From: an uncultured bacterium
GTDB taxonomy: Bacteria > Patescibacteriota > Minisyncoccia > CAIUEV01
Reading direction: 5' to 3'
DNA length: 64,000 nucleotides
Assembly (NCBI GenBank): GCA_937952315.1
Contig: CALFZX010000016.1
Coordinates: 14,969 to 78,968 of the forward strand
In this document: in pieces, positions 1 through 64,000 of the stretch
Layout of the letters: each line of letters opens with the position of its first letter
Position numbering within the stretch: position 1 is the stretch's first letter
Position numbers and translations under genes: made by a program
Notes under the pieces: model-generated
Told to the model about the DNA's origin: nothing
Databases searched by the model: none
What the model saw: the letters and a program-made list of their open reading frames with translations, nothing else

Positions 1-1
1 G

Positions 2-223
2 GACAGTTGTATTGATCCTTATACGGCTATTGGGAATGGCGTTACGGTTAAAGGAACGGAGGTTTCTCATTCGATTATTTGCGACGGAACTCAAATTTTA
101 GATTGCGGAGTGCGTGTTGTGGATAGTCTTATCGGTAGAAACTCAATAGTGAAGGCGGAGGATTATTCCCTACCTAGTGGACACAAGCTAGTTGTTGGGG
201 ATAATGCTCAAGTTGAACTTTGA
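2..223 (+). CDS. 3' end of a sugar-nucleotidyltransferase/acyltransferase-like gene (left-handed beta-helix hexapeptide C-terminus), partial
   Basis: Frame from nt 2 is open to TGA at 221-223 and translates ...GNGVTVKGTEVSHSIICDGTQILDCGVRVVDSLIGRNSIVKAEDYSL..VGDNAQVEL. The imperfect [LIV]-G-x4 hexapeptide periodicity is typical of NDP-sugar pyrophosphorylase C-termini. N-terminus is outside the window. Confidence 0.4.
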   Translation, partial: DSCIDPYTAIGNGVTVKGTEVSHSIICDGTQILDCGVRVVDSLIGRNSIVKAEDYSLPSGHKLVVGDNAQVEL

Positions 224-253
224 TTAAAGAATTTCTAAAAAAGAAGAAAATTA

Positions 254-2605
254 ATGCAAAGCTATATTTATGTAGATATAGATGATGAAATTACTACTGT
301 TATCGGCAAACTCAAGGCCAACCAAGAGGGTCGTGAAGTTTTTTTGGTGGTGCCTAAAAGGGCCTTGATCGCTCAAAGTTTGGTTAATCTTCAATTGTTA
401 GATAAGGAAGCAAAAAAAATAGCTAAAAAATTAATTTTTGTTTCACCTGATGCTCACACCAGAAAAACGGCGGAGAAAGCCGGTTTGGAAGTAAAAAAAT
501 ATGTAGCCAAACCAGAAGAACCTCTGAAACAGGAGAATTCTCAACAAGTCGTTGTTCCCAGAAAACTTTCACCGGCCGAAGAGGAAGCTGCCAAGGAAGA
601 ACTTAATTTATTAATGGGTAAAAGCTTGCCAAAGCAGGAAAAAGGTCCAAAGCCGATCCCCGGTTTCAGCTTAAAGCCGACAACTTTTGTTGCCGGGTCT
701 TCTTTTGCTCCGCCTCGGCCGATCATTAACCAGCCGGCAAAGCCATTGGCTTCACCAGTGCTTGCTCCTCCCGCCTTATTAAATAAAAAAATTATTGATC
801 CGCTTATTCAAAATCAATTACAAGTTGAAAATTCCCAGCCAAAGTCGGAGGCTGAAGAAATAAAAAAACCGAAGCATCCGGTAATCGACTTAAGAAAGAA
901 GTCGAAGAATGAAGATCCTAAGCTATCTCTAACTAGTCAAACGACAAAATCCACCGTCGATCAAAAATTGGAGGAAAATCCGTTCAAAGTTCGATCAATC
1001 TTAAGCAAAGAGGAAGGAGCCGTAGCTCCTTTACTTCCTTCTTCGGGAGAGGCGTCTCGGCAACAACAGCCGGCTCAATTCTTAGAAAAAAAACAAAATT
1101 TGTCGAATCCGGTTGTTGATTTTCGCTCTCAAACAAAAGAATTGGCCAATTTGACTCTGAAAGAAAAAGAAAGATTGAGAGATTTGTGGATGGAAAACAA
1201 GGGAGTTGTCAGAGGAAAATTTGTTAAAAAACAGGGAAATATTGATTTAAAAAAGGAAGAGCAGAAAAAAATATCGACTTCCTCATCGTTTGAACAAAAC
1301 GATAGCGTAATCAAAACCACCAGGAGAATAGTCTCCGGAACAGGGAAAATAGTGGATTTAAGAGTGAAAAAAAATAGTTTAACGGGAGATCCGACAGTCG
1401 CCGGTCTAAAAAAAAAAGATCAACGAGAGATTGTTTTACCCGTGATTAATGTTCGTTTTTTTTCTTTTTTCATCTTGATTATTCTGGCAGTCTTGTTGAT
1501 AATTGGGGGGATTGTCCTGCCTAAGGCGGATGTTAGTGTAACTTCTAAAAATTTGGCCTCTGATTTTGAACTGGGCTTTAAAGTCAGCGGAGAAACGGCG
1601 GAAATTAACTTGGCGGAAAAAATTTTGCCGGGTAGTCCGGTTAGATTTAAACTAACTCAGGAGAACATATTTTCCGCTTCCGGAGAAAAAGAGGTAAAAG
1701 AAAAATCCAGGGGTCAAGTTACTTTCTATAATACTGGCGCATCGGCTATTGAAGTTAAGAAAAACACAATTATCACCGGAGATAAAGGCAGAAAATATTT
1801 TACCCTCTCTCCGATTAGCGTACCGGCCGCTTCGACTCCCGTTGCCACGGAAACAGCCGATAATTCTAACGACAATGCCTCTGTTGAATCTCAATCGGGA
1901 GAAGCTTCGGTTGAGATTGTCGCGGGTGATTTCGGTCCGGAATATGATTTAAAAAATGGGTCAACGGTGGAGATAGAAGAAGGCTTCGACAATGTTTCAG
2001 CTAAAATTACCAGGTCGCTGACCGGTGGGAAAGTTGAGAAAGTCAAAGTCGTTACGGAGGAAGACATAAATAAAGCCAAAGAGGAGTTGACGGCAAAAAT
2101 TCGGGAAAAGAGCGCTGAAGAGGCAAAAAAATATTTTGATTTCCAGAAGGGAGAGATCTTGTTTCCCAGCGAATCCGGCTTGGAAGAAATTTCATTTTCT
2201 TCGTCGAAGAACAAAGATGATATAGGCGAAAATTTTTCTGCGAAAATAGAAGGCTCTTTCTTCGCTCTAACTTTTTCCTCTTCAGACGCAGAAAGGATGG
2301 CGGAACAGGAGGTCGCCGGTGAGGATCAAAATAAAAAAGGTGAAATTTCCATCGTTAATTTTAAAGTGGTGAACTTTAATCCTCTGGAAAACCAAATGGA
2401 GATCAGCGGTAATTTTCAGCACAAAGAAAAAGCTGATCCGAAAAGCGAGGAGCTAAGAAGTTATTTGGTGGCGAAAAGTCGTAAGGAGGGTGAAGATTTT
2501 TTGAGTAGAAACAGCGATATTGAAAAATTCGAAATAAGAATATTTCCCGGTTGGCTTCCGTGGTTTCCTTTACTGGAAAAGAATATCGAAATAAAAATTG
2601 ACTAA
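254..2605 (+). CDS. large hypothetical membrane protein (N-terminal ~80-aa globular domain, long low-complexity K/E/P-rich region, one TM helix near aa 400, extracytoplasmic C-terminal domain)
   Basis: 783-aa ORF with a hydrophobic segment FFSFFILIILAVLLIIGGIVLP. No family recognised from sequence alone. Confidence 0.45.
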   Translation: MQSYIYVDIDDEITTVIGKLKANQEGREVFLVVPKRALIAQSLVNLQLLDKEAKKIAKKLIFVSPDAHTRKTAEKAGLEVKKYVAKPEEPLKQENSQQVVVPRKLSPAEEEAAKEELNLLMGKSLPKQEKGPKPIPGFSLKPTTFVAGSSFAPPRPIINQPAKPLASPVLAPPALLNKKIIDPLIQNQLQVENSQPKSEAEEIKKPKHPVIDLRKKSKNEDPKLSLTSQTTKSTVDQKLEENPFKVRSILSKEEGAVAPLLPSSGEASRQQQPAQFLEKKQNLSNPVVDFRSQTKELANLTLKEKERLRDLWMENKGVVRGKFVKKQGNIDLKKEEQKKISTSSSFEQNDSVIKTTRRIVSGTGKIVDLRVKKNSLTGDPTVAGLKKKDQREIVLPVINVRFFSFFILIILAVLLIIGGIVLPKADVSVTSKNLASDFELGFKVSGETAEINLAEKILPGSPVRFKLTQENIFSASGEKEVKEKSRGQVTFYNTGASAIEVKKNTIITGDKGRKYFTLSPISVPAASTPVATETADNSNDNASVESQSGEASVEIVAGDFGPEYDLKNGSTVEIEEGFDNVSAKITRSLTGGKVEKVKVVTEEDINKAKEELTAKIREKSAEEAKKYFDFQKGEILFPSESGLEEISFSSSKNKDDIGENFSAKIEGSFFALTFSSSDAERMAEQEVAGEDQNKKGEISIVNFKVVNFNPLENQMEISGNFQHKEKADPKSEELRSYLVAKSRKEGEDFLSRNSDIEKFEIRIFPGWLPWFPLLEKNIEIKID

Positions 2606-4548
2606 TAGGGATTTTCTCCGTCCTTGATTACTCGGCTCATGAATTCGGTAACCGTCGGATCATCCTCTAAAAAAGTATTTTTCTTAACCGTTTTTGAGGT
2701 AATAGTCTCTTGAGTGAAAGTATCGATCGCTTTAAAATTAGATTCGCTGAACAATTCCATTGTTTTTCCGTAGTCATTTTCTGTCGGCGTAATGGCGATT
2801 TGAAAAACTAAATTGACTTCCGGTGTTTCGCTACCCGCTCCAGCCGGAATACGATCTTTGCTCCAAATAATTTCGCGAGTACCCGGCTTGTAAGTTACGC
2901 CGGTTTTTGTTGGAAAAACGCTATCCGTCCATTCAACCCCGAAAGGTAAAACCGATTTAACCTCGACACCCCTCAAGTCATTGAAAGCGTTGGTGACTCT
3001 CCAGTGAACGGTATAGGTGGTTTTTTTGCCAACGGTTGGCGGAAGCGGACCACTGTTGGGGATAGTTCCGTCGCTATAATAGACTTTAGTTTCAAATCCA
3101 ACGAAAGAACTCAGTTTGAATTCAAGATTTTTTCCAAGGACCACTTTGTTTGTTCCGACGGGCGTAGGCATCTCCGGACTCTCTATACTGACTTGGGTGG
3201 TGCCGGTAAAATTTGTCTTTTGATTGTCGGCGAAGGGAATAAAATCGGCTATTCTAACGGTAAAGGAAAGCCTGCCGGAAGAATTCGGCTTCAATACTGC
3301 GAGTTCGGGAGTTTTTCCACCCTGCCAAATGATTTCTTTGGTATTAGGGTCGAACCAGCCGTCGTTTTCCGGTTTGATGCCTTCTTTATAATCAAAAATA
3401 GCTCCGTTCAGTTTGACTTTTACCATGGCTTGGTTGATCGCCCTTTCAGAAGTATTTTGATATTTAATATCAACGCGAACCTCATCTTTTTTGTGAACAA
3501 TGCTTTGTCCGCTAATTATTTCTTGAGAAATAGTCACCGGCGGTTCAGTGATGCTGGAAACAGCGTCTTTCTTTATATATTCGCTGAACCCCTCATCGTT
3601 TTCTATGCCTACGGTGACATTAATGAATTTCTGATCGCCGGTTTTACCGTTGAGCTTGCCTTCGATAGTTAAAGTTTTTTCTTCGTTGCTGAGCAGGGTG
3701 GGGATTTTCCAATTATTTTTCTTTTCTCCCTCAAGTTCGGGATTACTTGTTATGAAGGAGAACCCCTGCGGATAAGTTATTTTGGCTACCAAGTTTTGAA
3801 AGGGCTCTTTGCCGTTGTTGCGAACACGAACTTGGTAATTAACCGCGTAACCGTCAGCAACAGTTCGCGTCGGCTCGATATTCAGACTGAGAGGGACACC
3901 GATAACTCGAGTGCTGCAAAAACTTTCGTTTTTAAATTCGGAATTAAAATTTTCCGGTGTATAGGAAAGAAAGCTTTTGAACTGAACGGAATCCTCATCT
4001 TTGCGAACAAAACGGCCTTTTATTTCGATTATTCCGTCCTGTTGAGCTTTTAAATCTGACAAGCTCCACTCAGCGATATTTTTATTTGTACTGTTGGCTT
4101 GAGGTTTGGTGCTGGCAAGGGAATAATTTGAAGGAAATTCCAGAGTGATTTTGGCATTTTTTGCATCTAGAGGATTGTTATTGGAATAAAGAAGATTGAT
4201 TACAAAATCCTCATTTATATTAACAGCCGAAGGAGCTTTAAGCTCTATTTTTACTTGCTCTTGCTTAAATTCTTGATAGGTAAAAAAATATACCAAATAA
4301 CCGCTGACGGCAATTAAAAACCCGCCCAGGAGAATCGACCCTATCAACATAAAAAGAGTTTTTTGTTTCTTGGTAGTGTTAGTCTCGATAACCCACTCGG
4401 AATCTTTATTTTTTTCATTGATTTTTTGACTGTCATCTGAGGACGGGGCGAGATTTGATCGAGGGTCGTAAGTGTCCAGCTTGGGCTTCCGACTTTCAAT
4501 ATCGCTTTGCTTTGAGTAAAGTTTTTGTCTTAAATCCTGAAGTTTCAT
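2602..4548 (-). CDS. cell-surface protein with DUF11/CARDB-type repeats (N-in, single TM anchor)
   Basis: 648 aa. TM LFMLIGSILLGGFLIAVSGYLVYFF follows ~65 cytoplasmic residues. Repeated ~100-aa units resemble the 'conserved repeat domain' (e.g. TVADGYAVNYQVRVRNNGKEPFQNLVAKITYPQGFSF). Converges on the upstream gene with a 4-nt overlap. Confidence 0.5.
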   Translation of the reverse strand: MKLQDLRQKLYSKQSDIESRKPKLDTYDPRSNLAPSSDDSQKINEKNKDSEWVIETNTTKKQKTLFMLIGSILLGGFLIAVSGYLVYFFTYQEFKQEQVKIELKAPSAVNINEDFVINLLYSNNNPLDAKNAKITLEFPSNYSLASTKPQANSTNKNIAEWSLSDLKAQQDGIIEIKGRFVRKDEDSVQFKSFLSYTPENFNSEFKNESFCSTRVIGVPLSLNIEPTRTVADGYAVNYQVRVRNNGKEPFQNLVAKITYPQGFSFITSNPELEGEKKNNWKIPTLLSNEEKTLTIEGKLNGKTGDQKFINVTVGIENDEGFSEYIKKDAVSSITEPPVTISQEIISGQSIVHKKDEVRVDIKYQNTSERAINQAMVKVKLNGAIFDYKEGIKPENDGWFDPNTKEIIWQGGKTPELAVLKPNSSGRLSFTVRIADFIPFADNQKTNFTGTTQVSIESPEMPTPVGTNKVVLGKNLEFKLSSFVGFETKVYYSDGTIPNSGPLPPTVGKKTTYTVHWRVTNAFNDLRGVEVKSVLPFGVEWTDSVFPTKTGVTYKPGTREIIWSKDRIPAGAGSETPEVNLVFQIAITPTENDYGKTMELFSESNFKAIDTFTQETITSKTVKKNTFLEDDPTVTEFMSRVIKDGENPY

Positions 4549-4725
4549 TTTTTATTTTTAGGGTAATTTTATTTTATTTTAATTAAAAATTTCTAAAAAG
4601 GGAAATATAATTTTAAAATAGTTGAAGGTTTCTATTTTTAATTTAAGTTTTTTAGTTTGACATCGGAAAAATAAACCTGTAAACAGACTTATGACAGTCG
4701 GTTAGTGTTAAAGTTGAATTTCGAA

Positions 4726-4799
4726 GGCGACGTAGCTCAGTCGGTTAGAGCGAGGGACTCATAAGCCCTAGGTCGGAGGTTCGATTCCTCCCGTCGCTA
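4726..4799 (+). tRNA. tRNA-Met (anticodon CAU; elongator Met or lysidine-modified Ile2)
   Basis: Cloverleaf read by eye: acceptor GGCGACG/CGTCGCT (G1-U72), D-arm GCTCAGTCGGTTAGAGC, anticodon loop CTCATAA, T-arm GGAGGTTCGATTCCTCC, discriminator A. No CCA encoded. Confidence 0.8.
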
Positions 4800-4862
4800 C
4801 TCGAGTATTTCGATTTTGAAATTTACGGACAGTGTCACTATAATATTTTACTTAAACATTCC

Positions 4863-5771
4863 ATGAAAGAGCAGAAAAAAAAGAAAAGCTACGAATTAAA
4901 CTGTCTTTTCGCGTTAAGTGATGGACAAAAAATTCAGACGATCAAGCAAAAAATAGTCGAGTGGACGAAAAAAAACGAGGGAGAAATGATTACCTTGGAA
5001 AAAACCGATGAAAACGGTAAAGTCGTCAAAGGTTCTTTTTGGGTTGAGAAAAAATATTTTGCTTATCCGATTAGAAAAAATAAAGCCGGTTTTTATTTAT
5101 ATACTTTTTTTGCTGTCGATCCCGCTCGAATTGACGATCTTTCCAGAATGTTAAAATTGGAATCGGGAGTTGTTAGATTTATGATTACAGACTCACAGAA
5201 TGTAGCAAAAATGATTCCCGTCGGAGCTGGCGAAATTGATTCCATTGAGGAATTGTCTTCTCGGGAAAAAGGTGAAGTTGAGAAAATTGAAAAAAATCAG
5301 GAGAAAGAAATTAACGCGGAGAAAAAAACAATCGAGGAGAATGAAGCTGAAGTGAAAAATTCCGTTGAGGAGAGCCCGGAGATTAAAAAAGAAATAATTA
5401 TCGCGGAAGAAATAGAAGAAACTCCAGAAAAACCTGAACCGATCGTTGAAAAAAAGGAGGAAGAAGATTCGAAAGAAGAGATTGACGAAATCGCAGAATT
5501 GAAAAAGGAAGAAGGCCCGGATAAAATTGAAAAAAACAATAACACGGTTGTCGTCGAAGAAAAAGAAGAATCCACAACCCAAAAAGAAGCTGAGGCGGAA
5601 AGCGAAACTGAAATCGAGAAACCTGCCAAAGAAGTAAAAAAAGAATCGGAAGGAGAAATTGAGAAAAGTGATGAAAAGACTGATAAGAAAAAAGATTCAA
5701 AGCAGAAAAAAATCAGCCTCGATGATTTGGACCGCCGACTGGATGATATTCTGAATGAAGAAATTCTCTAA
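4863..5771 (+). CDS. rpsF: 30S ribosomal protein S6 with a ~190-aa acidic E/K-rich C-terminal extension
   Basis: The N-terminal ~110 aa (YELNCLFAL...KYFAYPIRKNKAGFYLYTFFAVDPARIDDLSRMLKLESGVVRFMIT) matches the bS6 fold. The gene sits in the conserved rpsF-ssb-rpsR arrangement. Confidence 0.8.
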   Translation: MKEQKKKKSYELNCLFALSDGQKIQTIKQKIVEWTKKNEGEMITLEKTDENGKVVKGSFWVEKKYFAYPIRKNKAGFYLYTFFAVDPARIDDLSRMLKLESGVVRFMITDSQNVAKMIPVGAGEIDSIEELSSREKGEVEKIEKNQEKEINAEKKTIEENEAEVKNSVEESPEIKKEIIIAEEIEETPEKPEPIVEKKEEEDSKEEIDEIAELKKEEGPDKIEKNNNTVVVEEKEESTTQKEAEAESETEIEKPAKEVKKESEGEIEKSDEKTDKKKDSKQKKISLDDLDRRLDDILNEEIL

Positions 5772-5803
5772 GTTTGAAGAGCTAATTTTTCATTTTTAAT
5801 AAA

Positions 5804-6271
5804 ATGCCAATCTATCTCAACAAGGTGTTTGTTGTGGGCAGACTAACTAAAGATCCGGAAACAAAAAGTACGCCTAGCGGACAGAGAGTCACGGCTCTAA
5901 GTCTGGCTACCAATAGAGTTTTTAAAGATAAGGAAGGGAATAAACAGGAGCAGGCCGAGTTTCATAATGTTATTTTGTGGTCCAGATTGGCCGAAATAGC
6001 TTCACAGTATCTAATCAAAGGTCAAGAAGTGCTGATCGAAGGTCGTCTGCAGACCAGATCTTGGGATGGTAAGGATGGAGTTAAAAGATATCGAACCGAG
6101 ATTATTGCTGAGTCCCTTCAATTAGGTTCCAAGCCTGGTTCAAGTGCCGGAAATTCCAATTTTGGTGGCAATCAAAATTCGACGGAAAAAAAGAGCAACA
6201 ATGAGGAGAAAAAAAAGGAAGAGCCCGTTGAAGATGTCGAAGAGATAAAAATCGAGGATATTCCCTTTTAA
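5804..6271 (+). CDS. ssb: single-stranded DNA-binding protein
   Basis: OB-fold SSB signature (VFVVGRLTKDPETKSTPSGQRVTALSLATNR...WHNVILWSRLAEIASQYLIKGQEVLIEGRLQTRSW) and an acidic C-terminal tail ending DIPF. Lies between rpsF and rpsR. Confidence 0.85.
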   Translation: MPIYLNKVFVVGRLTKDPETKSTPSGQRVTALSLATNRVFKDKEGNKQEQAEFHNVILWSRLAEIASQYLIKGQEVLIEGRLQTRSWDGKDGVKRYRTEIIAESLQLGSKPGSSAGNSNFGGNQNSTEKKSNNEEKKKEEPVEDVEEIKIEDIPF

Positions 6272-6358
6272 CTCCCCAAGTTGATTTATTTGATTTATTG
6301 GTATAAATGGTTTATAAATAAACCCGAATTAAGTTTTTAAGTTTTTGATTTTTTATTT

Positions 6359-6613
6359 ATGTCGTTGAAGCCAGGAAGCAAAAAAAAGAAGAGCGCAAAT
6401 CAGCCGGAAGAGCGAAAAAAGTGTTATTTGTGCGAAAATAAGTTAGACTCTTTAGACTACAAAGATGTCGAAACTTTGAAAAAGTTTATTACTCTCCAAG
6501 GGAAGATTAAACCGCCCAGAAAAACCGGTACTTGCGCTCGACATCAGCGATTGGTGGCCAGAACAGTAAAAAGAGCGAGAACCCTGGCTATTCTGCCTGT
6601 CAAAAGAGGTTAG
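6359..6613 (+). CDS. rpsR: 30S ribosomal protein S18
   Basis: CYLCENKLDSLDYKDVETLKKFITLQGKIKPPRKTGTCARHQRLVARTVKRARTLAILP is typical bS18. Confidence 0.85.
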   Translation: MSLKPGSKKKKSANQPEERKKCYLCENKLDSLDYKDVETLKKFITLQGKIKPPRKTGTCARHQRLVARTVKRARTLAILPVKRG

Positions 6614-6677
6614 TTCTCTCGTGAAGAAGTTTGTCTAATAGAATAAATTTTTTTAGGTAAAAAATAATAAAAAATTA

Positions 6678-7664
6678 GTGTTAAGATTGGAGATTTTTTT
6701 TTCAAAAAATAAAGTTTTTTTCTTTGCGGCGCTAACAGTTCTGTTTTTTATTGCTGTTATTTTGACAGGTTGGCTTTTTTATCTCAAATATCAAAAAAAT
6801 GAGACGAATCGAATTCAATTGGAGGAGGAAATTTCTTTATTGAAGGAAAAGTTAAATAGTCAGAGCAAAGAAGGTTATGGAATTGGAATCGAGGGAGGGG
6901 TCGGCTCCGGGTTACAACCTACCGATAGCCCCAACAGTATTTCAGTGCCGATGAATACCCAACCAATAAATATGAATAACGGAATGTCACCCGCCTCTAA
7001 CGGCGGTTCGTTTGGCCCTTCCGAACCGACGATGGACGGTTCTTCCGCCAGTCAAGCAAGCGCAACGGCTACTGAAGCTGGTTCTTCTCCGACGGAGTCA
7101 CCAAAGACCAAAATTGAAGAAACGAACGCTTTAAAAGTGGAAACTTGGAAAACCTATGAAAATAAAAAGTATAAATATTCTTTCAAATATCCATCCGAGT
7201 TTAATATCGGTGAGTGCTCGACGGAAACTGAACCGTGCAAGTTGGGAAAAATAGTTGAGTCGGACGGTGGCAACACGGTTGATATGTCCAGCAGTTTTGA
7301 CGGGCAAACTTGGCCGAGAATAACTTTAACTCATTTGGAGAGCGAAGAGTATAATTTGCCGGCAGACAAAAAATTAATTGATTGGGTAAAAGAAAAATTT
7401 CCAGCCGTTGCCACGGAGATGCCTAAAAGTTATAATATAAATATAAAATCTAAAAACGGCGGATCGGAAAAAGGATTAAAAGTTAAAATTAAAGATAGCG
7501 TCGGGTCGCCATCGCCTGATAGTAACAACACGGAGCAGGAAAATTATCATTACGAAGTTTTTGTTGAAAAAGGAAGTAAAATTTTCAAAATAAATCTTCA
7601 GGGAATAAATGGCCAGACGGCTAAAGATTTCTATGATGATTGGCTGGACGAAATAAAAATCTGA
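6678..7664 (+). CDS. hypothetical membrane-anchored/secreted protein (N-terminal TM, Ser/Pro/Gly-rich linker, C-terminal globular domain)
   Basis: 328-aa ORF with a hydrophobic N-terminus (FFAALTVLFFIAVILTGWLFYL). No recognisable family. Confidence 0.4.
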   Translation: MLRLEIFFSKNKVFFFAALTVLFFIAVILTGWLFYLKYQKNETNRIQLEEEISLLKEKLNSQSKEGYGIGIEGGVGSGLQPTDSPNSISVPMNTQPINMNNGMSPASNGGSFGPSEPTMDGSSASQASATATEAGSSPTESPKTKIEETNALKVETWKTYENKKYKYSFKYPSEFNIGECSTETEPCKLGKIVESDGGNTVDMSSSFDGQTWPRITLTHLESEEYNLPADKKLIDWVKEKFPAVATEMPKSYNINIKSKNGGSEKGLKVKIKDSVGSPSPDSNNTEQENYHYEVFVEKGSKIFKINLQGINGQTAKDFYDDWLDEIKI

Positions 7665-7693
7665 AATCACGGTTAGTTGAAAGGCTCATTTTT

Positions 7694-7727
7694 AAAAAGC
7701 ATCGGCCGATAAATCCGATGCTTTTTA
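7694..7727. terminator. bidirectional rho-independent terminator between convergent genes
   Basis: AAAAAGCATCGG-loop-CCGATGCTTTTT: a 7-bp GC-containing stem with an A-run upstream and a T-run downstream, between the 6678..7664 gene (+) and rplB (-). Confidence 0.5.
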
Positions 7728-7751
7728 AGAGAAACAGTTATGAACCTTCTT

Positions 7752-8591
7752 CTATTTACGACGGCTCTTGCGTCTGCGAACAATAAATTTGTTGGAAGCT
7801 TTTTTGGCTTTTCTGGTTTTAACGCCCTTGGCTAATTTTCCCCAAGGAGTCTTTGGTGCTTTCAATCCTATCGGCTGGTTACCCTCGCCTCCACCATGCG
7901 GATGATCTACCGGATTCATAACCTTGCCTCTAACTTGTGGACGACGGCCCAACCATCTTTTTCGGCCAGCTTTTCCTATGGTGATGGTGTTGTGTTCAAC
8001 ATTACTGACACGACCGATGGTAGCGAAACACTTATCGGGAAACATCCTAATTTCACTAGAGGGCATTTGTACGGTAGTGTAGCCATTTTCATTGGCCGTA
8101 ACAATACCGGCCGATCCGGCTGATCTGATAACCTGACCTCCCTTACCGGGGAGCATCTCGAGATTAAAAATTTCCGTTCCAACGGGAATATTCTTCAATT
8201 CCGTACGATTTCCTTTTCCGATTTCCGCCTTTGAAGAAAAGATTATCTTGTCGCCTATTTTAGCGTCTTGCCAAGCAATAACATATCTTTGCTCACCGTC
8301 ATTGAAGGCCAACAAAGCAATAAAACAAGTGCGATTCGGATCTTTTTCTACCGCAATAACTTTGGCCGGGATATCGTTTTTGATACATTTGAAATCAATA
8401 ATTCGGAATCTCCTCTTATGTCCCCCACCCCGATGTCTTATTGAAATTTTACCGGTTTTCATTCGACCAACATTACGGCTGTTCTTAACCAACAGTGACT
8501 TTTTCGGTTTCTTCTTCTTGTCGAATCCGGAGGCCACAAAAGACATTACTCTCTTGCCGTTATTCTTAATTTTCTTTATCTTGATAGCCAT
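7752..8591 (-). CDS. rplB: 50S ribosomal protein L2
   Basis: Canonical uL2 motifs (GGGHKRRFRIIDF, VMNPVDHPHGGGEG) in a 279-aa product. Confidence 0.95.
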   Translation of the reverse strand: MAIKIKKIKNNGKRVMSFVASGFDKKKKPKKSLLVKNSRNVGRMKTGKISIRHRGGGHKRRFRIIDFKCIKNDIPAKVIAVEKDPNRTCFIALLAFNDGEQRYVIAWQDAKIGDKIIFSSKAEIGKGNRTELKNIPVGTEIFNLEMLPGKGGQVIRSAGSAGIVTANENGYTTVQMPSSEIRMFPDKCFATIGRVSNVEHNTITIGKAGRKRWLGRRPQVRGKVMNPVDHPHGGGEGNQPIGLKAPKTPWGKLAKGVKTRKAKKASNKFIVRRRKSRRK

Positions 8592-8622
8592 ATAAATAAA
8601 TTAAATTGATTTGAGTAGAAAA

Positions 8623-8916
8623 CTATTTAGCTTTATTGAGGGATTGACCTTCCTTTAAAGTTACAATCGCTTTTTTCTTCTTGCTTCCCTTGAGACCTTC
8701 TCCGCCACGACGAGTAACTTTTTTTGGTTTTACCGCGATAAGATTGACTTTTGCGGGTAAAATGCCATAGATTTCTTTAATGGCTTGCTTCACCATGATT
8801 TTATTCGCATCTTTTTTAACCAAAAAAGTATATTTATTCAATTTCTCATTGCCAATCACCTTTTCAGTCATTAGAGGCTTTAAAATGATATCCTTGAGAG
8901 ATTTATTCTGTTCCAT
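8623..8916 (-). CDS. rplW: 50S ribosomal protein L23
   Basis: uL23-like sequence (ILKPLMTEKV...YTFLVKKDANKIMVKQAIKEIYG). Position fits between rplD and rplB. Confidence 0.9.
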   Translation of the reverse strand: MEQNKSLKDIILKPLMTEKVIGNEKLNKYTFLVKKDANKIMVKQAIKEIYGILPAKVNLIAVKPKKVTRRGGEGLKGSKKKKAIVTLKEGQSLNKAK

Positions 8917-8934
8917 GGGCGTAATATAATTTAA

Positions 8935-9573
8935 CTAAATAGTTTTAAATCTTTCGCTAATCTTTTCTAAAGATTTTTTGTCGATCACTATATTCTTGAA
9001 AAGATAAAAATCTAATGAATTTAAGTTTTCGAAATCCTTCAATACCGTTTTTGGAAGATTTCCGGAAGCATTTTTTAAATTTTGCTTGTTGCCTTTATCT
9101 CCGACTACAAGCGTTTTTCCTTCTTTAATTCCCAAAGAGACGATTAAAGATTTAAAAACACGAGTTTTAGGTTGAATATTTTGCCAGTTTTCAACAACAA
9201 AAAGCTCCTTGCTGTCAATTTTTTTCTTGAGAGAAGTGAAAAAAAATTTTTTGGCGGTGCTGATATTGATTTTTTTAACAAAGTTTCTTTCTCCGGTTGG
9301 TCCGAAAGTTATTCCTCCACCGCGCCAAATAGGACTTCGATTAGAACCGGCACGAGCTCGCCCCGTCCCTTTCTGCTTCCAAGGCTTCTTTCCCCCACCG
9401 CGAACTTCAGCTTTACTTTTTACTTTTGCTTTATCCTTTCGGCCGTTATTTTTGATAATTGTAATGATCTCATGAGCTAAATTGGCATTCCATTTCAGAG
9501 AGAAAAAGCTCTCCGGCAGTGAGAGGGAATCAACTTCCTTACCTTCCAAATTATAGACTTTAATCTTTTCCAT
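8935..9573 (-). CDS. rplD: 50S ribosomal protein L4
   Basis: uL4 motif RGGGKKPWKQKGTGRARAGSNRSPIWRGGGITFGP. Gene-order context. Confidence 0.9.
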   Translation of the reverse strand: MEKIKVYNLEGKEVDSLSLPESFFSLKWNANLAHEIITIIKNNGRKDKAKVKSKAEVRGGGKKPWKQKGTGRARAGSNRSPIWRGGGITFGPTGERNFVKKINISTAKKFFFTSLKKKIDSKELFVVENWQNIQPKTRVFKSLIVSLGIKEGKTLVVGDKGNKQNLKNASGNLPKTVLKDFENLNSLDFYLFKNIVIDKKSLEKISERFKTI

Positions 9574-9598
9574 CTGAAGCGATTATCGTTTTAAAATA

Positions 9599-10222
9599 TT
9601 AAATTGAAGAAATTTCAACAAAACTTCCCTTTCTTCCCGGAACGGCACCGGCCAAGGCGATCAAAGACTTATCGTTATCAATCCAAGCAACTTTGAGGTT
9701 TTTGACGGTGACTCTTTCGTCCCCCATGCGTCCCGCCATTTTTTTACCTTTGTTTACATGCTCCGGAAAAGCGCATCCGATCGATCCGCCACTGCGAAGA
9801 ACATGACGATGTCCGTGAGTCTTAGGGCCTCCGGCAAAATTATGTCTTTTGACAACTCCTTGAAAACCCTTTCCTTTACTTTTACCGGCAACTTTAACTT
9901 TGTCACCGACCGCAAAAACTCCAACCGAGACAAGCTTTTTTTCCGGATAATCCTCCTCTTTCAACTCTTTTAGTGCTACTCGGAACTCTTTAATTAAGCC
10001 AAAATTTTTACTCAATTTGAAAAAATTATCCTTCATTTCCGACTGTTTTTCAATTTTTTTAGCTAAGCTCAGAACTAAAGACTCGTATTTGTCTTTTTCC
10101 AAAGTTTTTTTACGGAGTACAAAAAGATTACTACAATCAATCAGAGTGACTGCTTCAACTTTATTATCTTTGTCCCAAATCTGAGACATTCCAATTTTTC
10201 TACCCAAGAGAAATTTACTCAT
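9599..10222 (-). CDS. rplC: 50S ribosomal protein L3
   Basis: uL3-like N-terminus (LGRKIGMSQIWDKDN) and FKGVVKRHNFAGGPKTHG. Gene-order context. Confidence 0.9.
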   Translation of the reverse strand: MSKFLLGRKIGMSQIWDKDNKVEAVTLIDCSNLFVLRKKTLEKDKYESLVLSLAKKIEKQSEMKDNFFKLSKNFGLIKEFRVALKELKEEDYPEKKLVSVGVFAVGDKVKVAGKSKGKGFQGVVKRHNFAGGPKTHGHRHVLRSGGSIGCAFPEHVNKGKKMAGRMGDERVTVKNLKVAWIDNDKSLIALAGAVPGRKGSFVEISSI

Positions 10223-10313
10223 AGCTTTAAATTATAAAGAGGAGACCGTTCAATAGAGCCTCTTTTTTTCTTAGTTGTCAACAATACCAAAAAAATATGG
10301 AAAAGACAAAAAA

Positions 10314-10628
10314 TTACATTTTAATTTCGACATCCACCCCCGCTGGTAAATCCAAATTCGTCAAGGACTCTATTGTTTTTGAAGTGAAATTTTCAATGTC
10401 GATAATTCGCTTATGCAATCTCATCTCAAATTGTTCTCTGGCGTCTTTGTGAACAAAAGTCGACCTGTTAACGGTGAATTTTTTAATTCTGGTGGGCAAA
10501 GGTATCGGCCCCTTGACCTCAGCGCCGGTTCTTTCCGCCGTCTCGACTATTTGTCGGGCGGAGAGGTCGATCACTCGATGATCATAGGCTTTTATCTTTA
10601 TTCTGATACGATTTTTACTCTCTTCCAT
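10314..10628 (-). CDS. rpsJ: 30S ribosomal protein S10
   Basis: [41 protein letters not shown]...[28 protein letters not shown] is canonical uS10. Confidence 0.95.
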
Positions 10629-10697
10629 TGTATCCGCTATTAATTAAGGCAAAAATTCTCCCATCCTTAAGTTTGGTTAAGGATGGGAGATAAAATA

Positions 10698-11891
10698 CTA
10701 TTTAGTAATTTCGGTTACCACTCCGGCACCGACCGTTCTGCCACCCTCTCGGATAGCAAAGCGCATTTCTTTCTCGACGGCGACCGGTTTAATCAACTTG
10801 ATTTTGAATTTCATTGTGTCTCCCGGCATAACCATTTCGACACCTTCCGGTAAAGTTACTTCACCGGTAACATCCGTTGTTCTGACAAAAAATTGCGGTT
10901 TGTAACCGGAAAAGAAGGGCGTATGTCGTCCGCCTTCCTCTTTGCTCAGAACATAGACTTCGGCTTCGAATTCGGTGTGCGGAGTAATTGATCCCGGTTT
11001 CGCTAAAACCTGGCCTCTTTCAACCTGTTCCTTTTTGATACCTCGAAGCAAAATTCCGGCGTTATCTCCCGCTTGGCCTCTGTCTAATTCCTTGTTGAAC
11101 ATTTCAACACCGGTAACGGCGGTTTTTTGAGTGTCTCTAAGACCGACGATCTCGACTTCTTCACCTAGGTTGACTACACCTCTTTCAATTCGGCCGGTGA
11201 CCACAGTGCCTCTTCCTTCAATGGAGAAAATATCTTCGATGGGCATCAGATAAGGTTTGTCAATGTCTCGAGTCGGCTCCGGAACTTTACTGTCGAGAGC
11301 ATCGATCAAAGCCAAAATTTGCTTGGCGTTCTCGTCGTTGGCATCCTTGGCCTCGAGAGATTTCAAAGCGGAACCTTTGACGATGGCTGCATTATCACCG
11401 TCAAATTCATATTTAGTTAAGAGTTCTCGAATCTCGGCTTCAACCAATTCTACCAACTCCGGATCGTCCACCTGATCAACTTTATTGATAAAAACAACAA
11501 TTTCCGGTACACCGATTTGTCTTGCCAACAGAATATGCTCTTGAGTTTGAGGCATAGGACCGTCGGTGGCGGCTACAACCAAGATCGCGCCATCCATTTG
11601 AGCGGCGCCAGTGATCATATTTTTGACATAGTCGGCGTGGCCGGGGCAATCTATATGAGCGTAATGTCTTTTTTCCGATTCATATTCAACATGGGCGGTA
11701 GCAATGGTAATGCCTCTTTCTCTTTCTTCCGGTGCCGAGTCGATTTCGTCAACTCTTTTGTGAGTAACGGTTCGTCCGGCCAAGCTTAAACAGTGCAAGA
11801 TGGCGGCCGTTAGAGTGGTTTTTCCGTGGTCAACATGACCGATGGTTCCGACATTGACATGGGGTTTGGTGCGACTAAATTTTTCTGCCAT
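10698..11891 (-). CDS. tuf: elongation factor Tu
   Basis: 397 aa with G-domain motifs [18 protein letters not shown] and NKVD. Canonical EF-Tu throughout. Stop codon is TAG. Confidence 0.97.
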
Positions 11892-12176
11892 TTTTTTTGA
11901 TTTGGCTCCCTCTGCGTTGCTTTTAGCGTAAAGGCAAAGGTTCGCTCTATTAAAGATTAATTAATTTGAATAAAACATTATCCATAAAAGAATGCCTCAC
12001 AACAAAAAGATTGTCAAATTAAAATCTCCTCCGATTCTTTAATTGACAACGGTCTTCTTATTAACATGAAGAATGAATAATTAAATACAAAATATATTTT
12101 TTGTTTTTAATTGTCAAAAAAATTAAAAATCATTTATTATTCATAATGATTTAATCAGATCGGTTTAGTTAAAAAC

Positions 12177-14105
12177 ATGAATGAATACTCAAATAATCAA
12201 TTAAAAAAAGGGTCTAAACTAATTGAATTTTGGTCCCGTTTCGTTTTTTTCCTATCGGCATTGATTATCGGCTCGATTATTTTAGGTTACTTAGATATTT
12301 TTTATTGGTTTAGTGAGCTGACGCTGATCTTCGTTTTAGTCTTTTGGACCAAAATTTATCGATATTTGATCGATTTTATCGAAAATTTAGGGCTCTTGCG
12401 ACCGACATTTCTTCAGAGTGTAATATTTCTATTTTTTTTGATCTGGTTTGTTCTCCTTGTAACCCATTCTCCTTTTCCGGCTTTTTCAGGTAGAGATGAA
12501 GGTTCTTACGCCAATGGTGCGATTTACTTGGCGAAAAATGCGAGTTTCTTTTTTGAGCCTCAGTTGCTTCAATATTTTGACAATGAGGGACCGGCTCAAA
12601 AATCTCTTAATTATCCGGGTTTTGTGATCAAAGATCAAAGGCTAATGACTCAGTTTAGTCCGGCTTACTCGACATTGTTGGCGGTATTTCTGCTTTTTTT
12701 TGATACGGTAAAAATTTTTATTTGGATTAACGGAATTTTAATCCTCGGCGGTCTTATTGCTTTTTATATTCTTTTAAAATTTTTTATTCCCAAGTGGTCT
12801 GTTGTTCTAGCGTTGTTGCTTTTGCTTTTTAACTTCGTTTTAATTTGGTTTCCTCGCTTTACTCTCTCCGAAAATCTGGCTTTTTTTGTTAATTTGAATG
12901 TTCTCCTGTTTGCTTTTCTTTCTTTTTTCAACCCACAAAAGAACAATTTGACAACGCTTTTGGCCATTTCCTTGGTTGCGCCTTTAACTAGGCCGGAAGG
13001 GTTCTGGTTTTTGATTGTTGGGCTTGGAATGATCTGCTTGGTTTTGATTAAAAATCGAACGAAGGCGGTCGATTTAATCTCCGGAAAAATAATGATTTCT
13101 GCCATTGTTGGCATTGGAACCGTCGGCTACGCTTTTTTTCTGCAATGGCCGGTCTACCTTCAGCTAGTCAAAGATTTTCTGAAATGGTCCAGCAACCGAG
13201 ACAGTTTTTCTCGCCTCGGCAACTTTGAAAATGGAGGATTTGACTGGATGAATATAGCTTCCGCTCTAGGAAAAATTATTCCCGATCCGGCTAAATTATT
13301 CTATTTTTATACCGTAGAGGCTCGTTACGGAGTGCTAGTTTTTGCGATTGCGCTTTTCGTTTTGGCTATCCATTTTCTTTTTAAACAAAATAGTAATTTT
13401 TACGATGTATCGATAAAATTACTATTTAGACTTTCTTTGTTGCTGGCTTTGCCTTATCTGATGATTTTAATTTCGCCTCAAATTTCTCAAGATCATCCTT
13501 GGTTTTTAAGGCGATTTTTTCCTTTGATTGTTCCTTTCGGTCTTTTAATGACTTTTATTTTTGTCGGCAGATGGATTGATTTGAATTTGTTTAAAAAAAG
13601 ATACGCGATTTTTTTTGGTACTTTTTTTCTCTTGTTTATTGTCACTTTTCCTGCCAGTGCTTATTTTATGGGTTTTAGGATTGATAGCGGTCGGGAGGGA
13701 GCTTTAAAAGAAACGGCTGATTTTTTGAATAGACAGCTTAACCCGTTCATCTTTGTCCAAAGAGAATCTAGCGGAGATGGTTGGCGAATGTTTTCCTTAC
13801 CTCTTAATTCAATTTTTGAATTGGAGGCGGTTTATGTTTATGATCCGGCTCATATTGTCAACTTAAAAAAATTGGTGATGGAAAAATCTGACCGAGGTGA
13901 AAAAACTTTTGTTTTATTGCCGGCCAATGCTTATAATTTTGAGCATAAACTTAAGAAAAACTATAGTCTTATCTTGGAAAAACAAATTGACTATGAGAAC
14001 GATGAATTGGCGGTTGAAGAAAAATCAAGGGAAACTGATTTCCCCCTCTTACAAAAAAAGAAAAATTCTGTTAAAATATATTCACTTAATTTAAATTATG
14101 ATTAA
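12177..14105 (+). CDS. GT-C family glycosyltransferase (ArnT/PMT-like, GT39/83-type) polytopic membrane protein
   Basis: 642 aa with ~12 predicted TM helices. The first extracytoplasmic loop carries the DE-x-x-YA motif (SGRDEGSYANG), compare ArnT QPDETRYAE. Has a C-terminal soluble domain. Confidence 0.55.
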   Translation: MNEYSNNQLKKGSKLIEFWSRFVFFLSALIIGSIILGYLDIFYWFSELTLIFVLVFWTKIYRYLIDFIENLGLLRPTFLQSVIFLFFLIWFVLLVTHSPFPAFSGRDEGSYANGAIYLAKNASFFFEPQLLQYFDNEGPAQKSLNYPGFVIKDQRLMTQFSPAYSTLLAVFLLFFDTVKIFIWINGILILGGLIAFYILLKFFIPKWSVVLALLLLLFNFVLIWFPRFTLSENLAFFVNLNVLLFAFLSFFNPQKNNLTTLLAISLVAPLTRPEGFWFLIVGLGMICLVLIKNRTKAVDLISGKIMISAIVGIGTVGYAFFLQWPVYLQLVKDFLKWSSNRDSFSRLGNFENGGFDWMNIASALGKIIPDPAKLFYFYTVEARYGVLVFAIALFVLAIHFLFKQNSNFYDVSIKLLFRLSLLLALPYLMILISPQISQDHPWFLRRFFPLIVPFGLLMTFIFVGRWIDLNLFKKRYAIFFGTFFLLFIVTFPASAYFMGFRIDSGREGALKETADFLNRQLNPFIFVQRESSGDGWRMFSLPLNSIFELEAVYVYDPAHIVNLKKLVMEKSDRGEKTFVLLPANAYNFEHKLKKNYSLILEKQIDYENDELAVEEKSRETDFPLLQKKKNSVKIYSLNLNYD

Positions 14106-14138
14106 TTACTTTATTTATTGTTAATAATAAAAATAAAA

Positions 14139-14819
14139 ATGAAATCGAAAAATCAAAATCAAGGCTTTACTATCATTGAATCAGTAGTAGTGCTTTTCAT
14201 AATCGGTCTTTTGACGGTCACCGCTTCTATCGGTTTTAGCCGAGCTAACCGAGAAAAAATAGTTGATCAGGCTTCTAGAAAAGTTAACGCCGAACTTGGA
14301 AAGTTGAGAGACTCTTCCTTTCTGGGGCAAAAAGTAAATGAAATTTTTCCTTGCGGATACGCTATTTCTTTGCAAAAAGATGCTGTCAACGATAACAAAA
14401 CTTTTGGATTACTTTATACTTCGGGAGAAAAAATGGATCGTTTAAGTGTAATCGATGAAGACAAAATTTGTGATGAAAAAATTAATAACATCTCCGTTTC
14501 TCTTGGTCATATTCCGAATGTTCCTTCCGCGGATGTTAATTTGGGAAGAGCGAGAATATCAAAAATAGATGGATCTAAACTTGGTCTTTCAAATGATTTG
14601 AGTTGCTTAACAATTCTTTTTTCTGCTCCAAGGCAAGGATCATATTACTGTACGGACGGTGGAAGTTGTCCGCCTTCAAGCTGTACTTTTAAACCTTTTT
14701 CAGGTGATAATAAATATTTTGATATAACATTTTCTAATACTGACGGTGTTACCGATCCCGCGATTAAGGTTTTGAGAATTTCTCCTAGCGGTAATACCTC
14801 AACGCTGGTTTCTCCCTAA
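14139..14819 (+). CDS. type IV pilin / pseudopilin-like protein (prepilin-type N-terminal cleavage/methylation domain)
   Basis: MKSKNQNQG|FTIIESVVVLFIIGLLTVTASIGF is a class III signal peptide with the G-F-T-x-x-E motif followed by a hydrophobic helix. The ORF track begins at TTG 14118; ATG 14139 gives the typical short basic leader. Confidence 0.7.
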   Translation: MKSKNQNQGFTIIESVVVLFIIGLLTVTASIGFSRANREKIVDQASRKVNAELGKLRDSSFLGQKVNEIFPCGYAISLQKDAVNDNKTFGLLYTSGEKMDRLSVIDEDKICDEKINNISVSLGHIPNVPSADVNLGRARISKIDGSKLGLSNDLSCLTILFSAPRQGSYYCTDGGSCPPSSCTFKPFSGDNKYFDITFSNTDGVTDPAIKVLRISPSGNTSTLVSP

Positions 14820-14825
14820 AATTAT

Positions 14826-15962
14826 TCATTTAGCATAGAATTGTTCTCCGATTTTTTCTATAAGACCCGTAATCTCGAGTTGAGTGATTTCGGCGCAAAC
14901 GACAGCGGTTTTTAGACCGGAAATCTTGGTAATTCCGTCTAAATCGTTGGCCGGGTGTTTCTTTATGGTTTCTAATATTGTCAATGCCTCTTTCTTCAAT
15001 TTTAGACTTATCGGAGAAATTGGCGCCAAGGTTTCTTTTAATTGTTGATTTTTTTCAAAGATCTTCTCTGTGAAATCTTGGGAATCTAAAAATGGGCGAG
15101 CTCCTCTATCTAGCAATTCGTTAGTTCCTTGGCTTAGAGGAGAAAAGATATTGCCGGGAACAGCGAAAACTTTTTTTCCTTGTTTGAAGGCGAAATCGGC
15201 CGTAATCAGGGCGCCGGATTTTTTACCTGCTTCCGTGATGAGAAGAGTATCACAAAGACCGCTGATAATTCGGTTTCGAGCGGGAAAATTTTGTCTAAAA
15301 TAGCGACTACCCGGTGGAAATTCGCTGATCAAAAAACCACCCGTCTCGACGATTTCTTTTGCCAGTCGATTGTTAATATTGGGATAGATTTTGTCCAAGC
15401 CTCCGGCTAAAACGGCTATGTTAGGCTGCTTTGTTTCTAAAGCCTTTCGATGAGCCAAAGAGTCTGTCCCGACGGCTAAGCCAGAGATAAGAGCAATTCT
15501 TCGATTGGCCAAGGAGCTGATTAAATGTTGAACTAAAACTCTCCCGTAATCGGAAGTTTTTCGACTGCCTACTATAGCAAGATTAAAATTATTTTCTATT
15601 AAATTTTTCAATTTAGCGGTTTTGCCCAAGCAATAAAGTGTTAATGGTGGATAATCGATTAGCTTTAATTTTTCGGGGTAGTCTTCGGAATAAAAATTGA
15701 TCAATCCAATTTCTTCTTTTTCTAGCTTTTCAATTAAATTTTGGACATCGAAAATTGCAATTTTGCGAGCAATAGACTCAATTTTCCGCTGAGAGAAGAT
15801 ATCTTTCAGGGCTTGATTGAATTTATTTTTTTTGAAACAACGCCAAGCCTCGGAAATCCCTCCGGGTAGATTTGCTAAGCAACTCATTTTTTCTATTCCG
15901 CCCACTCCGGCCCAAAAAAAACCGGCCCAAATGGCATCCTCGATTGAAGGTTTTTTTAACAA
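14826..15962 (-). CDS. dprA: DNA-processing protein DprA (Smf)
   Basis: Rossmann-like DprA core (LAVGTDSLAHRKALE...IAVLAGGLDKIYPNINNRLAKEIVETGGFLISEFPPG...RNRIISGL) plus a C-terminal winged-helix-like tail. Confidence 0.8.
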   Translation of the reverse strand: MLKKPSIEDAIWAGFFWAGVGGIEKMSCLANLPGGISEAWRCFKKNKFNQALKDIFSQRKIESIARKIAIFDVQNLIEKLEKEEIGLINFYSEDYPEKLKLIDYPPLTLYCLGKTAKLKNLIENNFNLAIVGSRKTSDYGRVLVQHLISSLANRRIALISGLAVGTDSLAHRKALETKQPNIAVLAGGLDKIYPNINNRLAKEIVETGGFLISEFPPGSRYFRQNFPARNRIISGLCDTLLITEAGKKSGALITADFAFKQGKKVFAVPGNIFSPLSQGTNELLDRGARPFLDSQDFTEKIFEKNQQLKETLAPISPISLKLKKEALTILETIKKHPANDLDGITKISGLKTAVVCAEITQLEITGLIEKIGEQFYAK

Positions 15963-16065
15963 ATTTTTTTCTCATTAATCTTTATTGTTCTGTTTTTAGC
16001 ATAAACTATTCGGGCTTAAATTTTCTTTAAAAATAAATTAAAAAAACTATAGAAATCTCATCAAA

Positions 16066-16101
16066 TGAAAAAACGAGGCCCAAAAGACCTCGTTTTTTCA
16101 A
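16066..16101. terminator. rho-independent terminator downstream of rplL (hairpin symmetric, could act bidirectionally)
   Basis: AAAAAACGAGGCC-CAAAA-GACCTCGTTTTTT: an 8-bp stem with A- and T-runs on both sides. Confidence 0.55.
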
Positions 16102-16121
16102 GCAAACAGTAGCGTAAAAAG

Positions 16122-16562
16122 CTATTTTAGCTCCACTGTGGCACCAGCCTCTTCGAGTTTTCCTTTGAGCTCATCGGCCTCCGCTTTGCTGACTCCCGCT
16201 TTAACGATTTGCGGAGCGGCGTCAACCAAATCTTTAGCTTCTTTTAAGCCCTTGCCGGTAATTTCGCGAACCAATTTAATGACAGCGATTTTGGCACTAC
16301 CGGCACCGGTTAGTTCTACATCGTAAGAACTTTTTTCGGCGCTTCCGCCCTCTTCTCCGTCTCCGGCTCCGGCCGGCATAGCTCCCATAACCATAGGAGC
16401 GGCGGCGCTGACGCCAAATTTGTCCTCGAGGACTTTAACCAACTCGGAAAGATCGAGAACACTCATTTTCTCGATTTCGGAAACAATTCCTTTGAATTTC
16501 TCCGGCACTTCTTTTACTTCTTTTACCTCTTCGGTTGAAGTTTCTTTTACTTCTTCTGACAT
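16122..16562 (-). CDS. rplL: 50S ribosomal protein L7/L12
   Basis: Ala/Gly-rich hinge and C-terminal domain [56 protein letters not shown]. Confidence 0.95.
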
Positions 16563-16600
16563 CTTGTTTGAATTAATTATAAAAAATATACGACTTAAAA

Positions 16601-17131
16601 TTATTTAGCTTCCTTTTTATCCGCTATGGCTTTCACTATGTTCACCAAACCGGACAGATTACCAGACAAGGCCCAAACAAAACCGCTGATAGGTGCATTG
16701 ATTGTCCCGACCAGTTTTGCCAATAGTTCTTGCTTGCTCGGCATTTTGGCTAAAGATTCGACATCCTTGTTATCAATTACTCTTTTTTCCAGTACGCCAC
16801 CTTCTATCTTGAGTTTATCGTTCTTTTTAGCGTAAGAAAAAACTTTTTTGGGTACTTCAGTCTCTTCCGGTCCGAAAATGAAAGCTAATGGTCCGACAAA
16901 CTGTCTGCTATCAAAATCAACCCCGTTCTCTTTGAGGGCAAGATTCAAAAGAGTTTTTTTGGCGACTTTCAGTTTTCCGCCGGCTTCTTTGACTCCCTTC
17001 TTTAATTCATCGATTTCCTCGACGGAAAGACCTCTGAAATCGGCCATAACCAAGACTTTATTCTCTTTGATAGTTTGACTTAGATCGTCAATAATAACCT
17101 TTTTTTGTTCTTTGGTTAGCATAAATTTCAA
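16601..17131 (-). CDS. rplJ: 50S ribosomal protein L10
   Basis: 176-aa product lying immediately upstream of rplL, with uL10-like organisation and composition. Confidence 0.85.
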
Positions 17132-17518
17132 CTAAAAATTAAAAAAACTTGCCAGAGCAAGCCTTGTCGAAGAAAAAATCACACCCAAATCATAATAAAA
17201 GATTTTTGGCTGTTCTTCTCCGCAAGACTTATTGTTCGCTTGCAATCTTTGAAGAAAATCACAGAACCAATAAAACATTATTTAAATAGATTGTCAAAAA
17301 AAATTAGATTTTTTCAACTATTTCCTTTAAGAACATTCCGGTTGAATCAACTGTTTTAGAATTATTCTTGATTTCAAAATCTAAAATGTATTTTTTGTTT
17401 TTGTTAAACTGATTAAATATTTTTTCTACCCCGAAAAATTATGAAAAACAGAAACAACGCTCTGAATTCTTACATCTGGTATGTTATCAAATTAAAAAAA
17501 ATATCAAGATATCTATTT

Positions 17519-18439
17519 TTAGTTTATTTTATCAAGGAGCTTTGCCCACTCCAAGTCCACATTTCTTTGGATGTTGGAGATAATTTTGGCGCCGGCTTTG
17601 TCCTTAAATAGATGTTTAAATCGACCTTGCAGTTTTAAAAATTCTTCGACGGGAGTGTATTTGGCCGGTTTGTAGTTGAGAGTGTATTTGCCGTTTTCAT
17701 ATTCAAAAAGTGGCCAAAATCTAGTTTCCGCCGCTAGTCTTGCAATGCGAACATACTGACCTTCCGGAAACTTCCAAACAGTAATACAGGGTGAAAAAAC
17801 GATCAAGACGGCTGGGCCTTGGCAAGAAAAAGCTTTTTCCGCTTTGCGAAAAAGATCGTTGGGATTGTGCACGCTTGCCGAAGCGACAAATTCAATATTA
17901 TGGGCGATGCAAATTTCCAAAATATTTTTTCTCTGATTCTCTTTGCCTAAACTGATTTTTCCCGCCGGTGCGGTGGTGGTGCTGGCTCCTTCCGGGGTGG
18001 CGCCGGATTTTTGGCCACCGGTGTTCATGTAGCCTTCGTTGTCATAACATAAATAAACGAAACGGTGTCTTCGTTCCAAAGCCCCGGAAAGACTTTGCAG
18101 TCCGATATCATAAGTGCCTCCATCCCCGCCGACGGCTAAAAAATTAAAATCTTCTTTCTGTCGATTTTTCTTGCTTAAAAAGCGATAAGCGGTCTCAACT
18201 CCGGAAAGAGTGGCGGAAGCATTTTCAAAGGCGCTGTGGATATAATTAGTTTTCCAAGCACTTCTCGGGTAGACGGTAGAGGTGACTTCCAAACAGCCGG
18301 TGGCGTTGCTGATCACCAAAGGCCTCTCGGAGGCCGAAATGACGGTTCTGACAATGGCGGGAAAAGCGCAACCGGCGCAGGCTGAGTGCCCGGAGCAAAA
18401 TTGATTTTTTGCCGATTTTATCTTTTGAGATAGGAGCAT
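17519..18439 (-). CDS. 2-oxoacid:ferredoxin oxidoreductase beta subunit (TPP-binding, PorB/KorB-like)
   Basis: N-terminal CSGHSACAGC cluster motif and TPP-binding GDGG...YDNEGYMNTGGQ. Start placed at the internal Met (MLLSQK...) so the gene does not overlap the upstream gene. No alpha, gamma or delta subunit gene is adjacent. Confidence 0.7.
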   Translation of the reverse strand: MLLSQKIKSAKNQFCSGHSACAGCAFPAIVRTVISASERPLVISNATGCLEVTSTVYPRSAWKTNYIHSAFENASATLSGVETAYRFLSKKNRQKEDFNFLAVGGDGGTYDIGLQSLSGALERRHRFVYLCYDNEGYMNTGGQKSGATPEGASTTTAPAGKISLGKENQRKNILEICIAHNIEFVASASVHNPNDLFRKAEKAFSCQGPAVLIVFSPCITVWKFPEGQYVRIARLAAETRFWPLFEYENGKYTLNYKPAKYTPVEEFLKLQGRFKHLFKDKAGAKIISNIQRNVDLEWAKLLDKIN

Positions 18440-18452
18440 TTCAGTATTTAAT

Positions 18453-18722
18453 TTAATGATCCAAGTTATTATTTTGCAAGGTTTCTTTGATAATTTCTTC
18501 GGAAGGAGTTTCTCCTCTCCAGCTGGCCAATTCATTTTCATTATTGTCGCACAATATTAGAGAAGGTGTCGCCATGATTGAATAAAATTGAGCTTCGGCC
18601 AATCCATCCGCTTCTTCAACATCAAAAAATTCCGTTGAGATTTTTTCTGGCATTTTTTTGGCGATTTTTTCCGCTTCGGGACAACGAGGGCAATCCTTTT
18701 TAGTAAATATTTTAAGTTTCAT
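18453..18722 (-). CDS. small thioredoxin/glutaredoxin-like protein (single CxxC)
   Basis: 89 aa. MKLKIFTKKDCPRCPEAEKIAKKM...ATPSLIL resembles MJ0307/NrdH-type mini-thioredoxins. Confidence 0.55.
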   Translation of the reverse strand: MKLKIFTKKDCPRCPEAEKIAKKMPEKISTEFFDVEEADGLAEAQFYSIMATPSLILCDNNENELASWRGETPSEEIIKETLQNNNLDH

Positions 18723-18731
18723 ATTCTTTAA

Positions 18732-19679
18732 TTATCGGTTAGCGCAGGCTGAATCAATATCGCCCTTGTCGTTATCGTTAATGTCGTTGTTCTTAAAAGA
18801 GAAAGTCTTCTTCCAAAGCTGGTTGCTCCATGATCGAGTGCCACCGCAACGAATGCCGTAATGATTATTGTCTTCAAACTTATTATTTTTGAATGAAACT
18901 TTGCCACCTTTATTGGTTCTGTTGTTGAGCATTAAACCGCTGGCCTCGTTTGATTTGAAATCGTTGTTGCGGACATCCAGTTTGACTCCTCTAATCTCAA
19001 GTTCCATACCGCCTTCTCCGTTATCTTCGAAAGTGCTGTCGTAAATTTTTCCCTTGACTTTTGATCTTAAATCAAGGCCTTCTTCCTGATTATTCAGAAC
19101 GGAATTATTATAGAAATATAGGTATGTCTGTTCTATATAAAGGCCTTTTCCGTCATTGTCCTCAATGAAAGAATCTTTAATGGTAGTTGAGTAAACCGTC
19201 CGATTTTTGCCGGATCTAACCCAGATGCCGATTCTTTTTGATTTGGTAATTTTTACATTTTTAATCGTTACTTTGGCTTTTTTCTGTACGATAACCGAGT
19301 AGTTTCCTCCCTTGACAGTCAATTTTTCTATTGTACTTCTTTTGCGCATAGTCAAACTGGCTTTGCCGTCGGCTGAAAAATCGATGATAACTTTATTGCG
19401 GTCCTCTCCTAGCAAAGTGGTATAAGTCGGTAAATCCAAATCGCCGGAGGGGTAGGTGCCTTTTTTGATAAAAATTTGTCTCCCGCTTGTCGGGCTGACA
19501 GCCGCTTTGGCGAGAGCGCTTCCGATAGTTTTATACGGATTGGCTTCTGAACCGTCTTCGGTAGAGCTTTGACTGGCACCGTCGACGAAAATATAGCCGG
19601 CGGCCATCGTTGTTGCCGTCAGACCGCTAAAAACCCAAAACAGACCAAGGAGAACAAAACCAAGGAAGATTTTTTTCAT
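18732..19679 (-). CDS. secreted right-handed parallel beta-helix repeat protein
   Basis: Signal peptide (MKKIFLGFVLLGLFWVFSGLTATTMAAG) followed by repeated ~22-aa N/G/D-rich units (NNSVLNNQEEGLDL...STFEDNGEGGMEL...NNDFKSNEASGLML...) typical of the pectate-lyase/NosD fold. Confidence 0.5.
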   Translation of the reverse strand: MKKIFLGFVLLGLFWVFSGLTATTMAAGYIFVDGASQSSTEDGSEANPYKTIGSALAKAAVSPTSGRQIFIKKGTYPSGDLDLPTYTTLLGEDRNKVIIDFSADGKASLTMRKRSTIEKLTVKGGNYSVIVQKKAKVTIKNVKITKSKRIGIWVRSGKNRTVYSTTIKDSFIEDNDGKGLYIEQTYLYFYNNSVLNNQEEGLDLRSKVKGKIYDSTFEDNGEGGMELEIRGVKLDVRNNDFKSNEASGLMLNNRTNKGGKVSFKNNKFEDNNHYGIRCGGTRSWSNQLWKKTFSFKNNDINDNDKGDIDSACANR

Positions 19680-19774
19680 TTTATTTTTTAAATTTTATAA
19701 AAATCAAAAACGAATATATAACAGAATGATAACTTAAAGTTTAAAAATATCCAAATCGTTTTAATTTTTCAAAA

Positions 19775-20968
19775 ATGAATCTTGCCGGAGTTGAGCTAAA
19801 AGGGAAAAAAATCAATAAAATCAAAGTAGCTTTGGTCCATGATTATTTGGTTGAATACGGCGGAGCGGAAAGAGTTTTGGAGTGTTTTTCTCAAATTTTT
19901 CCCGACGCGCCTATCTATACTTTGATTTACGATAAAAAACTGGCTAATCGAATTTTGCCGGGAAAGACAATCAGGGGGTCATTCTTGCAAAAAATACCTT
20001 TTTCTAAATCTTTTCATCGCCTTTTTCCCTTGCTAATGCCGACGGCGATTGAAGATTTTGATTTAAATTACTACGATTTGGTTCTCTCCGATTCGGCCAG
20101 TTTCGCCAAAGGAGTGATTACCTCTCCCTCCACCAAGCATATTTGTTATTGTCACACCCCCACTCGCTATGTTTGGGATGACTGCCACAAATATGTTAGG
20201 GAATTTTCTTACCCTCTTTCCTTACGGCAACTGATTCCTTTCGGTCTTAATTATGTGAGAATTTGGGATCGTCTGGCTTCGTTGAGAGTGGACGAATATA
20301 TCGCCAATTCAAAATTAGTGGCCGATAGATTGAAAAAATATTATAAAAGAGAATCGGAAGTTATAAACCCCCCGGTTTTTATTGAAGAGTTGCTTTCACC
20401 GCAGGATCAGAAAAAAAGAGGACTTTATTTTGAAAAGAGTAAATTTTCTTCTCAAAAAAAAGGCTACTATTTGATGTTGGGAAGATTGATGTCCTATAAA
20501 AAATTTGATTTGGGGATCAAGGCCTTTAACAAGCTAGGCCTGCCTTTAAAAATTGTCGGTGGAGGGCCGGAATTAAATCATTTAAAGAAAATAGCCTCTC
20601 CGAATATTGAATTCACCGGTTCTTTGCCACCGAGGGACAGCAGAGTGGCGGAATATTTTGCCGGAGCTAAAGCTTTAATTTTTCCTCAAGAGGAGGATTT
20701 CGGCATTGTCGCTCTGGAATCTATGATAAGTGGAAAACCGGTTATCGCTTATCGGGCAGGTGGCGCCTTGGAAGCGGTAAAAGAAAATTTCACCGGCTTA
20801 TTTTTTGATCGGCAAAATGTGGAAAGTCTAATCGAGGTAGTGAATGATTTTGAGGAGAAATCAAGAAAAAATATTTTTGAAGCGGAAAAAATTCATCAAT
20901 TTGCCTTAGGTTTTCGCAAGGAAATTTTTATGCAAAAAATAGTCGATTTTCTGGAGGCTAGAATCTAG
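19775..20968 (+). CDS. glycosyltransferase family 4 (GT-B, group 1)
   Basis: C-terminal donor-binding region EDFGIVALESMISGKPVIAYRAGGALEAV matches the GT4 E-x7-E-like motif. Confidence 0.7.
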   Translation: MNLAGVELKGKKINKIKVALVHDYLVEYGGAERVLECFSQIFPDAPIYTLIYDKKLANRILPGKTIRGSFLQKIPFSKSFHRLFPLLMPTAIEDFDLNYYDLVLSDSASFAKGVITSPSTKHICYCHTPTRYVWDDCHKYVREFSYPLSLRQLIPFGLNYVRIWDRLASLRVDEYIANSKLVADRLKKYYKRESEVINPPVFIEELLSPQDQKKRGLYFEKSKFSSQKKGYYLMLGRLMSYKKFDLGIKAFNKLGLPLKIVGGGPELNHLKKIASPNIEFTGSLPPRDSRVAEYFAGAKALIFPQEEDFGIVALESMISGKPVIAYRAGGALEAVKENFTGLFFDRQNVESLIEVVNDFEEKSRKNIFEAEKIHQFALGFRKEIFMQKIVDFLEARI

Positions 20969-20983
20969 AGACCCCTGCCAGCA

Positions 20984-23101
20984 TTAGTCTCCTCCACCAC
21001 TCATAAGTAGGGCCCTTTTCTCCTCTCGACTGAGATTGCTATTTTTATTTTCGTTCTTTTTACTCTTTTTATTATCATTTTGATTGCCGTTTTCATTCTC
21101 GTTGTCCAGTTGGAGCTGTTTGCGAATATTATTGCTTGAGTTGACTTCCTGCGGATTTAAGTTGTCGTTATCCGCCTTGAGAAATTCCCTTAATCGATCG
21201 GCGTGCATTTTATAATCCGCTTTTTCTTTGTCGGTGGCCTCCTCGGTCGGTGAAATATTGTAGTAGTCGAAGAGAAACTCTAGCACCTGTCTGGCGATAG
21301 GTGAAGATGAATCGGAGGAGTATTCAACGGCCTTGACTTTGTCCAGTTTAACCAAAATAACAAATCGCGGATCGTTCATAGGAGCACCGGCAATAAAGCT
21401 GTGAATCAAATCTTTTGAATAGCCTCCGCCGTTAGGATCGGGTAATTGAGCGGTCCCGGTCTTGCCCCCGATCAGATAACCCGGAACAGCCGCTTTTATG
21501 CTCCAACCGTTTTTGGCGACCGAAACTAACATCGCTTTGATTTTTTTTGAAGCGACTTCACTGATGACTCGGCGAATCTCCTTCGGCGGAATTTCGATTT
21601 CTTCACCATCATTTTTTATCACCTTTTCAACAATTTGAGGTTTCATCAGGACTCCGCCGTTAATTATAGCGGAAAAAGCCGACACCATTTGGAGAGGAGT
21701 GGCGGCGACTCCCTGCCCGAAAGCGGCGGTGGCAAAATTTAAATCTTTCATATTTGCCAAATTTTTAATATCTCCTTTGGCCTCACCGATCAACTCTATG
21801 CCCAAAGTTTCCCCAAAGCCAAAATTTTTCAGCTGTTCGTAGAATTTTTCTTTCCCTACGCTTTGCTGAGCAAAGATGGCGCCAGTGTTTAACGACAAAT
21901 CGAGAGCGGTAGTCATCGGAATGTAACCTCGACCTTTTCCGTCAAAATTATGCAGAGTATAGCCGGACATAGAGATCGATCCGCGATCCGTGTACATTGT
22001 TTCGGGTTGAATTTTGCCGGCATCGAGGGCAATCGCATAGGTCATAGGTTTCATTATTGATCCCGGTTCATACTGATCTTGAATGCATTTATTCTGAAAG
22101 AGAGACGCGTCTTTCACTTGACTGTAGTCCTCGTTGTTGTAGGAAGGATAGTTGGCCATTGCTAGGATTCTTCCGGTTTTTGGCTCCATAATTAAAATAT
22201 TGCCACTTTCCGCTTCAAATTTTTGAACCGCCTCTTCCAATTTTCTTTCGGTGAAATATTGAACCGATTGATCAATAGTCAAAATCAAACCGTCGCCATC
22301 CTCAGCTTTTTCCAAGGTTCGCATGCCGATAGAAATCCAGCGGCCGCTAGTATCTTTTTCCGCTTTAAGAAATCCTCCTTTGCCTTTCAGAGTGGCGTCA
22401 AAATAGCCTTCGATCCCGTATTGACCGATTTTTTCTTCCCCCTTGTAGCCGATAAAGCCGATTATTTGAGAAGCCAAAGGGCTGCCGGGATAAGTTCTCC
22501 AATATTCCGGCACCAGCTCCACGCCCTTTAGACCTTTTTCTCGAATTTTCAAGCTTTCTTCGTCGGACAGCTTTCTCTTAAGCACCTCGTATAAATCTTC
22601 TCGGTTTTTCTCTATTTTGGATTTGATTTCTTCTTTGGGAATATTGATGATCGAAGCCAATGTTTCGGCCGTGCTTTCAATATTGATAATATTTTTAGGA
22701 ATAAGAATAAGGGAATCTTTCTCCTCGTTGACGGCCGCCGGATAAGTTTTTCCTTTATTCTGAAGATAGATTTCGCCTCTTTTTGGGGCTAATTCTTCAT
22801 AGTATTGATGTTGATTTTTTGCTTTCTCGGTGAATATTTCATGGCTGGAAACCTGAAGAAAAAATAGACGATTAAAAATGGCTCCAACGGCGATAAAAAC
22901 GAAAATAAACCAAAGCCAAAAACGCCAACGACTGGCTTCGCGGATACTTTCCGGTCTGCAAGTGATGATTCTTCCCTGTCGGCAATTCGAATTTCTGATT
23001 TGTTTCATCATCCTTGGATTTTGACCGACATTTCTTGTGATGGAAAAGTCTCTTCCGGGAGAGGTTCTCCGTTGGTCCATTGTCGGATAGCGATTGATCA
23101 T
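20984..23101 (-). CDS. penicillin-binding protein 2 / peptidoglycan D,D-transpeptidase with N-rich disordered C-terminal tail
   Basis: N-terminal TM, SxxK (GSIMKP), SxN (SLN) and KTGT (GGKTGTA) transpeptidase motifs. Low-complexity N/K/E tail of ~100 aa. Confidence 0.85.
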   Translation of the reverse strand: MINRYPTMDQRRTSPGRDFSITRNVGQNPRMMKQIRNSNCRQGRIITCRPESIREASRWRFWLWFIFVFIAVGAIFNRLFFLQVSSHEIFTEKAKNQHQYYEELAPKRGEIYLQNKGKTYPAAVNEEKDSLILIPKNIINIESTAETLASIINIPKEEIKSKIEKNREDLYEVLKRKLSDEESLKIREKGLKGVELVPEYWRTYPGSPLASQIIGFIGYKGEEKIGQYGIEGYFDATLKGKGGFLKAEKDTSGRWISIGMRTLEKAEDGDGLILTIDQSVQYFTERKLEEAVQKFEAESGNILIMEPKTGRILAMANYPSYNNEDYSQVKDASLFQNKCIQDQYEPGSIMKPMTYAIALDAGKIQPETMYTDRGSISMSGYTLHNFDGKGRGYIPMTTALDLSLNTGAIFAQQSVGKEKFYEQLKNFGFGETLGIELIGEAKGDIKNLANMKDLNFATAAFGQGVAATPLQMVSAFSAIINGGVLMKPQIVEKVIKNDGEEIEIPPKEIRRVISEVASKKIKAMLVSVAKNGWSIKAAVPGYLIGGKTGTAQLPDPNGGGYSKDLIHSFIAGAPMNDPRFVILVKLDKVKAVEYSSDSSSPIARQVLEFLFDYYNISPTEEATDKEKADYKMHADRLREFLKADNDNLNPQEVNSSNNIRKQLQLDNENENGNQNDNKKSKKNENKNSNLSREEKRALLMSGGGD

Positions 23102-23114
23102 TTGACTCGCTTAA

Positions 23115-23504
23115 TTATTTCATTGTATCTAGCAAATTTATGATTGGGGTATCGCCCATCGTGCACTTCCCTTCTTTATAGAGAAGAGGGACGCCGGCGC
23201 TCATCGCTGATAATTTACATTTTTCGGCAATTTGCTGAAAAACTTTCAGATTCTCCTTATTGCCACTAATCTCGATTTTTTTTATTTTTAATCTTTCATC
23301 AAGCCCCCCGTTTTCTTCGAAGTATTTTTCCACATTCTTGCAGTGCGGACAGGTTTCACTCCAGAAAAAAAGCGTTTGAGAATCATCAATCGTTTGAGGC
23401 GGTTGATCGGAGGAGGGCGGTAACTCGTTTTGATTTTTTGTGCAACCGGTTAGGCCGATCAGAATGAAGAAAATAGTTAATGGAAACCAGATAGTTTTTT
23501 TCAT
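23115..23504 (-). CDS. lipoprotein, thioredoxin-fold thiol-disulfide oxidoreductase-like
   Basis: Signal peptide plus lipobox LTGC, and a CPHC active-site motif (WSETCPHCKNV). Confidence 0.55.
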   Translation of the reverse strand: MKKTIWFPLTIFFILIGLTGCTKNQNELPPSSDQPPQTIDDSQTLFFWSETCPHCKNVEKYFEENGGLDERLKIKKIEISGNKENLKVFQQIAEKCKLSAMSAGVPLLYKEGKCTMGDTPIINLLDTMK

Positions 23505-23646
23505 TTCTATTCTTTAAAGATTAAGATAAAGGCACTCAATAATAATAAAACAATAATTTAAAATTTCTAAAATTTTTTTTGGCTCAAAATAAAAAAAATC
23601 GCTATTATTTTTTTAGAGGAATTTTTTATCAATAAAATTTTTTAAA

Positions 23647-24666
23647 GTGAAGAAGTTTTATGTTTTTATTCTAGTCGTTCTGTTTTTATTAATGGCCGGC
23701 TATCTTCTGGTAAAAAATAAGATTTCCGGTCGTGCCGGGAATTCTTCGGTAGTGCAAGAGATTTCGATAAAGGAAGGTGAAGGGGTCAACGCTATCGCAA
23801 CAAAGCTGCAAACAGGCGGAATAATTTCCCATCGAATTTGGTTTGAACTTTATATTTGGTCTAAAGATAAAGAAAATAAAATTGCGGCCGGTAACTATGA
23901 ATTAAGACCGAATATGACTATTCCGGAGATCGTGGACACCCTGACAACGACCGGAAAGGCGAAAAGTGAAGACGATTTTATCACCATTATCGAAGGTTGG
24001 AACAATCGAGAAATTGGTGAATATCTGGCCGAGCAGGGCATAGCCGGCAAGGAAGAATTTTTAGAAGAAACAAAAGCGGTGGAAAAATATAAAACACACT
24101 TTTCTTTTTTGCAGGATTTACCAAAAAATAGAGATCTCGAAGGTTATTTGTTCCCCGACACTTACGGGGTAATTAAGGGTAAAACAACTGTCGCTCAATT
24201 GGTTTATAAAATGCTGTTGAATTTTGATCAAAAATTGGTTGATTCGATGAGAGAAGATCTCAAAAAAAGCGGTCATTCCCTTGACGATATTATTAAGATG
24301 GCCAGCGTGATTGAACTTGAAGTGCCCCAAGAAAAGGAGAGAAAAATTGTCTCGGGAATTTTTTGGAATCGCATTGAAGGTAAGATGCCTTTAGAGTCTT
24401 GCGCCACTATCGGTTACATTACGGGGGTGAAGAAGAAGCAGTATTCTTTCGAGGATACTCGGGTGGACTCTCCTTATAATACTTATTTAAACAGAGATTT
24501 GCCCTTTGGACCGATTGGGAATCCGGGACTGTCGGCCATTAAGGCAGCTCTTTATCCTCAAGAAACCGATTTTGTCTACTTCTTGTCCGATGTTGCAACG
24601 GGAGAGACTGTCTTTGCCAAGACCCTGGACGAGCATGTCAAAAATAAAAGAGATCATGGTTTATAG
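23647..24666 (+). CDS. mltG: endolytic murein transglycosylase MltG (YceG family)
   Basis: N-terminal TM, then YceG-like region (IIEGWNNREIGEYLAEQG...GYLFPDTY...PLESCATIGY...SPYNTYLNRDLPFGPIGNPG). Confidence 0.8.
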   Translation: MKKFYVFILVVLFLLMAGYLLVKNKISGRAGNSSVVQEISIKEGEGVNAIATKLQTGGIISHRIWFELYIWSKDKENKIAAGNYELRPNMTIPEIVDTLTTTGKAKSEDDFITIIEGWNNREIGEYLAEQGIAGKEEFLEETKAVEKYKTHFSFLQDLPKNRDLEGYLFPDTYGVIKGKTTVAQLVYKMLLNFDQKLVDSMREDLKKSGHSLDDIIKMASVIELEVPQEKERKIVSGIFWNRIEGKMPLESCATIGYITGVKKKQYSFEDTRVDSPYNTYLNRDLPFGPIGNPGLSAIKAALYPQETDFVYFLSDVATGETVFAKTLDEHVKNKRDHGL

Positions 24667-24690
24667 CTAATCAGTAATGTAAAAATCAAT

Positions 24691-25287
24691 ATGATTATTT
24701 CCATCTCCGGTTTGCCCGGGTCGGGTAAAAGCACGGTAGCGAAAATTATAGCGAAGAAATTAGGCTTTGAAAGAATCTATATGGGAGGAATATTAAGAAA
24801 TATTGCCGACCAGCGAGGGCTGACGATCTTGGAATTGCTCAAGGAAGCGGAGACCAATTCCAGTATCGATGAAGATGCCGACAAGATGGTGACCGATTTG
24901 GGCCGGACTAAAGATAATTTTATTATTGAAAGCCGAACGGCCTTTTATTTTATTCCTGACTCTTTTAAGATTTTTGTCCAGGTTTCTCCCGACGAAGGGG
25001 CAAGAAGGATTTATGGTGATTTAAAAAAGGAGGAGCGCAAGAACGAGGAAAAGGCGAAGAGCCTTGAAGGCCTGAAACAAAAATTAAAAGAAAGAGTAGA
25101 AACGGACAGCTTAAGATACGAAAAATATTACGGCATAGATTTTTTGGACAAAGCCAATTATGATTTGGTTATTGACAGCACGGATATTTCGGCGGACGCG
25201 GTGGCGGAAAGAATTTTGATTGAGTTTGAGAAATGGAGCAAGGAAGAGCAAGGGGGCCGGCGGCAAGAACCGGAGGAAAAGTTCTAA
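24691..25287 (+). CDS. cmk: cytidylate kinase, short archaeal-type
   Basis: P-loop ISGLPGSGKSTVAKIIAKKLG, ~190 aa, and a C-terminal YEKYYGIDFLDKANYDLVIDST motif typical of short CMP kinases. Confidence 0.65.
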   Translation: MIISISGLPGSGKSTVAKIIAKKLGFERIYMGGILRNIADQRGLTILELLKEAETNSSIDEDADKMVTDLGRTKDNFIIESRTAFYFIPDSFKIFVQVSPDEGARRIYGDLKKEERKNEEKAKSLEGLKQKLKERVETDSLRYEKYYGIDFLDKANYDLVIDSTDISADAVAERILIEFEKWSKEEQGGRRQEPEEKF

Positions 25288-25304
25288 TTTTGATAATTTT
25301 TCAT

Positions 25305-26333
25305 ATGTCAAACAGGAATTTAATCAAATCAATAATATTCTTAGCGCTGATATTCGCCACTTCCTCTGTTCACGCTTGGATCGAACCGACGACCGTTCCA
25401 CCCGGTAACAATATTTACGCACCTCTTAATACTTCTTCCTTCGGCCAAAGTAAAATCGGCGGATTGATATTAAACATTGGAAACGCCGCGCACGGTTTAA
25501 TTGTCAGATACGGACTAGTGGGGATTGGCACAGACAGTCCCGAATCCGAACTGGATGTTAGAGGAGAAACCAAAACGGATAGTCTGACAGTGAGAGGGGC
25601 GACAACATTTAACGGCAATTTGACTGTAGCCGGATCAGTAGCTTCAACCGGAAATATATCCACCCAAAATAGTGTTTGTATTAAAGGTGATTACAAATCC
25701 GCTTGGCCTATGGCTAGCAACGACACTCTTCAAACCGTTACCGCAAGAGGAAATACCAGTAATGGAGCCGTTAACATTAATGGGGATTTAAGTTTTAATG
25801 GTGTGCTTTCCACCCCTAATAGAATGCACATTAACGGCCAAGAAGATCTTTATATTTTGAACAAAGGAACTACTCATATCAGTAAGGCTTGAGGTGGAAC
25901 CGGAAATCTAGCGGTAGAGGGAAATTTATGTGTTGGTGGTGACTGTAGAAATAACTGGTGCCCAAATGGTTATATGAGTATTTGGAAAAGTGATGGCCCT
26001 GGAACAATCAGAGAGGCTTGCTTTGATAAAAATGCTGGTATTAGCTGCTCTAATGGTGAAATAACCGTGATAGTCCCTTATCATGAGGCAAAATATATCA
26101 ATGGTGAGAAATATACAAGGGCTAAAATATATCCTGGCGGATATACAGGTGGACCCGGTTGTGATTCGGGCTATGTCAAAGGAACAAGTGCCCAGTGTTC
26201 AATGTGGGTTTTTTATCCAAATGGAACTTTCACAGTTTATTCGAACTGGAATTCTTCTCCTTTGGGCGGCATTGTCGGCAGATGGTCACATCCTTGGTGG
26301 GGCAATCAGGAAAGTTGCTCGTCAAGCTTCTAG
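25305..26333 (+). pseudogene. paralog A of a secreted protein family, interrupted by one in-frame TGA (25890-25892) at a conserved Trp codon
   Basis: One frame is open from ATG 25305 to TAG 26333 except for TGA at 25890. The translation ...TTHISKA*GGTGNLAVEGNLCVGGDC aligns with ...RVSRAWGGTGNLSVEG (paralog B) and ...RVSKAWGGTGNLAVEG (paralog C), which use TGG there. The N-terminal ~165 nt is ~95% identical to paralog B. Confidence 0.7.
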
Positions 26334-26337
26334 TTTT

Positions 26338-27486
26338 TTATTGGGTAATTTCTCTGTAAATTTGTTCATATTTCTCTAGGGTTTTTTTCGAATTAAATTT
26401 CGCTTCCACCCAACATCTCATTTCTTCTTTTTCAATTTTACTTTTGAGGATTTTCTTGATTTTAACGGAAAAATCTTTTTCTTCTTTGATGTCAAAAACG
26501 AATTGTTTTAAATATTTTTCATTGCCGGACCAAATTTCCGGTAAGGCACCAATATCGCTGGTTAAAATTGGGGTGCCACAGGCTAGTGACTCAAGCAGCA
26601 CGAAGGGGAAATCGAATTTTCCGTCCATTTTTTTCGCGGGAAAAACGGTCAAGTCGGCCAGCTGATACATTCTTTCCGGTCTTTCAATCTTGCCCAAAAA
26701 AATAACGTCCTCAGCATAAGCGCTCAAACTAACCAGTTTTTTGAATTTTTCTTCTTTAATTCTGTCCTCCTTGCTTTTGATACGGCAGGCTACAATCAAT
26801 CGATAGCTTCTCCCAGATTCGGAATTTTCTTTGTTTTTCCTTGCTTCGGATTGTTTGAGCTTAACAAATGTCTTCCACAGCAAACCCATGGCGTCAAGCC
26901 GAGAATATTCTCCGGGGTAAAGAAGCGCTATGTCCTTTGTTTTTATTCCGAATTTCCTTCTCAATTCCTGTTTCAATTTTTGAGAAATCGGCCGAAAGTG
27001 TTTCGAATCAATAAACGGAGGAATAATGGAAACATTTTTTTGCTTAATTCTACCGGCCGTATGCTTTGAATAGACAACAGCCTTGTCGCCAAACAGTAAA
27101 TCTCCGCCCTCTTTTTTCGGGGGGCAAGCCAGATTGTGTATTATTTTTATATTTGATTTTTTCAGGATAGTTTTCAGAATCAAGCTGTTGATTGGCGTTG
27201 GGGCAAAGAGCAAGTGGACTATATTGATTTCTGGATTGTCAGTTAAAATTTTTCTCAAGGAAAAAAGAAGTTTCAAGCGCTGTTTTAAATTCCATTCCGA
27301 CCCTTTGTAGATCAAATGTTGAGTAATATTTTTAGGCAAAGACGGATCGTATTCCCCCACTAAAATATGGAATTTCAGACCCTCAATCTGAGTGGCTAAA
27401 AAATAAGCCAGGTTTTTGCTCGCTTCATCCCACGGTGGCGTTAAGGGCCGAGTGACCATCAAAATTTCCGGAATTTTATTTGGCAT
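26338..27486 (-). CDS. glycosyltransferase family 4 (GT-B)
   Basis: C-terminal FPFVLLESLACGTPILTSDIGALPEI donor-binding motif. 382 aa. Confidence 0.65.
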   Translation of the reverse strand: MPNKIPEILMVTRPLTPPWDEASKNLAYFLATQIEGLKFHILVGEYDPSLPKNITQHLIYKGSEWNLKQRLKLLFSLRKILTDNPEINIVHLLFAPTPINSLILKTILKKSNIKIIHNLACPPKKEGGDLLFGDKAVVYSKHTAGRIKQKNVSIIPPFIDSKHFRPISQKLKQELRRKFGIKTKDIALLYPGEYSRLDAMGLLWKTFVKLKQSEARKNKENSESGRSYRLIVACRIKSKEDRIKEEKFKKLVSLSAYAEDVIFLGKIERPERMYQLADLTVFPAKKMDGKFDFPFVLLESLACGTPILTSDIGALPEIWSGNEKYLKQFVFDIKEEKDFSVKIKKILKSKIEKEEMRCWVEAKFNSKKTLEKYEQIYREITQ

Positions 27487-27596
27487 TAATTTTTTTTCAT
27501 AAAATCTATTTTTAGTGTATATTATTTTTATGAAAAAAAGAATTGTTAATTACTTCTCAATAAATCTAAAATTTATTAATTAAAAATCTTAATATT

Positions 27597-29060
27597 ATGT
27601 TTATCCGAGTTAAGATTTGCTCTTTACTAGTAACAATCGGTGTGATTATTTTTTTATGCTCTCCCGCTCACGCTTGGATCGAACCGACGACCGTTCCACC
27701 CGGCAACAATATTTACGCACCTCTTAATACTTCTTCCTTCGGTCAAAGTAAAATCGGCGGATTGATATTAAACATTGGAAACGCCGCACACGGTTTAATC
27801 GTCAGATACGGATTAGTGGGTATTGGTACGGATAATCCGCAGGCAGCCTTGGATGTGGTGGGAAAAGTCAGAAGCACCGGTCTTGAAGTTAACTCAACGA
27901 CGGAAGGAGCCTTATTGCCCCGAATGAATACGAACCAAAGAAATGATATTACCAATAAGGTGGAAGGATTGCTTATTTACAATACGGAAACCAAACAATT
28001 GGAGGTTTACGCTGACGGAGCGTGGAAGGCCAGTAGCGGTGGCGGTGATAGCTTACCGAAAGGTACCATCGCTTTTTTTAATCTTTCCTCTTGTCCTTCC
28101 GGCTGGGCGGAAAAAACAGAACTTAAAGGCAGATATCCCGTCGGCCTGCCCACCGCCGGCACACTCGGTCAGTCGGTCGGTACCGCTTTGACGAACGGAG
28201 AGAATCGCGCAGTGGGCCAACACAGTCATGGAGTGACAGACCCGGGACATAGTCATAATCTGATGGGACAGGATGGAACGTTCGGACCGGGAACCTATGG
28301 GCATTTTATTTGGAATAACGGTCCCTGGTCTTCTGGACGAATTTCAACTTCTACAACCGGAATTTCCATTCAAAATTCTGGTTCTGTCGCGGGCACCAAT
28401 GCCCCCTATCTGCAACTTTTAGCCTGTGAAAAATTAACGACGGCTACCGCTGGCGGTGGCACTTCAACGACGAATGGAGGTTTTTGGCAGAATAATGGAA
28501 CGAGCATCTACTACAATGATGGGAATGTGGGGGTGGGAACCAGCACGCCAACGCAGAAAATGGAAGTGGCGGGGAATGTCAAAGCTTCCGGTGTTTGCAT
28601 CGGCAATGATTGCAAGTCTGCCTGGCCGACAATAACGACCGCTGACACCCTTCAAACCGTGACCGCCCGAGGGAACACTAGTAATGGATCGGTGAATATC
28701 AACGGAGATTTGAGTTTTAACAGTACTCTTTCAACCCCAGGCCGTATGCATATTAACGGTCAAGAAGACTTATACATTTTAAATAAAGGAACTACTCGTG
28801 TTAGTCGTGCCTGGGGCGGAACAGGAAACCTTTCGGTTGAGGGAAGTCTTTGTTTGGGCGGAGATTGTCGTTCTAGCTGGAATATGCCAAAAAGACATTG
28901 TTTTTGGGCCAGCACAAACAGAGCATCCGCCACTGCTAATTTTGCCGTGCAATGTCCCAACAATTACCACTCAACGGGGGTTTCTGAAAGCACGCAATCC
29001 TGTGACCCTTGTACCGGAATCTGTAGTTTCATTGTGTCCGTTCTTTGTTGCAACGATTAA
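27597..29060 (+). CDS. paralog B: secreted protein with shared N-terminal module, phage tail-collar (MdpB-like) domain, Cys-rich C-terminus
   Basis: Signal peptide ...CSPAHA|WIEPTTVPPGNNIYAPLNTSSFGQSKIGGLILNIGNAAHGLIVRYGLVGIGTDNP. The central segment PKGTIAFFNLSSCPSGWAEKTELKGRYPVGLP...QHSHGVTDPGHSHNL matches the tail-collar consensus. Also carries the conserved block DTLQTVTARGNTSNGSVNINGDLSFN...GRMHINGQEDLYILNKGTT. Confidence 0.6.
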   Translation: MFIRVKICSLLVTIGVIIFLCSPAHAWIEPTTVPPGNNIYAPLNTSSFGQSKIGGLILNIGNAAHGLIVRYGLVGIGTDNPQAALDVVGKVRSTGLEVNSTTEGALLPRMNTNQRNDITNKVEGLLIYNTETKQLEVYADGAWKASSGGGDSLPKGTIAFFNLSSCPSGWAEKTELKGRYPVGLPTAGTLGQSVGTALTNGENRAVGQHSHGVTDPGHSHNLMGQDGTFGPGTYGHFIWNNGPWSSGRISTSTTGISIQNSGSVAGTNAPYLQLLACEKLTTATAGGGTSTTNGGFWQNNGTSIYYNDGNVGVGTSTPTQKMEVAGNVKASGVCIGNDCKSAWPTITTADTLQTVTARGNTSNGSVNINGDLSFNSTLSTPGRMHINGQEDLYILNKGTTRVSRAWGGTGNLSVEGSLCLGGDCRSSWNMPKRHCFWASTNRASATANFAVQCPNNYHSTGVSESTQSCDPCTGICSFIVSVLCCND

Positions 29061-29077
29061 AAATTAAAAAATAAAAA

Positions 29078-29608
29078 ATGGAAAACAAAAAAATAATTTT
29101 CCTTAACGCAGTCTTTTCTTTCTTGATGTTTTTAATGGCTATTGGCTACTTTGAATTAAGGACCATTAATTTTTTGAAAAAAAATAATCCAACAAACAAT
29201 CCTATTTCCCAAAATAATATTTTAGAGCAAGCATCTTTAACCAATCCAAACAATGAAGATCCAAAGAACCAAGAGCCGGAACCGATCTATGAAGAGCCGA
29301 AAGATCTCTCTTACAGTGGAAGTCAAGTGCCCGGATTCGCTTCAGGAGAAATTGTTTCTGTCAGTGAAGAAGAATTCGTTTTAAAACAATCGGCCAGCAT
29401 TGATTTAAGATATCAAGTTTTCAAAAAAGATGTTGAAAAAATCACAGAGATTGTTGTTATCGGTTCAAGGGATGACCCAAAAAAAGAGCCGAGAACCGAA
29501 GAAAAAACTTCTGACTGGAGCAACATAAAGGTTGGATCAAAAATAAATATGCGTTTGGACGAAAATCAAAAAAGAATTGTTTCGATTGTCACTTTTAAGG
29601 CCGAATAA
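29078..29608 (+). CDS. hypothetical protein with N-terminal TM anchor
   Basis: 176-aa ORF with a hydrophobic N-terminus (IIFLNAVFSFLMFLMAIGYF). No recognisable family. Confidence 0.35.
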   Translation: MENKKIIFLNAVFSFLMFLMAIGYFELRTINFLKKNNPTNNPISQNNILEQASLTNPNNEDPKNQEPEPIYEEPKDLSYSGSQVPGFASGEIVSVSEEEFVLKQSASIDLRYQVFKKDVEKITEIVVIGSRDDPKKEPRTEEKTSDWSNIKVGSKINMRLDENQKRIVSIVTFKAE

Positions 29609-29617
29609 AGTCATTCT

Positions 29618-29830
29618 TTACCTGTCAACCTTGACTTTTCCATTTTTTCTGGCTACTTTTTGAGGAGTAGCCTTCTGTCCAGAGTGTTGCTTGTAAGCTT
29701 TTCTGTTGGCAATCCCTCCTTCAGCCGACAGAAAGGTAAGGGGGAAGAGGCCTTGATGGTTAATCTTTTCCGGCTTGCGAGTGACACCTTGAACAGAAAG
29801 AATCATTAAATTTCTCCTCTTTGAAAGCAA
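29618..29830 (-). CDS. small basic hypothetical protein (70 aa, K/R-rich; ribosomal-protein-like composition, family not recognised)
   Basis: ORF MLSKRRNLMILSVQGVTRKPEKINHQGLFPLTFLSAEGGIANRKAYKQHSGQKATPQKVARKNGKVKVDR. A weak resemblance to bL28 is not convincing. Confidence 0.25.
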   Translation of the reverse strand: MLSKRRNLMILSVQGVTRKPEKINHQGLFPLTFLSAEGGIANRKAYKQHSGQKATPQKVARKNGKVKVDR

Positions 29831-30918
29831 AAAGTATTCGTTGTCTCAAAATAAAAACGCCCCACGGGATACTAAAAACCCCGTTTTTTATGCCGATTGC
29901 CACTCGCGGTGTCGTCAAGGGTTTAACTCCGGAGGAGCTAAAAAAGCTAAAGGCTACTTTGGTTTTGGGTAACACTTATCATTTATGGTTAAAACCCGGC
30001 TTGAAAGTTATTAAACAATTTGGCGGGCTCCACAATTTTATGCAATGGAATCGACCAATTCTCACCGACTCGGGCGGTTTTCAAGTTTTTTCGCTAAGCA
30101 AGTTCAGAAAAATCACCGATCGGGGCGTTCGCTTTTCGGAGCCCGAATCCGGTAAAAAACATTTTTTGACGCCGGAAAAATCAATTGATATTCAATTGGC
30201 CCTCGGCAGTGATATTATAATGGTTTTGGACGAATGTCCGCCCTGGCCTTGCTCCAAAGCTGATGTTTTGTCCGCCGTTGAAAGAACGACTCACTGGGCT
30301 AAGCGCTGCAAAGATCATTTTCTTAAAAAAACCGCAGGCTATCCAAAGGGGAGCAAACCTCTGCTGTTCGGCATTGTCCAGGGAGGCGTTCACAAAGATC
30401 TAAGAGAAAAAAGCGCGCGCGAGCTGACAAATATCGGCTTTGACGGCTATGCCGTTGGCGGCGTCGCTGTTGGAGAGCCAAGAGAATATTTAAAAAAAGT
30501 CTTAAAATACACTCTGCCTTTTTTACCGGAGAAAAAGCCTCGCTACCTGATGGGATTGGGTCGGCCGGAGGAGATAATCGATTCGGTTAAGTCGGGTATT
30601 GATATGTTTGACTGCGTTATTCCTACACGCGAGGGGCGTCACGGACGATTGTTTATCAGACAAAAAGATTTTCAAAAGGTGGGCACCCCTAAAAAATTTA
30701 ATCCGAAATTAATCTACAAAAACATTAATATTAGTAGAGAAATTTACGCTAAAGACAAAAAAACTATTGACGCCAATTGCAATTGCTACCTCTGTCAAAA
30801 TTGTTCCAAAGCGTATTTGAGACATCTTTTTAAAATTGGCGATATTTTGGCTATGCGACTCGCCTCAGAACACAATTTGCGATTCTATTTGGAATTGATG
30901 GAGAGAATGAAAAAGTAG
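29821..30918 (+). CDS. tgt: queuine tRNA-ribosyltransferase
   Basis: LVLGNTYHLWLKPG, TDSGGFQVFSL, LGSDIIMVLDECPP and a C-terminal Zn site CxCxxC...H (CNCYLCQNC...H). Confidence 0.85.
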   Translation: MKAKSIRCLKIKTPHGILKTPFFMPIATRGVVKGLTPEELKKLKATLVLGNTYHLWLKPGLKVIKQFGGLHNFMQWNRPILTDSGGFQVFSLSKFRKITDRGVRFSEPESGKKHFLTPEKSIDIQLALGSDIIMVLDECPPWPCSKADVLSAVERTTHWAKRCKDHFLKKTAGYPKGSKPLLFGIVQGGVHKDLREKSARELTNIGFDGYAVGGVAVGEPREYLKKVLKYTLPFLPEKKPRYLMGLGRPEEIIDSVKSGIDMFDCVIPTREGRHGRLFIRQKDFQKVGTPKKFNPKLIYKNINISREIYAKDKKTIDANCNCYLCQNCSKAYLRHLFKIGDILAMRLASEHNLRFYLELMERMKK

Positions 30919-31012
30919 TTACAAGGGGCAAGGAACAAGAAGTAAGAAGCAAAAAGAAATTCCCTTATTGAGAGGGGGCGGATCGCCATAGGCAAGACGG
31001 GATGTGTTTATT

Positions 31013-32008
31013 CTATTCTGGAAAAACTGACCATTCATAATTTTTATAGGCCCAATCAAGCATTTTTTGCATTTCCGTCCAACGTTGATGTTGACCGGCG
31101 TCAAGCACTACGCCGATAATTTTACCCTTATCAGGTAGTTCTCGCATCATCAGGAGGCAGTAACCGGCACTGTAAGTAAAACCGGTTTTTGCCCCTAAAA
31201 TTCCGCTATATTTTCCAAGCAGCTCGTTCGTGTTACCCACTCGATGGACTTTGCTAAATTCATCTTTGCTCACAATTTCTATGTGGGAAGGGGTTTGCAT
31301 TATTTCAAGCAGCATCGGATATTTCAAGGTTTCTCGGCCGACCAAGGCGATATCGTAAGCGCAAGAATGGGCCCCTTCATCTTGGAGTCCGGCTGCATCG
31401 GCGAAGTAACTATTTTTCAAACCCAACTCCTTCGCTTTCTCGTTCATCAAAGAAACAAAATCTTCTTCTTTACCCGGTCCGCCAAAGTGTTCGGCCAAAG
31501 CGCGCGCGGCAGTATTGTCGGAATTCATCAGCATTGCTTTCAACAAATCTTTCGCCAAAAATTTTTCGCCTGAAAGAAAATGAACCGTCGCTCCACCGGC
31601 CGTAGCGGCGTAGGAGCTGATTTCGACTCTCTCATTCCAATCCTTAACTCTATCCATCAACACAACGGCGGTCACCAATTTAGTTAAACTGGCGATATTT
31701 TGATCTTCTAACATCTTGTCTTCGAAGATCACTTTTCCACTCTCCGCATCTATCAGAACTGACTTTTTCGCCCAAACAATCAATTTTTCTTTTCTTTTAT
31801 TTTCCTTTGGTCGCGGAACTGAAGGCAAATTCTTTAAAGCTTCTTCCGCCAAGCAAATTTTTTCCGGTTCGACTTTCTCGGCCGTATCCTTTTCAGATCC
31901 GACAGCTTTTTCCGCCAAATGAAAAAAACTTGAATCGTGCAAATTTCCAATTTTTTCTTTAACGGGTAAAAGCAAAAAGGCGGACAGAAAAATTACTATA
32001 AAGAGCAT
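31013..32008 (-). CDS. D-alanyl-D-alanine carboxypeptidase (S11, PBP5-like low-MW PBP)
   Basis: N-terminal signal/TM plus SxxK (IASLTKLVT), SxN (MNSDNTAA) and KTG (GAKTGFT) motifs. Confidence 0.75.
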   Translation of the reverse strand: MLFIVIFLSAFLLLPVKEKIGNLHDSSFFHLAEKAVGSEKDTAEKVEPEKICLAEEALKNLPSVPRPKENKRKEKLIVWAKKSVLIDAESGKVIFEDKMLEDQNIASLTKLVTAVVLMDRVKDWNERVEISSYAATAGGATVHFLSGEKFLAKDLLKAMLMNSDNTAARALAEHFGGPGKEEDFVSLMNEKAKELGLKNSYFADAAGLQDEGAHSCAYDIALVGRETLKYPMLLEIMQTPSHIEIVSKDEFSKVHRVGNTNELLGKYSGILGAKTGFTYSAGYCLLMMRELPDKGKIIGVVLDAGQHQRWTEMQKMLDWAYKNYEWSVFPE

Positions 32009-32039
32009 CGTTTTCTATTTAGTTTTTTCTTCAAAATTG

Positions 32040-32110
32040 AGGTCCGAGGCGGAATTGAACCGCCGTGCGAGGTTTTGCAGACCTCTGCCTAACCGCTCGG
32101 CCATCGGACC
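32040..32110 (-). tRNA. tRNA-Cys (GCA)
   Basis: The minus strand reads GGTCCGATGGCCGAGCGGTTAGGCAGAGGTCTGCAAAACCTCGCACGGCGGTTCAATTCCGCCTCGGACC+U. It has a 7-bp acceptor stem, anticodon loop CTGCAAA, T-loop GGTTCAATTCC and discriminator U73, as expected for Cys. No CCA encoded. Confidence 0.75.
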
Positions 32111-32152
32111 GGCCACTCAACTAGGGTACACTAAAAATATTTTTCGGCCAAA

Positions 32153-33202
32153 TCAAAAATTTTTTGAACATGATCCGAAGTAGTATAATCTTCCCCCATA
32201 TTCAGTATAAGTTCGTCCGTAAATACCACCCAGAGAAGAAGAATCCGCCCAATCGGCATAGATTCTAAAACCGTTGCCGCATACAATAACACGGCATTCG
32301 GCATGTGTTCCCTTTATGTACCCGGAGTCACAAACAACTGTTTGATTGCAGTTATAGACATATAAATAGGCTCTTGTATATTTTTCACCATTTATGTATT
32401 TAGCATAGAAAAATAATCTTGGGTATGTGCCTGTATTCTCGCAACTGCCATCAGAATAGCAAATTTCATTACAGCCAACTTCAGCATTTTTATCTAGACA
32501 AATATAATTGGCTTTTTGATTTTCATAAAACCATTTTCTAAAATAACCTGATGGGCACCATTCCCCAAGACATTCCCCATTTAGGCATAAGTTTCCCTCC
32601 ACCGCTAGATTTCCGGTTCCACCCCAAGCTTTACTGACACGGGTAGTTCCTTTGTTTAAGATATAAAGATCCTCCTGACCATCAATATGCATTCGACCGG
32701 GAGTGGAGAGAACACTGTTAAAAGTTAAATTACCATTAATGTTAACGGCTCCATTGCTGGTATTTCCCCTTGCAGTAACGGATTGAAGAGTGTCGGTACT
32801 GGGGGGAGATGTAACCGGCCAAGCTGATTTACAGTCGCCTTTTATACACAAACTACCATTGGTAGAAACATTACCGACTGAGTTGACTAAACCGTTAACA
32901 GTCGCATTGCCTCTTACTGTTAAACTATCTGTTCTAGTTTCGCCTCTGACATCCAATTTAGCTTCGGGATTATCCGTTCCGATTCCGACTAATCCCGCCT
33001 TAACGATTAATCCATGGGCTGCTCCACCCAAATTCAAAATCAGACCGCCAATTTTGGATTGGCCGAAGGCGGAGGAGTTGAGGGGCGCTAAGATATTATT
33101 TCCGGGAGGAACGGTTGTCGGCTCCACCCAGGCGTGGACTGAGGAAGCGGCTAATATCAACGCTAAAAATATTATTGATTTGATTAAAGCCTTGTTTGGC
33201 AT
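32153..33202 (-). CDS. paralog C: secreted protein with shared N-terminal module and divergent Cys-rich C-terminal domain
   Basis: ...SSVHA|WVEPTTVPPGNNILAPLNSSAFGQSKIGGLILNLGGAAHGLIVKAGLVGIGTDNP...DTLQSVTARGNTSNGAVNINGNLTFN...GRMHIDGQEDLYILNKGTTRVSKAWGGTGNLAVEGNLCLNGEC. The C-terminus shares AKYINGEKYTRA and CDSGYxKGT with paralog A. Start set at MPNKALIKS by analogy with paralog A. Confidence 0.6.
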   Translation of the reverse strand: MPNKALIKSIIFLALILAASSVHAWVEPTTVPPGNNILAPLNSSAFGQSKIGGLILNLGGAAHGLIVKAGLVGIGTDNPEAKLDVRGETRTDSLTVRGNATVNGLVNSVGNVSTNGSLCIKGDCKSAWPVTSPPSTDTLQSVTARGNTSNGAVNINGNLTFNSVLSTPGRMHIDGQEDLYILNKGTTRVSKAWGGTGNLAVEGNLCLNGECLGEWCPSGYFRKWFYENQKANYICLDKNAEVGCNEICYSDGSCENTGTYPRLFFYAKYINGEKYTRAYLYVYNCNQTVVCDSGYIKGTHAECRVIVCGNGFRIYADWADSSSLGGIYGRTYTEYGGRLYYFGSCSKNF

Positions 33203-33229
33203 ATTGGGGAACAATAAAATTTATCATTT

Positions 33230-34495
33230 TTACCACCACTGTTCAATCTCGATTAAGCGATTGTATTTGGCGGTGCGTTCTCCGCGACAGGGTGCGCCAC
33301 TCTTAATGTAGTCGGCACCGGTGGCGACGGCTAGGTCGGCGATAAAACAACCGGGTGTCTCCCCGCTGCGATGAGAAATGGCCACCTTGAATTTGTGCGC
33401 CTGTGCCAAACGAATACACTCAATGGTTTCAGAAAGTGAGCCGATCTGATTCGGTTTGATTAAGACGGCATTGCAAGCCTTCTCGGCAATGGCTTCCTGC
33501 AGTCTCAAAGTATTGGTGACGGTAAAGTCGTCGCCGATTAAAGCCATCTTGCTTCCCAATTCTTGATTCATTTCTTTCCAGCCAGCCCAATCATCTTCCG
33601 CTAAGCCGTCCTCAATGAGTTCAAAAGGAAAAGACTTGGCCCAATTTTTGTATTCCTGAATCATTTCCGACGAAGATAGAGTTTTTCCTTCGCGGATCAG
33701 TTTATATTTTTTCTTACTACGAAGATAGAATTCATTGGCGGCCGCGTCGATACCTATTTTAATATCCGTACCCAGCTGGTAGCCTGTCTTTTTAATAGCT
33801 AAAGCAATCATTTCAAGAGCAGTTCGATTTTTGGGCAAACGAGAGGCATAACCACCTTCGTCGCCCACGGCCACCGAGTATTTTTTTTCTTTCAATAATT
33901 TGCCCAAAGTAGCATAAGTTTCACTGACGGCTCGCATTTTTTCCGCAAAAGATTTTTTGATACCACTCGGCACCAACATAAATTCTTGGATGTCCAGACC
34001 GGAATCGGAATGTTGCCCCCCGTTGATCACATTGCACATGGGAATGGGCATTTTCTTTTCTTTACGAAAGGAATATACATTTTGAAGGTATCTAAACAAT
34101 GGCAATTTGAAACTTTCCGCTCCCGCTCGAGCGCAAGCCAGAGAGATTCCCAGTACGGCGTTAGCGCCGAGACGACTTTTATTGGGCGTGTTGTCCAGTT
34201 CAATCATCAGTCCGTCGATTTTCTGCTGTTCCGTCACGTCCGCCCCTTTCAACAAAGGAAAAAGTTTTTTCTCAATGGCCTGGCAAACTTTAGTTACGCC
34301 CTTTCCGTGATAGCGATTTTTGTTTCCGTCTCTTAGCTCAAGTGCTTCATGGCTACCGGTTGAAGCTCCGGAGGGAACGGCGGCCACCCCAACGGCGCCT
34401 CCTTGCGTTTTAACCTCCACTTTTACGGTCGGATTACCTCGAGAATCGAGAATTTCTAGCGTTCTGATTCGCTCAATTTTCAGATTTTTTGTCAT
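33230..34495 (-). CDS. eno: enolase (phosphopyruvate hydratase)
   Basis: 421 aa with VPSGASTGSHEALELRDG, the metal-binding region and a C-terminal SHRSGETPGCFIADLAVA motif. Confidence 0.95.
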   Translation of the reverse strand: MTKNLKIERIRTLEILDSRGNPTVKVEVKTQGGAVGVAAVPSGASTGSHEALELRDGNKNRYHGKGVTKVCQAIEKKLFPLLKGADVTEQQKIDGLMIELDNTPNKSRLGANAVLGISLACARAGAESFKLPLFRYLQNVYSFRKEKKMPIPMCNVINGGQHSDSGLDIQEFMLVPSGIKKSFAEKMRAVSETYATLGKLLKEKKYSVAVGDEGGYASRLPKNRTALEMIALAIKKTGYQLGTDIKIGIDAAANEFYLRSKKKYKLIREGKTLSSSEMIQEYKNWAKSFPFELIEDGLAEDDWAGWKEMNQELGSKMALIGDDFTVTNTLRLQEAIAEKACNAVLIKPNQIGSLSETIECIRLAQAHKFKVAISHRSGETPGCFIADLAVATGADYIKSGAPCRGERTAKYNRLIEIEQWW

Positions 34496-34661
34496 CTGTT
34501 TGTGTTTAGATTTTAATTTTTGCGAAAAAATTTATATTTTAATAATAAAAAAAATAAACCGAGGAAGCAAATTAAAAAAATTTTTTCGCCTTCGATTTGT
34601 TTCTTCCAAAAATAAATGTTAGTTTATTTCCATAATTTCAAATAAGTCTTAAAAGCCCTCT

Positions 34662-36074
34662 ATGGAAACTGATAGTCAGTCAAAAATGCAAAAGATAGTT
34701 TCACTTTGCAAGAGACGAGGGTTTGTTTTTCAAAGTTCGGAAATTTACGGCGGGTTTGCCGCTATTTATGATTACGGTCATTACGGAACGCTACTGAAAA
34801 ATAATATTCGTGATTCTTGGTGGCGGAGTGTGGTTCAACTGAGAGAAGATGTTTACGGATTAGATAGCGCTATTTTTATGCATCCGAAAACTTGGGTCGC
34901 CTCCGGTCATGTGGACAGCTTCGATGATCCCCAAGTGGATTGCAAAAAATGCAAAGCGCGTTTTCGAGCGGACCACTTGTTGGAAGATTTCGGTATTAAT
35001 GCCGACAAAGCCACGCTGGGATTTATTAACGGAGAGCTGGACAGATTGAGAAAGGAAGGTCTTCTGAAATGCGCCAATTGCGGTTCTGTCGATTTAACGT
35101 CGGCTAAAAAATTTTCTTTGATGGTTAAGTCTAATTTAGGCTCGCCCACGGACGTTTTAAGCGAAGAAAATGTGGTTTATCTCAGACCGGAAACTTGTGG
35201 CGGTATTTATCTGAACTACAAAAATGTTATTGATTCTTCGCATCCGAAACTTCCCTTCGGCATCGCTCAGGCGGGGAAAGCTTTCAGAAACGAAATTGTG
35301 GCCAGACAGTTTATTTTTCGCACTCGAGAGTTTGAACAGATGGAAATGCAATATTTCCTGAAGCCGGAAGACATGGAAGCCAAGTATGAGGAATGGAAAA
35401 AATATCGTTGGCAATGGTATTTGGACAACGGGATAGCGGAGAATAAGATTCGTTGGATGAAGCACGAAAAATTAGCACACTACGCTTCTGAGGCTTATGA
35501 TATCGAATTTGAATTTGAATCGTTGGGCGGTTTTAAGGAAGTTGAAGGAGTTCACGCAAGAGGCGATTGGGATCTGTCTCAACACATGAAGTATTCGGGT
35601 CAAGATTTGAACTATTTTGATCAGACTACGGGTAAAAAATTTATTCCTCATATAATGGAAACTTCCGTCGGCTTGAATCGCCTGCTCTTTATGTTTATTG
35701 AGAATGCTTATACGGAGGAAGAGCTGACAAATTCAAAAGGTGAAAAGGAAACGCGGACAGTTTTAAAAATCGACAAAAAATTGGCACCGATTAAGTTGGC
35801 CATTTTTCCGCTTTTGAAAAACCGATCGGAGATCGTTGAGAAGGCGAAGAAAATTTACGATGATCTGAAAGAGGAATTTATTTGCGAGTTTGACGATAAT
35901 GGAAACATTGGCAAGAGATACAGAAGGCAGGATGAAATCGGCACGCCATACTGTGTGACAGTGGATTTCGAGACTCTTAAGGACGATTCGGTCACTCTTA
36001 GAGATCGCGATTCCATGCAGCAGGAGAGAGTCAAAATCTCAGAGGTGGCCGACTATCTCAAAAAAGTTCTTTAA
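34662..36074 (+). CDS. glyQS: glycine--tRNA ligase (class II, dimeric GlyQS type)
   Basis: N-terminal VSLCKRRGFVFQSSEIYGG...YDYGHYG, class II motifs and an anticodon-binding C-terminal domain. 470 aa. Confidence 0.9.
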   Translation: METDSQSKMQKIVSLCKRRGFVFQSSEIYGGFAAIYDYGHYGTLLKNNIRDSWWRSVVQLREDVYGLDSAIFMHPKTWVASGHVDSFDDPQVDCKKCKARFRADHLLEDFGINADKATLGFINGELDRLRKEGLLKCANCGSVDLTSAKKFSLMVKSNLGSPTDVLSEENVVYLRPETCGGIYLNYKNVIDSSHPKLPFGIAQAGKAFRNEIVARQFIFRTREFEQMEMQYFLKPEDMEAKYEEWKKYRWQWYLDNGIAENKIRWMKHEKLAHYASEAYDIEFEFESLGGFKEVEGVHARGDWDLSQHMKYSGQDLNYFDQTTGKKFIPHIMETSVGLNRLLFMFIENAYTEEELTNSKGEKETRTVLKIDKKLAPIKLAIFPLLKNRSEIVEKAKKIYDDLKEEFICEFDDNGNIGKRYRRQDEIGTPYCVTVDFETLKDDSVTLRDRDSMQQERVKISEVADYLKKVL

Positions 36075-36109
36075 AAAGAAATTTTTTTCTCGAACAAGGA
36101 GGGAGAAAA

Positions 36110-36373
36110 ATGGAAGTGAGATTTAAATTCACCGGAGAGATTCTTAACAATCTTGATTATTTGACTGAGCTTCTGGGTGAAATGAGGGGCTATAAAGTTA
36201 GAGACGAGGAGGCGCCATTAATTTTATTGGAAGCGGTGCAGAAGGGAATAAAGGCTTTAATTTGTGAAGCAGAATCTACTCTCGGTGGGAGTGAAGCTAT
36301 CTGTGTTCCTTTGAAAAGAGGAACATGTTTTATCAACCAATTTGAAATGACGGTGTACACTGATGATTGCTGA
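36110..36373 (+). CDS. hypothetical protein (87 aa)
   Basis: Short ORF preceded by a strong SD (AAGGAGGGAGAAAAATG). No family recognised. Confidence 0.35.
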   Translation: MEVRFKFTGEILNNLDYLTELLGEMRGYKVRDEEAPLILLEAVQKGIKALICEAESTLGGSEAICVPLKRGTCFINQFEMTVYTDDC

Positions 36374-36396
36374 AAATTTTAAACTCAAAAACAATA

Positions 36397-36427
36397 AAGC
36401 GCTCGGAAAAAATCCCGGCGCTTTTTA
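36397..36427. terminator. bidirectional rho-independent terminator between convergent genes
   Basis: AAAGCGCTCGG-AAAAAATC-CCGGCGCTTTTT: a GC-rich stem flanked by an A-run and a T-run, lying between the 36110..36373 gene and rpsG. Confidence 0.5.
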
Positions 36428-36448
36428 AATGAAAGCTGTATTTAATCT

Positions 36449-36901
36449 CTAGGCGAAGTGTGCGAAGGCTCGATTGGCTTCGGCCATCTTTTGAATGTCG
36501 TCTCTTCTTTTGATTGATGCGCCTCTTTTTTCAGAAGCTTCTATGATTTCGTTCGCTAGTTTTTGGCTCATCGGCTTGCCCTTCTTTGCTCGAGTGGCCG
36601 CCAAGATCCAACGAATGGCGAGAGTCAATTTTCTTCCGCCCATAACCGGAACCGGAATTTGATAGGTGGCTCCGCCAACTCTTTTCGCTTTAACTTCAAG
36701 TAACGGGGAAACATTTTTAATGGCTTCGTCCAAGACTTCCAAAGGATCCTTCTTGGTTTGTTCTTTGATTATATCAAGGGTTTTGTAGAGCACTCTAATG
36801 CCACAGGCCTTCTTTCCTTCTTTCATTATTTGTCCGATAAAACGGCCTAAGAGCACGCTACCGAATTTCGGATCTGGTTTATAGGTTTTCTCTATTGACA
36901 T
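36449..36901 (-). CDS. rpsG: 30S ribosomal protein S7
   Basis: LEVKAKRVGGATYQIPVPV...AIRWILAATRAKKG...IKRRDDIQKMAEANRAFAHF is canonical uS7. Confidence 0.95.
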   Translation of the reverse strand: MSIEKTYKPDPKFGSVLLGRFIGQIMKEGKKACGIRVLYKTLDIIKEQTKKDPLEVLDEAIKNVSPLLEVKAKRVGGATYQIPVPVMGGRKLTLAIRWILAATRAKKGKPMSQKLANEIIEASEKRGASIKRRDDIQKMAEANRAFAHFA

Positions 36902-36922
36902 GATACAAAAAATTTAAATTGA

Positions 36923-37348
36923 TTACTCAGCTTTTTTTGGGGTCTTGGCACCGTATTTACTGCGACCTCGTTTTCGATTTTCTACCCCGGTCGTGTCAAG
37001 CACGCCTCGAACAATATGGTATCTTACTCCCGGCAAGTCTTTGACTCGACCGCCACGGATCACTACAATGGAGTGTTCTTGCAAATTGTGTCCGATACCG
37101 GGAATATAAGCGGTAACTTCCATTCCGTTAGTCAATCGGACTCTGGCAATTTTTCGCAGAGCGGAATTCGGTTTTTTCGGAGTCATAGTTCCAACTTTTA
37201 CACAAACTCCTCGTTTAAAAGTACAGCCCTTATCATAATTGAAAGGTTTATTTTTCAATAAATTAAAACCTCTCTGCAAAGCGGGAGACTTCGATTTTTT
37301 AATTACTTTTTTTCTCGGCTTTCTAACTATTTGATTGACGGTTGGCAC
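36923..37348 (-). CDS. rpsL: 30S ribosomal protein S12
   Basis: [14 protein letters not shown]...[60 protein letters not shown] is canonical uS12. Confidence 0.95.
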
Positions 37349-37379
37349 TTTAAAACGATTAAGGTTTAAAATCTAAAAT

Positions 37380-38057
37380 TTAATTACTTTTCTTCCTTTT
37401 TTCCTCCTCCGGTTTCTTATCTACTCCCTCAACGCTCTTAATATCGGCGCCGGTGGTTTGCTCCAGTTCATCAACTTCGCTTTCGGTGCGGGGTTCGTCC
37501 ACTTTGGCTATGATCAGGTCTTCACTGTTTAGGATTTCAATTCCCTCGGGGACTTCAATGTCTTTTATGGCAATCATGTCTTCGAAAGAAGCTAAAGATC
37601 CGATATTGACAACAATGGATTTCGGAATATCTTTGGCCTTGCAACGGACCTCGACATTCTCAAGATTTTGAAGAAGTATTCCACCCAAGTCTTTCACTGC
37701 CGGAGCGGTTCCTTCAAGGGTAATAGGCACTTCAACTTCGACTTCTTCATTGACATTAACGGCCAAAAAATCAACATGAATAATCCGACCGGAATATATT
37801 TGAGAAGCTACTTCTTGAATTATAACATCTAATGTTTTTTTCTCGCCTTCAATCTCAAGCTTAATCAGAGTTCCCTCACCGCCCGATTTTTCCATAACTT
37901 TGCGAAAAGCGAAACGAGAAAAAGTGATTTGAATATTTTTTTCCAGACTTTTTCCGTACACAATACCCAAAATCAAGCCTTCTCTTAGGGCTTGTTTACT
38001 CTGCATTCTTCTGTCTTTTTTGACCGCGGCCTTCAACAAAATCTCTTGTGCATTCAT
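37380..38057 (-). CDS. rplY: 50S ribosomal protein L25 / general stress protein Ctc
   Basis: bL25 beta-barrel (ALREGLILGIVYGKSLEKNIQITFSRF...GEGTLIKLEIEGEKKTLDVIIQEVASQIYSGRIIHVDFLAV) plus a Ctc-type C-terminal domain. Start placed at internal Met MNAQEIL; the ORF track extends to 38117. Confidence 0.8.
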   Translation of the reverse strand: MNAQEILLKAAVKKDRRMQSKQALREGLILGIVYGKSLEKNIQITFSRFAFRKVMEKSGGEGTLIKLEIEGEKKTLDVIIQEVASQIYSGRIIHVDFLAVNVNEEVEVEVPITLEGTAPAVKDLGGILLQNLENVEVRCKAKDIPKSIVVNIGSLASFEDMIAIKDIEVPEGIEILNSEDLIIAKVDEPRTESEVDELEQTTGADIKSVEGVDKKPEEEKRKKSN

Positions 38058-38119
38058 CGTAAAAAATAAAGTAACGCTTAATCTTAAGCCAAAAAAAATT
38101 TTTAGCTTGAGATTCAAAA

Positions 38120-38461
38120 TTACTTATTGGGCCCAACCTTTTTTGTCTCTAAATAGGCGGAAATAACATCATCGGCCGTTACATTCTCTCCTCGCTTGAG
38201 TTTTTCCAAATCTTCTTTGCCGGCATCGGTAACCGCTCCAATCGACAGAACGCCATCCTTACTTAAAACCAAATGAAAAATGAAAGAAACACCGCACTTG
38301 TGACAAGTCAAGTGATAGACGGAATTTCCGTTGACTTGATCGATCAAATCGATATCTTTTTCTCGAAAAACTGTTTTGCAATAAAGACAGTCGTTTGGTA
38401 ATTTTAGGGGAGAACTGTTTTTGGTGCTCAACATTGAAAAGCTAGCTGAAAATTTATTCAA
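38120..38461 (-). CDS. hypothetical protein with zinc-ribbon-like Cys pairs
   Basis: 113 aa with CxxC...CxxC (CLYCKTV...CHKCGV). No family recognised. Confidence 0.35.
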   Translation of the reverse strand: MNKFSASFSMLSTKNSSPLKLPNDCLYCKTVFREKDIDLIDQVNGNSVYHLTCHKCGVSFIFHLVLSKDGVLSIGAVTDAGKEDLEKLKRGENVTADDVISAYLETKKVGPNK

Positions 38462-38472
38462 TACAACTCAAA

Positions 38473-38593
38473 GTCCTGGCGACGACCTACTCTCACACTC
38501 CATCAAGGGAGCACTACCATCGGCGCTGGAGGGCTTAACGGCTGAGTTCGGTATGGGATCAGGTGGATCCCCTCCGCTTCAATCGCCAAGACT
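38473..38593 (-). rRNA. rrf: 5S ribosomal RNA
   Basis: The minus strand reads GTCTTGGCGATTGAAGCGGAGGGGATCCACCTGATCCCATACCGAACTCAGCCGTTAAGCCCTCCAGCGCCGATGGTAGTGCTCCCTTGATGGAGTGTGAGAGTAGGTCGTCGCCAGGAC. It has the helix I terminal pairing, the CCGAAC loop C motif and the GATGGTAGTG loop D/E region. A 12-nt perfect inverted repeat (CAACTCAAAGTC/GACTTTGAGTTG) flanks it as a processing stem. Confidence 0.85.
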
Positions 38594-38881
38594 TTGAGTT
38601 GTAATTTTTAATGAACTTAACCGATAAATTATAAATTACATAAAAAGAAATACTCCCACTACCAGAATAAAAAGAACCGAAATCCAACTGGCCAAGAAAA
38701 AACCTTCATTGAAACCTCTAATTTTCTTCATAATGTTTGCAAAGTTCAAAAATTGAAAGAGTCGTTTAATCAACCAAATCAACTGTTTTTGACTCTTTAC
38801 GGTCACCATTTTTCCTCGATAACCTCCGACCTAATTGAAAAATTTTTAAAAATTTAAAAACTTTTCAAAATTAGTCTCCTT

Positions 38882-40385
<1,504 letters not shown>

Positions 40386-40679
40386 AGTATGATTGTTTGT
40401 TCCCTGGTCTCTAGCTTCGGAAGAACAACGTTCATCCTGAGCTAGCCCGCCTACCGGCAGGCAGGGATCAAACTCTCAATAAAAAATATAACAGTATAAA
40501 CACTGTGTGGATTGCAATCCTCGACCGAAGCCAAGAATTGCTAAAAAAAACGATTATCAAGGAAATAAATAGGTAACCGTAAAAAATCAAAAACTTAACC
40601 AGATTTTTAAGGAACTCTGAAATTTTTTCCAGTGCAACACCGAGCTAAGGTATCACACCTTATTCAAATTTGCAAATTA

Positions 40680-40708
40680 AAGTTAATGAGAGACTTTTAA
40701 ATTGTCAA
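40680..40708 (-). promoter_or_regulatory. candidate sigma70-type promoter for the rRNA transcript (TTGACA-17-TAACTT)
   Basis: The minus strand has TTGACA (plus 40703-40708), a 17-nt spacer and TAACTT (plus 40680-40685), ~290 nt upstream of the mature 16S 5' end. An AT-rich tract and the tandem repeat arrays lie just upstream. Confidence 0.3.
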
Positions 40709-40722
40709 ATATTTAAAATAGG

Positions 40723-40794
40723 GCACAAGGCACAAGGCACAAGGGACAAGGGACAAGGGACAAGGGACAAGGGACAAGGGACAAGGGACAAGGA
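40723..40794. repeat. tandem heptanucleotide array: (CACAAGG)x3 then (GACAAGG)x7
   Basis: Direct reading: ggcacaaggcacaaggcacaagggacaagggacaaggga... A perfect 7-nt periodicity over ~72 nt. Confidence 0.9.
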
Positions 40795-40813
40795 AACCGT
40801 TAGTAGCTTTTTT

Positions 40814-40906
40814 CTTGCAACTTGCTCCTTGCTACTTGTAACTTGCAACTTGCTACTAACTCCTTGCAACTTGCTCCTTGCAACTTGCTACTAACTCCTT
40901 GCTACT
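40814..40906. repeat. second heptanucleotide array (units AACTTGC/TCCTTGC/TACTAAC), approximately the inverted complement of the first array
   Basis: cttgcaacttgctccttgctacttgtaacttgcaacttgctactaactccttgcaacttgctccttgcaacttgctactaactccttgctac. The unit TCCTTGC is approximately the reverse complement of GCAAGGA, so arrays 1 and 2 can form a long imperfect hairpin allowing G-U pairs. Confidence 0.85.
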
Positions 40907-41041
40907 TTATGCATTCCAAGATCCAAGATCTACGAACCATTATCGGGCGGATCTCGACCCGCCCCTGTTTGCTCCTTGTGCCTGGCTTATTTTTTTGCTC
41001 TTTTATTTTTTTTATGATTTAAGTAATAAGTAAATTAAAAA

Positions 41042-41117
41042 GCCGAGATAGCTCAGTTGGTAGAGCATAGGACTGAAAATCCTTGTGTCCCCGGTTCGAG
41101 TCCGGGTCTCGGCACCA
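41042..41117 (+). tRNA. tRNA-Phe (GAA), CCA encoded
   Basis: GCCGAGATAGCTCAGTTGGTAGAGCATAGGACTGAAAATCCTTGTGTCCCCGGTTCGAGTCCGGGTCTCGGCACCA is a canonical cloverleaf with anticodon loop CTGAAAA. Confidence 0.9.
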
Positions 41118-41382
41118 AAAATATTGACATTTCCAAATTCTGGGCTAACTATAATTCTCGGTGCTTTAAATAAGGAGGATGCTCTTTAAAAAATTCGATT
41201 CGATATTCAACCTTTTTACTCAATACTAAAAAAGGCTTGTATTCGCTTTTGTTTGCCTATGATAGCTTTGTGATTTCCGTTTTGAAGAGCCAGCGGCTCT
41301 TGAAGCCAGAAAGTTGTTATAGTGTTTTACTTTGTCAAAGAAAATAAAAGTGGCTTAAACCAAGCTCTAAAAGAGGTGAGGA

Positions 41383-41814
41383 ATGAAATTAATGGCTCAA
41401 GAGGGTCCGAATTCATCGAGAGAACTCAATCTGAATATGGACGAAACCTGCTTTAGGGTTACCGTCAGGATTGAGTCGCCCGTCCGTTCAGAGGCGGTGG
41501 CTTTCTTACTTGAGAAGAAGCCGGCCAGTTACGCTGAGACCTGCTCTTACTCGCTGGATTTTATTGTCCAAGCGTTGCAAGAATTAGGCCGTTACCGAGA
41601 TTCTTTGGGCAGAAAAATGGCGGAAGTCGATTCTTCCATTCATTTTCTCAAAGGCGACAAGGAGGAAAATAACGAGGAAAAAATTATTTTCCTCAAAGCG
41701 GTTAAGAAAAAGATGGAGCAGTCCAGAAAGGAACTGGAGAAGTTGATAGACATGTATCGCTACGGTGAAGCCGAAGCGAGAAAAAAGCAAAAGTATTTTG
41801 GAGTAATTGAATAA
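41383..41814 (+). CDS. hypothetical protein (143 aa, coiled-coil-rich C-terminus); locally GC-richer than surroundings
   Basis: The ORF is followed by a hairpin plus T-run (41836..41868). The first half of the gene is ~50% GC against a ~38% background. Confidence 0.4.
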   Translation: MKLMAQEGPNSSRELNLNMDETCFRVTVRIESPVRSEAVAFLLEKKPASYAETCSYSLDFIVQALQELGRYRDSLGRKMAEVDSSIHFLKGDKEENNEEKIIFLKAVKKKMEQSRKELEKLIDMYRYGEAEARKKQKYFGVIE

Positions 41815-41907
41815 TCGAATTTGAATTTTAAAATTAAAACTCAGGCTTAAAGCTTGAGTTTTTTTTATATCTTCGCTAGAATGACCTGAATAAATTAAAT
41901 TAAAATT

Positions 41908-42552
41908 ATGTTACTCAATAATAGTGATGTTATAAACATTGTTTGGAGAGATAGATTGACGGTTGCTTTGGTTGTGATCTTCTGCGTTATTTTGGGCTTG
42001 ATGTTTGAGAATATGCGAACTCCCGGTTTTGGTACGGTCGGGGCTTTAACCATTTCGGCGGAGGGTAGCCAAAAAAGTAACGATTTTAACTATGATCATT
42101 ACTATTCCTTGGAAGCCATTGACAGCCTGACTGATTCTTTGGAAGAATGGTTAAAAAATCATTCCGTACTTAAAGACGCTCACTCTTTGGCTAAAACGGA
42201 TTTCAAATCGGCCGATTGGCGTTTTTGGGAAAAAAACAGTTGGAAGGTTCGAAAAAAAGCACCGCAACTGCTTGAAGTCTCCTTCCATACTAAAACGGAG
42301 AGCGAGGCGATACAAGTAGAAAAAACTTTAAAAAAACAAGTTGAAAGCTTTCTACGAAAATTTAATTTAACCGGTGAACCGCATTTCAGTTTGACAAATC
42401 CTTCTTTTGCAGTAGAATCGAAAGCTCCTCGTTACGCTTTTATTATTATTTTGAGTTCAATATGGGGAATAATCTTGGGCGGTCTGCTCGCCTTGGAAAG
42501 AGAAAACCTGAAGTTGAAGAGAGCCGATCTTCATCTAAAGAAAGAAAAATAG
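41908..42552 (+). CDS. hypothetical membrane protein (2 TM)
   Basis: 214-aa ORF with an N-terminal TM (LTVALVVIFCVILGLMF) and a C-terminal TM (YAFIIILSSIWGIILGGLLAL). Confidence 0.35.
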   Translation: MLLNNSDVINIVWRDRLTVALVVIFCVILGLMFENMRTPGFGTVGALTISAEGSQKSNDFNYDHYYSLEAIDSLTDSLEEWLKNHSVLKDAHSLAKTDFKSADWRFWEKNSWKVRKKAPQLLEVSFHTKTESEAIQVEKTLKKQVESFLRKFNLTGEPHFSLTNPSFAVESKAPRYAFIIILSSIWGIILGGLLALERENLKLKRADLHLKKEK

Positions 42553-42560
42553 TCTTTTCA

Positions 42561-43118
42561 TTGGTGGAGATTTTTGGTTGGCTTTTTATTTTTTCTTTGA
42601 CGGCCAGTTTTTTCTTCAACTCTTTGAGCGGAAGAAGTGAGCTGGTGAGTTTTTCTATTTTAATCTTTGAAGCTTTGCTTTTGGCCTTTGCGCTGGCTTC
42701 TGTTTATTTTGCCTTTAGGGACCGAGAGAGCAGTGTTTTAAAAAGAAAGCAAAGGAACAAAATGCAATCTTTGTTGTCTCTTCAACGAAAAATTTTGGAA
42801 AATCGTTTTGATTTAAAGAAAAAATTAGGAGATTTACCTCTTTCCGGTAGCGCAGAATCTCTCAATCTGGTTAAAAAAGGAGAGGAAAAAATAAATCCTC
42901 TATCAAAAAATAGAGAAAAAATTATAGAGATGGACCTGCCGAACAAAAAAGAGACGCAGGGAACAATTAATTTATCGGAGGTTAACTTGGCGCAAAAATT
43001 GGTTCAAGGTGAAGATATCTCCGCTTTCCCGCCCGAATGGAGAAATTTTTTTATTGAAAATGAGGAAAGAACAACGGTTGAAAAACTCAATCGTCTTTTT
43101 GACTGGACGAAAAATTAA
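42561..43118 (+). CDS. hypothetical membrane protein
   Basis: The ORF track reports 42462..43118, overlapping the upstream gene in another frame. A TTG/GTG start just after the upstream stop (LVEIFGWLFIFSLTASFFF...) is more plausible. Confidence 0.3.
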   Translation: MVEIFGWLFIFSLTASFFFNSLSGRSELVSFSILIFEALLLAFALASVYFAFRDRESSVLKRKQRNKMQSLLSLQRKILENRFDLKKKLGDLPLSGSAESLNLVKKGEEKINPLSKNREKIIEMDLPNKKETQGTINLSEVNLAQKLVQGEDISAFPPEWRNFFIENEERTTVEKLNRLFDWTKN

Positions 43119-43134
43119 AGAGCAGAAAAAAAGA

Positions 43135-43887
43135 ATGAAGCTATTGAAGTTCAAAAAAATTAAAAACCGACAATTACTTCAATCGATAAACCGTATTCCC
43201 GGCTGGTTGGAGATTAAAGAAGCCCTAATATTGTATAACTTGGCAAGAGCATTGTCCCGAGGAGCGGTTGCCGTTGAGATAGGCTCATACCAGGGTAAGT
43301 CAACCGTCTGGCTGGGCAAGGCTCTTAAAAAGGTTGATTTTGCTCGACTTTATTCGATTGATCACCATTGCGGTTCCCCGGAAAAAGGAGAATCTCCTCG
43401 AACCGTTAATACCTGGCAAAAATTTAATCAAAATCTTAGAAAATTTCATCTGACCGACTTAGTCGTTCCCATCCGAAAAAAATCTACTGATGCGGTTATT
43501 GATTTTAAATTTAATATAGATTTGCTTTTTATCGATGGGGACCATCGACCGAAAGCGGTGGCGAAAGATTGGCAAACCTGGAAAGGAAAATTAAAAAATG
43601 GAGCGTGGGTGATTTTTCATGATGCTACTGTTTTGCCCGGACCGTGGAAAGTAGCGAGAGACAACATTCTTTTTTCTTCTTCTTTCGATAAAGTTAAAAT
43701 GACGGGAAGTATGATTTACGGCCGACAATGTTTGGCTGGCGGTTACCTTGAAAAAGGATTGAGGAGATTGACGAATTATTTTAAGTATCTTTTTATAATC
43801 TCTTATGTTAAAATGAGAAGGATAATTTGGGTGAGAAACCTGAAAAGTTTAGTGCTAAATTTTTTTTATGACTGCAAAAAAAGATAA
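43135..43887 (+). CDS. class I SAM-dependent methyltransferase (TylF/MycF O-methyltransferase-like, Methyltransf_24-type)
   Basis: WLEIKEALILYNLARALSRGAVAVEIGSYQGKSTVWLGKAL...LLFIDGDHRPKAVAKDWQTW...GAWVIFHDA is a Rossmann-fold MTase glycine-rich motif followed by IDGDH. Confidence 0.55.
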   Translation: MKLLKFKKIKNRQLLQSINRIPGWLEIKEALILYNLARALSRGAVAVEIGSYQGKSTVWLGKALKKVDFARLYSIDHHCGSPEKGESPRTVNTWQKFNQNLRKFHLTDLVVPIRKKSTDAVIDFKFNIDLLFIDGDHRPKAVAKDWQTWKGKLKNGAWVIFHDATVLPGPWKVARDNILFSSSFDKVKMTGSMIYGRQCLAGGYLEKGLRRLTNYFKYLFIISYVKMRRIIWVRNLKSLVLNFFYDCKKR

Positions 43888-45187
43888 ACGGCTGATTATT
43901 TTGATGGTGAATTATGGTACGAAAGAGTACATGAAAGAGTTGATCAAGAATTTTCTTTTTTCCTTGCCAAAATTTGCGGAAATTCGGATTGATTGGATTT
44001 TGACTGACGCTACCGATGCTTTTGAAATTGACAGAGATGACTGGGAGAACGAAATGAGAGAAACCTTCAAAAATCAAAAAAATAATTATTTTTATTTTTT
44101 TCGAATTCCTAATCGGGGATTTGCCCATAATGTCAATCTTTCCTACCAATTGTTAAAGAGAAAGCTGGGGGATAATTTTTCCGTTGGAGAGGACGATTTG
44201 ATTTTGCTTTTGAATCCCGACACTTCTTTCTATTGGCAAAGCCTGGCTCGCGCGTTAAGATTCATGGAGGAAAATCGAGAGGCGACAGTGGCCGGTATGG
44301 CACTTTGCAGCCCCAAAGGGGCTCCGGAGAAATGGGGGCATAGTTTGACTTTTCCGTCTTTGAAATTGATCTGGGGGCGAAAGCGATTCTCCGAGCCCAG
44401 TGGGGCTTTGGAACCGACCGAAGTGTCGTGGGTTTCCGGCGGAGCTATGCTTATTCGTCTTTCCTGGTGGGAGAGGCTAAAAGGTCTGGATGAGGGTTTT
44501 TTTCTTTATTTTGAGGATGTTGATTTTTGCAGAAGAGTTAAAGTGGAGCGAGGAAAGGTTTTTTTCTTGCCTCAAGCGACCGTTAGTCATCGTCGCGGGG
44601 CGAGCGACATTAATATTTATAGAAGAAAACAGCATTTTTACGCTTCGGAAGCAAAATACTTTTACTTATGGCGTAACGGAACGGAATACTTGTTGCTCAG
44701 ACTGGTTCGCATTCCTTTCAAGATCTTTTATTTTTGCAAGGGCTATCTTGCGCCGTCTTTTTGGAAAAAAGAGTGGCAAAAATTTAGCTCTGAAGTCGCT
44801 TGTGAAAGGGAAAAAGGTTTTCCGAGAATTATTTGTTCTGTCAAAAGATTTGTCCAAACGCCGTGGATGCTGGCCGGTTGGATTGCAGTTCTTGTTTTGA
44901 ATTTATTGCTTTGGGGGGTAGCTTTTTGGGGAAGAAAAACTTTAGGATCTCCGATTATTCTCCACTATAATTCCTATTTGGGGGTTGATTTCTATGGAGA
45001 TAGCGATTATTTTTTGATTTTCCCCACTTTGGGATTATTGGTTTTTTTGTTTAATTTCGTTCTTTGTCTTGTTTTATTTTTTTCGAAAAAATATTCCGCG
45101 CTTTCGATAGTCGCCAGCGGAGCGTCTTTAGGTTTTCAAACGGCTATTCTGATCGCTTTAGTCAATTTAATTTTCGTTAATCGATAA
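43868..45187 (+). CDS. glycosyltransferase family 2 with C-terminal multi-TM domain
   Basis: GT-A core with the LLLNPDTSF and VSWVSGGAMLIRLSWWERLKGLDEGFFLYFEDVDFCRRV motifs (DxD-like ED-VD). Four predicted TM helices follow. Confidence 0.65.
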   Translation: MTAKKDKRLIILMVNYGTKEYMKELIKNFLFSLPKFAEIRIDWILTDATDAFEIDRDDWENEMRETFKNQKNNYFYFFRIPNRGFAHNVNLSYQLLKRKLGDNFSVGEDDLILLLNPDTSFYWQSLARALRFMEENREATVAGMALCSPKGAPEKWGHSLTFPSLKLIWGRKRFSEPSGALEPTEVSWVSGGAMLIRLSWWERLKGLDEGFFLYFEDVDFCRRVKVERGKVFFLPQATVSHRRGASDINIYRRKQHFYASEAKYFYLWRNGTEYLLLRLVRIPFKIFYFCKGYLAPSFWKKEWQKFSSEVACEREKGFPRIICSVKRFVQTPWMLAGWIAVLVLNLLLWGVAFWGRKTLGSPIILHYNSYLGVDFYGDSDYFLIFPTLGLLVFLFNFVLCLVLFFSKKYSALSIVASGASLGFQTAILIALVNLIFVNR

Positions 45188-45260
45188 ATTTATTGTTTGG
45201 GCTTTACTGAAATTTATTTCTGTTATAGTTTAAACGGTATTCAAGTTTAATTTTGTTTTT

Positions 45261-45398
45261 ATGCCTAAAAGAACTTATCAGCCTAAAAAGAAGAGACGAA
45301 AGAGAGAGCACGGTTTTTTGAAGAGAATGAGAACTCCCGGCGGTCGTAATGTGGTTGCAAAAAGAAGAAAAAAGGGCCGAGAGAAATTGAGTGCTTAA
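45261..45398 (+). CDS. rpmH: 50S ribosomal protein L34 (not in the supplied ORF track, 45 aa)
   Basis: Translation [45 protein letters not shown] matches the bL34 consensus (KRTYQP..K.R...HGF..RM.T..GR.V...RR.KGR..L). Confidence 0.9.
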
Positions 45399-45424
45399 TT
45401 TCAGCTTTTTTAAAAAGTCAGCTA

Positions 45425-45940
45425 AGAGCAAAGAGTCTTAGAGAAGAAGCCGGGCAATCGCCCCAGTTTTTAATAACGGGGAGGAAAGTCCGAACACCGT
45501 TAAAAATGATGGATAACAACCATCCGTTCCGTTGCGAGACGGCACGAGGGAAAGCGTCACAGAGACAAAACTAACCCTCTCGAGGGTCTAAGGTGAAAAG
45601 TGAGCGGATACGGGTAAAAAATGGTTGCAATTTTTTTTACTCACCGCTCTCTTCCTCTCGGCAACGATAGGAAGTGACAAGCCCCATTTGGTGCAAGGCC
45701 GTGCCCGGGGGGAGTTGAAAGTAGAAAGTTAAAAGTAGAAAAAAGTCGTTCATCACAGCAATTATTCTAAATAATCGTGAACGAAGCGAACTCCAAAACT
45801 TTAAACTTTTCACTTTGAACTTCCCTCGGGAGTGCCGCAAAGAATTCGGCGGTAACGCTCGAATCAAGATAAATGGTTGCCCCTTGATTTTCAAGGACAG
45901 AATTCGGCTTATAGGCTTCTTCTCTAAGACTCTTTGCTCT
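45425..45940 (+). ncRNA. rnpB: RNase P RNA (bacterial-type M1 RNA)
   Basis: P4 5' strand GGGGAGGAAAGTCCGAACACC at ~45472. P4 3' strand ACAGAATTCGGCTTA at ~45897, whose TTCGGCTT pairs with AAGTCCGAA. J11/12-like AAGGTGAAAAGTGAGCGG and GTGCAAGGCCGTGC (the CR-III GCAAGGCC motif). A perfect 27-bp terminal P1 helix closes the RNA: AGAGCAAAGAGTCTTAGAGAAGAAGCC (45425-45451) pairs with GGCTTCTTCTCTAAGACTCTTTGCTCT (45914-45940). Confidence 0.7.
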
Positions 45941-45956
45941 AGAATCCAAAAAATCA

Positions 45957-47750
45957 ATGGATAAAAATAACATTCGCAACTTCTGTATTATCGCCCATAT
46001 TGATCACGGCAAATCTACTTTGGCCGATCGGTTTATTGAAATCACGAAAACCGTTTCTTCGCTAAAAATGAAAGATCAATTATTGGATTCAATGGATATT
46101 GAAAGAGAGAGAGGAATCACAATAAAATTACAGCCGGTTAGGATGAAACATCGCTTTAAGGACGAAGACTATGTTCTTAATTTAATTGATACGCCCGGGC
46201 ATGTAGATTTCTCCTATGAGGTTTCTCGCAGTTTGGCGGCTGTTGAGGGCGCGCTTCTTCTGGTTGACGCAACTCAGGGCATTCAGGCACAAACTTTGGC
46301 TAATCTTTATTTGGCGCTGGAGCAGGGCCTAACGATTATTCCGGTGGTCAATAAAATCGATATGCCAAGCGCCAACCCGGAGGAGACAGAGAAGGAAATT
46401 CAACGAATCTTGGGCATGAATGAAAAAGTTCATTTTATTTCCGCTCGGACCGGTCAGGGCGTTCCCGAGTTACTTGACGAAATTGTTCGGCTGGTCAAGC
46501 CTCCGGTAATTGAGAAAAGCGATAATTTTAAGGCGCTGATTTTCGATTCGATTTTTGATTCTTATAAGGGAATAATTCTTTATATTCGAGCTTTTGAGGG
46601 AGAGTTAAAAACTAATCAAGATGTTCGTTTGCTTGGTAGCGACGCTAAAAGTGCAATTCAGGATATCGGTTTTTTTCTGCCGAATAGGGTTTCTACCGGG
46701 GCTATCAAAGCCGGAGAAATCGGCTATTTGGCCACCGGGCTAAAAGACATTCGCCTTTGTCGCGTTGGAGATACGGTTTCTCTGGAAAAATATGCGGAAG
46801 AAGCGGAAGCTTTACCCGGCTATCGTCCCAGCATCCCGATGGTTTACGCGGGAGTCTATCCGACCGATAGCGAAAAATACGAAGAATTAAGAGATGCTTT
46901 GAATCGTTTGAATTTGAATGATGCCGCTTTTTCTTTTGAGCCGGAAACGAGTAACGCTTTGGGAAGAGGTTTCAAAATAGGTTGTTTGGGCCTTCTACAC
47001 TTAGAAATTGTCAAAGAAAGAATCAAAAGAGAATTTTTATTGGATATAATTTTAACAACACCCAGCGTGCGCTATCGAGTGCGAAGAAAAAATTTTGATG
47101 AGTGGGAAGAAATCTCCAGTATCGTCAAAATGCCTGACCAAGCCTTTATTGAGGTGATAGAGGAGCCTTGGGTTTCGACGGAGGTAGTCACACCCAGAAA
47201 CTATTTGGGCCAGATTATTAAATTGATGGAAAATCACCGTGGAGTTTATAAATCAACCGAGTTTTTGCAAGCGGAAAGAGTAATACTTCGTTATGACTTG
47301 CCTTTGGCGGAAGTGATAATGAATTTTTATGACAAGCTTAAATCGGTTAGTGCCGGTTTTGCCTCTTTAAATTATGCTCCGATTGGCTATCGACAGGCGG
47401 ATTTGGTTAAGTTGGAAATTTTAGTAGCCGGTGAGAAAAAAGAATCTCTGAGTCGAGTGGTACCAAAGGATCGCGCTTACAATGAAGGATTAAAGATTTT
47501 GCGAATGCTCAAGAAAACTCTTCCCAAACAACAATTTACGGTTAGTCTGCAGGCGGCGATTGGCGGTAAGATCCTAGCGCGAGAGAATCTTCCGGCGATG
47601 AGAAAAGATGTAACGGCTAAGCTTTACGGAGGAGACAGAACCAGAAAAGATAAATTGCTTAATAAGCAAAAAAAGGGTAAAAAAAGAATGCAGGAGACCG
47701 GTCGAGTAAAAATTCCGGGCGAAGTTTATATGGAATTGCTCAAAAAATAG
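45957..47750 (+). CDS. lepA: elongation factor 4 (LepA)
   Basis: IRNFCIIAHIDHGKSTLADR, DTPGHVDF, NKID and the LepA-specific C-terminal domain. 597 aa. Confidence 0.95.
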   Translation: MDKNNIRNFCIIAHIDHGKSTLADRFIEITKTVSSLKMKDQLLDSMDIERERGITIKLQPVRMKHRFKDEDYVLNLIDTPGHVDFSYEVSRSLAAVEGALLLVDATQGIQAQTLANLYLALEQGLTIIPVVNKIDMPSANPEETEKEIQRILGMNEKVHFISARTGQGVPELLDEIVRLVKPPVIEKSDNFKALIFDSIFDSYKGIILYIRAFEGELKTNQDVRLLGSDAKSAIQDIGFFLPNRVSTGAIKAGEIGYLATGLKDIRLCRVGDTVSLEKYAEEAEALPGYRPSIPMVYAGVYPTDSEKYEELRDALNRLNLNDAAFSFEPETSNALGRGFKIGCLGLLHLEIVKERIKREFLLDIILTTPSVRYRVRRKNFDEWEEISSIVKMPDQAFIEVIEEPWVSTEVVTPRNYLGQIIKLMENHRGVYKSTEFLQAERVILRYDLPLAEVIMNFYDKLKSVSAGFASLNYAPIGYRQADLVKLEILVAGEKKESLSRVVPKDRAYNEGLKILRMLKKTLPKQQFTVSLQAAIGGKILARENLPAMRKDVTAKLYGGDRTRKDKLLNKQKKGKKRMQETGRVKIPGEVYMELLKK

Positions 47751-47798
47751 TTTTTTTGTCTTTTCAATTCAACGGATAATCCGCTTGATTCGCCTGAT

Positions 47799-47873
47799 GT
47801 CCCCATAGTTCAACGGATAGAACAAGGGACTCCTAAGCCCTAGATGGAAGTTCGATTCTTCCTGGGGACACCA
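47799..47873 (+). tRNA. tRNA-Arg (CCU), CCA encoded
   Basis: GTCCCCATAGTTCAACGGATAGAACAAGGGACTCCTAAGCCCTAGATGGAAGTTCGATTCTTCCTGGGGACACCA, with anticodon loop CTCCTAA. The anticodon stem sequence is shared with the tRNA-Met at 4726. Confidence 0.75.
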
Positions 47874-48122
47874 GACGAGTCAGACGGAGACGGATGAGAA
47901 ACAGGGAGTTTCTAAACTGTAGAGGAAGATTAGATTCCTTTCGGAAACACCTTTTGAAGTTCTTTAAAAAACAAGGAGGATGTTCAAAAATAGCTAAAAA
48001 TGATAAATTGGTGCTGTCAGCCATTTTTATCGGTTTTTTTCTGCTTTTATGATTTTTATCTTGAGACCGAAGCTTCAATATATTATAGGCAGCCAAGCCG
48101 TTCAATCGTTTGGAGGTGAATA

Positions 48123-48506
48123 ATGACTAGAAGAGAAAAAATCTTAGTCTGTGCACTGATTTTGTCGTTGGGGTTATCAATTTATCTTTTGTCCAGGCAA
48201 TCGACTTATGTTACGCCGATTAATTTTTCTAATCCTAGCCGACAATCATTAAAACAATATCGGATAGAATACAATTACCCCAGCGAAATTAGAGTGATAC
48301 TGTTGGGAGTTTTTCCGGACGAAGATTCGATTAAAAGAGTCGGAAGAGAGGCCGCCTTGGAGATAGCCAGAAAGGCATCAAAAGACGGTTATATGCAAGA
48401 ATATGTTTCTTACGAAGTGGCTACGGGAGTTTTTTCTCTTGGTGATGATGGCACCGAGAGAATTTTTCCGGATATTAAGATATATCATATCAGAAAAAAA
48501 AACTAA
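48123..48506 (+). CDS. small membrane-anchored protein, module copy 1 (paralog of 49691..50107)
   Basis: N-terminal signal-anchor ILVCALILSLGLSIYLL. C-terminal ~70-aa domain (AALEIARKASKDGYMQEYVSYEVATGVFSLGDDGTERIFPDIKIYHIRK) aligns with AAKEIAQKAGSQGYVQDGPVTYQMGDGIYVIHPDGSERLMNAVKIYRVK of the second copy. Confidence 0.45.
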   Translation: MTRREKILVCALILSLGLSIYLLSRQSTYVTPINFSNPSRQSLKQYRIEYNYPSEIRVILLGVFPDEDSIKRVGREAALEIARKASKDGYMQEYVSYEVATGVFSLGDDGTERIFPDIKIYHIRKKN

Positions 48507-48577
48507 TTTGTTATGCTAAACAAAAAAGCCGAGGATTTATGTCCCCGGCTTTTTAAAATGTTTTTCAGAGTGTTTAA

Positions 48578-49552
48578 TTATTCCCATCCTGAATCCCAAC
48601 CTCCTCCGTCCCAACCGGAATCCCAACCTGAATCCCAACCACCGTCATCCCATCCTGAATCCCAACCGCCATCATCCCATCCTGAATCCCAACCGCCGTC
48701 CCAACCGGAATCCCAAGAATCCCAGCCGCCATCCCATCCACTGTCATCCCAACCACTGTCCCAACCGGAATCCCAGCCGCTATCCCAACCGCCGTCCCAA
48801 CCGGAATCCCAAGAACCCCAGTCGGTGTCCCAACTGTCATTTGGCCAGCCGCTGTCCCAACCGTTATCACTCCAGCCACTGTCCCAACCGTTATCACTCC
48901 AGCCACTGTCCCAACCGTCTCCGCTCCAACCTGAGTTCCAGTTAGATCCAGAACCCGAATAGCCACTTCCACTTGTTCCGCCGGAGCTTTTTCCGCCTCC
49001 GCCGCTACTACCGCCGGAAGATCCTTTAGATCCGGAAGCGTAGTTGTAAGGTTTAGATGAAGAGGAAGAAGCCTTCTTTATATCATTGTAACTGTTATAT
49101 TTATTATACTTATTATATTTATTATACTTAGTGTAAGTATTATATTTTTTAGCACTGTTTTGCTTGTAAGTTTTTTTATTTGTCTTACAGCTTTCCGTTT
49201 GACAACCGCCGGAATAACCACTCACTAAATCTTTGATGTTGTTGACTAAGTCAACATTGATATCATTTGTGTTAGTGGGATAATTATTGTTAGTCGCCGT
49301 GGCTGTGTTGTTGATAGTGATCGGCGCTCCAGTGACGGTTGTAGTGGTAGTGACCGGAGCCGGAGCAGGTGCTGGTGCCGGAGCAGGGGCGGGGGCTGGT
49401 GCCGGAGCAGGGGCCGGTTGAGCCGGTAAGGTTAAATTGATTAAAAGGTCATCATGCTTACTGGGACTTTTAGCTAGAGCATTGGTTGCCGGAGCAATAG
49501 AAGTTCCCGCTAAAACCAAACTTAGAGGCACGGAAATTAAATACTTTTTCAT
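48578..49552 (-). CDS. secreted repeat protein, module copy 1: signal peptide, (PA)n linker, N/T-rich region, KYN repeats, G/S tract, long [GWDSGWD]-type Asp/Gly/Trp tandem-repeat C-terminus
   Basis: MKKYLISVPLSLVLAGTSIAPATNALA|KSPSKHDDLLINLTLPAQPAPAPAPAPAPAPAPAPAPV...INNTATATNNNYPTNTND...KYNTYTKYNKYNKYNKYNSYN...GGSSGGGGKSSGG...GWDSGWSDNGWDSGW...GGGWDSGWE. The nucleotide tandem repeats are visible at 48590-48960. Confidence 0.55.
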   Translation of the reverse strand: MKKYLISVPLSLVLAGTSIAPATNALAKSPSKHDDLLINLTLPAQPAPAPAPAPAPAPAPAPAPAPVTTTTTVTGAPITINNTATATNNNYPTNTNDINVDLVNNIKDLVSGYSGGCQTESCKTNKKTYKQNSAKKYNTYTKYNKYNKYNKYNSYNDIKKASSSSSKPYNYASGSKGSSGGSSGGGGKSSGGTSGSGYSGSGSNWNSGWSGDGWDSGWSDNGWDSGWSDNGWDSGWPNDSWDTDWGSWDSGWDGGWDSGWDSGWDSGWDDSGWDGGWDSWDSGWDGGWDSGWDDGGWDSGWDDGGWDSGWDSGWDGGGWDSGWE

Positions 49553-49690
49553 GTTAGGTCTAATTACTTTTTTAATTCTTTATAATTGTACAAAAAAAAA
49601 TAATCGTCAAATTTTTTGACGATTTTAAACAATTAGTATAAAAGGAGTTAAAAGCTCTTTGAAATTTGATTACAAAAAAGGAGAGGAAAG

Positions 49691-50107
49691 ATGAAAAAAA
49701 TATTTTTTTTCGGAGTAGCGTTAGTTTTCTCTATGACGATCTTTGCGGTTTTGGCTTTCTCGGCCGGAACTTATCGGGTCGATTACGGAGCGACGGAAAT
49801 TAAGGTTACCATGTCCGGTGACTTTACTCTCGACGAGTTAAAGGCCGCCGCTCGAGCTGCTGCCAAGGAGATTGCGCAAAAGGCCGGTTCTCAGGGATAT
49901 GTCCAGGATGGTCCTGTGACATATCAGATGGGAGACGGTATATATGTAATACACCCAGATGGATCGGAGAGGCTTATGAACGCGGTAAAAATTTATCGCG
50001 TGAAACAGAGGCCTAAACCTCAACCGCCTCGACAACCACCCGGCCCCACTAATCGTCCACCTTCCGGTGACCGACCACCGTCAAGTGGCCAATCGGCCGC
50101 TTGGTAA
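49691..50107 (+). CDS. small membrane-anchored protein, module copy 2, with Pro-rich C-terminal tail
   Basis: Signal peptide/anchor MKKIFFFGVALVFSMTIFAVLAFSAG, a domain homologous to 48123..48506, and a tail QRPKPQPPRQPPGPTNRPPSGDRPPSSG. Confidence 0.45.
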   Translation: MKKIFFFGVALVFSMTIFAVLAFSAGTYRVDYGATEIKVTMSGDFTLDELKAAARAAAKEIAQKAGSQGYVQDGPVTYQMGDGIYVIHPDGSERLMNAVKIYRVKQRPKPQPPRQPPGPTNRPPSGDRPPSSGQSAAW

Positions 50108-50146
50108 CTTCCTTTTATTTTTATTGTATTGTACCTTATTTTCAAC

Positions 50147-50182
50147 CCGAAGACTTAATTGTCCTCGGGTTTTTTCTTTTTA
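50147..50182 (+). terminator. rho-independent terminator after 49691..50107
   Basis: AACCCGAAGAC-TTAATT-GTCCTCGGGTTTTTTCTTTTT. Confidence 0.5.
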
Positions 50183-50185
50183 AAT

Positions 50186-50218
50186 AAAAAAACCGAGGAA
50201 AGAATCCCCGGTCTTTTT
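50186..50218 (-). terminator. rho-independent terminator after 50239..50967 (minus strand)
   Basis: The plus strand reads AAAAAACCGAGGAAAGAATCCCCGGTCTTTTTT. The hairpin ACCGAGG/CCCCGGT has A- and T-runs on both sides. Confidence 0.45.
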
Positions 50219-50238
50219 TCCTGCCGTAAAAAAACAAT

Positions 50239-50967
50239 CTAGATGCTGTAGGTTGACTGTTCGGTCGTTGTAGAGCTTCCATTCCCGTTGTCTCCACTGC
50301 CACTGTTCCATTCATTAGATTGCATATAATTGAAAGCATCGTCCCATCCGGTGTCCCAACCGTTGCTCCAACCATCATCCCAAGCGCTATTCCATTCGCT
50401 TTCCCAGTCTATATTTTCGTAATTTGTGTTATTCCCGTTACTGCCATTCCATTCATTTTCCCAATTATAATTGGCATAATCGGTATAGGTTGAACCGTCT
50501 TGATACGGACCCCAAACCCATTCATAATTACTGAAGTCATTGTTAAAATAATATTTCTTGGGGGTGGCAACGGGACCGTTGGTTTTTCTCTGGTTGCTAC
50601 TTTGGCCATAGTCAGTCCAAGAGGTCTTATAGGGATAAGCTTTACTTTTTGCCTCTTTACATTTTTCAGCGGACATTTCTTTCACTAAATCCTTAATACT
50701 GTTAATCAGATCCAAATCAATGTTGTTCGTGTTGACCGGGTAATTATTGTTTGTCGCGGTGGCCGTGTTGTTGATTATAATCGGTGTCGGCTCGGCTACC
50801 GGAGCCGGAGCCGGTGCCGGGGCTGGGGCTGGTTGAGCCGGTAAAGCTACATTAATAACCAAGTCATCGTGTTTACTCGGACTTTTTGCCAAAGCGAGAC
50901 TACCTTCCAGCCAGAGACCTCCCGCTAAGACGGTCGCTAAAATTGTTGATAGCAAATACTTTTTCAT
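50239..50967 (-). CDS. secreted repeat protein, module copy 2 (paralog of 48578..49552) with W/N/D/G-rich C-terminus
   Basis: MKKYLLSTILATVLAGGLWLEGSLALA|KSPSKHDDLVINVALPAQPAPAPAPAPAPV...INNTATATNNNYPVNTNNIDLDLINSIKDLV... then W-rich repeats (NEWNSAWDDGWSNGWDTGWDD). The first ~110 aa are ~80% identical to copy 1. Confidence 0.55.
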   Translation of the reverse strand: MKKYLLSTILATVLAGGLWLEGSLALAKSPSKHDDLVINVALPAQPAPAPAPAPAPVAEPTPIIINNTATATNNNYPVNTNNIDLDLINSIKDLVKEMSAEKCKEAKSKAYPYKTSWTDYGQSSNQRKTNGPVATPKKYYFNNDFSNYEWVWGPYQDGSTYTDYANYNWENEWNGSNGNNTNYENIDWESEWNSAWDDGWSNGWDTGWDDAFNYMQSNEWNSGSGDNGNGSSTTTEQSTYSI

Positions 50968-51115
50968 AAATAATAATTTAAATTTTAACCCCAGATGTTT
51001 GTTGAAATAAAAAAAATTGTCAATAGTTTTTAGTTAAATACTAAAAAATCACTCCTAGAAAGGGTTTTAGACATTAAAAAACCGCACGATTTTATTTCGT
51101 ACGGTTTTTTTTAAT

Positions 51116-51691
51116 TTATTCTCTCCATAAGTCGGAGCCGAGAAAAATTCTTTGGTTGTTCAAATCTTCAATTCGTTTATCCTCTCTTAGAATATAAAGC
51201 TTACCTAACTGGAAAATTTTTTCCTCTTTTTGATAAACGATTTCGATTAAGGCAATCTCTCCTTCGCCAAAGTAAGGTGGCCTGGAGGCGGTTTTTGATT
51301 GATCAAAATTTAAGTAACTCTTTTCGTCGTCAAAAACTTTAATGACTAGTCCGTCAAAACTTCTGAAAGAGCCAAAATTTTTTGAATCAACGAAAGAAGT
51401 TATACCCCTGACCAAAACCGGTTTTGCTAAATTCTTTGAGATGAACTGCCAAGAGTTCTGGTTTTTGATACCGGAAATGCGCTGGCCGAACCAAACTTGA
51501 CCCAGAGTGTCATATCCCTTTATCTCCAAAAAATTATCCGATTCAATAAGGATCTCCTTCTTTGCCACTTCATTTGCTTCCTTGGCGTGCAAATTGCCTT
51601 GCGAAAATATCATTCCAAGAGCAGAAGCAAGGACCAATAGAAAGAATACTTCCCAAGCGTTCCTCGTCAGAATTCTGACTAGAAAGTTCAT
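51116..51691 (-). CDS. hypothetical protein with N-terminal TM anchor
   Basis: 191-aa ORF with an N-terminal hydrophobic segment (VFFLLVLASALGMIF). No family recognised. Confidence 0.35.
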   Translation of the reverse strand: MNFLVRILTRNAWEVFFLLVLASALGMIFSQGNLHAKEANEVAKKEILIESDNFLEIKGYDTLGQVWFGQRISGIKNQNSWQFISKNLAKPVLVRGITSFVDSKNFGSFRSFDGLVIKVFDDEKSYLNFDQSKTASRPPYFGEGEIALIEIVYQKEEKIFQLGKLYILREDKRIEDLNNQRIFLGSDLWRE

Positions 51692-51746
51692 AGCGAGCCT
51701 CCTTTAATTTAAAAGAACTTTTTTCAAGATGCATCTAAAAATTAAA

Positions 51747-52631
51747 TTAAGCAAGTGTTTTAAGACCGATAACTATAATTTGGATCGTTGCTTTAAGCGA
51801 CGGTGATTTAGAGACCGATTCAAGCTGGCGGAATATTTCAAAAAAATCTCTAATCAGGGCTAAGCGATCTTCCAAACGATTTAAATCTCGGTTAAGAATA
51901 TTTTTTCGCAGTTTGTTTTTTTCTTCCAAAATAACCAGACGAATAAAGTCGGACGCTTTTTGGGGTTGATCTTTGAATAATTTATCTATTTTTTTGTAAA
52001 TTTCAGCTGTGTCTTGGTTTAAAGCTTCTAAATAGAATTCTTTCAGCTCTCGCCAGTGAGAAAAGTTTTTTTTGATTGAATCGATTTTGACCGGATCTTC
52101 TTCCGACCAAATATTAATTTCTTCTCGGTCCGATCCGTTATTTATTGACGAGGTGGTTTGATGATTCGATTGGCGATTTTCTAAGTGTTGACACCGGGAA
52201 ACGATTGTGGGTAAAAGTTGGTTTTTAAACGATACTCCCAGAAGAAAGAAACAGGCTTTGGGTGGTTCCTCCAGTGCCTTGAGAAGGGCATTTTGGGAAT
52301 TTATATTCATCAAATCAGCTCGAGGAATAAAGACCAGCCGACACCTTAATCGTTGTTTGCCCAAACTGATTTTTTGCAAGGCTTCTCTAATCTGGTCAAT
52401 AACGATAGTTTTTCTCTTTTTTTCATTTTCTATCCAAACAACATCGGAATTCTCCTTTATGCTATCGATAGAAGGATCTGAACAGTTTTTATCAACAAGC
52501 AAAAATATTTTTTTGGCCAGCTGAATCCAGTCTGATGAATCGAGACCGGTAAGGATCAAGGCTTGACTGTTTATAATTTCTTTGTCGAAAAAAACTTTTT
52601 CGATTTTTAATTCGAATGATTCGGTAAGCAC
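51747..52631 (-). CDS. holB: DNA polymerase III delta' subunit-like (clamp-loader AAA+ fold, degenerate)
   Basis: Sensor-1/arginine-finger region NSQNALLKALEEPPKACFFLLGVSFKNQLLPTIVSRCQHL matches the delta'/gamma clamp-loader motifs (ANALLKTLEEPP, TIxSRC). Confidence 0.55.
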   Translation of the reverse strand: MLTESFELKIEKVFFDKEIINSQALILTGLDSSDWIQLAKKIFLLVDKNCSDPSIDSIKENSDVVWIENEKKRKTIVIDQIREALQKISLGKQRLRCRLVFIPRADLMNINSQNALLKALEEPPKACFFLLGVSFKNQLLPTIVSRCQHLENRQSNHQTTSSINNGSDREEINIWSEEDPVKIDSIKKNFSHWRELKEFYLEALNQDTAEIYKKIDKLFKDQPQKASDFIRLVILEEKNKLRKNILNRDLNRLEDRLALIRDFFEIFRQLESVSKSPSLKATIQIIVIGLKTLA

Positions 52632-52659
52632 ACCTTTCGTTTAAAAGCTGATAAAAAGA

Positions 52660-54456
52660 TTATTTCTCGGGTACAAAATAAACAAGGATGGAGTACCCAA
52701 TCTGATCAACCGGCTTATAGTAATCGGTTAACCAATGGTAGTTTCCCTTTTCTTCCGGATTTAAAGTGTTCCATTGGATAGCGCTGGCCGAAATGGCAAA
52801 CCAGCCGGTAGAGGGCTTTCTGTCAAAACCCCAGTATTCATAACGGTTGGGCAAATAATAATCTAAATCTCCGCCACCGAAATAGTCAATTTTAATATGA
52901 TTAATCTTCTTTTTATCCATAAATTGTTTTAAGCGAATCAAATCTTGGCCCCAATCGACATTCGAATCAACCATGTATTTCCATCCTTCCTTCGGCCCGC
53001 CCTTAATTTCGTTAAAATAGGGCAAATAGCTGGGGAAAACTGTTAAGTTACTCCCTAAATACCAAAGCATCAAAATCAGAAAAGCTCCGATGTTTGTCCA
53101 ATAAAACCCGATTCTCTTTTCTCTGTCCAACGATTTTTCAAACTGCCAGAGCATAATGGCGGTGAACATATAAATAAAGGGAAATACCGGCAGAATATAA
53201 CGAATACCGAGTTGAAGCTTGTTGGTTGAAGCTAGAATAAAAACAAAGCTGGCAAAAACAAAATATCCGATTATAACTGCATTTTCTCTCATCCAAAGCA
53301 GAAAAATTTTTGTTTTGTCTTGGTTTTTGCGATGAAAAAAATGATAAGCGCCAAAACCGAAGATCATAATGGCAAAATAGAAAAGAATCTGAGCGGCAAT
53401 CGGCTCTTTAAGCCAGTAAGCGAAAACGAAATAGTCGGGCCAATGAGTGCCGACTTCTCCAAAAAAGTAAGTGGTGTGGCCACCGGTAGTGTGAGAAGAA
53501 ACCATCAGGAAACCGAGTAAATATTGAGCATAAGGTCGAAGAAAAGAAATATCGGTCATCCAGTGAAGTTTGGTATTAAAGCCCAGTCCGGCCAAATCAG
53601 AATCTTTTATCGAAACATCAATCAATTCGTGTTGTGCTTCTACCGGCATATTCCAAATAAAGACCTGATACCAAAAACCCACTAATAAATAGCCGATAAC
53701 CATAATGGTGCAGACTTTTGCCAGTTCCTTTCCGATTTCTTGGAGCGTGTTAATTATTTTACCTTTGCGATAAGCCCCCAAACCGTAAATAAAGGCGATG
53801 AAAAGAAAAGTCGGAATAAGCAAAAAGACGGAAAATTTGGCGAGCTGAGCCAGACCGAAAACTACGCCCGCCCACAGAAGATTTTTCCAAGTGGGATTTT
53901 CCAAGTATAAATAATAGGCGTAGAGAGCAAAAATGGCAAAGGCGGTGATGCCCATATCGGTTGTAATGAAGCGACCGTGAGCCATTAAATTGGGGGAAAA
54001 GAGAAAGAGAGCCAAAGCGATTAAAGCCGCCTCTCGTCGTTTAGTAATTTTTTCGGTGAAACGATAGAGAAAGAAACCGCCCAGTAAAAAGATTAAAATC
54101 ATTGGTAACCTTCCCCAGAAGAGCATTCCGTCGGCATCGTTTCCGTATTTATAAAGAAATTTATTGCCTAAATCCCACTGATCGTTAATCGGTTTTTGCC
54201 AAGAGGGATCGTATTCCGGAAAGTAAATATCCATAAAAAGCAATGGCAATGCGGCTAGTTGCTTGATTAGGGGAGGATGCTCGGGATTTATCCGATAATC
54301 TTGTTTCGTCCAATAGGAATAGCCGGCCACAATGTGGGGCATTTCATCACGAATTGAAGAATCGTTCCAGACGCTTCCAACGGCCAGAAAACCGGCTCCG
54401 AGCATCATCACAAACGCCAGATAATGTGTCTTTAGTAAATTTTTCCAAAATCGCAT
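52660..54456 (-). CDS. GT-C family glycosyltransferase (ArnT/PMT-like, GT39/83-type), second copy in window
   Basis: 598 aa with ~12 TM helices. First-loop motif NDSSIRDEMPH (DE motif), and GRLPMILIFLLGGFFLYRFTEKITKRREAALIALALFLFSP typical of the ArnT/PMT_2 core. Confidence 0.6.
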   Translation of the reverse strand: MRFWKNLLKTHYLAFVMMLGAGFLAVGSVWNDSSIRDEMPHIVAGYSYWTKQDYRINPEHPPLIKQLAALPLLFMDIYFPEYDPSWQKPINDQWDLGNKFLYKYGNDADGMLFWGRLPMILIFLLGGFFLYRFTEKITKRREAALIALALFLFSPNLMAHGRFITTDMGITAFAIFALYAYYLYLENPTWKNLLWAGVVFGLAQLAKFSVFLLIPTFLFIAFIYGLGAYRKGKIINTLQEIGKELAKVCTIMVIGYLLVGFWYQVFIWNMPVEAQHELIDVSIKDSDLAGLGFNTKLHWMTDISFLRPYAQYLLGFLMVSSHTTGGHTTYFFGEVGTHWPDYFVFAYWLKEPIAAQILFYFAIMIFGFGAYHFFHRKNQDKTKIFLLWMRENAVIIGYFVFASFVFILASTNKLQLGIRYILPVFPFIYMFTAIMLWQFEKSLDREKRIGFYWTNIGAFLILMLWYLGSNLTVFPSYLPYFNEIKGGPKEGWKYMVDSNVDWGQDLIRLKQFMDKKKINHIKIDYFGGGDLDYYLPNRYEYWGFDRKPSTGWFAISASAIQWNTLNPEEKGNYHWLTDYYKPVDQIGYSILVYFVPEK

Positions 54457-54537
54457 TTTGTTTTTTTAAATTAAGTTTAAGAACAAAAATCCTTAACTAA
54501 TTTTAAGGCTTTTTTTCGGTTAAGCAAAATGCGCGAA

Positions 54538-55551
54538 TCAAATCATCTGTTTTTTAAAATTCTCTACCATTCTGACGGGGGTGGGATCCTGTTTGTTGTT
54601 GATAGCCAGATAATAAGAAGCTAGACAGCCTAGTTGGATGATTGAAAAAATCCTTAAAATTGTTTCGCCGATTGGAATATCTATCGAGATTGATTTTATT
54701 TTAGATTTTTTTAGTAATTTTTCGGTTAGATTCATTCTTTTTAGATTTCCGGGATGATCTTTGGGATCTCTAAGCATTATAATTTCAAATTTTGCGTTGG
54801 GACGAGTAAAACCGACCATTTCATTATGGTTCAGCTCAGGGAAAAAATTCCAGAAGGCGGGCGTTTTTCCATTTTCATTGATCATTATTTTCCAGATCAA
54901 AGCTATCTCTTTCCAACTTTCGGAAGAATAAATTAGCGGTGTTTTAGCGTTTATTCGAGTGGCAATGGCTTTTCCCCGTTTATTGAAAGAGACAAAGTCC
55001 CGACTTATTTTTTCAGCTGTTTTGCGTAAATTTTCGATTTTGACATTGATTATTTTCAGGTGAGCCAATAAGCCGAGCAGAGCGCCAAGAGTGTAGCCCA
55101 GAGCCATTCGAGGTTGAATACCGCCGGGGATTTTTATCAAGGGTAAATTTTTTTTCAGGGCAATTTTTTCCAATTTCCCGCCACTGGTCATGATTAAAAT
55201 GGGAACTTTCAATTTTAAGCCGTCTTTTAGAGCTGCAAGGGTTTCCTCCGTATTGCCTGAGTAGGATGAAAAAACATAAAGTTTATCGGTGCTTGGAAAT
55301 TGTGAGGCTAAATTATAATTTCGATTAATTTTGACTTCAAAGGATTGAGAGCTTTTTTCCTGTCTCAAAAATAATTTGATCAATTCGCCCGGTAGAGCCG
55401 AACCGCCCATTCCGCTGAGAATCATCCCGTTCAGTTTTCGATCCAATTTTAAGTCGTCGGCCAGCTTAAAGCCGATCAAAAGCTGATTGGGAGAGTTTTT
55501 TATCACTTCAAGAAGATTTTCTTTATCAAAAACTGCTTCGGCTTTTGTCAT
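54538..55551 (-). CDS. bifunctional phosphoglucose/phosphomannose isomerase (SIS-domain, archaeal-type PGI/PMI)
   Basis: Two SIS-like halves (GMILSGMGGSALPGELI...VFSSYSGNTEETL...; PLIYSSESWKEIALIWK...NHNEMVG). 337 aa. Confidence 0.65.
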   Translation of the reverse strand: MTKAEAVFDKENLLEVIKNSPNQLLIGFKLADDLKLDRKLNGMILSGMGGSALPGELIKLFLRQEKSSQSFEVKINRNYNLASQFPSTDKLYVFSSYSGNTEETLAALKDGLKLKVPILIMTSGGKLEKIALKKNLPLIKIPGGIQPRMALGYTLGALLGLLAHLKIINVKIENLRKTAEKISRDFVSFNKRGKAIATRINAKTPLIYSSESWKEIALIWKIMINENGKTPAFWNFFPELNHNEMVGFTRPNAKFEIIMLRDPKDHPGNLKRMNLTEKLLKKSKIKSISIDIPIGETILRIFSIIQLGCLASYYLAINNKQDPTPVRMVENFKKQMI

Positions 55552-55595
55552 AATTCTTCTTTAAATTTTATTTTTTTGTGTGAACAATTTATCGG

Positions 55596-55669
55596 GGTGG
55601 CAGATGGGGCTCGAACCCACGACGACTCGCTCCACAGGCGAGCGCTCTACCAACTGAGCTACTGCCACC
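55596..55669 (-). tRNA. tRNA-His (GUG) with encoded G-1
   Basis: The minus strand reads G-GTGGCAGTAGCTCAGTTGGTAGAGCGCTCGCCTGTGGAGCGAGTCGTCGTGGGTTCGAGCCCCATCTGCCACC-C. Anticodon loop is CTGTGGA, and the extra 5' G pairs with discriminator C73, which is diagnostic for His. Confidence 0.8.
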
Positions 55670-55710
55670 ATAAGGCCAGACTAGCAGAATTAATTGAAGT
55701 TGAAAAGATT

Positions 55711-56013
55711 TTATCTGTTAGGGTGCTCGGAAAGGCGAATCAATGAAGAAAAATCATCGTTGGCGGAGGCCTTGTTCTTTTTTATTTTAAAGCATTTTTG
55801 GCATTGGTGAACGATAATGAATCTTCCTTTTTTGCGATCAAGTCCGATCGGTTTCATCGGACCGTTACATTCGGAGGCGCGGTCACCCGGATGATTGTCA
55901 ACATGCTTGCTCCATAAGCATTCGGGGCAATGATTGGTGTAACCGTTGCCGAAAACGAATTTTCCGCAATTGAGACAAACAAAGTTTTCTCTTCTTCGAG
56001 TAAATTTTTTCAT
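55711..56013 (-). CDS. RNHCP-domain zinc-finger protein
   Basis: RRRENFVCLNCGKFV...GYTNHCPECLWSKHVD...IVHQCQKCFK carries the RNHCP signature (R..NHCP.CL.S.H) with four Cys pairs. Confidence 0.55.
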   Translation of the reverse strand: MKKFTRRRENFVCLNCGKFVFGNGYTNHCPECLWSKHVDNHPGDRASECNGPMKPIGLDRKKGRFIIVHQCQKCFKIKKNKASANDDFSSLIRLSEHPNR

Positions 56014-56122
56014 AGATTATTTTTTGGTTGCTTTTAACGGTAATTTATGCTACACTCTGAAAATCAGAGCACTTTGTCACCCTATCTTAAGGCCAAAATT
56101 TAAATAAAAAAAGGAGGGTATT

Positions 56123-56659
56123 TTGGCGGAAAAGAATTTTCTTGAAGTTATATCGGATGATCGACAGTTTTGGTTTAGAATATTTGCTCCCATTGTAGTT
56201 CTTTACTTTGTGGTAACGCTAGTGATTGTCGAAGGGGTATTTGGAGCGGAGATTGATTGCAAAAGAGACATCGGACTTTGGATTGAAGAATTGGAGAAAA
56301 ATCCTCAAAATCACCGTGAGGCGATTTCAAACATCCAAGCCAAGGCGAATGAATGTAGAATCGACTTGGAAAAGGAATTTCAATTTTCTTTTCAAAAGCT
56401 GATGATATTAAGAAAAAAAGGGGCAAGTATCAATGTGGCTAATTTTATTCAGGGACTAAGAAGCAATCCCCCTGACGAAGAAAAAGCCATGCTTGTCGAT
56501 CTGTTGATTGAGGAAATGAAGGTCTCCGGTTTGAGATTGTCTGATTTGTTTGATGAATTGTCCTTAAGACAAGCTCGTTATTCGATTCAAAAAGCACTCA
56601 AAGGTTACAAGTTCACCAGTCCTCAAGAACAATTGGAGGCCTACAAATTGATATTTTGA
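56123..56659 (+). CDS. hypothetical membrane protein
   Basis: 178-aa ORF with an N-terminal TM (FWFRIFAPIVVLYFVVTLVIV). Confidence 0.3.
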   Translation: MAEKNFLEVISDDRQFWFRIFAPIVVLYFVVTLVIVEGVFGAEIDCKRDIGLWIEELEKNPQNHREAISNIQAKANECRIDLEKEFQFSFQKLMILRKKGASINVANFIQGLRSNPPDEEKAMLVDLLIEEMKVSGLRLSDLFDELSLRQARYSIQKALKGYKFTSPQEQLEAYKLIF

Positions 56660-56705
56660 TGCCCATAATTTCAAGTGACAAGTCTCTGTTTAAGACCGAA
56701 ATAGC

Positions 56706-57551
56706 TTAGCTTTTCGGTCTTTTTTTCTTTTTATTTCCGTTTAGATTCGCGATGATTTTTTCGCGCATTTCTTTCAATGATAAAGCAATCAGTGCCAAAC
56801 CGTAACCGATGAATAAATATCCGCCCGTCCAGAGCAGATCTATTTTAGTTACCCAAAAGTCATTCTGCATGTAAGCTTCTTCGTAAATAGAAAAAATCAC
56901 ATCCGCAATCAGAGTTAAAAAAATACCGGCCAAAATTGATAGCCAGGGAGCGAAAAGTTTTCCTTGTCGATAATCGACAATCACGAAAATAATCAGTAAA
57001 CCGGCAAACAGAAGAATCAAATCGCTCAATCCGTAAAAAATGGAAAAGACATTTGAGATGGCGTCGTCTTCCGGGTTAAAGGCGGAATAAACTCCGAAAT
57101 AAAACACGAGTAAACCCAAGATTGTTGCTATTGCAATAATCGGCAAAGTCCTTTGACTCTTCCAGCGAATTTTTCCAATCCGAATTTCTTTGACTAAACC
57201 GATAAAAAGCAACGGATAGGCCAGGATAAAAAAAATATCCGCTATCGACGGATAAGGCTTCTCCAATGAAAAAAAGTCCAGAAAGACCCAGGTCGCTTCG
57301 GCAATGAACCAAAGAAAGAGGCCGGTAGAAAAATACAATAAAACTTGGCCTCTTGGATGTTTAAAACCGTAAAGTTTAACGACTAAAAGACCGACCAAGG
57401 TGGCTATTAATGCCGAAAAAACATAGAGAGTGTCTGGGAGCAGGCTCTTTCCTCCGGTGACCAGAACCGTCAGAAGAAAAAATATGAAGTATCCGCCGAA
57501 GAAAAGAGCTATTTGATTTTTAATCGAGATAAAATTTAATTTGATTTTCAT
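56706..57551 (-). CDS. hypothetical polytopic membrane protein (~8 TM)
   Basis: 281 aa, highly hydrophobic, ending in a basic tail NGNKKKKRPKS. Confidence 0.4.
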   Translation of the reverse strand: MKIKLNFISIKNQIALFFGGYFIFFLLTVLVTGGKSLLPDTLYVFSALIATLVGLLVVKLYGFKHPRGQVLLYFSTGLFLWFIAEATWVFLDFFSLEKPYPSIADIFFILAYPLLFIGLVKEIRIGKIRWKSQRTLPIIAIATILGLLVFYFGVYSAFNPEDDAISNVFSIFYGLSDLILLFAGLLIIFVIVDYRQGKLFAPWLSILAGIFLTLIADVIFSIYEEAYMQNDFWVTKIDLLWTGGYLFIGYGLALIALSLKEMREKIIANLNGNKKKKRPKS

Positions 57552-57778
57552 ATGTTATTTTTTAGATCTTTAATCTCCAGTTGGGCTTTATCCGGACCAA
57601 CCAGCTCCGTCAGAGATTCTTCCAAGGAACTGAGAATTTCTTTTTCCGCTTTATCCTTGAGGCCGGCACGATAAAGTTGGGCCGTTCCGCTACCAAAATT
57701 CAGGTAAACTATTTTACAGGCTTCTTCAATCAAGCTCTTTTTTGGGCTATTTTCTTCGGATGAGCTTATCGGATCCAT
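57548..57778 (-). CDS. hypothetical small protein (76 aa), start/stop-overlapped (ATGA) with the downstream membrane-protein gene
   Basis: ORF only. The 4-nt overlap suggests translational coupling. Confidence 0.3.
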   Translation of the reverse strand: MDPISSSEENSPKKSLIEEACKIVYLNFGSGTAQLYRAGLKDKAEKEILSSLEESLTELVGPDKAQLEIKDLKNNI

Positions 57779-57843
57779 TTTTTATTTTTATTGTTTTAGA
57801 TTTCTTCGACAAGTATTATCTAATTTTATTTTATTTTTGACAA

Positions 57844-59721
57844 TCAAATTTTATCGGGGGCTTCAATGCCTAGGAGAGAAAGACCGTCTTTCAAAATATT
57901 TTTAACGGCTAAAACCAGATTTTTTCTTAATTCTGCTGTTGTTTGATCGTGGCAATTAGCTACCGAATGGCGACTGTAAAAAGCGCTGAAGAGCGAAGCT
58001 AGCTCAAAAAGATATCCGGCCAGTAAATTAGGAGAACATTGCCTACCGGCGATGATAAGAGCTTCCCGATAATGAACGATGAAACGAATGAGATTTCTTT
58101 CCTCTTCTTTCCAATCATTGCCACCTTTTTCTTCATGATCATCTTTTTTTCTTCCGGTAGTTCCTCGCGAATCAATCTTTTTGAGAATATTGGCGGCGCG
58201 AGCGTGGGCATATTGAAGATAGGGACCACTATTGCCGTGAAGGTCCAAAGCTTGATTATAGTCAAAAACTATTTCACCGAATGGGTTTGGTTTTAAGAGA
58301 TAGTATTTGATTGCTCCAACGGCGATTTTTTCTATTTCTTGAGCGTGGGGATGTTTTTTTTGAATTTCTTTTTTCAGCAGTTCTAAAAGATCGTCGGCGT
58401 TGACAATCAGACCATCTCGGCCGGAAAGAGCGTAACTACTCTTTTTTTCTTTAATTTCCAGTCCAAGTTTTTTGGCGGTAGCGGGGGAGAGAGAGACTAG
58501 ACCGTAACCGATATGTTTGAAATTATCAGCCTCTTTTTGAAATCCGGCCGTTTGAAGGGCTGATTTGACGCTCTCTTGCGGAAAAGATTGTCGCATATCT
58601 ATAAAATTGAGTACACCGGTGCCTTGACCCATTTTTGAATTGGCTTTACCACTAACCGAGGTCGAAAGCAGAGCTTCTTTTTGAGATCCAGTCTCCCATT
58701 TTTTGTACTTGAAATCGCTTTTTAACAGGCCGTATTTCCAAAAATGATAGGCGATATCTTTGCCGGTATAAGTGACGATGCCGTTTGATTTAATGATGAC
58801 TTTTTCTTGATCTTCCGAGTTGACAAGGACCCAACAACCCTTATTTTTCCCCTTTTTAGCTAGATAGAAGGCGGAAAGGGTTTTTAATTTTTCAAGAGTT
58901 TCCTCCCAAAGACCGAAATGAAAAATATCACTTTCCCAAATCAGCGCGTCATAGGAGATGGTGAATCGGCCGGTCGTTTCCAGATTGGCGTTAACAATTT
59001 GGCCGACAACTTCTCGATGTCCCAGATTCTTGGGAGAGTCGTAGTCTTCCAAATCTTTTAATAAAGACTCTATCTCTCGAGCCAGATTGCTGTCCTGTTT
59101 GATTTTTTGAGCCATAGCGACATAGACACGACCGGCAAAATGGTCGAATTTTTCCTCTTTCTTCTTTTCTATGTTTAATCGGTCCAGATATTTAAAACCT
59201 AAAAGGGTTATAGCGACTTGCAGTCCGGTGTTGTCAACATAATATTCGACTTCTACCAATCTACCGGTTTTTTGTAAGATTTTTTTAACGGCGTCGCCCA
59301 AGCAGGCGCTTCTCAAGTGACCGATATGAATGGCTTTATTCGGATTGACATTGGTATGCTCCAGAATTATTTTTTCCGGTTTTTTGACTGATTCGACGGA
59401 ATTATCCAGACCTTTTCCTGAGGCGTATTCGAGTAAATTTTTTATCAATGCCTGATCGCCCAAATAAAAATTGATAAAAGCCGGTCTTTCAATGGAAACA
59501 CGATTGATAAAATCCATTTTTCCCAATTTATTTACAATCTCTTGAGCGATTTCAAAGGGGGGTCGATGAAGTTGACCGGCCAATATCATAGCTATATTGC
59601 TTGAATAATCGCCGAATCTTTTTTCTTGAGGCCTGGAAACATCAAAATTGGTTTTCGGGATTATACCGATTTCAGTAAGAGTTTTTTTTAATTCTTTCTT
59701 GATTTGATTCTTAAACATCAT
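57844..59721 (-). CDS. argS: arginine--tRNA ligase
   Basis: Class I HIGH (NPNKAIHIGHLRSACLGD), the ArgRS N-terminal additional domain, and the KMSK-region equivalent (GKANSKMGQG). The C-terminal DALR anticodon-binding domain ends ...LLGIEAP. Confidence 0.9.
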   Translation of the reverse strand: MMFKNQIKKELKKTLTEIGIIPKTNFDVSRPQEKRFGDYSSNIAMILAGQLHRPPFEIAQEIVNKLGKMDFINRVSIERPAFINFYLGDQALIKNLLEYASGKGLDNSVESVKKPEKIILEHTNVNPNKAIHIGHLRSACLGDAVKKILQKTGRLVEVEYYVDNTGLQVAITLLGFKYLDRLNIEKKKEEKFDHFAGRVYVAMAQKIKQDSNLAREIESLLKDLEDYDSPKNLGHREVVGQIVNANLETTGRFTISYDALIWESDIFHFGLWEETLEKLKTLSAFYLAKKGKNKGCWVLVNSEDQEKVIIKSNGIVTYTGKDIAYHFWKYGLLKSDFKYKKWETGSQKEALLSTSVSGKANSKMGQGTGVLNFIDMRQSFPQESVKSALQTAGFQKEADNFKHIGYGLVSLSPATAKKLGLEIKEKKSSYALSGRDGLIVNADDLLELLKKEIQKKHPHAQEIEKIAVGAIKYYLLKPNPFGEIVFDYNQALDLHGNSGPYLQYAHARAANILKKIDSRGTTGRKKDDHEEKGGNDWKEEERNLIRFIVHYREALIIAGRQCSPNLLAGYLFELASLFSAFYSRHSVANCHDQTTAELRKNLVLAVKNILKDGLSLLGIEAPDKI

Positions 59722-59837
59722 TTTAAGCTTAAATGTCTTGACAAAATATATTAGTGTGCTAGTCTCACCTGTTTTCGGATAGAGTCTTAAATTATTGAAT
59801 TAGAGGCTTTACGAAACTAATTTGTAAATAACGATCA

Positions 59838-60245
59838 ATGGACAAAATTAACAAAGCCGTTGTTTCGCTTATGATTATTTTTGCTTTTCTGATACCAGTA
59901 TCGCTCGGAAATTTAAATTCCGGTAGTTTTGTGTCTTTGGCCGAAGCTAAAAGTTCTAAGGTTAGCAAAAAGGAGAAGGAAAAGAGGAAGAAAGACACTA
60001 AGAAAAGAGTCAAAAGATTGGGTTCAATGGGTATCCCAAAGAGTTTTTATGGGAAAAGTTACGGTTCGACAATGTCACTCAAGGAAATGGGTAATATTGT
60101 CGCTAAATGGATCATTTCGGAATATACTCGAACCGGTCAGATTCCTCCTCTGGGGGAGAATAATTCCGATTGGTTAGTCTTGAAGGTGAACGGTCAGTGT
60201 ATGGCTAGCGATAAGGCGTGCGCCCGTTGGCCCGATAATTACTAA
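59838..60245 (+). CDS. hypothetical secreted protein
   Basis: Signal peptide MDKINKAVVSLMIIFAFLIPVSLG followed by a lysine-rich segment. Confidence 0.35.
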   Translation: MDKINKAVVSLMIIFAFLIPVSLGNLNSGSFVSLAEAKSSKVSKKEKEKRKKDTKKRVKRLGSMGIPKSFYGKSYGSTMSLKEMGNIVAKWIISEYTRTGQIPPLGENNSDWLVLKVNGQCMASDKACARWPDNY

Positions 60246-60263
60246 AGAATCCAGCATTCGGAG

Positions 60264-60297
60264 ATAAAAAAAAACGGACCGTTAAGGTCCGTTTTTT
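60264..60297. terminator. bidirectional rho-independent terminator between convergent genes
   Basis: AAAAAAAAACGGACC-GTTAA-GGTCCGTTTTTTTAT: a perfect 7-bp stem with an A-run upstream and a T-run downstream. Confidence 0.65.
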
Positions 60298-60317
60298 TAT
60301 GGGCAAATTAAATTTTT

Positions 60318-60716
60318 TTAGGCAAAAATTTCCGGAACAATCGTTATGCTCATCAAAACAAAAATATTCATAACCGTTGAAATAATCAAAGCCATCCGGC
60401 CGATGCCGTTGAAATCTTTTTTGTTTTCAAAATATTCTTTATTTAAAGCCAAGCTGATCACAAAAGCCAAGATGATCGAAGGAATGGTCATGATGATCGA
60501 TGCCCAGATTGCTCCGTCCATTTGAGAAAAATCAGCCAATGATCCTCCAAAATAGACGGGAATCATCAAAAGCAAAACGGGCGCGGACAGAACACTTAGA
60601 AACCAAACCAACAAAGGCATTTTTAATTCCTCATTTTTTGGTTTTACCGTTGAAACTCTCGTTGCCATTGTGGAAACGGTCTTTTTTGCTCTTTTGGGAG
60701 CGGATTTTTTACTCAT
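60318..60716 (-). CDS. small hypothetical membrane protein (3 TM)
   Basis: 132-aa hydrophobic ORF. Confidence 0.35.
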   Translation of the reverse strand: MSKKSAPKRAKKTVSTMATRVSTVKPKNEELKMPLLVWFLSVLSAPVLLLMIPVYFGGSLADFSQMDGAIWASIIMTIPSIILAFVISLALNKEYFENKKDFNGIGRMALIISTVMNIFVLMSITIVPEIFA

Positions 60717-60904
60717 TTTTTTTGTTTATTTTATTTTTATGAAAAAAATTTCAAATCTATTTTAATTAGAAAATTTTAAGTAGGCAAATTTTGAATTTTT
60801 TAATTTTATAAATTGACAAGTCTTCAGAGTCTCTGTTTCTCCTTTTTTCTTCTTTTATAAAAAAAGAATACAATAAAAATATATTAATTTCTAAAAACAA
60901 AAAT

Positions 60905-61765
60905 ATGTTTGCAAGTGCCAAAGAAATTTTGACTAAAGCTAAAGAGGGAAAATATGCAGTGGGAGCTTTCAATGTATCCAACATGGAGATCGCTCAAGCG
61001 GTCGTAATGGCCGGAGTCGAAAGGAGATCCCCTCTCATTCTCCAAATCACGGAAAGTGCTATGAAATACGCCGGAGATAAAGAACTTTCCAAGATTGTTC
61101 GAACGATTATCGATGAAAGGTCGGAGGATATTCCGGTCGGCATTAATTTAGATCACGGGAAAACCTTTGATGCGGTAAAAAAAGCTATTGATTTAGGTTT
61201 CAGCTCGGTGATGATAGACGGTTCCAGACTGACTTTCCAGGAGAATAAGAATTTGACTAAAATGGTGGTGGAATATTCTCACCAGAGAAATATACCGGTT
61301 CAAGCGGAGTTGGGGATCGTTCCCTATTTGGGAGAATTGAGCACCGATCAAGTCGATTGGTCAGCGTTAATGACTGATCCCGATAAAGCGAAAGAATTTA
61401 TTGAGTACACAAAAGCTGATTTTCTAGCGGTGGCCATCGGTAATGCTCACGGTTTTTTTCGAGAGGCGGAAGTTTTCGATTGGGCCAGACTTAAAACTAT
61501 TAACGAAAAATTAGGAATTCCTTTGGTTCTTCACGGTGCTTCCGATTGCTCGGTCGATAAAATCAGCAAATCAATTGAAAACGGTGTTGCTTGTTTTAAT
61601 GTTGATACGGATATTCGTTTAGCTTTTATGGGACAATTGACTAAAATGGTTGATTCGAAAATTTCAATCACTGATCCGAGAAAAATTATGGAAGCGGTGA
61701 GAGAAGCCGTTAAAAAGAAAGTTATTGAAAAAATCAATATTTTCGGTAGTGGTCACAAAGCTTAG
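60905..61765 (+). CDS. fba: class II fructose-bisphosphate aldolase
   Basis: GAFNVSNMEIAQAVVMAGVERRSPLILQ...INLDHGKTFD...VMIDGS...AELG...AIGNAHG...LVLHGAS carries the class II FBA metal and substrate motifs. Confidence 0.9.
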   Translation: MFASAKEILTKAKEGKYAVGAFNVSNMEIAQAVVMAGVERRSPLILQITESAMKYAGDKELSKIVRTIIDERSEDIPVGINLDHGKTFDAVKKAIDLGFSSVMIDGSRLTFQENKNLTKMVVEYSHQRNIPVQAELGIVPYLGELSTDQVDWSALMTDPDKAKEFIEYTKADFLAVAIGNAHGFFREAEVFDWARLKTINEKLGIPLVLHGASDCSVDKISKSIENGVACFNVDTDIRLAFMGQLTKMVDSKISITDPRKIMEAVREAVKKKVIEKINIFGSGHKA

Positions 61766-62700
61766 CCCATTGTTTTTAATTTAAAAAATCGTTTTTTTCC
61801 CGACAAATCTGTCATTGTTTCGACAATCGGGAACAGTTTTTTCTTCTGAGCATGTTTTTTTATTGCCGGGATAGTCGAAGGGGACGCTTCAATAAAAACC
61901 GTGATTTTTTTTGAGGGATTTTTTTTTAGTATCCAATCCGTTATTTGATTTATTAGTCGGCTTATTATTTCGTCTCCCTTTTCTCCTCCAATTAAAGCTT
62001 TTTTCGGCTCATGAAGAATTACTTCAAGGCTTAGTTTGGTATATTCCTTCTTTGAAATATAGGGGAGGTTGGCAAGAATAAAAAGTTCTTTACGCGAACC
62101 AATGATCGATTTTTCTTTCTTTATAAAGCTCAGTAGATTGCTTTTGAGAAATTTAATCTTTTTACTTTTTAGTTTATTGTAAATTGAATTTTTTTGAGCC
62201 AGAAAAAGCGCTTTACTGTCAATGTCGGTCAATATCGTCAGGGGATTTTGCGGAATATTTTTGATAACGCTCAATCCAAGACAGCCGCTTCCGGTGCCAA
62301 TTTCAATAAGTTCAATTTTCTCTCGATTTTTTTTTATTTCTTCAACCGTTATTCTAGCCAATTCTTCTGTCTCCGGACGAGGAATAAGGGTGTGCTTGTT
62401 AACTTTTATTTTTAAGTTCCAGAAAGAAACTATGCCCAAGATACGATCTTTAGGAAGTCCTTTCAATCTTTTTGAAATAAAGTTACGGATGAGCTTTTTA
62501 TCTGAACTTTTGATTTCTCGATGGAGCAAAAGTAACAGCTTCTCGAACTTGATTTTTTTCTTAAATTCCAACCATTCGGCGATTTCTTTAAAAAAAATTG
62601 AGTGTAAATTTTTTGAGTTCAAGTTTTGATACTGAATATCGTTTTGCTTAGCTATCAAAAGTTTTTTAATTTCGGAATCGATAAAATTTTTCCAGATCAT
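61762..62700 (-). CDS. prmC: release-factor glutamine N5-methyltransferase (HemK/PrmC family)
   Basis: SAM motif IELIEIGTGSGCLGL and the substrate-binding NPPY variant LANLPYI. Confidence 0.65.
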   Translation of the reverse strand: MIWKNFIDSEIKKLLIAKQNDIQYQNLNSKNLHSIFFKEIAEWLEFKKKIKFEKLLLLLHREIKSSDKKLIRNFISKRLKGLPKDRILGIVSFWNLKIKVNKHTLIPRPETEELARITVEEIKKNREKIELIEIGTGSGCLGLSVIKNIPQNPLTILTDIDSKALFLAQKNSIYNKLKSKKIKFLKSNLLSFIKKEKSIIGSRKELFILANLPYISKKEYTKLSLEVILHEPKKALIGGEKGDEIISRLINQITDWILKKNPSKKITVFIEASPSTIPAIKKHAQKKKLFPIVETMTDLSGKKRFFKLKTMG

Positions 62701-62757
62701 TGTTTAAAGAATAAAATTAGGCTAAAAATTACTATCTTTCTTTTAACCGCTAAAAAA

Positions 62758-63816
62758 ATGTCACGCAAAGTTGCACTTTTGCTTTCCGGAGGAATTGACT
62801 CGACAACGGCCGGATATTTGCTCAAAAAAGAGGGCTACGATGTCCACGCTTTTTTTCTTCGCATCAAGCCGGCGGGGGAGGTTTTTTCTCTTTGGCGCGA
62901 GGCGGAGGGAAAAGCTAGAATTTCGGCGGCCGATCTGAATATTCCCTTCGGTGTTTTAGATCTGAGAAAAGAATTCGAGCGAGAGGTGGTGGGCAATTTC
63001 TTATCGGAAATAAAAAAAGGAAAAACTCCGAATCCTTGTTCTATCTGTAATCCCACAATTAAATTCGGTGCTTTTTGGAGCAAGGTCAGACTGCTGGGTT
63101 TTGATTTTATGGCGACCGGACATTATGCCGGCCTCAAAGAAACTTCTCAAGGATTATTTTTACGAAAAGGTAGAGACTCTCGTAAAGATCAAAGCTATTT
63201 TCTTTATGGAATCAGCAAAAAGCTACTTCCCTTCTTAAAATTTCCCTTAGCCGATTTAACCAAAATCCAGGTGCGAGAAATGGCAATTAAGAAAATCAAT
63301 AGTCGCTTTTCTGCAATGAGCGAAAGCCAAGGAGTGTGTTTTCTGGGGGGGATGAAATATGCTGATTTTATCAAGAAGAATATCAAAATTCGGGAAGGCG
63401 AAGTGTTGAATGAAAAGGGTAAAATTATCGGTTCTCACCCGGGCGTCTGGTTTTTTACGGAGGGTCAAAAAACGGGAATTCGGGACATCCGATACCATAA
63501 CCAATCGGTTTATGTTACGGGCAGAGATATCACAAGTAACACGCTCACTGTTTCAGTCAATCCTCGTAAGAATGCTTTACTCAAGAAAAAAATCGTCCTC
63601 AAAGAATTAAAGCTAAGTTGTTCCTTTGGAAAAACGGAGATGTCAGTTGCCGCTAAAACTCGCTACGGCGCCAAAGAGTCCGAGGGAAAACTTATTGTTA
63701 AATCTGGAAAATCAGCTATTTTTTTACCGGCTCAGCCTATTCCAACGCCGGCGGCCGGTCAGTCCGTTGTTTTTTACGACGGCGATATCGTTCTGGGTGG
63801 CGGGGTCGTTAAGTAG
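62758..63816 (+). CDS. mnmA: tRNA-specific 2-thiouridylase MnmA
   Basis: PP-loop VALLLSGGIDSTTAGYLLKKEGYDVHAFFL plus catalytic Cys residues. Start placed at the ATG that gives the SGGxDS motif near the N-terminus; the ORF track extends upstream to 62626. Confidence 0.85.
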   Translation: MSRKVALLLSGGIDSTTAGYLLKKEGYDVHAFFLRIKPAGEVFSLWREAEGKARISAADLNIPFGVLDLRKEFEREVVGNFLSEIKKGKTPNPCSICNPTIKFGAFWSKVRLLGFDFMATGHYAGLKETSQGLFLRKGRDSRKDQSYFLYGISKKLLPFLKFPLADLTKIQVREMAIKKINSRFSAMSESQGVCFLGGMKYADFIKKNIKIREGEVLNEKGKIIGSHPGVWFFTEGQKTGIRDIRYHNQSVYVTGRDITSNTLTVSVNPRKNALLKKKIVLKELKLSCSFGKTEMSVAAKTRYGAKESEGKLIVKSGKSAIFLPAQPIPTPAAGQSVVFYDGDIVLGGGVVK

Positions 63817-63838
63817 TTTTTTATTGAACTATTTAACT

Positions 63839-64000
63839 TCAAAGACGAAATACTCGCTGTTGCTGTAAACTTCTTTGAACAAATCTTTACGCGCCAGCAA
63901 ATTGCTGCGAAATTCGGGGTGATCGCGATTGACGAGCACCCATTTTGATTTGAATAAATCTTTTATTCTTTCCAGATTGTCCGGATCATCGCCGGAAGAA
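63839..64000 (-). CDS. 3' end of an unidentified gene, partial
   Basis: The minus-strand frame translates ...SSGDDPDNLERIKDLFKSKWVLVNRDHPEFRSNLLARKDLFKEVYSNSEYFVFEVK and ends at TAG (63839-63841). It continues beyond the window. Confidence 0.3.

Follow-up and report, generated by a model that had tools for sequence, protein, structure and literature searches.

Three paralogous genes of an uncultured bacterium encode modular secreted proteins with exchangeable tips that are probably surface fibres

According to one published abstract (PMC12206443), little is known of how ultrasmall episymbiotic bacteria find and attach to their hosts. In the literature searched, the attachment structures that had been tested were almost only type IV pili. 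Three paralogous genes, here called copies A, B and C, in a 64-kb window (the whole stretch of DNA that was analyzed) raise the question whether secreted proteins with a constant N-terminus and swapped C-termini might serve such contacts. The explanation that we favor, and regard as reasonably probable, is that they are Sec-exported, modular and mosaic proteins, most likely homotrimeric cell-surface fibres, whose role in attachment is proposed by analogy. The family may be a candidate means of partner-cell recognition in ultrasmall (probably Patescibacteria) bacteria.

All three paralogs were recovered by tblastn at the positions given in the initial annotation. Copies A and C share 63-65% identity over their full length (E ~1e-127 to 1e-129), B aligns with each of them in two disjoint blocks (E 1e-33 to 1e-47), and a fourth copy was not found in the window by this search. 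The noted neighbors, i.e. Glycos_transf_1, TGT, Peptidase_S11 and tRNA-Cys, were likewise all present. The family had been taken to consist of three members; it turned out to be a slice of a superfamily of 3064 clusters at 50% identity, of which almost none has Pfam coverage and whose named relatives belong to Spechtbacterales, 'Patescibacteria group' and Wolfebacteria. Together with a 0.9-Mb scaffold of a close relative, these names suggest that the source is a bacterium of the Patescibacteria/CPR type. The layout common to the three copies consists of a signal peptide, an N-module, a short shaft, a GRMHI/LYLLNK/AWGG unit, a joint and a variable tip (Table 1). At least three abundant sequence modules of these proteins have no Pfam model, namely the N-terminal peptide, block 2 and the HxH domain.

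Table 1. Positions of copies A, B and C, their modules and the adjoining companion gene in the window.
Feature	Position	Strand	Remarks
Copy A	25305..26333	+	fibre-like gene with in-frame stop, probable recent pseudogene
A signal peptide	25305..25376	+	24 aa, ...VHA before W; DNA ~85% identical to that of C
A arm	25370..25540	+	A-B gene-conversion tract, begins at codons H-A-W
A N-module	25377..25574	+	66 aa, W-I-E-P...LDV.G
A first joint	25677..25706	+	CIKGDYKSAW, broken (2nd Cys to Tyr)
A block 2	25722..25928	+	GRMHI/LYILNK/AWGG repeat unit
A in-frame TGA	25890..25892	+	in place of Trp of 'AWGG'
A second joint	25929..25958	+	CVGGDCRNNW
A tip 1	25959..26330	+	Cys-rich, AKYINGEKYTRA...CDSGYVKGT
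Copy B	27597..29060	+	intact, 487 aa, fibre-like, PTL_trimer and HxH domain inserted
B signal peptide	27597..27674	+	26 aa, ...AHA before W
B arm	27668..27838	+	A-B conversion tract
B N-module	27675..27872	+
B PTL_trimer region	27873..28034	+	PF26696, precomputed annotation; AF2 pLDDT > 90
B HxH domain	28056..28433	+	FFNL..CP.GW...GQH.H...DPGH.H...GTNAPYLQLLAC.K
B second capping-loop repeat	28482..28592	+	GNVGVGTSTPTQKMEV.G
B first joint	28596..28625	+	CIGNDCKSAW
B block 2	28644..28850	+
B second joint	28851..28880	+	CLGGDCRSSW
B tip 2	28881..29057	+	RHCFW...LCCND; also in P0006, P0007, P0016
Companion gene	29078..29608	+	176 aa, N-terminal hydrophobic anchor
Copy C	32153..33202	-	intact, 349 aa, fibre-like
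C tip 1	32156..32557	-	12 Cys; homologous to tips of A, P0008, P0052, P0056
C second joint	32558..32587	-	CLNGECLGEW
C block 2	32588..32794	-
C first joint	32819..32848	-	CIKGDCKSAW
C N-module	32933..33130	-
C signal peptide	33131..33202	-	24 aa, ...VHA before W

In A, B and C alike the shared mature N-terminus begins at the predicted cleavage site with Trp as its first residue, as had been proposed. The signal-peptide calls for the three copies and 125 relatives were made by a purely rule-based analysis, in which the copies as well as the relatives showed all three regions (n, h and c) and conformed to the -3/-1 rule; in A, B and C the n-region charge is +2, the Kyte-Doolittle hydropathy of the h-region 2.7-3.2, and the residues are V/A at -3 and A at -1. 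Among the relatives, Ala occupies position -1 in 107 of 125 and Trp position +1 in 119 of 125, and the conservation of the family sets in exactly at this Trp. Neither a C-terminal anchor nor a sortase signal is present in A, B or C.

The N-module had been considered assignable to no family, which does not hold for its second half. The first ~27 residues are Pro-rich (W-x-E-P-T-x-x-P-P-G-x-N-x-x-A-P-L-N...Q-x-K-x-G-G-L), and the following ~40 residues are, by their profile matches, a beta-helix 'capping-loop' repeat as in the MAT fibres of Bdellovibrio; A and C carry one copy of this repeat each and B carries two. The capping-loop motif was described for the trimeric beta-helix MAT fibres of Bdellovibrio bacteriovorus (Caulton et al. 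2024, PMC10769870). The N-module profile matched Bd2133 (8OND) with E 5.7e-13 in three stretches, followed by Bd1334 (8OML, 2.7e-6), Bd3182 (8OJN, 3.5e-5), Bd2439 (8OL4, 2e-3) and, weakly, MyRF. Every PDB match of the profile falls on the capping-loop motif, and the first 27 residues had no PDB match in the profile search, in which the MAT structures are represented by C-terminal fragments only. Among the 125 N-module proteins the C-terminus is Peptidase_S74 in seven, a domain that a Pfam search did not find in A, B or C; other C-termini comprise Gp53-like_C, Laminin_G_3, C4, Endostatin/NC10 and Shufflon_N. The fibre-like nature suggested earlier thus agrees with the MAT capping-loop matches of the N-module, with the S74-ended relatives and with the resemblance of part of B to phage tail-collar proteins. 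By analogy, the N-module would act as the anchor of these proteins.

The second conserved block (DTLQ...PGRMHI...LYILNKG...AWGGTGNL.VEG.LC) is found in all three copies and recurs as a repeat of one to three copies in S74-ended and H-lectin-ended proteins. A conserved two-Cys joint, C-x-x-G-x-C-[KR]-x-x-W, precedes variable Cys-rich tips of ~60-135 aa, and 40 tips fell into 28 similarity groups. The proposed modular design of a conserved N-terminus with swapped tips was borne out: A and C indeed have a Cys-rich tip in common (AKYINGEKYTRA, CDSGY.KGT), that of B is different, and both tip 1 and tip 2 occur on different scaffolds (Table 1). No known matches were found for block 2, tip 1 or tip 2.

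The initial annotation had further noted nearly identical DNA at the 5' ends of A and B and ascribed it to recent duplication or gene conversion. The near-identity was reproduced (94.2% over 171 nt), with the tract in A shifted from 25364..25530 to the position in Table 1. It is sharply bounded, and its first 120 nt contain two mismatches compared with 36-37 for A or B against C (binomial P ~2e-16), which upholds gene conversion between A and B. Within the arm of B, position 27692 is C in the window, as in A, and T in two other assemblies. A diversity-generating retroelement (DGR) was also considered; the combination of a template/variable repeat pair, adenine-specific mismatches and a nearby reverse transcriptase was not found for A, B and C. 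Because the conversion tract is accompanied by identical tips across scaffolds, we propose that the repertoire of the family diversifies by recombination at conserved modules.

Copy A had been treated as an intact gene, whereby the in-frame TGA and the lost Cys of its first joint were overlooked. The Trp that was lost is an invariant position in the block-2 profile, TGA is an ordinary stop here (it ends seven of 47 long ORFs), and public gene calls divide the copy into ORFs of 195 aa and 119 aa. As two further assemblies carry this TGA as well, A is probably a recently inactivated, young pseudogene. The N-modules of A and C differ at 40 synonymous versus 14 non-synonymous codons, which we read as a sign of selection. 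For C, an alternative TTG start at 33214 corresponds to the public gene call of 353 aa.

The insertion in B, given before as ~270 aa, measured ~240 aa (residues 93-333). Its first part was assigned to PF26696 in the precomputed annotation, which A and C do not have; fold matches of this region to the trimerisation domains of collagen XV/XVIII (3N3F, 3HON) were below significance, and nothing was found when the PTL profile was searched by sequence against the PDB. Of the 'tail-collar motif' reported for B, a likeness at the level of the fold remained, i.e. the predicted model of B matched MdpB and phage-tail-collar proteins in BFVD with E ~1e-4, whereas Pfam Collar (PF07484) gave no hit to B at E <= 1 and none to the 21 homologous domains at E <= 10. 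Within the HxH domain, the motifs HxHxxxDPGHxH and TGIS could be aligned to the long tail fibre of a phage (E 0.021). Of 51 proteins with this domain, 45 carry it at the C-terminus, while in B it is internal; the domain also occurs on 14 viral contigs, with one instance adjoining a large tail-like gene. In the AF2 models a confident N-terminal helix was predicted for B and C. The AF2 prediction of C failed (pLDDT 53.6), that of B as a monomer was confident only at residues ~105-200, and the models of the tips were of low confidence. The Cys-rich tips of A, B and C fall into no known class, and the lectin-like character suggested for them before is hypothetical.

Three other explanations have to be weighed against an assembly of attachment fibres. 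In polymorphic toxins the N-terminus is typically constant, the C-terminus varies and recombination takes place at the junction, a layout that A, B and C share. They could accordingly be secreted effectors or bacteriocins, with the N-terminal part for delivery, the Cys-rich C-terminus as toxin and the companion next to B as immunity protein; the linkage of this small membrane-protein gene to fibre genes, whose homologs adjoin such genes in four unrelated genomic contexts, would fit. The companion gene, however, accompanies fibres with differing tips, since B and P0007 have tip 2 and P0008 has tip 1, and it is lacking beside copies A and C; tip-specific immunity would fit neither observation. 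Furthermore, no toxin family in Pfam, NCBIfam or PHROGs matched A, B or C, and where the tips of relatives can be recognized, they are domains of the lectin, adhesin, tail-fibre or S74 kind and not toxins, which leaves this reading a slim chance. Unlikely as well, in our estimation, is a role as structural proteins of envelope or matrix, for example surface-layer-associated or cell-joining ones, that recognize no specific host and vary their tips under antigenic or phage-evasion pressure. A protein that is secreted, repetitive and rich in beta structure, and whose N-module is very widely conserved, fits anchoring to a conserved envelope polymer equally well, and GT4 and peptidoglycan-related genes adjoin the locus; these neighbors nevertheless look coincidental, because they differ in every context. 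Against it also count the extreme diversity of the tips and their recurrence on different scaffolds, the lectin and tail-fibre tips among relatives and one domain common to phage contigs, all of them hallmarks of receptor-binding proteins.

The best annotated matches are PHROG tail and tail-fibre families, which cover all of A, B and C (B at 1.6e-10), and phage proteins in BFVD; together with the HxH domain on viral contigs they could indicate prophage remnants or tailocin fibres instead of cellular surface proteins. Phage tail fibres, to our knowledge, do not typically have Sec signal peptides in which the cleavage site is conserved, and both A, B and C and their relatives carry such peptides. 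In addition, the family loci lie in five independent genomic contexts, all with housekeeping genes and with no capsid, tail or baseplate genes found among the flanking genes, no relative of the N-module was found among 2.9 million viral contigs, and the GC content across the A-B-C region is unremarkable. A phage origin of the three proteins is therefore very improbable.

For the attachment fibres that we favor, the invariant N-module would fasten the fibre to a conserved element on the surface of the producer, the distal tip would attach to a ligand on the host or partner cell, recombination at conserved modules would vary the fibre repertoire, and copy A would be a recently inactivated member. 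The trimeric state and the binding of host or prey by the tips are putative and derive from the likeness to the MAT fibres of Bdellovibrio (PMC10769870). A wider proposal is tentative, and we doubt it more than we trust it: the N-module (W-x-E-P...G-G-L-I-L-N) might be a cell-surface docking device, spread widely through Patescibacteria and some few further lineages, that defines the host-recognition fibre arsenal of ultrasmall episymbionts. Its MAT-like short trimers would be assembled or anchored with the aid of the product of the companion gene, and Cys-rich tips would be swapped as cassettes at the two-Cys joint, partly with phages, thereby shifting the host range, with copy A as a snapshot of the turnover. 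If the proteins do form a fibre arsenal, the joint motif, together with a profile of the N-module, would be a handle for listing candidate host-recognition proteins in thousands of uncultivated genomes, and the candidate receptor-binding tips would be small, defined and testable. A mechanism of diversification would moreover be visible, namely conversion at conserved modules and exchange of tips, including a domain shared with phages, and the MAT concept would reach a very different lineage and much shorter proteins.

Among known systems, the HxH domain of B can be likened to phage tail collar/MdpB proteins (PF07484) and to the HxH metal-binding motifs of T4-type long tail fibres (8KEC), but Pfam Collar does not match it and its internal position in B departs from the C-terminal one usual in relatives. 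A PTL_trimer domain, as annotated for B, is absent from A and C. With phage tail fibres and tailspikes that carry an S74 chaperone (K1F endosialidase, T5 L-shaped fibre) the family shares the capping-loop beta-helical repeat, PHROG tail matches and the S74-ended minority of N-module relatives; A, B and C themselves lack S74 and, unlike these fibres, carry Sec signal peptides and sit among housekeeping genes. The MAT fibres belong to Bdellovibrionota and measure ~1000 aa, whereas A, B and C, known from sequence alone, presumably belong to Patescibacteria and comprise 349-487 aa, so that their shaft must be minimal. Their N-module of 66 aa stands against a beta-rich MAT N-domain of ~130 aa, the likeness being confined to the ~40-aa repeat, and no MAT counterpart was found for block 2, the Cys joint or tips 1 and 2. 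Common to both are a signal peptide that leads straight into a conserved N-terminal domain, the capping-loop motif VG.G..P...L (for which the profile matches are significant), interchangeable C-terminal tips, S74 and non-S74 subgroups (in our case among the relatives) and many chromosomally scattered paralogs in a bacterium living on other cells.

The best-supported reading of the neighbouring paralogous genes A, B and C is that they encode mosaic fibre proteins, exported by Sec and probably trimeric, of the kind known as mosaic adhesive trimer (MAT) fibres in Bdellovibrio, or of the tail-fibre kind. ORF listing, translation and alignment confirmed the three paralogs of the initial annotation (see table). 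Full-length tblastn alignments of A and C show 63-65% identity (E about 1e-127 to 1e-129), while the matches of B to A and C are split into two blocks (E 1e-33 to 1e-47). No fourth copy was found in the window by tblastn; one weak match, antisense within a 642-aa ORF, was discarded as spurious. A repeat finder returned the same blocks and no other repeat touching the three genes. All three leaders are hydrophobic and end in V/A-H-A, and identity sets in exactly at the next Trp, in agreement with the proposed common mature N-terminus after AHA|W.

A has the layout of C, i.e. the N-module (66 aa from the predicted mature Trp), a short shaft, a first joint (C-x-x-G-x-C-[KR]-x-x-W), the conserved block 2, a second joint and a variable Cys-rich tip. 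In B, about 240 aa take the place of the short shaft; both joints, with block 2 between them, come next, and the tip differs. Public gene calls for C use a TTG upstream of the ATG chosen here; from the ATG, the signal peptide is parallel to that of A. Scanned locally against Pfam and NCBIfam, the three proteins yielded nothing beyond noise below threshold (Bactofilin, TamB and P2_V). The AF2 model of full-length C reached a pLDDT of 53.6 and was for this reason left out of the fold search.

Table. Positions of the paralogs, their modules and other features (window nucleotides unless another locus or residues are named)
Feature	Position	Remark
A	25305..26333 (+)	
B	27597..29060 (+)	
C	32153..33202 (-)	from ATG, 349 aa
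C, public start	33203..33214 (-)	TTG 12 nt upstream, 353 aa
Spurious tblastn match	12858-12953	
A-B near-identical tract	25370..25540 / 27668..27838	171 nt, 94.2% identity
SNP in tract	27692 (B)	A counterpart 25394
In-frame TGA of A	25890-25892	
C signal peptide	residues 1-24	
C N-module	residues 25-90	then short shaft
C first joint	residues 119-128	CIKGDCKSAW
C block 2	residues 137-205	
C second joint	residues 206-215	CLNGECLGEW
C tip 1	residues 216-349	
B PTL_trimer region	residues about 93-146	PF26696 by precomputed annotation
B HxH domain	residues 154-279	then Gly/Thr linker
B second capping-loop repeat	residues 296-332	
B tip 2	residues 429-487	
Companion ORF	29078..29608 (+)	176 aa, starts 17 nt past B
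Companion homolog, L009	5961..6485	
Companion homolog, L007	9245..9961	
Companion homolog, L005	about 11288..11419	
HxH-domain ORF, L011 (IMGVR_UViG_3300033121_001507)	2782..3399	205 aa
Beta-helix protein	18732..19679 (-)	315 aa; L001 1136..2083
5S rRNA	38474..38590 (-)	
16S rRNA	38884..40386	
Tandem 14-nt unit	40800..40920	CTTGCAACTTGCTx
RNase P RNA (class A)	45442..45927 (+)	486 nt
Periodic repeat	48582..48955	12/15/27 nt, CCAACC/GGAATC units
95-nt direct repeat	49386..49480 / 50801..50895	78% identical, 1.4 kb apart

The description as a three-member family did not hold, as a HMMER search with C as query matched 3064 clusters (50% identity) at E <= 1e-3 and 718 at E <= 1e-10. In most of the best 150 of the 3064 matches the N-module is N-terminal, in proteins whose length ranges from about 115 to about 1300 aa. 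An alignment of 125 N-module proteins revealed P28, N36 and P40 as invariant and 24 further columns as at least 90% conserved, including A24 (-1) and W25 (+1). Of the 125, 107 have Ala and 9 have Gly at position -1, 121 have a small or aliphatic side chain at -3, and 119 have Trp at +1. Such a pattern is that of signal-peptidase-I cleavage with a mature N-terminus under functional constraint behind it. Between A and C, the N-module shows 40 synonymous and 14 non-synonymous codon differences over 76 codons; it is under purifying selection. Few of the carriers are named (Candidatus Spechtbacterales, 'Patescibacteria group bacterium', unclassified bacterial MAGs and an Aerophobetes MAG), and a 68-aa N-module profile matched only short proteins of a large protein database, including Patescibacteria. 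A 0.9-Mb scaffold with PilM represents a genome closely related to that of the window (their glycyl-tRNA synthetases share a 90%-identity cluster); another scaffold of its assembly has the related fibre gene P0003 and also encodes T4SS-pilin proteins. These relatives suggest that the organism is probably of the Patescibacteria/CPR type.

The N-module is not covered by Pfam, NCBIfam or precomputed annotation. Its profile was searched against PDB sequences and matched the Bdellovibrio fibre proteins Bd2133 (8OND, E 5.7e-13, three stretches), Bd1334 (8OML, E 2.7e-6), Bd3182 (8OJN, E 3.5e-5) and Bd2439 (8OL4, E 2e-3) as well as MyRF (7DC3, E about 1). All matches fall on positions 28-67, the 'capping loop' motif, which was derived for trimeric beta-helix fibres and is also found in MyRF (Caulton et al., PMC10769870). 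In the N-module, at first not assigned to any family, positions 28-67 are a known fibre repeat; positions 1-27 had no PDB match.

The claim of swapped C-terminal modules proved correct and general, since the same tips recur across proteins on different scaffolds and 40 tips fall into 28 similarity groups. Tip 1, WCP.GYF...AKYINGEKYTRAY...CD(S/T)GYVKG..., occurs in five proteins, namely A, C and the related proteins P0008, P0052 and P0056; P0008 combines it with a B-like N-terminal half without block 2, and P0052 and P0056 carry it behind different middles. Tip 2 is shared by B, P0016 and two short proteins, P0006 and P0007. Of the 125 N-module proteins, 40 have C-[ILV]-x-G-x-C-[KR]-x-x-W directly before the variable tip (median 95 aa), and this conserved joint is plausibly a recombination and folding boundary. 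More than 100 of the 125 have no Pfam match at all; Peptidase_S74 forms the C-terminus of seven, Shufflon_N is present in two, and collagen C4, Endostatin/NC10, Laminin_G_3, Fib_succ_major, Gly_rich_2, fn3, Gp53-like_C and pAdhesive_15 in one protein each. Block 2 is a repeat unit, GR(M/L)HI.G.E.LYLLNK.GV.VSKAWGG.GNL.V.G, with a tandem spacing of 46-54 aa and one to three copies per protein, also in S74-ended proteins and in one H-type-lectin protein; neither a profile search of the PDB nor Pfam gave a match.

For the tail-collar motif reported in B the outcome was divided. Pfam Collar matched none of 21 HxH-domain members, but at the level of predicted fold the AF2 model of B resembles MdpB and phage-tail-collar proteins in BFVD (E 1.1e-4 and 1.8e-4). 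The His motifs of the HxH domain align weakly to the phage long tail fibre 8KEC (E 0.021), and a PTL-region profile had no match in the PDB. Homologs of the HxH domain, about 50% identical, occur in Actinomycetota, Elusimicrobia, Gemmatimonadetes, Acidobacteria and Wolfebacteria MAGs. Some of its partners carry collagen repeats or a pilin N-methylation motif. In 45 of 51 proteins the domain sits at the very C-terminal end, and it is internal in the six B-type proteins only. It is also encoded on 14 IMG/VR contigs, which suggests a domain common to phages and cellular fibres. On the viral contigs L011-L015 (13-68 kb) it is C-terminal in small ORFs (36-53% identity); the one on L011 directly follows an 838-aa ORF.

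The near-identical DNA of A and B is real, in a register differing from that first proposed. Its onset is abrupt, at the H-A-W codons, the signal-peptide DNA upstream being unrelated between A and B. The first 120 nt contain 2 mismatches, compared with 36-37 for the same stretch against C (binomial P about 2e-16), and beyond them identity fades within about 50 nt. The signal peptide of A is close to that of C (85% DNA identity). A is therefore a mosaic, its tract B-like and its signal peptide C-like. Of the two origins offered, recent duplication or gene conversion, the abrupt onset and the C-like signal peptide of A disfavour a recent whole-gene duplication; a patch of gene conversion is the best reading of the tract. 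At the SNP within it, B of the window has C, the base of A, where two other assemblies from the same population have T, compatible with ongoing conversion or with paralog reads mixed during assembly. A DGR mechanism was rejected.

A had been taken for an intact gene, the in-frame TGA having been overlooked. It stands in place of the 'AWGG' Trp, a residue without variation in a profile of 24 block-2 sequences. Furthermore, the first joint of A has lost the second Cys of its CIKGDCKSAW counterpart, and the reading frame is open from the TGA through to the end of the tip. Sequencing error was rejected in view of the identical TGA in two further public assemblies 2-4 SNPs apart from the window, and an alternative genetic code in view of the use of TGA as stop in 7 of 47 long ORFs, i.e. 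as a normal stop in this genome. Taken together, the stop at an invariant Trp, its presence in both assemblies, the lost Cys and the open downstream frame are therefore most simply explained by a recently inactivated copy.

The interleaving with GT4, tgt, a PBP5-like gene and tRNA-Cys was found as described: the neighbours in the window are PBP2, YceG, cytidylate kinase, GT4, TGT, a Peptidase_S11 carboxypeptidase, tRNA-Cys and enolase. Elsewhere, fibre genes adjoin RF-1 and a Mur ligase, RecA and TrmD, or GltX and Fmt, so that housekeeping genes flank them in every context examined. A prophage or tailocin remnant, with which the occurrence of the HxH domain on viral contigs might be associated, is less consistent with the data: phage structural genes were absent from these contexts, no N-module relative was found in the viral collection, and GC content across the fibre-gene region was unremarkable. 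A promoter/terminator scan was uninformative, with counts at or below shuffled expectation.

The companion protein encoded next to B has an N-terminal hydrophobic (membrane) anchor and no family (Pfam) or PDB structure match, also by profile search. Its homologs adjoin fibre genes in four unrelated contexts, the window and three other loci: one follows P0007 directly (43% identity, E 9e-48), one immediately precedes P0008 and one comes after a distant fibre gene in L005; one weaker homolog is 33% identical. The companion could be an assembly or anchoring partner. A polymorphic toxin with variable tips and the companion gene as immunity would also pair the two genes, and a purely structural envelope protein would equally be exported; both are less consistent with the data, which include S74 and lectin ends in relatives, than the mosaic fibre reading.

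Several other features of the window were recorded. The beta-helix protein (NosD/Beta_helix/DUF1565, right-handed), whose gene lies about 6 kb upstream of A, may likewise be secreted to the cell surface. The 16S and 5S rRNA genes are about 290 nt apart with no 23S between them, an unusual unlinked arrangement, and the tandem 14-nt unit occupies the spacer between 16S rRNA and tRNA-Phe. The length of the RNase P RNA on a 367-position model implies sizeable insertions. The dense periodic repeat would encode Gly-Trp-Asp-rich repeats on the minus strand, and the direct repeat, with a GC-rich run (GGxGCxGG) at its start, probably reflects a pair of paralogous genes.

In the proposed mosaic fibres the conserved N-module would adjoin the producer's surface, the variable tip would bind, and the repertoire would diversify via conversion and cassette exchange; trimerisation, surface anchoring, ligand binding and a role in attachment are proposed by analogy. 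The family supplies concrete candidate proteins for how ultrasmall bacteria recognise their hosts. No description of it was found in the literature searched, which covered Patescibacteria adhesion, papers citing the MAT work, PF26696/PTL_trimer, the motif strings, and MAT or tail-fibre terms in combination with Patescibacteria. The general kind is known from Bdellovibrio, whose mosaic fibre adhesins are trimeric and related to the fibres of phages. Compared with these MAT fibres, the A/B/C family differs in its distinct, extremely conserved N-terminal peptide, its short length and its lineage, as well as in block 2, the Cys joint and the Cys-rich tips.

Follow-up and report, generated by a model that had tools for sequence, protein, structure and literature searches.

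The two arrays of 7-nt repeats between the 16S rRNA and tRNA-Phe genes of this Patescibacteria genome are probably the two arms of one copy of a generic, dispersed, non-coding modular repeat that has no dedicated rRNA role. Any effect on the expression of the 16S or tRNA-Phe gene, whether by spacing, by G-quadruplex formation or by the blocking of read-through, would be incidental.

The element between the 16S and tRNA-Phe genes

The window, i.e. the whole stretch of 64 000 nt that was analysed, corresponds to G000:C16:14969-78968. The source genome (G000) comprises 1.05 Mb in 64 contigs, with 39.5% G+C and an estimated completeness of 98%. The repeat arrays occupy the 655-nt gap between the divergently transcribed 16S and tRNA-Phe genes; the 23S gene lies on a separate contig (C1:5395-8939), and no heptad array adjoins it. 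The features of the locus are as follows.

38474-38590: 5S rRNA gene, after the 16S gene
38884-40386, minus strand: 16S rRNA gene
40680..40708, minus strand: candidate 16S promoter TTGACA-17-TAACTT, outside the repeat element; conservation edge with the congener G002
40724..40793, minus strand (canonical): array 1, 10 heptads, the homogeneous right arm of the paired-array module
40794..40813, minus strand: loop of the module, AAAAAA-GCTACTAACGGTTTC
40814..40907, minus strand (canonical): array 2, 13 heptads (NNNCAAG on this strand), the heterogeneous left arm
40908..40970, plus strand: 63-nt core element, TATGCATTC-(CAAGATC)2-TACGAACCATTATC-GGGCGGATCTCGACCCGCCC (GC hairpin)-CTGTTT
40971..40985, plus strand: rest of the interrupted heptad array beyond the core, G-CTC-CTTGTGC-CTGG
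40992..41041, plus strand: A/T-rich block upstream of tRNA-Phe, outside the repeat element; second conservation edge with G002
41042-41117, plus strand: tRNA-Phe gene

Array 1 was read directly as (CACAAGG)3(GACAAGG)7 on the plus strand, which is (CTTGTCC)7(CTTGTGC)3 on the minus strand, and was also recovered by TRF (40720-40793, period 7, 10.4 copies, 95% matches, score 125). The direct reading confirms the composition given in the original prediction, with limits (40724-40793) one base inside each of its ends. The plus strand of array 1 carries seven GGG tracts with 4-nt spacing and, by the sequence rule, is a candidate for G-quadruplex formation; such tracts are absent from array 2 and from most other heptad arrays. 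Array 2 had likewise been described correctly as heptads and consists of 13 units (40814-40907) of the types CTTGCAA, CTTGCTC, CTTGCTA, CTTGTAA and CTAACTC, two of the 13 being the degenerate CTAACTC. TRF reported periods of 14, 21 and 35 for 40814-40907, the 35-nt unit (five heptads) being repeated 2.7 times with 86% matches and a score of 139. The final heptad of array 2 is interrupted after CTT by the core element, and the remainder beyond the core (40971..40985) shows 87% complementarity to array 1 (GGCACAA units). The pattern CAAG(N3)x4 had 11 matches in the window and none in 100 dinucleotide shuffles.

The two arrays had also been expected to pair into a hairpin of about 70 bp. Their inverse complementarity is loose and runs through CAAG/CTTG alone, the best inverted match between them being 27 nt long with 70% identity. 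Folded as single-stranded DNA, the pair reached -24.4 kcal/mol as against -19.5 +/- 2.9 kcal/mol for shuffles (z -1.7), a value equalled by 10 of 200 shuffles.

Two open reading frames (ORFs) are predicted over the arrays. Their earlier description as repeat-driven artefacts is reasonable, because a Pfam search with both gave no match and their sequence is absent from the congener G002. The candidate 16S promoter that had been pointed out is present on the minus strand (TTGACA at 40708-40703, a 17-nt spacer, TAACTT at 40685-40680) and is kept in G002; it was not called by a consensus scan because its -10 hexamer agrees at just three of six positions. On the other side of the element, the conserved A/T-rich block at 40992..41041 is presumably the tRNA-Phe promoter.

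A genome-wide heptad family and its core element

A search for the heptad elsewhere in the genome, suggested earlier as a check, was run and gave 23 runs of at least three CAAG or CTTG units in the whole of G000, all of period 7; runs at periods 5, 6, 8, 9 and 10 were not found in this genome. The heptad runs fall into about 15-20 loci over 14 contigs, mostly intergenic (strict TRF and phase scans place the 23 runs at 15 loci), and the 16S locus is the largest, with runs of 10, 6 and 4 units. In a BLAST search against G000, the intergenic region matched contigs C1, C4, C13, C15, C30 (three times), C38, C42, C45, C49, C50 and C52. All of the segment 40725-40979 recurs on a dozen further contigs, in contrast to the leader (40484-40720) and to the tRNA-proximal block, neither of which recurred elsewhere in G000 in this search.

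The arrays are commonly arranged as a paired-array module with the layout (NNNCAAG)n, A-run (A5-8), loop GCTACTAACGGTTTC, (CTTGNNN)n. Modules of this kind were identified at seven loci at least (C4, C16, C30 (two), C45, C50 and C52), and an eighth at the end of C47 is probable. Among the copies, the 15-nt loop has 0-3 mismatches to ACTACTAACGGTTTC; the canonical orientation of the module in the window is the minus strand, and its two arms were assigned by comparing it with the other modules. The idea that the loop is invertible, with the spacer inverted in some copies, was dropped, as a single canonical module was found into which the core is inserted in either arm. Co-evolution of the arms was likewise rejected: as DNA hairpins the real modules gave -14.8 kcal/mol and arm chimeras -19.2 +/- 6.1 kcal/mol, so the real ones are no more stable. 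The arms of a module therefore pair no better mutually than with the arms of other modules, which gives no support for a selected, specific pairing.

Within the arrays, and in distant Patescibacteria, CAAG is near-invariant and the three bases that follow are variable. The tetramer is neither enriched nor avoided in G000 (observed/expected 0.99), and this genome ratio disposes of CAAG as a restriction-modification-shaped word. The constancy of CAAG hints at selection, because pure slippage plus drift gives no obvious account of it; the selection hinted at may act through a heptad-reading protein or through pairing that is effective in any register.

The core element has the consensus TAYGCATTC-(CAAGATC)1-2-TACGAACCATGATC-GGGCGGGTCTCGACCCGCCC-CTGTAT and a length of 56 or 63 nt. 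It is present in 11-12 copies in G000 with 84-95% identity, and its 14-mers are the commonest words of the genome outside low-complexity ones. Each of the 11-12 cores contains a single hairpin, the GC-rich imperfect palindrome GGGCGGGTCTCGACCCGCCC. The hairpin shows 4-5 substitutions, too few for a covariation test, most of which give G-T/U wobbles on the core plus strand. The junctions in 10 of 12 copies read ...CTTGNNN-CTT, core, N-NNN-CTTG: the core splits one heptad between CTT and G, leaves the heptad phase unbroken and has no target-site duplication. Its host array is always CTTG-oriented and, within a paired module, may be one arm or the other. No copy of the core turned up in the related genomes searched; two core patterns gave 0 matches in collections of genome and metagenome contigs, and one core pattern gave 0 matches in a collection of viral contigs. 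BLAST of the G000 assembly revealed neither a longer parent copy nor a full-length parent insertion sequence (IS).

One core copy, on C38, lies inside an ORF of 627 aa with Radical_SAM and Radical_SAM_C domains and an upstream CX4CX2C motif; by these sequence features the ORF is classed as Elp3-like. Its orthologues have 561 aa in G002 and 582 aa in the second congener, G001, and the G000 protein has about 57-63 extra residues exactly where these two have none. At this site two or three xxxCAAG heptads, in frame and without a core, are present in each congener, so that the heptads predate the core there. The G000 array expanded and took in the core together with a second GC-rich repeat, with the reading frame left intact.

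Comparison with relatives and the question of an rRNA role

G001 and G002 belong to the same genus as G000, and G003 and G005 to the same family. G002 is the closest relative with a 16S gene and the sole comparable congener at the 16S locus. It matches G000 at 100% identity in the first 287 nt of the 16S gene, at 95% in the leader and at 97% in the block on the tRNA-Phe side, as against just 72-80% for ordinary genes. The identity stops abruptly at AAATTGTCAAAT (the TTGACA -35 hexamer, minus strand) and at TTTTTTGCTCTTTTATT. The sequences between these conservation edges, 271 nt in G000 and 165 nt in G002, are unrelated; the 165-nt replacement is made up of TTTGTAAAG units, a loop-like AAAAAGCTAACCAATAAGATTTC and (AACTTTATAAACTTTCT)n, with a unit of 8-9 nt. 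This repeat has 41 matches on about 20 contigs of G002, is absent from G000 and is rare in G001. At two further orthologous loci the G000 element is missing or replaced in G002, and one of them holds traces of the G002 family. Judged from these comparisons, repeat sites tend to stay occupied and each species homogenises its own unit.

Absence of the arrays from a close relative had been named in advance as evidence against a role at the rRNA genes, and this is largely what was found: G002 has flanks of 95-100% identity with the arrays replaced. An upstream promoter (UP) element or activator-binding array, one of three functions originally suggested, is not supported, since the sequence shared with G002 reaches no further than the -35 hexamer and the element is found at unrelated loci. 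A dedicated insulator between stable-RNA genes fares no better, with copies at about 15-20 unrelated loci. Of 20 loci, two adjoin a stable-RNA gene, namely tRNA-Phe at the 16S locus and tRNA-Leu on C50 (neighbours were taken from aragorn, with tRNA-Phe added by hand from a separate tRNA prediction). The copies sit between divergent, convergent and tandem genes, and one is inside an ORF; in tandem-gene contexts, three cores are in sense and three in antisense orientation. The third suggestion, a recombination-prone microsatellite, came nearest, as the arrays belong to a fast-evolving, genome-wide heptad family.

It is unlikely that the element nevertheless acts in cis by its position between the 16S and tRNA-Phe promoters, as a spacer, as an insulator against supercoiling or read-through, as a distal activator site or as a G-quadruplex switch. 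It does lie exactly between the two conservation edges, i.e. the two presumed promoters, at the largest heptad locus of the genome, with the (GGGACAA)7 run some 15-85 nt ahead of the -35 hexamer. For the G-quadruplex switch it can be said that array 1 fits the rule of at least four G3N4 repeats and that G4 formation in vitro has been described for repeats of this type from other bacteria (PMC4692102). A sequence-independent role of position was kept in consideration because G002 has a tandem-array, foldback-type element of its own family at the same spot. However, two congeners with a 95-97% identical leader differ here in repeat unit (7 vs 8-9 nt), size (271 vs 165 nt) and sequence, identical modules are found between convergent and tandem genes and within an ORF, and there is no enrichment beside stable-RNA genes. 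Two other orthologous loci also hold each species' own repeats, so that the shared occupancy is ascribed to ancestry and concerted turnover.

Beyond the genus, runs of five CAAG at 7-nt phase are present in G000, G001 and G005 and absent from 11 other genomes of the order, including G002. Such runs are carried by 22 of 401 sampled Patescibacteria genomes; a control word matches a similar number of genomes, and heptad microsatellites in general are therefore common in the phylum. Two genomes of a distant family, G112 and G176, contain many heterogeneous CAAG arrays in the form of inverted CAAG/CTTG pairs, and one CAAG array of G176 lies in frame in tsaD (TsaD). Inverted heptad pairs also occur in G001 and G005, the heptad arrays of G001 containing assembly gaps. 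G003 has the hairpin alone, as a REP-like GTAC-GGGCGGGTCGCGACCCGCCC repeat.

These data bear on a further alternative, in which the heptads are genome-wide binding arrays for a protein that reads CAAG at 7-bp spacing (omega/ribbon-helix-helix-like or nucleoid-associated), coats the arrays and shapes local chromosome structure or expression. Omega (ribbon-helix-helix) operators of pSM19035-type plasmids are contiguous 7-bp units, direct and inverted, upstream of a promoter. The arrays in the window resemble them in all these respects, with adjacent direct and inverted heptad blocks, and differ from them in being chromosomal, dispersed, variable and not tied to promoters, with no cognate protein found. 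The strict 7-bp phase of CAAG with variation at the other three positions, the inverted CAAG/CTTG pairs of G112 and G176, and the module arms, whose complementarity is no greater mutually than across modules and so speaks against selection for hairpin pairing, would all suit such a protein. Against it, a candidate protein was not identified, the distance and orientation of the arrays to promoters are not fixed, and arrays occur in frame in coding regions (the Elp3-like gene; TsaD in G176). G002, moreover, has no CAAG arrays of five units or more and uses another unit instead, heptad microsatellites of other sequence are about equally common in the phylum, and the genome ratio of the CAAG tetramer is 0.99. 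Binding arrays of this kind are thus considered quite improbable.

An element acting as RNA, in which transcribed arrays would fold into an extended imperfect hairpin and work as a terminator or insulator of transcription or as an RNase III target, is very unlikely. Folded as RNA, the complete 273-nt element is far more stable than its shuffles (z -5.4 for the minus and -4.3 for the plus strand), but some of this is expected because a purine-rich array faces a pyrimidine-rich one. Several modules end, in canonical orientation, in CCTTATTTTAAA-like T-runs, and in three cases in G000 a single gene or tRNA reads into a module, always in the canonical sense. By contrast, the copy in the window precedes the presumed 16S promoter and is not read into by any gene, one module of G001 has an upstream gene that runs into it in the opposite sense, and the cores have no orientation bias (three sense, three antisense). 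The stems, moreover, are 4-bp blocks interrupted by 3x3 loops, and the fold as single-stranded DNA is not significant. Searched against Rfam, the element had no family match at the gathering score, and a permissive E-value gave matches at chance level (E >= 1.5). A CsrA-type GGA sponge was discarded because the invariant part is CAAG and not GGA, and Hfq ARN repeats, integron attC sites and dif for poor motif fit.

Known repeat systems, a candidate transposase and meaning

The reading of the arrays as arms of a dispersed modular repeat has close counterparts. The heptamers of Xanthomonas (GGGAATC) and Nostoc/Calothrix (GGGGAYT, STRR) form dispersed arrays of unknown function (Rehm et al. 2015, PMC4692102), with 2 to >20 tandem copies, mostly intergenic, and 70-75 convergent inverted pairs; their position is conserved, and length and sequence vary between close relatives (PMC4692102). 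In the same way, the 7-nt unit of G000 is repeated head to tail at 15-20 loci, mainly in non-coding DNA, and forms convergent inverted pairs in seven modules or more (at least seven). Position is kept and length and sequence vary, as in Xanthomonas (16S, C30 and Elp3 loci compared with G001 and G002), and some arrays have G3 tracts and would be capable of quadruplex formation by the sequence rule. Unlike the Xanthomonas and Nostoc heptamers, the unit is CAAG plus three variable bases, which makes the arrays heterogeneous, and the GGGACAA version alone is G4-capable. The paired arrays also have a conserved 15-nt loop in common and so act like copies of a single module, and their heptads have received a separate hairpin-bearing core. 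The host, finally, has a CPR genome of 1 Mb rather than the large genome of a free-living organism.

The arrays would lengthen, shorten and diversify by slipped-strand mispairing, including slips of several units at once; this is suggested by the 35-nt higher-order repeat, the cores of 56 vs 63 nt and the assembly gaps in the G001 arrays. Modules may be spread or homogenised among loci by recombination or transposition.

For the core, a candidate transposase is at hand. G000 encodes a single Y1 (HUH) transposase-like protein of 186 aa (C61:23333-23893; also L052:1138-1698), whose sequence shows HUH-like HMH and YIKNNP motifs. In NCBIfam it comes closest to NF047646, REP-associated tyrosine transposase (68.9 bits, against a curated cut-off of 80; E 4e-19), and against Pfam Y1_Tnp it reaches 23 bits, right at the cut-off. 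Among the five incomplete metagenome-assembled genomes (MAGs) compared, Y1_Tnp was found in G000 and G003 only, both of which have the GGGCGGGTC..GACCCGCCC hairpin, and was not found in G001, G002 and G005. No core copy lies beside the transposase gene of G000, which has a related hairpin within its ORF and a different GC repeat downstream; the transposase genes of G003 had no flanking hairpins within 1.5 kb.

Insertion sequences of the IS608 type insert beside a fixed short target without duplication and have a subterminal hairpin. The same properties are seen in palindrome-associated transposable elements (PATEs) derived from IS200/IS605, with the Y1 transposase encoded elsewhere. The core resembles PATEs in its fixed position by CTT^G, in the lack of a duplication, in its subterminal hairpin and in a Y1 protein encoded elsewhere. 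It differs in that its target lies inside a microsatellite unit, so that each array offers many core targets, and in that the assembly has no full-length parent IS. Since the three features named for the IS608 type fit the Y1 family, it is tentatively proposed, as a possibility somewhat short of even, that the core is a PATE-like non-autonomous hairpin element that the RAYT-like Y1 (HUH) transposase moves on single-stranded DNA, the target being CTT^G.

REP/REPIN and RAYT systems (PMC3116915, PMC3733652, PMC5581495) share with G000 the repetition, in intergenic DNA, of a short imperfect palindrome that is GC-rich in an AT-richer genome, and the co-occurrence of hairpin family and transposase, here in G000 and G003 only of the five incomplete MAGs. 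The candidate for a RAYT gene is the single-copy Y1 (HUH) transposase-like gene, which has RAYT as its best family match but scores below the equivalog cut-off. In contrast to REP/REPIN, there are just 11-12 copies, each a single hairpin and not an inverted doublet, and no core copy flanks the transposase gene. The GTAG/CGTC tag of REPs (PMC3733652) is absent at the core stem, which is flanked by GATC and CTGT; the nearest GTAG (minus strand) is 14 nt from the core palindrome, and the G003 hairpin has GTAC. A classical MITE has terminal inverted repeats, a target-site duplication and a related full-length IS; the element in the window differs from it in having arms that are heptad arrays of about 70% complementarity, with neither a duplication nor a longer parent found in G000. 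Rickettsia palindromic elements (RPE; PMC1779305; MITE review PMC10969869) are similar as small palindromic repeats of a reduced genome that occur in intergenic DNA and in frame within a conserved protein gene; they have no sequence relation to the core, whose one full in-frame copy sits on a pre-existing in-frame heptad tract.

A broader proposal gives the heptads themselves a function in many Patescibacteria, either as CTT^G landing pads that co-evolve with a Y1/RAYT mini-transposon and write new in-frame peptide loops into conserved enzymes (Elp3-like, TsaD), or as a substrate coated by a heptad-reading protein. On the landing-pad side of this proposal, each heptad may be both a ready-made CTT^G target and a pairing block for single-strand transposition. 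As a whole the proposal is regarded as unlikely.

The element is best described as a variant, in a CPR genome, of the dispersed heptamers already known, together with a hairpin mini-element that appears to target them. Hardly any descriptions exist of the repeat elements of CPR/Patescibacteria, which are among the main reasons why assemblies of these genomes break. The 16S locus illustrates that a conspicuous repeat next to an rRNA promoter can be a bystander from a genome-wide family. Within one genus, sites are shared and the dominant short-repeat family differs from species to species, a pattern indicative of fast concerted turnover. The hairpin mini-element appears to target a microsatellite unit, and a conserved tRNA-modification gene can accommodate it in frame. 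Should the proposed link with the Y1 transposase prove true, REP/RAYT-like biology would reach into ultra-small genomes, and the transposase and its DNA substrate would make a simple pair.

The 16S 5' end and a second GC-rich repeat

The 5' end of the 16S rRNA gene in the genome under study (G000) was compared with that of its congener G002, and the 23S rRNA gene was located outside the window.

Window 40387-40465: 16S 5' end of G000, with an insertion of 79 nt relative to G002
G000 contig C1 5395-8939: 23S rRNA gene (3545 nt, against a model of 2925 positions)

The 79-nt insertion creates a second copy of the first ∼35 nt of the 16S gene, and this upstream copy of the duplicated start is interrupted by a GC-rich palindrome of ∼20 nt (gcccgcctaccggcaggcagg). 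A 17-mer of the palindrome has exact matches at five further G000 sites, and a 42-nt long form occurs in the Elp3-like gene described below, at C38:3055 and at C38:9690; because both forms recur in the genome, the palindrome is assigned to a second family of dispersed GC-rich repeats. The 16S-5S unit of the window lacks a 23S gene, which lies apart on contig C1 and, as its span exceeds the model, carries ∼600 nt of insertions.

Repeats within and beside protein-coding genes

G000 C38 14402-16285 (locus L011, 881-2764): Elp3-like radical-SAM gene carrying ∼57-63 inserted residues in frame
G000 C61 23333-23893 (locus L052, 1138-1698): RAYT-like Y1 transposase gene, present singly
G000 C30 6098-6890 (locus L015): 23S_rRNA_IVP (four-helix-bundle) gene, 114 aa (PF05635, 119 bits)

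The insertion in the Elp3-like gene consists of heptads, the GC-hairpin core, further heptads and the second GC repeat. It is absent from the congeners G001 and G002, in which the same loop holds short, species-specific in-frame heptad tracts. The transposase ORF includes an in-frame GC hairpin (GGGGCAGGTCGCGACCTGTCCC), which falls within ∼34 residues that are additional to the family profile; one copy of the second GC-rich repeat follows the gene. On one side the 23S_rRNA_IVP gene is flanked by the core and a paired-array module (two inverted arrays around a conserved loop), and on its other side by a CTTG array. In G002, 165 nt stand in place of this entire ∼790-nt stretch, which looks like a small cassette with heptad arrays as its borders.

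Genome-wide composition and repeats of other genomes

Across the whole G000 genome ACGT is strongly avoided (0.165 of the Markov expectation), by far the lowest ratio among all 256 tetranucleotides; this composition suggests that an ACGT-specific restriction system has exerted pressure.

G176 C13 32750-33250 (locus L070) and G112 loci L063-L067: inverted CAAG/CTTG heptad pairs
G002 C82 82-157, C131 6-114, C28 and C47: examples of (AACTTTATAAACTTTCT)n

G112 and G176, distant Patescibacteria of another family, carry inverted heptad pairs as in G000, with CAAGGAT, CAAGTAT and CAAGTTT as units; tsaD of G176 (PF00814, 122 bits) includes five CAAG-type heptads in frame. The dispersed tandem repeat (AACTTTATAAACTTTCT)n gave 41 matches in G002, on many contigs and frequently at contig ends, and is absent from G000; the dominant short-repeat families thus differ among species of one genus.

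Follow-up and report, generated by a model that had tools for sequence, protein, structure and literature searches.

An RNase P RNA gene with a long terminal helix lies between rpmH and lepA in a clade of Moranbacteria-like CPR bacteria

RNase P RNA is the ribozyme that trims the 5′ leaders of tRNAs. In most bacteria, E. coli among them, rpmH, which encodes ribosomal protein bL34, forms an operon with rnpA, the gene for the protein subunit of RNase P (PMC10941002). A stretch of 64,000 nucleotides (the window) from an uncultured Moranbacteria-like CPR bacterium raises the question of what it means when the RNA subunit gene, rnpB, follows rpmH instead, and why the RNA that it encodes ends in an unusually long helix. 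In the window, rnpB sits between rpmH and lepA, all on one strand, and the following genes make up the locus.

45261 to 45398, + strand: rpmH, ribosomal protein bL34 (45-amino-acid ORF; PF00468, Ribosomal_L34)
45425 to 45940, + strand: rnpB, class-A RNase P RNA of 516 nt with its complete terminal helix (RF00010 match plus helix extension)
45957 to 47750, + strand: lepA, elongation factor 4, 597 amino acids (ORF; Pfam GTP_EFTU, EFG_C and LepA_C)
47799 to 47873, + strand: tRNA-Arg(CCT) with encoded CCA, 48 nt 3′ of lepA

The initial annotation had pointed to a 45-codon bL34 gene that the ORF track skipped, and the Pfam profile bore this out: the product scored 72.9 bits against PF00468 (cut-off, 25) over residues 3 to 45, and rpmH orthologues occupy the identical position in all clade loci. 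Gene callers overlooked rpmH in most clade contigs. The remark that rpmH usually precedes rnpA in bacteria also agreed with our survey, in which an RnpA HMM placed rnpA directly 3′ of rpmH in 77 of 80 metagenome rpmH loci. As a matter of gene order, then, the RNase P RNA does take the usual place of rnpA, genome-wide absence of rnpA being a separate matter. As in the rpmH-rnpA operon, an RNase P subunit gene directly follows rpmH on one strand at a very short distance, but here the subunit is the RNA, and what comes next is lepA (its ATG at 45957 lies 16 nt past the terminal helix) and a tRNA gene rather than rnpA, yidD or yidC. Pfam annotation covered 40 ORFs of the window, including 38 candidate genes; it showed ordinary CPR housekeeping genes, and neither yidC nor dnaA, which mark the ancestral rnpA neighborhood, was found among them.

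We then consider the RNA itself. The covariance-model search that the initial annotation had proposed returned a full-length match to class-A RNase P RNA (RF00010, RNaseP_bact_a) at 45442 to 45927 on the + strand, covering model positions 1 to 367 with 180.1 bits (E = 1.6e-56) against a gathering score of 100 bits, and the rnpB region folded much better than shuffled sequences (z = -8.55). The core elements that aligned to the model are listed here.

45481 to 45495, + strand: P4 5′ strand, GAGGAAAGTCCGAAC, part of the catalytic core (aligned to the model consensus)
45592 to 45602, + strand: J11/12-J12/13 conserved element, GGTGAAAAGTG (aligned to model GGUGAAAaGG)
45842 to 45865, + strand: P18 hairpin (aligned to model P18)
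45897 to 45911, + strand: P4 3′ strand, ACAGAATTCGGCTTA (aligned to the model)

The conserved GAGGAAAGUCC and ACAGAAnnCGGCUUA strands of P4, both of which the initial annotation had recognized, were found at 45481 to 45495 and 45897 to 45911, and both were invariant in 12 relatives (alignments A2 and A3). The J11/12-like element that had been noticed earlier is the one that aligns to RF00010, and it is invariant throughout the clade. The RNA shares P1 to P4, P5 to P12, P13, P14, P15 and P18 with the E. coli M1 type, the class-A peripheral helices P13, P14 and P18 all aligning to the model, and RF00010 scores in 11 further distinct relatives ranged from 135 to 197 bits. Judged from its sequence, the class-A RNase P RNA encoded at 45425 to 45940 looks functional. 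One departure from the consensus is found in L15, a motif that pairs with the 3′-CCA of tRNA: the segment reads GGGAGU in the window, compared to GGGUA in the model, and it is variable within the clade. According to the main text of a survey of CPR RNase P RNAs (Lui, Nielsen and Arkin 2021, PMC8172020), the CCA-binding motif is often lost in these RNAs.

The arrangement is not peculiar to the window. The order rpmH-rnpB-lepA-tRNA was found in 11 further distinct relatives whose LepA proteins are 65 to 96% identical (loci L004, L005, L164 and L166 to L175), with a tRNA gene 3′ of lepA in every clade locus, and a twelfth contig, L084, carries rpmH followed by the start of rnpB, where the contig ends. 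The rpmH-rnpB-lepA arrangement was absent from CPR lepA loci with LepA identities of 58% or less, and no evolutionary intermediate of the form rpmH-rnpA-rnpB or rpmH-rnpA-lepA was seen among the 80 metagenome rpmH loci. The gene order is a conserved trait of one Moranbacteria-like CPR clade, with at least 12 distinct relatives.

The second feature that sets this RNA apart is its terminal helix, formed by two strands.

45425 to 45451, + strand: extended P1, 5′ strand, 27 nt (perfect inverted repeat)
45914 to 45940, + strand: extended P1, 3′ strand, 27 nt (perfect inverted repeat)

The two strands are 100% complementary, as the initial annotation had described, and they form 27 bp, whereas P1 has 11 bp in the RF00010 model and 16 bp in L013, the CPR outgroup, so the description of P1 as unusually long also holds. 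The helix adds 17 bp outside the model P1 and sets the ends of the RNA at 45425 and 45940, giving the length of 516 nt that had been estimated. P1 was 23 to 30 bp long in 12 of 12 clade RNAs. Across these RNAs, 25 of 28 pairs changed on both sides, and 90.1% of P1 cells were paired, compared to 38 to 56% when the partner strand was slid; none of 500 shuffles reached these pairing and covariation values. The ends of the clade RNAs always pair in a helix of 23 to 30 bp, which is kept by compensatory changes.

How such a gene is expressed is suggested by its spacing. In 10 of 12 genomes, 1 to 31 nt separate the rpmH stop codon from the helix; at its other side, the helix stops 2 to 25 nt short of the lepA start codon in 6 of 12, and that of L004 runs into the lepA ATG. 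By our scan, the interval from rpmH to lepA in the window contains neither a consensus promoter nor a terminator-like site on the + strand. Such scans of the window and four relatives gave chance-level results in most loci; the sole result above chance was a 10-bp hairpin located after rnpB and before lepA in L005, which fits an rpmH-rnpB unit. The outgroup rnpB (L013) stands alone, with a TTGACA/TATACT promoter and an intrinsic terminator. Because the clade genes have little or no room for signals of their own, rnpB is most likely cotranscribed with rpmH.

The best explanation, which we regard as probable though far from assured, is that rnpB is part of a transcript shared with its neighbors and that the long helix is a processing or stability element. 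The gene would share its transcript with rpmH, joined by lepA where genomes are tightly packed, and the RNA would then be excised from it. The terminal helix may offer a double-stranded site to RNase III or a similar enzyme, in the manner of the processing stems that flank rRNAs, or it may serve as a clamp by which the mature ends are set and shielded; equally, it could be a permanent part of the mature RNA. The likeness to the rRNA stems is that the RNA flanks pair over at least 20 bp within a multigene cluster and are conserved by covariation. The two differ in that cleavage, enzyme and cotranscription are putative here and in that the inner 11 bp here are the ordinary P1 of the mature ribozyme. 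As the 310 kb of clade DNA that we examined showed no RNase III signature, the presence of this enzyme in the clade is an assumption from general knowledge of bacteria.

A clearly less probable, if still credible, account is that the adjacency is neutral: a rearrangement placed rnpB next to rpmH, rnpB has its own promoter, either overlapping the end of rpmH or lying in the spacer, and the long P1 is a permanent clamp against exonucleases rather than a processing site. A weak -35/-10-like pair (TTGAGT-N18-TAAAAA, 45387 to 45416) immediately 5′ of the helix could start transcription right at it, and in L174 and L175 the spacer that separates the helix from rpmH measures 73 to 78 nt and contains a TATAAT. 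On the other side of the gene, 49 to 161 nt and hairpins separate rnpB from lepA in some relatives, and CPR gene order is fluid in general, with unlinked rRNA genes (PMC8172020). However, four genomes leave only 1 to 5 nt after the rpmH stop codon, so that an intergenic promoter of its own has no room there, and in L004, L174 and L175 the helix extends up to or into the start of lepA. The persistence of rpmH-rnpB-lepA down to 65% LepA identity while the flanking genes upstream of rpmH vary also speaks against neutral adjacency.

The position of rnpB raises the further question of where rnpA is. We searched with an RnpA HMM that was made from four RnpA sequences and rebuilt with 76 RnpA ORFs of metagenome loci. 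No rnpA was detected in the window, in agreement with the initial annotation: the best E values were 1.1 in a search over the pooled loci and 0.36 over the clade loci alone, neither hit lay near rpmH, and there was no RNR motif, which is present in 59 of the 76 RnpA ORFs. The 310 kb of clade DNA likewise yielded neither an RnpA HMM match (best E = 0.17) nor an RNR motif. This DNA amounts to ∼64 to 85 kb per genome of roughly 0.9 Mb (one relative's scaffold is 902 kb).

These results, together with the lack of rnpA from its near-universal place after rpmH, would accord with a loss of rnpA in the clade. RNase P would then need no protein or would borrow a different basic one, perhaps bL34, whose gene would now form one unit with rnpB. 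The link to rpmH, the lengthened P1 and the expanded helices would make up for the missing protein, the latter two by lending the stability that it normally supplies. We consider this improbable. Loss is unproven as well as unlikely because 310 kb covers only part of each genome, and the RNA core shows nothing unusual. To our knowledge, RnpA is essential in every studied bacterium with an RNA-based RNase P. It is also reported to be common in Patescibacteria (PMC12102498). Most likely, rnpA lies elsewhere in the genome; if it were truly missing, the finding would be far more important.

We found no report of an rpmH-rnpB gene order in the literature on rpmH/rnpB, on rnpA in CPR/Patescibacteria or on Parcubacteria RNase P RNA, and the main text of PMC8172020 contains none of the terms "rnpA," "RNase P protein" and "L34" and no passage found there deals with gene context or a conserved long P1. 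It appears that neither this gene order nor the conserved long P1 has been reported before; CPR helix expansions are already published (Lui et al. 2021). The locus is a modest curiosity, not a new kind of system. Still, a clade that ties rpmH to the RNA subunit of the same enzyme, in a gene wedged between two protein genes unlike that of the RF00010 type, amounts to a natural experiment. Selection for the linkage, if it exists, would suggest that L34 and RNase P need to be produced jointly, irrespective of which subunit is tied to rpmH. A helix of 23 to 30 bp lying against or overlapping coding regions also offers a hypothesis for the way in which a minimal genome frees a ribozyme from an mRNA-type transcript.

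The remaining length of the RNA comes from two enlarged helices.

45602 to 45649, + strand: enlarged P13, with a 39-nt insert where the model has 6 (cmscan alignment)
45704 to 45830, + strand: 127-nt hairpin, expanded by ∼100 nt, at the P15-P16/17 position (fold)

Inserted helices had been proposed at ∼45730 to 45880. They exist, but the location was only partly right, as the extra sequence is P13 and the 127-nt hairpin, while 45838 to 45880 is ordinary P18/P2. The enlarged P13 is also found in L164 and L166, differs in other relatives and is short in L175. The 127-nt hairpin, which replaces P16/P17 of the RF00010 type, folds at -46.7 kcal/mol (z = -6.4). Its counterpart in the closest relatives, L164 and L166, is only ∼26 nt, and similar expansions occur at the identical site in L170 and L172. 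The hairpin is specific to this species and two distant relatives; the long P1 is instead conserved.

We also weighed whether a foreign insertion of ∼100 nt has left the window rnpB damaged or nonfunctional. The hairpin is absent from the closest relatives, resembles an insert that a distant relative carries at this site and matches a 30-nt A-rich stretch elsewhere in L173, the sole other match of the insert. Damage is nevertheless very improbable: the insert is located at the far end of a peripheral hairpin, which it prolongs as a regular stem, the entire core aligns at 180 bits, and the identical sequence is present in three other assemblies from other samples (L001 to L003). Similar extensions are documented in circularized CPR genomes (PMC8172020). 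Further copies of the 122-nt hairpin insert, expected of a mobile element, were not found in the window.

The extra length is made up of peripheral helix expansions of a type known in CPR, outside the conserved design. The main text of PMC8172020 reports large helix extensions in CPR RNase P RNAs, including an extended P15, and variable presence of P13, P14, P16 and P17. The clade RNAs, which range from 366 to 629 nt and are expanded at several sites, resemble the diverged RNAs described there; some of those needed lowered cut-offs, whereas the window RNA is well above the Rfam threshold. With such a range within one clade, rnpB size alone is an unreliable guide in CPR genomes. A caution for annotation concerns the minus-strand ORFs at 45637 to 45957 and 45767 to 45979, which had been called spurious: they are without a Pfam match and are not kept in L164, whose LepA is 96% identical, and these antisense ORFs over rnpB are false genes.

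The initial annotation had proposed that rpmH, the bL34 gene, is followed in the window by the RNase P RNA gene (rnpB) rather than by rnpA, and that the ends of this RNA pair in a perfect 27-bp helix. Protein family and Rfam covariance-model searches of the region identified the following features.

45261-45398, + strand: rpmH (bL34), 45-codon ORF; PF00468 (Ribosomal_L34), 72.9 bits (cut-off, 25)
45425-45940, + strand: rnpB, class A RNase P RNA of 516 nt, beginning 26 bases past rpmH, defined by RF00010 plus the terminal helix (27-nt end repeats at 45425-45451 and 45914-45940)
45481-45495 and 45897-45911: P4 strands
45602-45649: enlarged P13, 39 nt compared with 6 in the model
45957 onward, + strand: lepA (elongation factor 4), starting 16 nt past the terminal helix
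47799-47873, downstream of lepA: tRNA-Arg(CCT), CCA encoded

RF00010 was matched over its full model length at 45442-45927 (180.1 bits, E = 1.6e-56; gathering score, 100 bits), and the perfect 27-nt inverted repeat, 100% paired, lengthens the model's 11-bp P1, which closes the two ends of the RNA, outward by 17 bp. The fold of the rnpB region far exceeds that of shuffled sequence (z = -8.55). Antisense ORFs over rnpB, already regarded as spurious, had no Pfam match and no conservation in one close relative. Since rpmH, the RF00010 match, the helix, the lepA spacing, and the spurious antisense ORFs each check out, the original observation is real and its interpretation is supported. An assembly artefact was excluded because the locus, with the large hairpin described below, is identical in three further assemblies from other samples (ERZ724098, ERZ724101, and SRR6007447). 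LepA relatives place the window in CPR/Patescibacteria near Candidatus Moranbacteria (Moraniibacteriota). The bL34 gene is uncalled in most clade contigs (the window, its same-species assemblies L001-L003, and relatives L164-L171, L173, and L175) and called only in L172 and L174; automatic annotation would therefore list bL34 as missing.

We then compared gene order in contigs carrying LepA homologues at 65-96% identity and in two GTDB genomes at 72%. Every such contig (L004, L005, L164, and L166-L175) has rpmH, an RF00010 match (135-197 bits), lepA, and a tRNA in this order on one strand. A metagenome contig, L084, has rpmH and then the start of rnpB, where the contig ends; its upstream gene is that of the clade, at 66% identity. 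The arrangement was missing from the CPR lepA loci examined at ≤58% LepA identity, and among 80 metagenome rpmH loci picked by bL34 similarity, rnpA lies directly 3′ of rpmH in 77, the other three being cut off or L084. The usual state in the literature is likewise an rpmH-rnpA pair (PMC10941002; PMC12102498). Because the relatives share the rpmH-rnpB-lepA-tRNA order while distant CPR loci, metagenome rpmH loci, and the literature show otherwise, this order is, on locus comparison, a derived and conserved trait of one clade, apparently unreported before.

The absence of rnpA from the window, also part of the initial annotation, held in HMM and RNR-motif searches of the window and of 310 kb of clade DNA; neither search found RnpA, the RNase P protein subunit. 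This would be expected if the clade had lost rnpA, a reading that we consider very improbable because the DNA searched covers little of each genome (in one relative, a single scaffold runs to 902 kb) and because RnpA is, as far as is known, indispensable for every RNA-based RNase P investigated. That RnpA is common in Patescibacteria (PMC12102498) lowers the weight of this reading further. The arrangement is of moderate interest, and would be of sharply higher interest only if the clade truly lacked rnpA.

A terminal helix of 23-30 bp was present in all 12 distinct clade RNAs. When the P1 strands of these RNAs were aligned with the inner helix end as anchor, 90.1% of cells held standard pairs, compared to 38-56% with the partner strand slid by 1-3 columns, and in 25 of 28 pairs both partners had changed; 500 shuffles never attained these values. 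Because pairing and both-side changes exceed the slid and shuffled controls, the long P1 is selected as an RNA structure. As judged from sequence, the window RNA has a standard class A ribozyme core whose ends are held by this conserved helix between two coding regions.

We propose, as the likeliest reading, that rnpB is co-transcribed with rpmH and, in compact genomes, also with lepA, and that it would then be freed by cleavage at or in the long helix, by analogy with the release of rRNAs by RNase III; the stem left after cleavage would protect the mature ends. Consistent with co-transcription, P1 is packed closely against both neighbors: in four genomes its 5′ strand begins 1-5 nt past the stop codon of rpmH (≤31 nt in 10 of 12), and in six its 3′ strand stops 2-25 nt short of the lepA start. 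Scans of the window found neither a + strand terminator-like site nor a consensus promoter between rpmH and lepA, in contrast to the CPR outgroup L013, whose free-standing rnpB is served by its own promoter (TTGACA/TATACT) and intrinsic terminator and has a P1 of 16 bp. The scans were otherwise at chance level, however, a weak promoter-like pair lies directly 5′ of the window helix, and in two basal members about 75 nt separate rpmH from the helix; for these reasons it is credible, if rather unlikely, that rnpB is an independent gene with the long P1 as a permanent clamp helix. Besides the proposed co-transcription and release, the 3′ strand may bear on translation. In the relative L004 (1420-1446), its outer part overlaps the lepA ATG, and in L174 and L175 it ends 2-5 nt ahead of the lepA start. 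In these three, the start would be buried whenever P1 forms, which hints at coupling of rnpB folding or processing to lepA expression.

Extra length was located from the cmscan alignment to RF00010. Of the extra sequence originally placed at ~45730-45880, the part within 45704-45830 was borne out, whereas 45838-45880 is ordinary P18 and P2; further extra sequence lies in P13. A block of about 115 nt occupies the P16/P17 position and forms one long regular hairpin (45704-45830, -46.7 kcal/mol, z = -6.4). The length of the segment from GCAAGGCCG to GTGCCGC varies among loci.

Length of the segment in the window and its relatives
Window: 130 nt
L170: 108 nt
L172: 80 nt
Remaining nine loci: 15-29 nt (L164, 29; L166, 27)

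L164 and L166, the closest relatives (LepA 96% and 92% identical to that of the window), thus both lack the large hairpin, which is present in the window (within 45701-45830) and at the corresponding rnpB site in L170 and L172. The window and L170 inserts are similar (local score 24; shuffles, 10.6 ± 1.9; 0 of 300 reach it) despite LepA proteins only 73% identical. One hairpin arm has a 30-nt, 97% match in L173 (6404-6433, - strand), upstream of rpmH and within an A-rich AAAGT-type repeat. The patchy distribution could reflect repeated loss, site-specific insertion or a mobile element, or exchange between rnpB alleles by recombination. The shortest clade rnpB is 366 nt and the longest 629 nt, and expansions also occur in P3 (about 100 nt in L170, at about 9345-9455), P12, P13, and P14; L172, L005, and L004 carry inserts past P4/P5, and L005 also a long P12. 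These large expansions lower RF00010 scores, down to 134.7 bits. Helix expansions are a known phenomenon, since a study of circularised CPR genomes describes the same kind in RNase P RNAs, including an extended P15, with the CCA-binding motif often lost (PMC8172020). The window RNA is a class A RNA of this expanded CPR type and has, besides, the conserved, covarying long P1.

A stretch of L164 a few kilobases upstream of rpmH (2489-5237) looks like a diversity-generating retroelement, with a reverse transcriptase (RVT_1) alongside two genes of bAvd/23S_rRNA_IVP type; gene calls for the matching stretch of L001 include none of these. On the - strand of the window, 16S rRNA (38884-40386) and 5S rRNA (38474-38590) genes are separated by 293 nt that contain no 23S gene, a pairing also seen in L166 (2876-4778) and L175 (2414-4300). 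Unlinked rRNA genes have been described in CPR (PMC8172020), but conservation of a 16S-5S pair that lacks the 23S appears unusual. Finally, low-complexity ORFs overlap on both strands at 48513-49552 of the window, with QPESQP-type repeats on the + strand and, on the - strand, a 324-aa ORF with GWDSGWD and proline-alanine repeats that corresponds to a gene called in L001; the product is probably a repetitive surface protein.

Follow-up and report, generated by a model that had tools for sequence, protein, structure and literature searches.

Functional amyloids are controlled by accessory proteins, and the actinobacterial Pmt O-mannosylates Sec-exported proteins that are rich in Ala, Pro and Thr. 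The GW/WG 'Ago-hook' proteins, in which Gly-Trp motifs also occur, are eukaryotic and either cytoplasmic or nuclear. In streptococci, extracytoplasmic Ser/Thr-rich disordered regions are glycosylated and thus protected from proteolysis (PMC12041528). Little is understood of the surface of ultra-small uncultured bacteria, either of its construction or of the means by which these cells attach to partners, and most of the candidates are unannotated genes such as the four described here. These lie within positions 48123-50967 of the window (the whole 64-kb stretch of DNA that was analysed), in the order smallA (+), secA (-), smallB (+) and secB (-) according to the list of open reading frames (ORFs), and all four are found where an earlier note on this DNA had placed them. 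The features of the locus are the following.

48123..48506, +: smallA, ORF of 127 aa; N-terminal signal anchor (MTRREK, then a hydrophobic stretch), linker of about 20 aa, alpha/beta domain of about 85 aa, short basic end RKKN
48522..48554: hairpin between smallA and secA, flanked by an A-run and a T-run; folding z -4.0 (+) and -5.9 (-)
48578..49552, -: secA, ORF of 324 aa, frame kept across species
48581..48946, -: aa 203-324 of secA, the acidic repeat tail of Trp, Asp, Gly and Ser, with 29 Trp at intervals of 3-5 residues and a net charge of about -31
48947-49072, -: Gly/Ser tract of secA (aa 161-202)
49073-49192, -: basic K/Y/N block of secA (aa 121-160), net charge +11
49217-49471, -: conserved N-terminal module (N-module) of secA (aa 28-112), including the PA run
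49355-49426, -: PA run of secA (aa 43-66)
49472-49552, -: signal peptide of secA (aa 1-27)
49553..49690: divergent control region between the starts of secA and smallB
49691..50107, +: smallB, ORF of 138 aa; N-terminal anchor or signal peptide (site of the AFS↓A type), alpha/beta domain of about 85 aa, Pro-rich basic tail with AAW as its end
50144..50216: a pair of hairpin terminators where smallB and secB converge, at 50144-50171 (+) and 50186-50216 (-); folding z -5.4 (-)
50239..50967, -: secB, ORF of 242 aa; signal peptide, N-module with (PA)5, acidic W/N/D/Y/E-rich region, conserved end SSTTTEQSTYSI
51078..51110, -: hairpin terminator after the upstream gene p191; folding z -7.5

The two small proteins have an alpha/beta domain of about 85 aa in common, and the C-terminal domains are indeed alike, although at 39% identity over 83 aa (E 2e-13) and not at the ~45% given in the earlier note. 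Their description as membrane-anchored holds for smallA, the domain of which is extracytoplasmic because the signal anchor is positive-inside. It does not hold as clearly for smallB, which, like its orthologues, has a short hydrophobic region with AxA-like sites behind it (AFS↓A, ALA↓G and ASA↓G, read by eye from the sequence), and which may be cleaved and released instead of anchored. The tails of the family are basic and Pro-rich. An AlphaFold2 model of the smallB domain alone (pLDDT 78, pTM 0.64) consists of one helix packed on an antiparallel sheet. The family is rare, with only about a dozen clusters among 5.8 billion protein clusters; P0006-P0012 are the orthologues of smallA.

Both sec proteins start with a Sec-type signal peptide, as had been proposed, and continue with an N-module in which KSPSKHDD, the PA run, INNTATATNNNYP.NTN and IKDLV follow each other. 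The two N-termini are shared between the copies but fall short of the near-identity claimed for them: the motif blocks are identical, and over the 97 residues that align the identity is 70%. Likewise, the PA runs had been put at (PA)6-10, which fits the (PA)10 of secA but not the (PA)5 of secB. The runs use four Pro and three Ala codons. An Asn/Thr-rich strand, INNTATATNNN, is invariant in the module, and secB has P0013-P0018 as its orthologues. The two modules are true paralogues, in line with the earlier note. Despite the amino-acid identity, only 12 of the 30 four-fold degenerate sites match between the N-modules of secA and secB. Because these sites are near saturation, the duplication is, to judge by them, an old one without sign of recent gene conversion, and conversion is ruled out by the same counts as the cause of the similar N-termini; taken together, the two figures point to purifying selection on the N-module.

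No significant match to the four proteins, to p191 or to the distant homologues came from Pfam, NCBIfam, PHROGs or PADLOC (only low-complexity matches at E>0.003 in PHROGs and none in PADLOC), and the two family profiles had no match below E 0.5 among the sequences of the PDB. A search of the literature on the sec motifs and on comparable proteins found nothing relevant. The earlier statement that neither family is recognised therefore stands, with no significant match anywhere searched, and as far as sequence comparison can tell, small and sec are new orphan families. A PepSY- or BLIP-like fold had been suggested for the small proteins. Neither is borne out: no Pfam family matches at E<=1, Foldseek searches with the domain gave nothing below E 0.01 (best E 0.02-0.04, TM-scores almost all <0.5), no PepSY is among the top 50 Foldseek PDB matches, and similarity to the structure of BLIP or BLIP-II is likewise not supported. 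A cadherin repeat was also considered for the small proteins and rejected (hhalign 7% against one giant, the match being confined to a VSY..F.V.PDG hairpin motif), and the scores of cadherin/RTX giants in an exhaustive profile search were sums of 5-19 weak local stretches.

The same four-gene layout is present in two other species, so that both pairs are known from three species. Convergence of a small-family and a sec-family gene is seen twice in the window and again in L001-3, L004/5/7, L009 and L010. The last two are distant relatives with one pair each, in which the partner is a secreted gene with Trp/Asp/Gly repeats. The L009 pair consists of P0022, a small-family homologue (hhalign probability 97.8%), and a 405-aa sec protein sharing the signal peptide, KSPSKHDD, NTATATN and the repeat tail; the L010 pair consists of P0025 and a sec C-terminus. 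Small and sec genes thus co-occur wherever DNA could be inspected, in these three species and in L009 and L010, as the earlier note had supposed, and the recurrence of the convergent arrangement in L009 and L010 argues that the pairing is conserved and not due to chance. In L006 and L012 the arrangement is kept, but the partner position is taken by an N-anchored protein of a different kind, with a Pro-rich tail, and no small-family homologue is found in the DNA covered for these two loci; the 179-aa protein at this position in L006, having no detectable homology, was rejected as a member of the small family. Further copies of the pair are absent from the 64-kb window, and viral contigs carry neither family, while a metagenome scan yielded at least one extra locus among the matches listed. 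Since orthologues of secA were missed by the word-indexed search, the size of the sec family is a lower bound. The window also contains a 16S gene, which carries an EUB338-III-type target and differs from TM7 primers at 3-4 positions.

Reading each module as an operon is not supported by the layout, in which the two partners run towards each other and end at terminators of their own, and in which secA and smallB share a divergent promoter region. The hairpin at 48522..48554 looks like a bidirectional intrinsic terminator, and the stem of the 50186-50216 hairpin (CCGAGGA...TCCCCGG) recurs in it. With the terminator at 51078..51110 secB becomes a separate transcription unit, and each of the four genes appears, from these elements, to be a unit of its own. 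The control region averages 84% identity across the three species, against ~38-55% at four-fold degenerate sites of the neighbouring genes. It contains a promoter-like site on the minus strand (49610-49582) and a palindrome, AATCGTCAAA-N3-TTTGACGATT, at 49602-49624, which is unique in the window and is made of two opposed TTGAC(G/A) hexamers. These are candidate opposed -35-like hexamers or an operator; a terminator is unlikely at this position, as it lies between divergent gene starts. That every gene has its own promoter and terminator, and that very few genomes contain either family, would agree with an adjacency that is no more than inherited synteny, in which two orphan exported proteins with no relation or functional coupling to each other happened to be duplicated together. 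We consider this very unlikely, given that the convergent arrangement survives wholly different flanks (LepA/holB versus L31) at an identity of ~25-30%.

The secA tail is built of 29 Trp-centred units of 3-5 residues (DSGW, DGGW, SDNGW), and not of more than 20 tandem GWDSGWD-like heptads as first described. The underlying DNA forms tandem-repeat arrays with a base period of 12 nt and higher orders of 27, 39 and 66 nt. These repeats are real, though imperfect (65-88% matches, the longest exact repeat being 40 nt at 48852/48879), and their codons are scrambled, with both TCN and AGY used for Ser and three codons for Gly. The retention of the Trp periodicity while synonymous codons are scrambled indicates that the peptide pattern itself is under selection. 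In each of two species, three assemblies agree on secA to the last base, and across the three species the protein has 324, 285 and 279 aa and 29, 23 and 22 Trp, respectively, all length differences in the gene being multiples of 3 nt; in a near relative, a 288-aa form, known as a gene call only, stands against the 279-aa one. Repeat number is the same in the assemblies of each of these two species and differs between species. This does not agree with the slippage-prone, length-variable repeats that had been predicted, and with arrays of this imperfection, scrambled codons and identity within species, secA does not look like a phase-variable, slippage-controlled gene. Nor is the array an artefact of assembly, the orthologous arrays having been assembled identically three times in each of the two other species. 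L011, an independent assembly of the window's own strain that is identical over 2375 nt, starts at 48733, inside the array, so that the exact copy number in the window rests on one assembly.

The regular spacing of Asp in a tail of this negative charge, together with the Cys-rich middle region that has been added in the L009 and L012 homologues, could suggest a cation-binding element (for Ca2+, other metals or mineral surfaces) that buffers or nucleates cations at the cell surface. Such a role seems very doubtful, as the RTX nonapeptide profile PF00353 matches neither secA nor secB, no other Ca-binding repeat matches either, the spacing of the units is unlike GGxGxDxUx, and the most strictly periodic residue, Trp, would be left unexplained.

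The explanation we prefer, tentatively and with somewhat less than even confidence, is that sec, as a disordered protein of the surface or matrix, is attached to the small partner through its N-module and displays an acidic array of Trp 'stickers'. It builds on the export signals, domain layout, conservation pattern, pairing, duplication age and transcription-unit structure established for the locus. The sec proteins would be Sec-exported, largely disordered components of the envelope or extracellular matrix, present in a few lineages, probably Patescibacteria/CPR-like, that are known from metagenomes only. After cleavage of the signal peptide, the N-module, made of KSPSKHDD with a short strand, the Pro-Ala spacer, the INNTATATNNNYP strand and an IDLDLxNSIKDLV helix, would dock onto the small protein, at its extracytoplasmic alpha/beta domain, and so hold sec at the cell. 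We infer this docking because sec has no visible anchor of its own among those looked for (LPXTG, lipobox and transmembrane segment): the C-termini, ...GGGWDSGWE and ...SSTTTEQSTYSI, are without an LPXTG sorting signal, and a lipobox Cys is absent from the sec signal peptides of the window, only the distant L009 homologue having VAGC. The PA and Gly/Ser tracts would serve as extended spacers, and the acidic array at the C-terminus, in which Trp recurs every 4-5 residues between Asp, Gly and Ser, as the working end. This array could form a multivalent surface and hold a polyvalent partner through aromatic and electrostatic contacts, in adhesion or matrix formation; such a partner might be a cationic or sugar polymer, belonging either to another cell or to the bacterium's own wall, a basic Pro-rich or aromatic protein from a nearby gene, or divalent cations. 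The two pairs are old, diverged paralogues with different tails.

Several observations speak against the docking model. The partners are terminated separately without coupling at the operon level, and secA is, if anything, coupled to smallB through the promoter region. The N-modules of the paralogues are far more alike than the small domains (70% versus 39%), which is unlike a co-evolving interface. L006 and L012 do without a small-family homologue, smallB is possibly released, and the small domain, with an only moderate pLDDT, has no informative structural neighbour. The possible release of smallB, like the conserved pairing, would also suit a small protein acting as extracytoplasmic chaperone, nucleator or inhibitor of sec self-assembly into a fibre, gel or coacervate, with sec as the matrix subunit. 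Self-association would be favoured by the INNTATATNNN strand and by the block-polyampholyte layout of secA, in which the basic block, the Gly/Ser spacer and the acidic tail follow in this order, and a basic W/Y/H/R-rich small secreted protein adjoins the pair in L006 and L009. We nevertheless rate this as unlikely, though above the other alternatives, as smallA is clearly membrane-anchored and there is no similarity to the curli (Curlin_rpt), TasA, Fap, chaplin or other functional amyloid families in Pfam or NCBIfam.

Three genes from secB, at 52660-54456, lies a gene for a PMT/PMT_2 glycosyltransferase of the GT-C type, which is syntenic in all three species, and the Ser/Thr tracts TTTTT, TATAT, SSSSSS and SSTTT of the sec proteins adjoin the PA runs. 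The sec proteins could accordingly be envelope substrates for O-glycosylation by this enzyme, forming a glycoprotein coat with the small proteins as unrelated neighbours or stabilisers. This appears rather improbable: the pair in L006 and L009 adjoins an L31 gene and no PMT gene is visible there, genomes of this kind commonly have PMT_2/ArnT-like genes, and neither the Trp/Asp tail nor the pairing would be explained. Glycosylation is compatible with the docking model and does not exclude it. Extending the docking model, we can imagine a so far undescribed 'glue' of two components on the surface of ultra-small bacteria that are probably episymbiotic, in which a small docking protein close to the membrane and a disordered, charge-patterned sec protein with acidic Trp stickers mediate cell-cell attachment by binding polymers of the host-cell surface or by condensing with the basic aromatic or Pro-rich proteins encoded nearby, and in which the neighbouring enzyme of the PMT type might glycosylate the Thr/Ser tracts; we regard this extension as quite speculative and improbable.

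The locus offers a compact, conserved and testable pair, in which a folded ectodomain partner accompanies a strongly selected N-module with an acidic Trp-periodic tail, a type of sequence that is absent from Pfam, NCBIfam and the PDB. Should the two proteins bind each other, they would define a new mode of tethering for disordered surface proteins; otherwise the two are rare orphan families of limited reach.

In comparison with known systems, the sec proteins share a name, the Gly-Trp dipeptide and a surface location with the GW modules of Listeria and Staphylococcus, which bind the cell wall and lipoteichoic acid, but those modules are folded, SH3-like and ~80 aa long, while the sec units span 3-5 residues and have no match to the GW/SH3b profiles of Pfam. 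Gly-Trp within Asp/Ser/Gly/Asn-rich disorder, by which Trp is presented multivalently, is reminiscent of eukaryotic 'Ago-hook' and other disordered Trp 'sticker' regions, a likeness of composition only, and unlike the 'Ago-hook' proteins sec is bacterial and exported. As with curli CsgA/CsgB/CsgC and TasA/TapA, a secreted Asn/Thr/Gln-rich subunit is encoded beside a small exported accessory protein; here, however, there is no similarity in sequence or profile, no dedicated secretion pore gene is seen, and any assembly is hypothetical. The O-glycosylated Ser/Thr-rich envelope regions of streptococci (GtrB/PgtC2, PMC12041528) and the substrates of actinobacterial Pmt resemble sec in being Sec-exported, in their Ser/Thr and Pro/Ala tracts and in a nearby GT-C (PMT_2) gene, whereas sec is mostly disordered, its glycosylation is only predicted and its acidic Trp-repeat array has no counterpart there. 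With the sortase- or lipid-anchored repeat surface proteins of monoderms, finally, sec has in common the signal peptide, the extended Pro-rich spacer and a repeat number that varies between lineages, but in place of LPXTG or a lipobox its candidate anchoring element is N-terminal, and the proposed anchor is a separate small membrane protein.

All four open reading frames that the earlier note had claimed between 48123 and 50967 are present exactly where it had placed them. They encode two small exported proteins sharing an alpha/beta domain of about 85 aa (smallA and smallB) and, convergent to each, a secreted protein with a low-complexity tail (secA and secB). holB and a gene for a PMT/PMT_2 glycosyltransferase lie on the side of p191, an orphan gene whose product had no family match in the family profile scan.

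Features of the four-gene region and its flanks
45957-47750: LepA, one flank
47799-47873: tRNA-Arg(CCU), same flank
48123-48506 (+): smallA, 127 aa
48522-48554: hairpin flanked by an A-run and a U-run, apparently bidirectional, in the smallA/secA convergent gap (z -4.0 and -5.9)
48578-49552 (-): secA, 324 aa
49691-50107 (+): smallB, 138 aa
50144-50171 and 50186-50216: two hairpins, likewise with A- and U-runs at their sides, in the smallB/secB convergent gap (z -5.4)
50239-50967 (-): secB, 242 aa
51078-51110: hairpin, again with A- and U-runs, between p191 and secB (z -7.5)
51116-51691 (-): p191, N-anchored orphan of 191 aa, other flank
52660-54456 (-): PMT/PMT_2 GT-C glycosyltransferase, 598 aa, three genes from secB, synteny conserved

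Since there are hairpins in each convergent gap and between p191 and secB, the four genes appear to be monocistronic. The order LepA-smallA-secA-smallB-secB-p191-holB-PMT is found again in two further species, whose LepA is 92-96% identical to that of the window and in which four-fold degenerate sites match the window at about 38-55%. p191 adjoins secB in all three species, with the strong terminator hairpin between them. Across the three species, the 138 bp divergent gap between secA and smallB keeps 84% identity, far in excess of the neutral level. It contains a palindrome, AATCGTCAAA-N3-TTTGACGATT (49602-49624), with perfect 10-bp arms and two opposed TTGAC(G/A) hexamers, which is unique in the window and whose core is kept in both other species. 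The palindrome is consistent with back-to-back -35 boxes or with an operator, and either would imply coordinated control of secA and smallB.

smallA and smallB share 39% identity over 83 aa (E 2e-13). The former carries a signal anchor with positive-inside topology, while smallB and its orthologues have a short hydrophobic region leading to AxA-type sites and, later, a C-terminal tail that is basic and Pro-rich and has Trp as its last residue. secA and secB have in common a signal peptide, KSPSKHDDL(L/V)IN, a PA run, INNTATATNNNYP.NTN and IKDLV, with 70% identity over the 97 aligned residues of these N-terminal blocks (the N-module). After its N-module, secA has a basic K/Y/N-rich block (aa 121-160, net charge +11), followed by a Gly/Ser tract and an acidic tail (aa 203-324, net charge about -31) in which 29 Trp are spaced by 3-5 residues. 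In secB, the N-module is followed by an acidic W/N/D/Y/E-rich region and the conserved end SSTTTEQSTYSI. The sec proteins have neither an LPXTG motif nor a lipobox, nor do they have a transmembrane segment, and neither family had a match in Pfam, NCBIfam, PHROGs, PADLOC or the PDB sequence set. The PepSY- or BLIP-like fold suggested earlier for the small protein is not supported by the Pfam and Foldseek searches.

Within the N-module, secA and secB use the same codon for only 35 of 68 identical amino acids and match at 12 of 30 four-fold degenerate sites. It is therefore purifying selection that keeps the two alike, and recent gene conversion is rejected as the cause. As the A and B orthologues group separately, the duplication is older than the split of the three species.

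Tandem Repeats Finder places the secA arrays at 48582-48919 (periods 12, 27, 39 and 66 nt) and also reports the DNA of the PA run as an array of period 6/24. The concern that these could be assembly artefacts can be set aside, because the secA frame is uninterrupted from signal peptide to stop codon, its orthologues (975, 858 and 840 nt) differ by multiples of three, and the gene is identical base for base among three independent assemblies of one species (L001, L002, L003) and among three of another (L004, L005, L007). In addition, 2375 nt of L011, another assembly of the strain in the window, agree with the window base for base, beginning at window position 48733 within the array. Trp counts are 29, 23 and 22 in the three species, the exact copy number in the window resting on one assembly, with L011 covering the array only in part; a near relative has a gene call of 288 aa versus 279 aa. 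No variation in the secA repeats was seen within species, in three assemblies of each of two species. The tail keeps a strict Trp periodicity while using both TCN and AGY for Ser, three codons for Gly and two for Asp, its longest exact DNA repeat being 40 nt, and in the PA run four different Pro codons and three different Ala codons occur. Mixed synonymous codons, together with change between species and constancy within them, therefore indicate that units are gained and lost over long times. The repeats do not look like slippage-driven contingency loci, and the earlier note's view of them as slippage-prone and length-variable is not supported.

Members of either family are very scarce. Among 5.8 billion protein clusters, a word-indexed search recovered 12 small-family proteins, and exhaustive HMMER searching of 1.84 billion representatives yielded just two more convincing, distant members, P0022 (hhalign probability 97.8%) and P0025. 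The cadherin/RTX giants in the HMMER list were rejected, their scores being sums of local matches over repeats (hhalign probability 7%). A basic Pro-rich tail is present in P0022 and P0025 as well, and the genomic contexts of these two members are decisive. In L009, P0022 is followed by a convergent sec-type gene whose 405-aa product consists of a signal peptide, KKKSPSKHDDVALNISLP, a PA-rich spacer, ITNTATATNDNFPVNTNDINLELL, a Cys-rich middle, a Gly/Ser tract and (GSEWDAGYG)n; in L010, the convergent gene after P0025 ends in ...GYDGGEWDTGYDGGEW. In every case with downstream DNA available, a small-family gene converges on either a sec gene or the Trp-repeat C-terminus of one. The co-occurrence holds despite differing surroundings (LepA/holB for one group, L31 for the other), and a synteny devoid of function is, in our view, improbable.

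Further sec homologues occur in other loci. In L008, labelled Ca. Saccharibacteria, the contig stops after the gene's N-terminus. The distant homologue P0019 in L006 (8001-8979, +) is broken by an in-frame TAA (8760-8762), with about 72 more codons of WDTGGWDEGWDDSS repeats (in-frame GWD) past it and a hairpin terminator only beyond those; the TAA could have arisen by nonsense mutation or by sequencing error, or could be subject to programmed read-through. L012 has two tandem co-directional sec genes (2-220 and 418-1581, both +), each ending in (DFGG)n after GWD repeats, so that sec duplication recurs in another lineage. No small-family homologue was found in the available DNA of L006 and L012, where another N-anchored protein, Pro-rich in its tail, occupies the convergent position. 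L006 (9829-10134, -) and L009 (473-784, +) also encode homologous small secreted proteins (E 3e-5) with a basic W/Y/H/R-rich mature part, located in both lineages between an L31 gene and the pair; these may be a third component, with a charge that would complement that of the acidic Trp tails.

The source of the window is an uncultured bacterium, and the record names of its relatives suggest lake and sewage samples; one related scaffold is 902 kb. The window's 16S rRNA gene does not match TM7 primers, although a related contig carries the label Ca. Saccharibacteria. A lifestyle like that of Patescibacteria is plausible.

Other features of the window
38474-38590 (-): full-length 5S gene
38884-40386 (-): 16S rRNA gene, followed after about 293 bp by the 5S
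45442-45927 (+): class A RNase P RNA, 486 nt against a 367-position model, probably carrying insertions

No 23S gene was found between the 16S and 5S or elsewhere in the window, so that either the rRNA genes are laid out unusually or the assembly contains a mis-join. Many large ORFs had no Pfam domain in the Pfam scan, among them 254-2605, 12177-14105 and 27597-29060 (all +; 783, 642 and 487 aa; E<=1e-5); the neighbour of the first, 2602-4548 (-), has a DUF11 domain.

The architecture suggests, tentatively and at somewhat less than even chance for the mechanism as a whole, that secA and secB are surface or matrix proteins, exported and for the most part disordered. Their strongly conserved N-module would tether them to the cell by docking, in the simplest case to the ectodomain of the adjoining small protein, with the PA and Gly/Ser tracts serving as spacers and the acidic Trp-periodic tail as a multivalent binding surface. 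Against docking, the genes are convergent and separately terminated, the sec N-module is far more conserved than the small domain, and L006 and L012 have no small-family gene in the DNA available. That the small protein is a chaperone or nucleator in sec self-assembly is a rather unlikely alternative. The Thr/Ser tracts in secA and secB could be substrates of the nearby PMT/PMT_2 enzyme, much as streptococcal Ser/Thr-rich disordered regions are glycosylated (PMC12041528); a glycoprotein coat made in this way is compatible with docking, and unlikely. We give little credence to cation binding as the function. The locus contains a conserved, unannotated pair of orphan families, anciently duplicated, and represents a new sequence type inside a broad known kind, the repeat-bearing disordered surface proteins.
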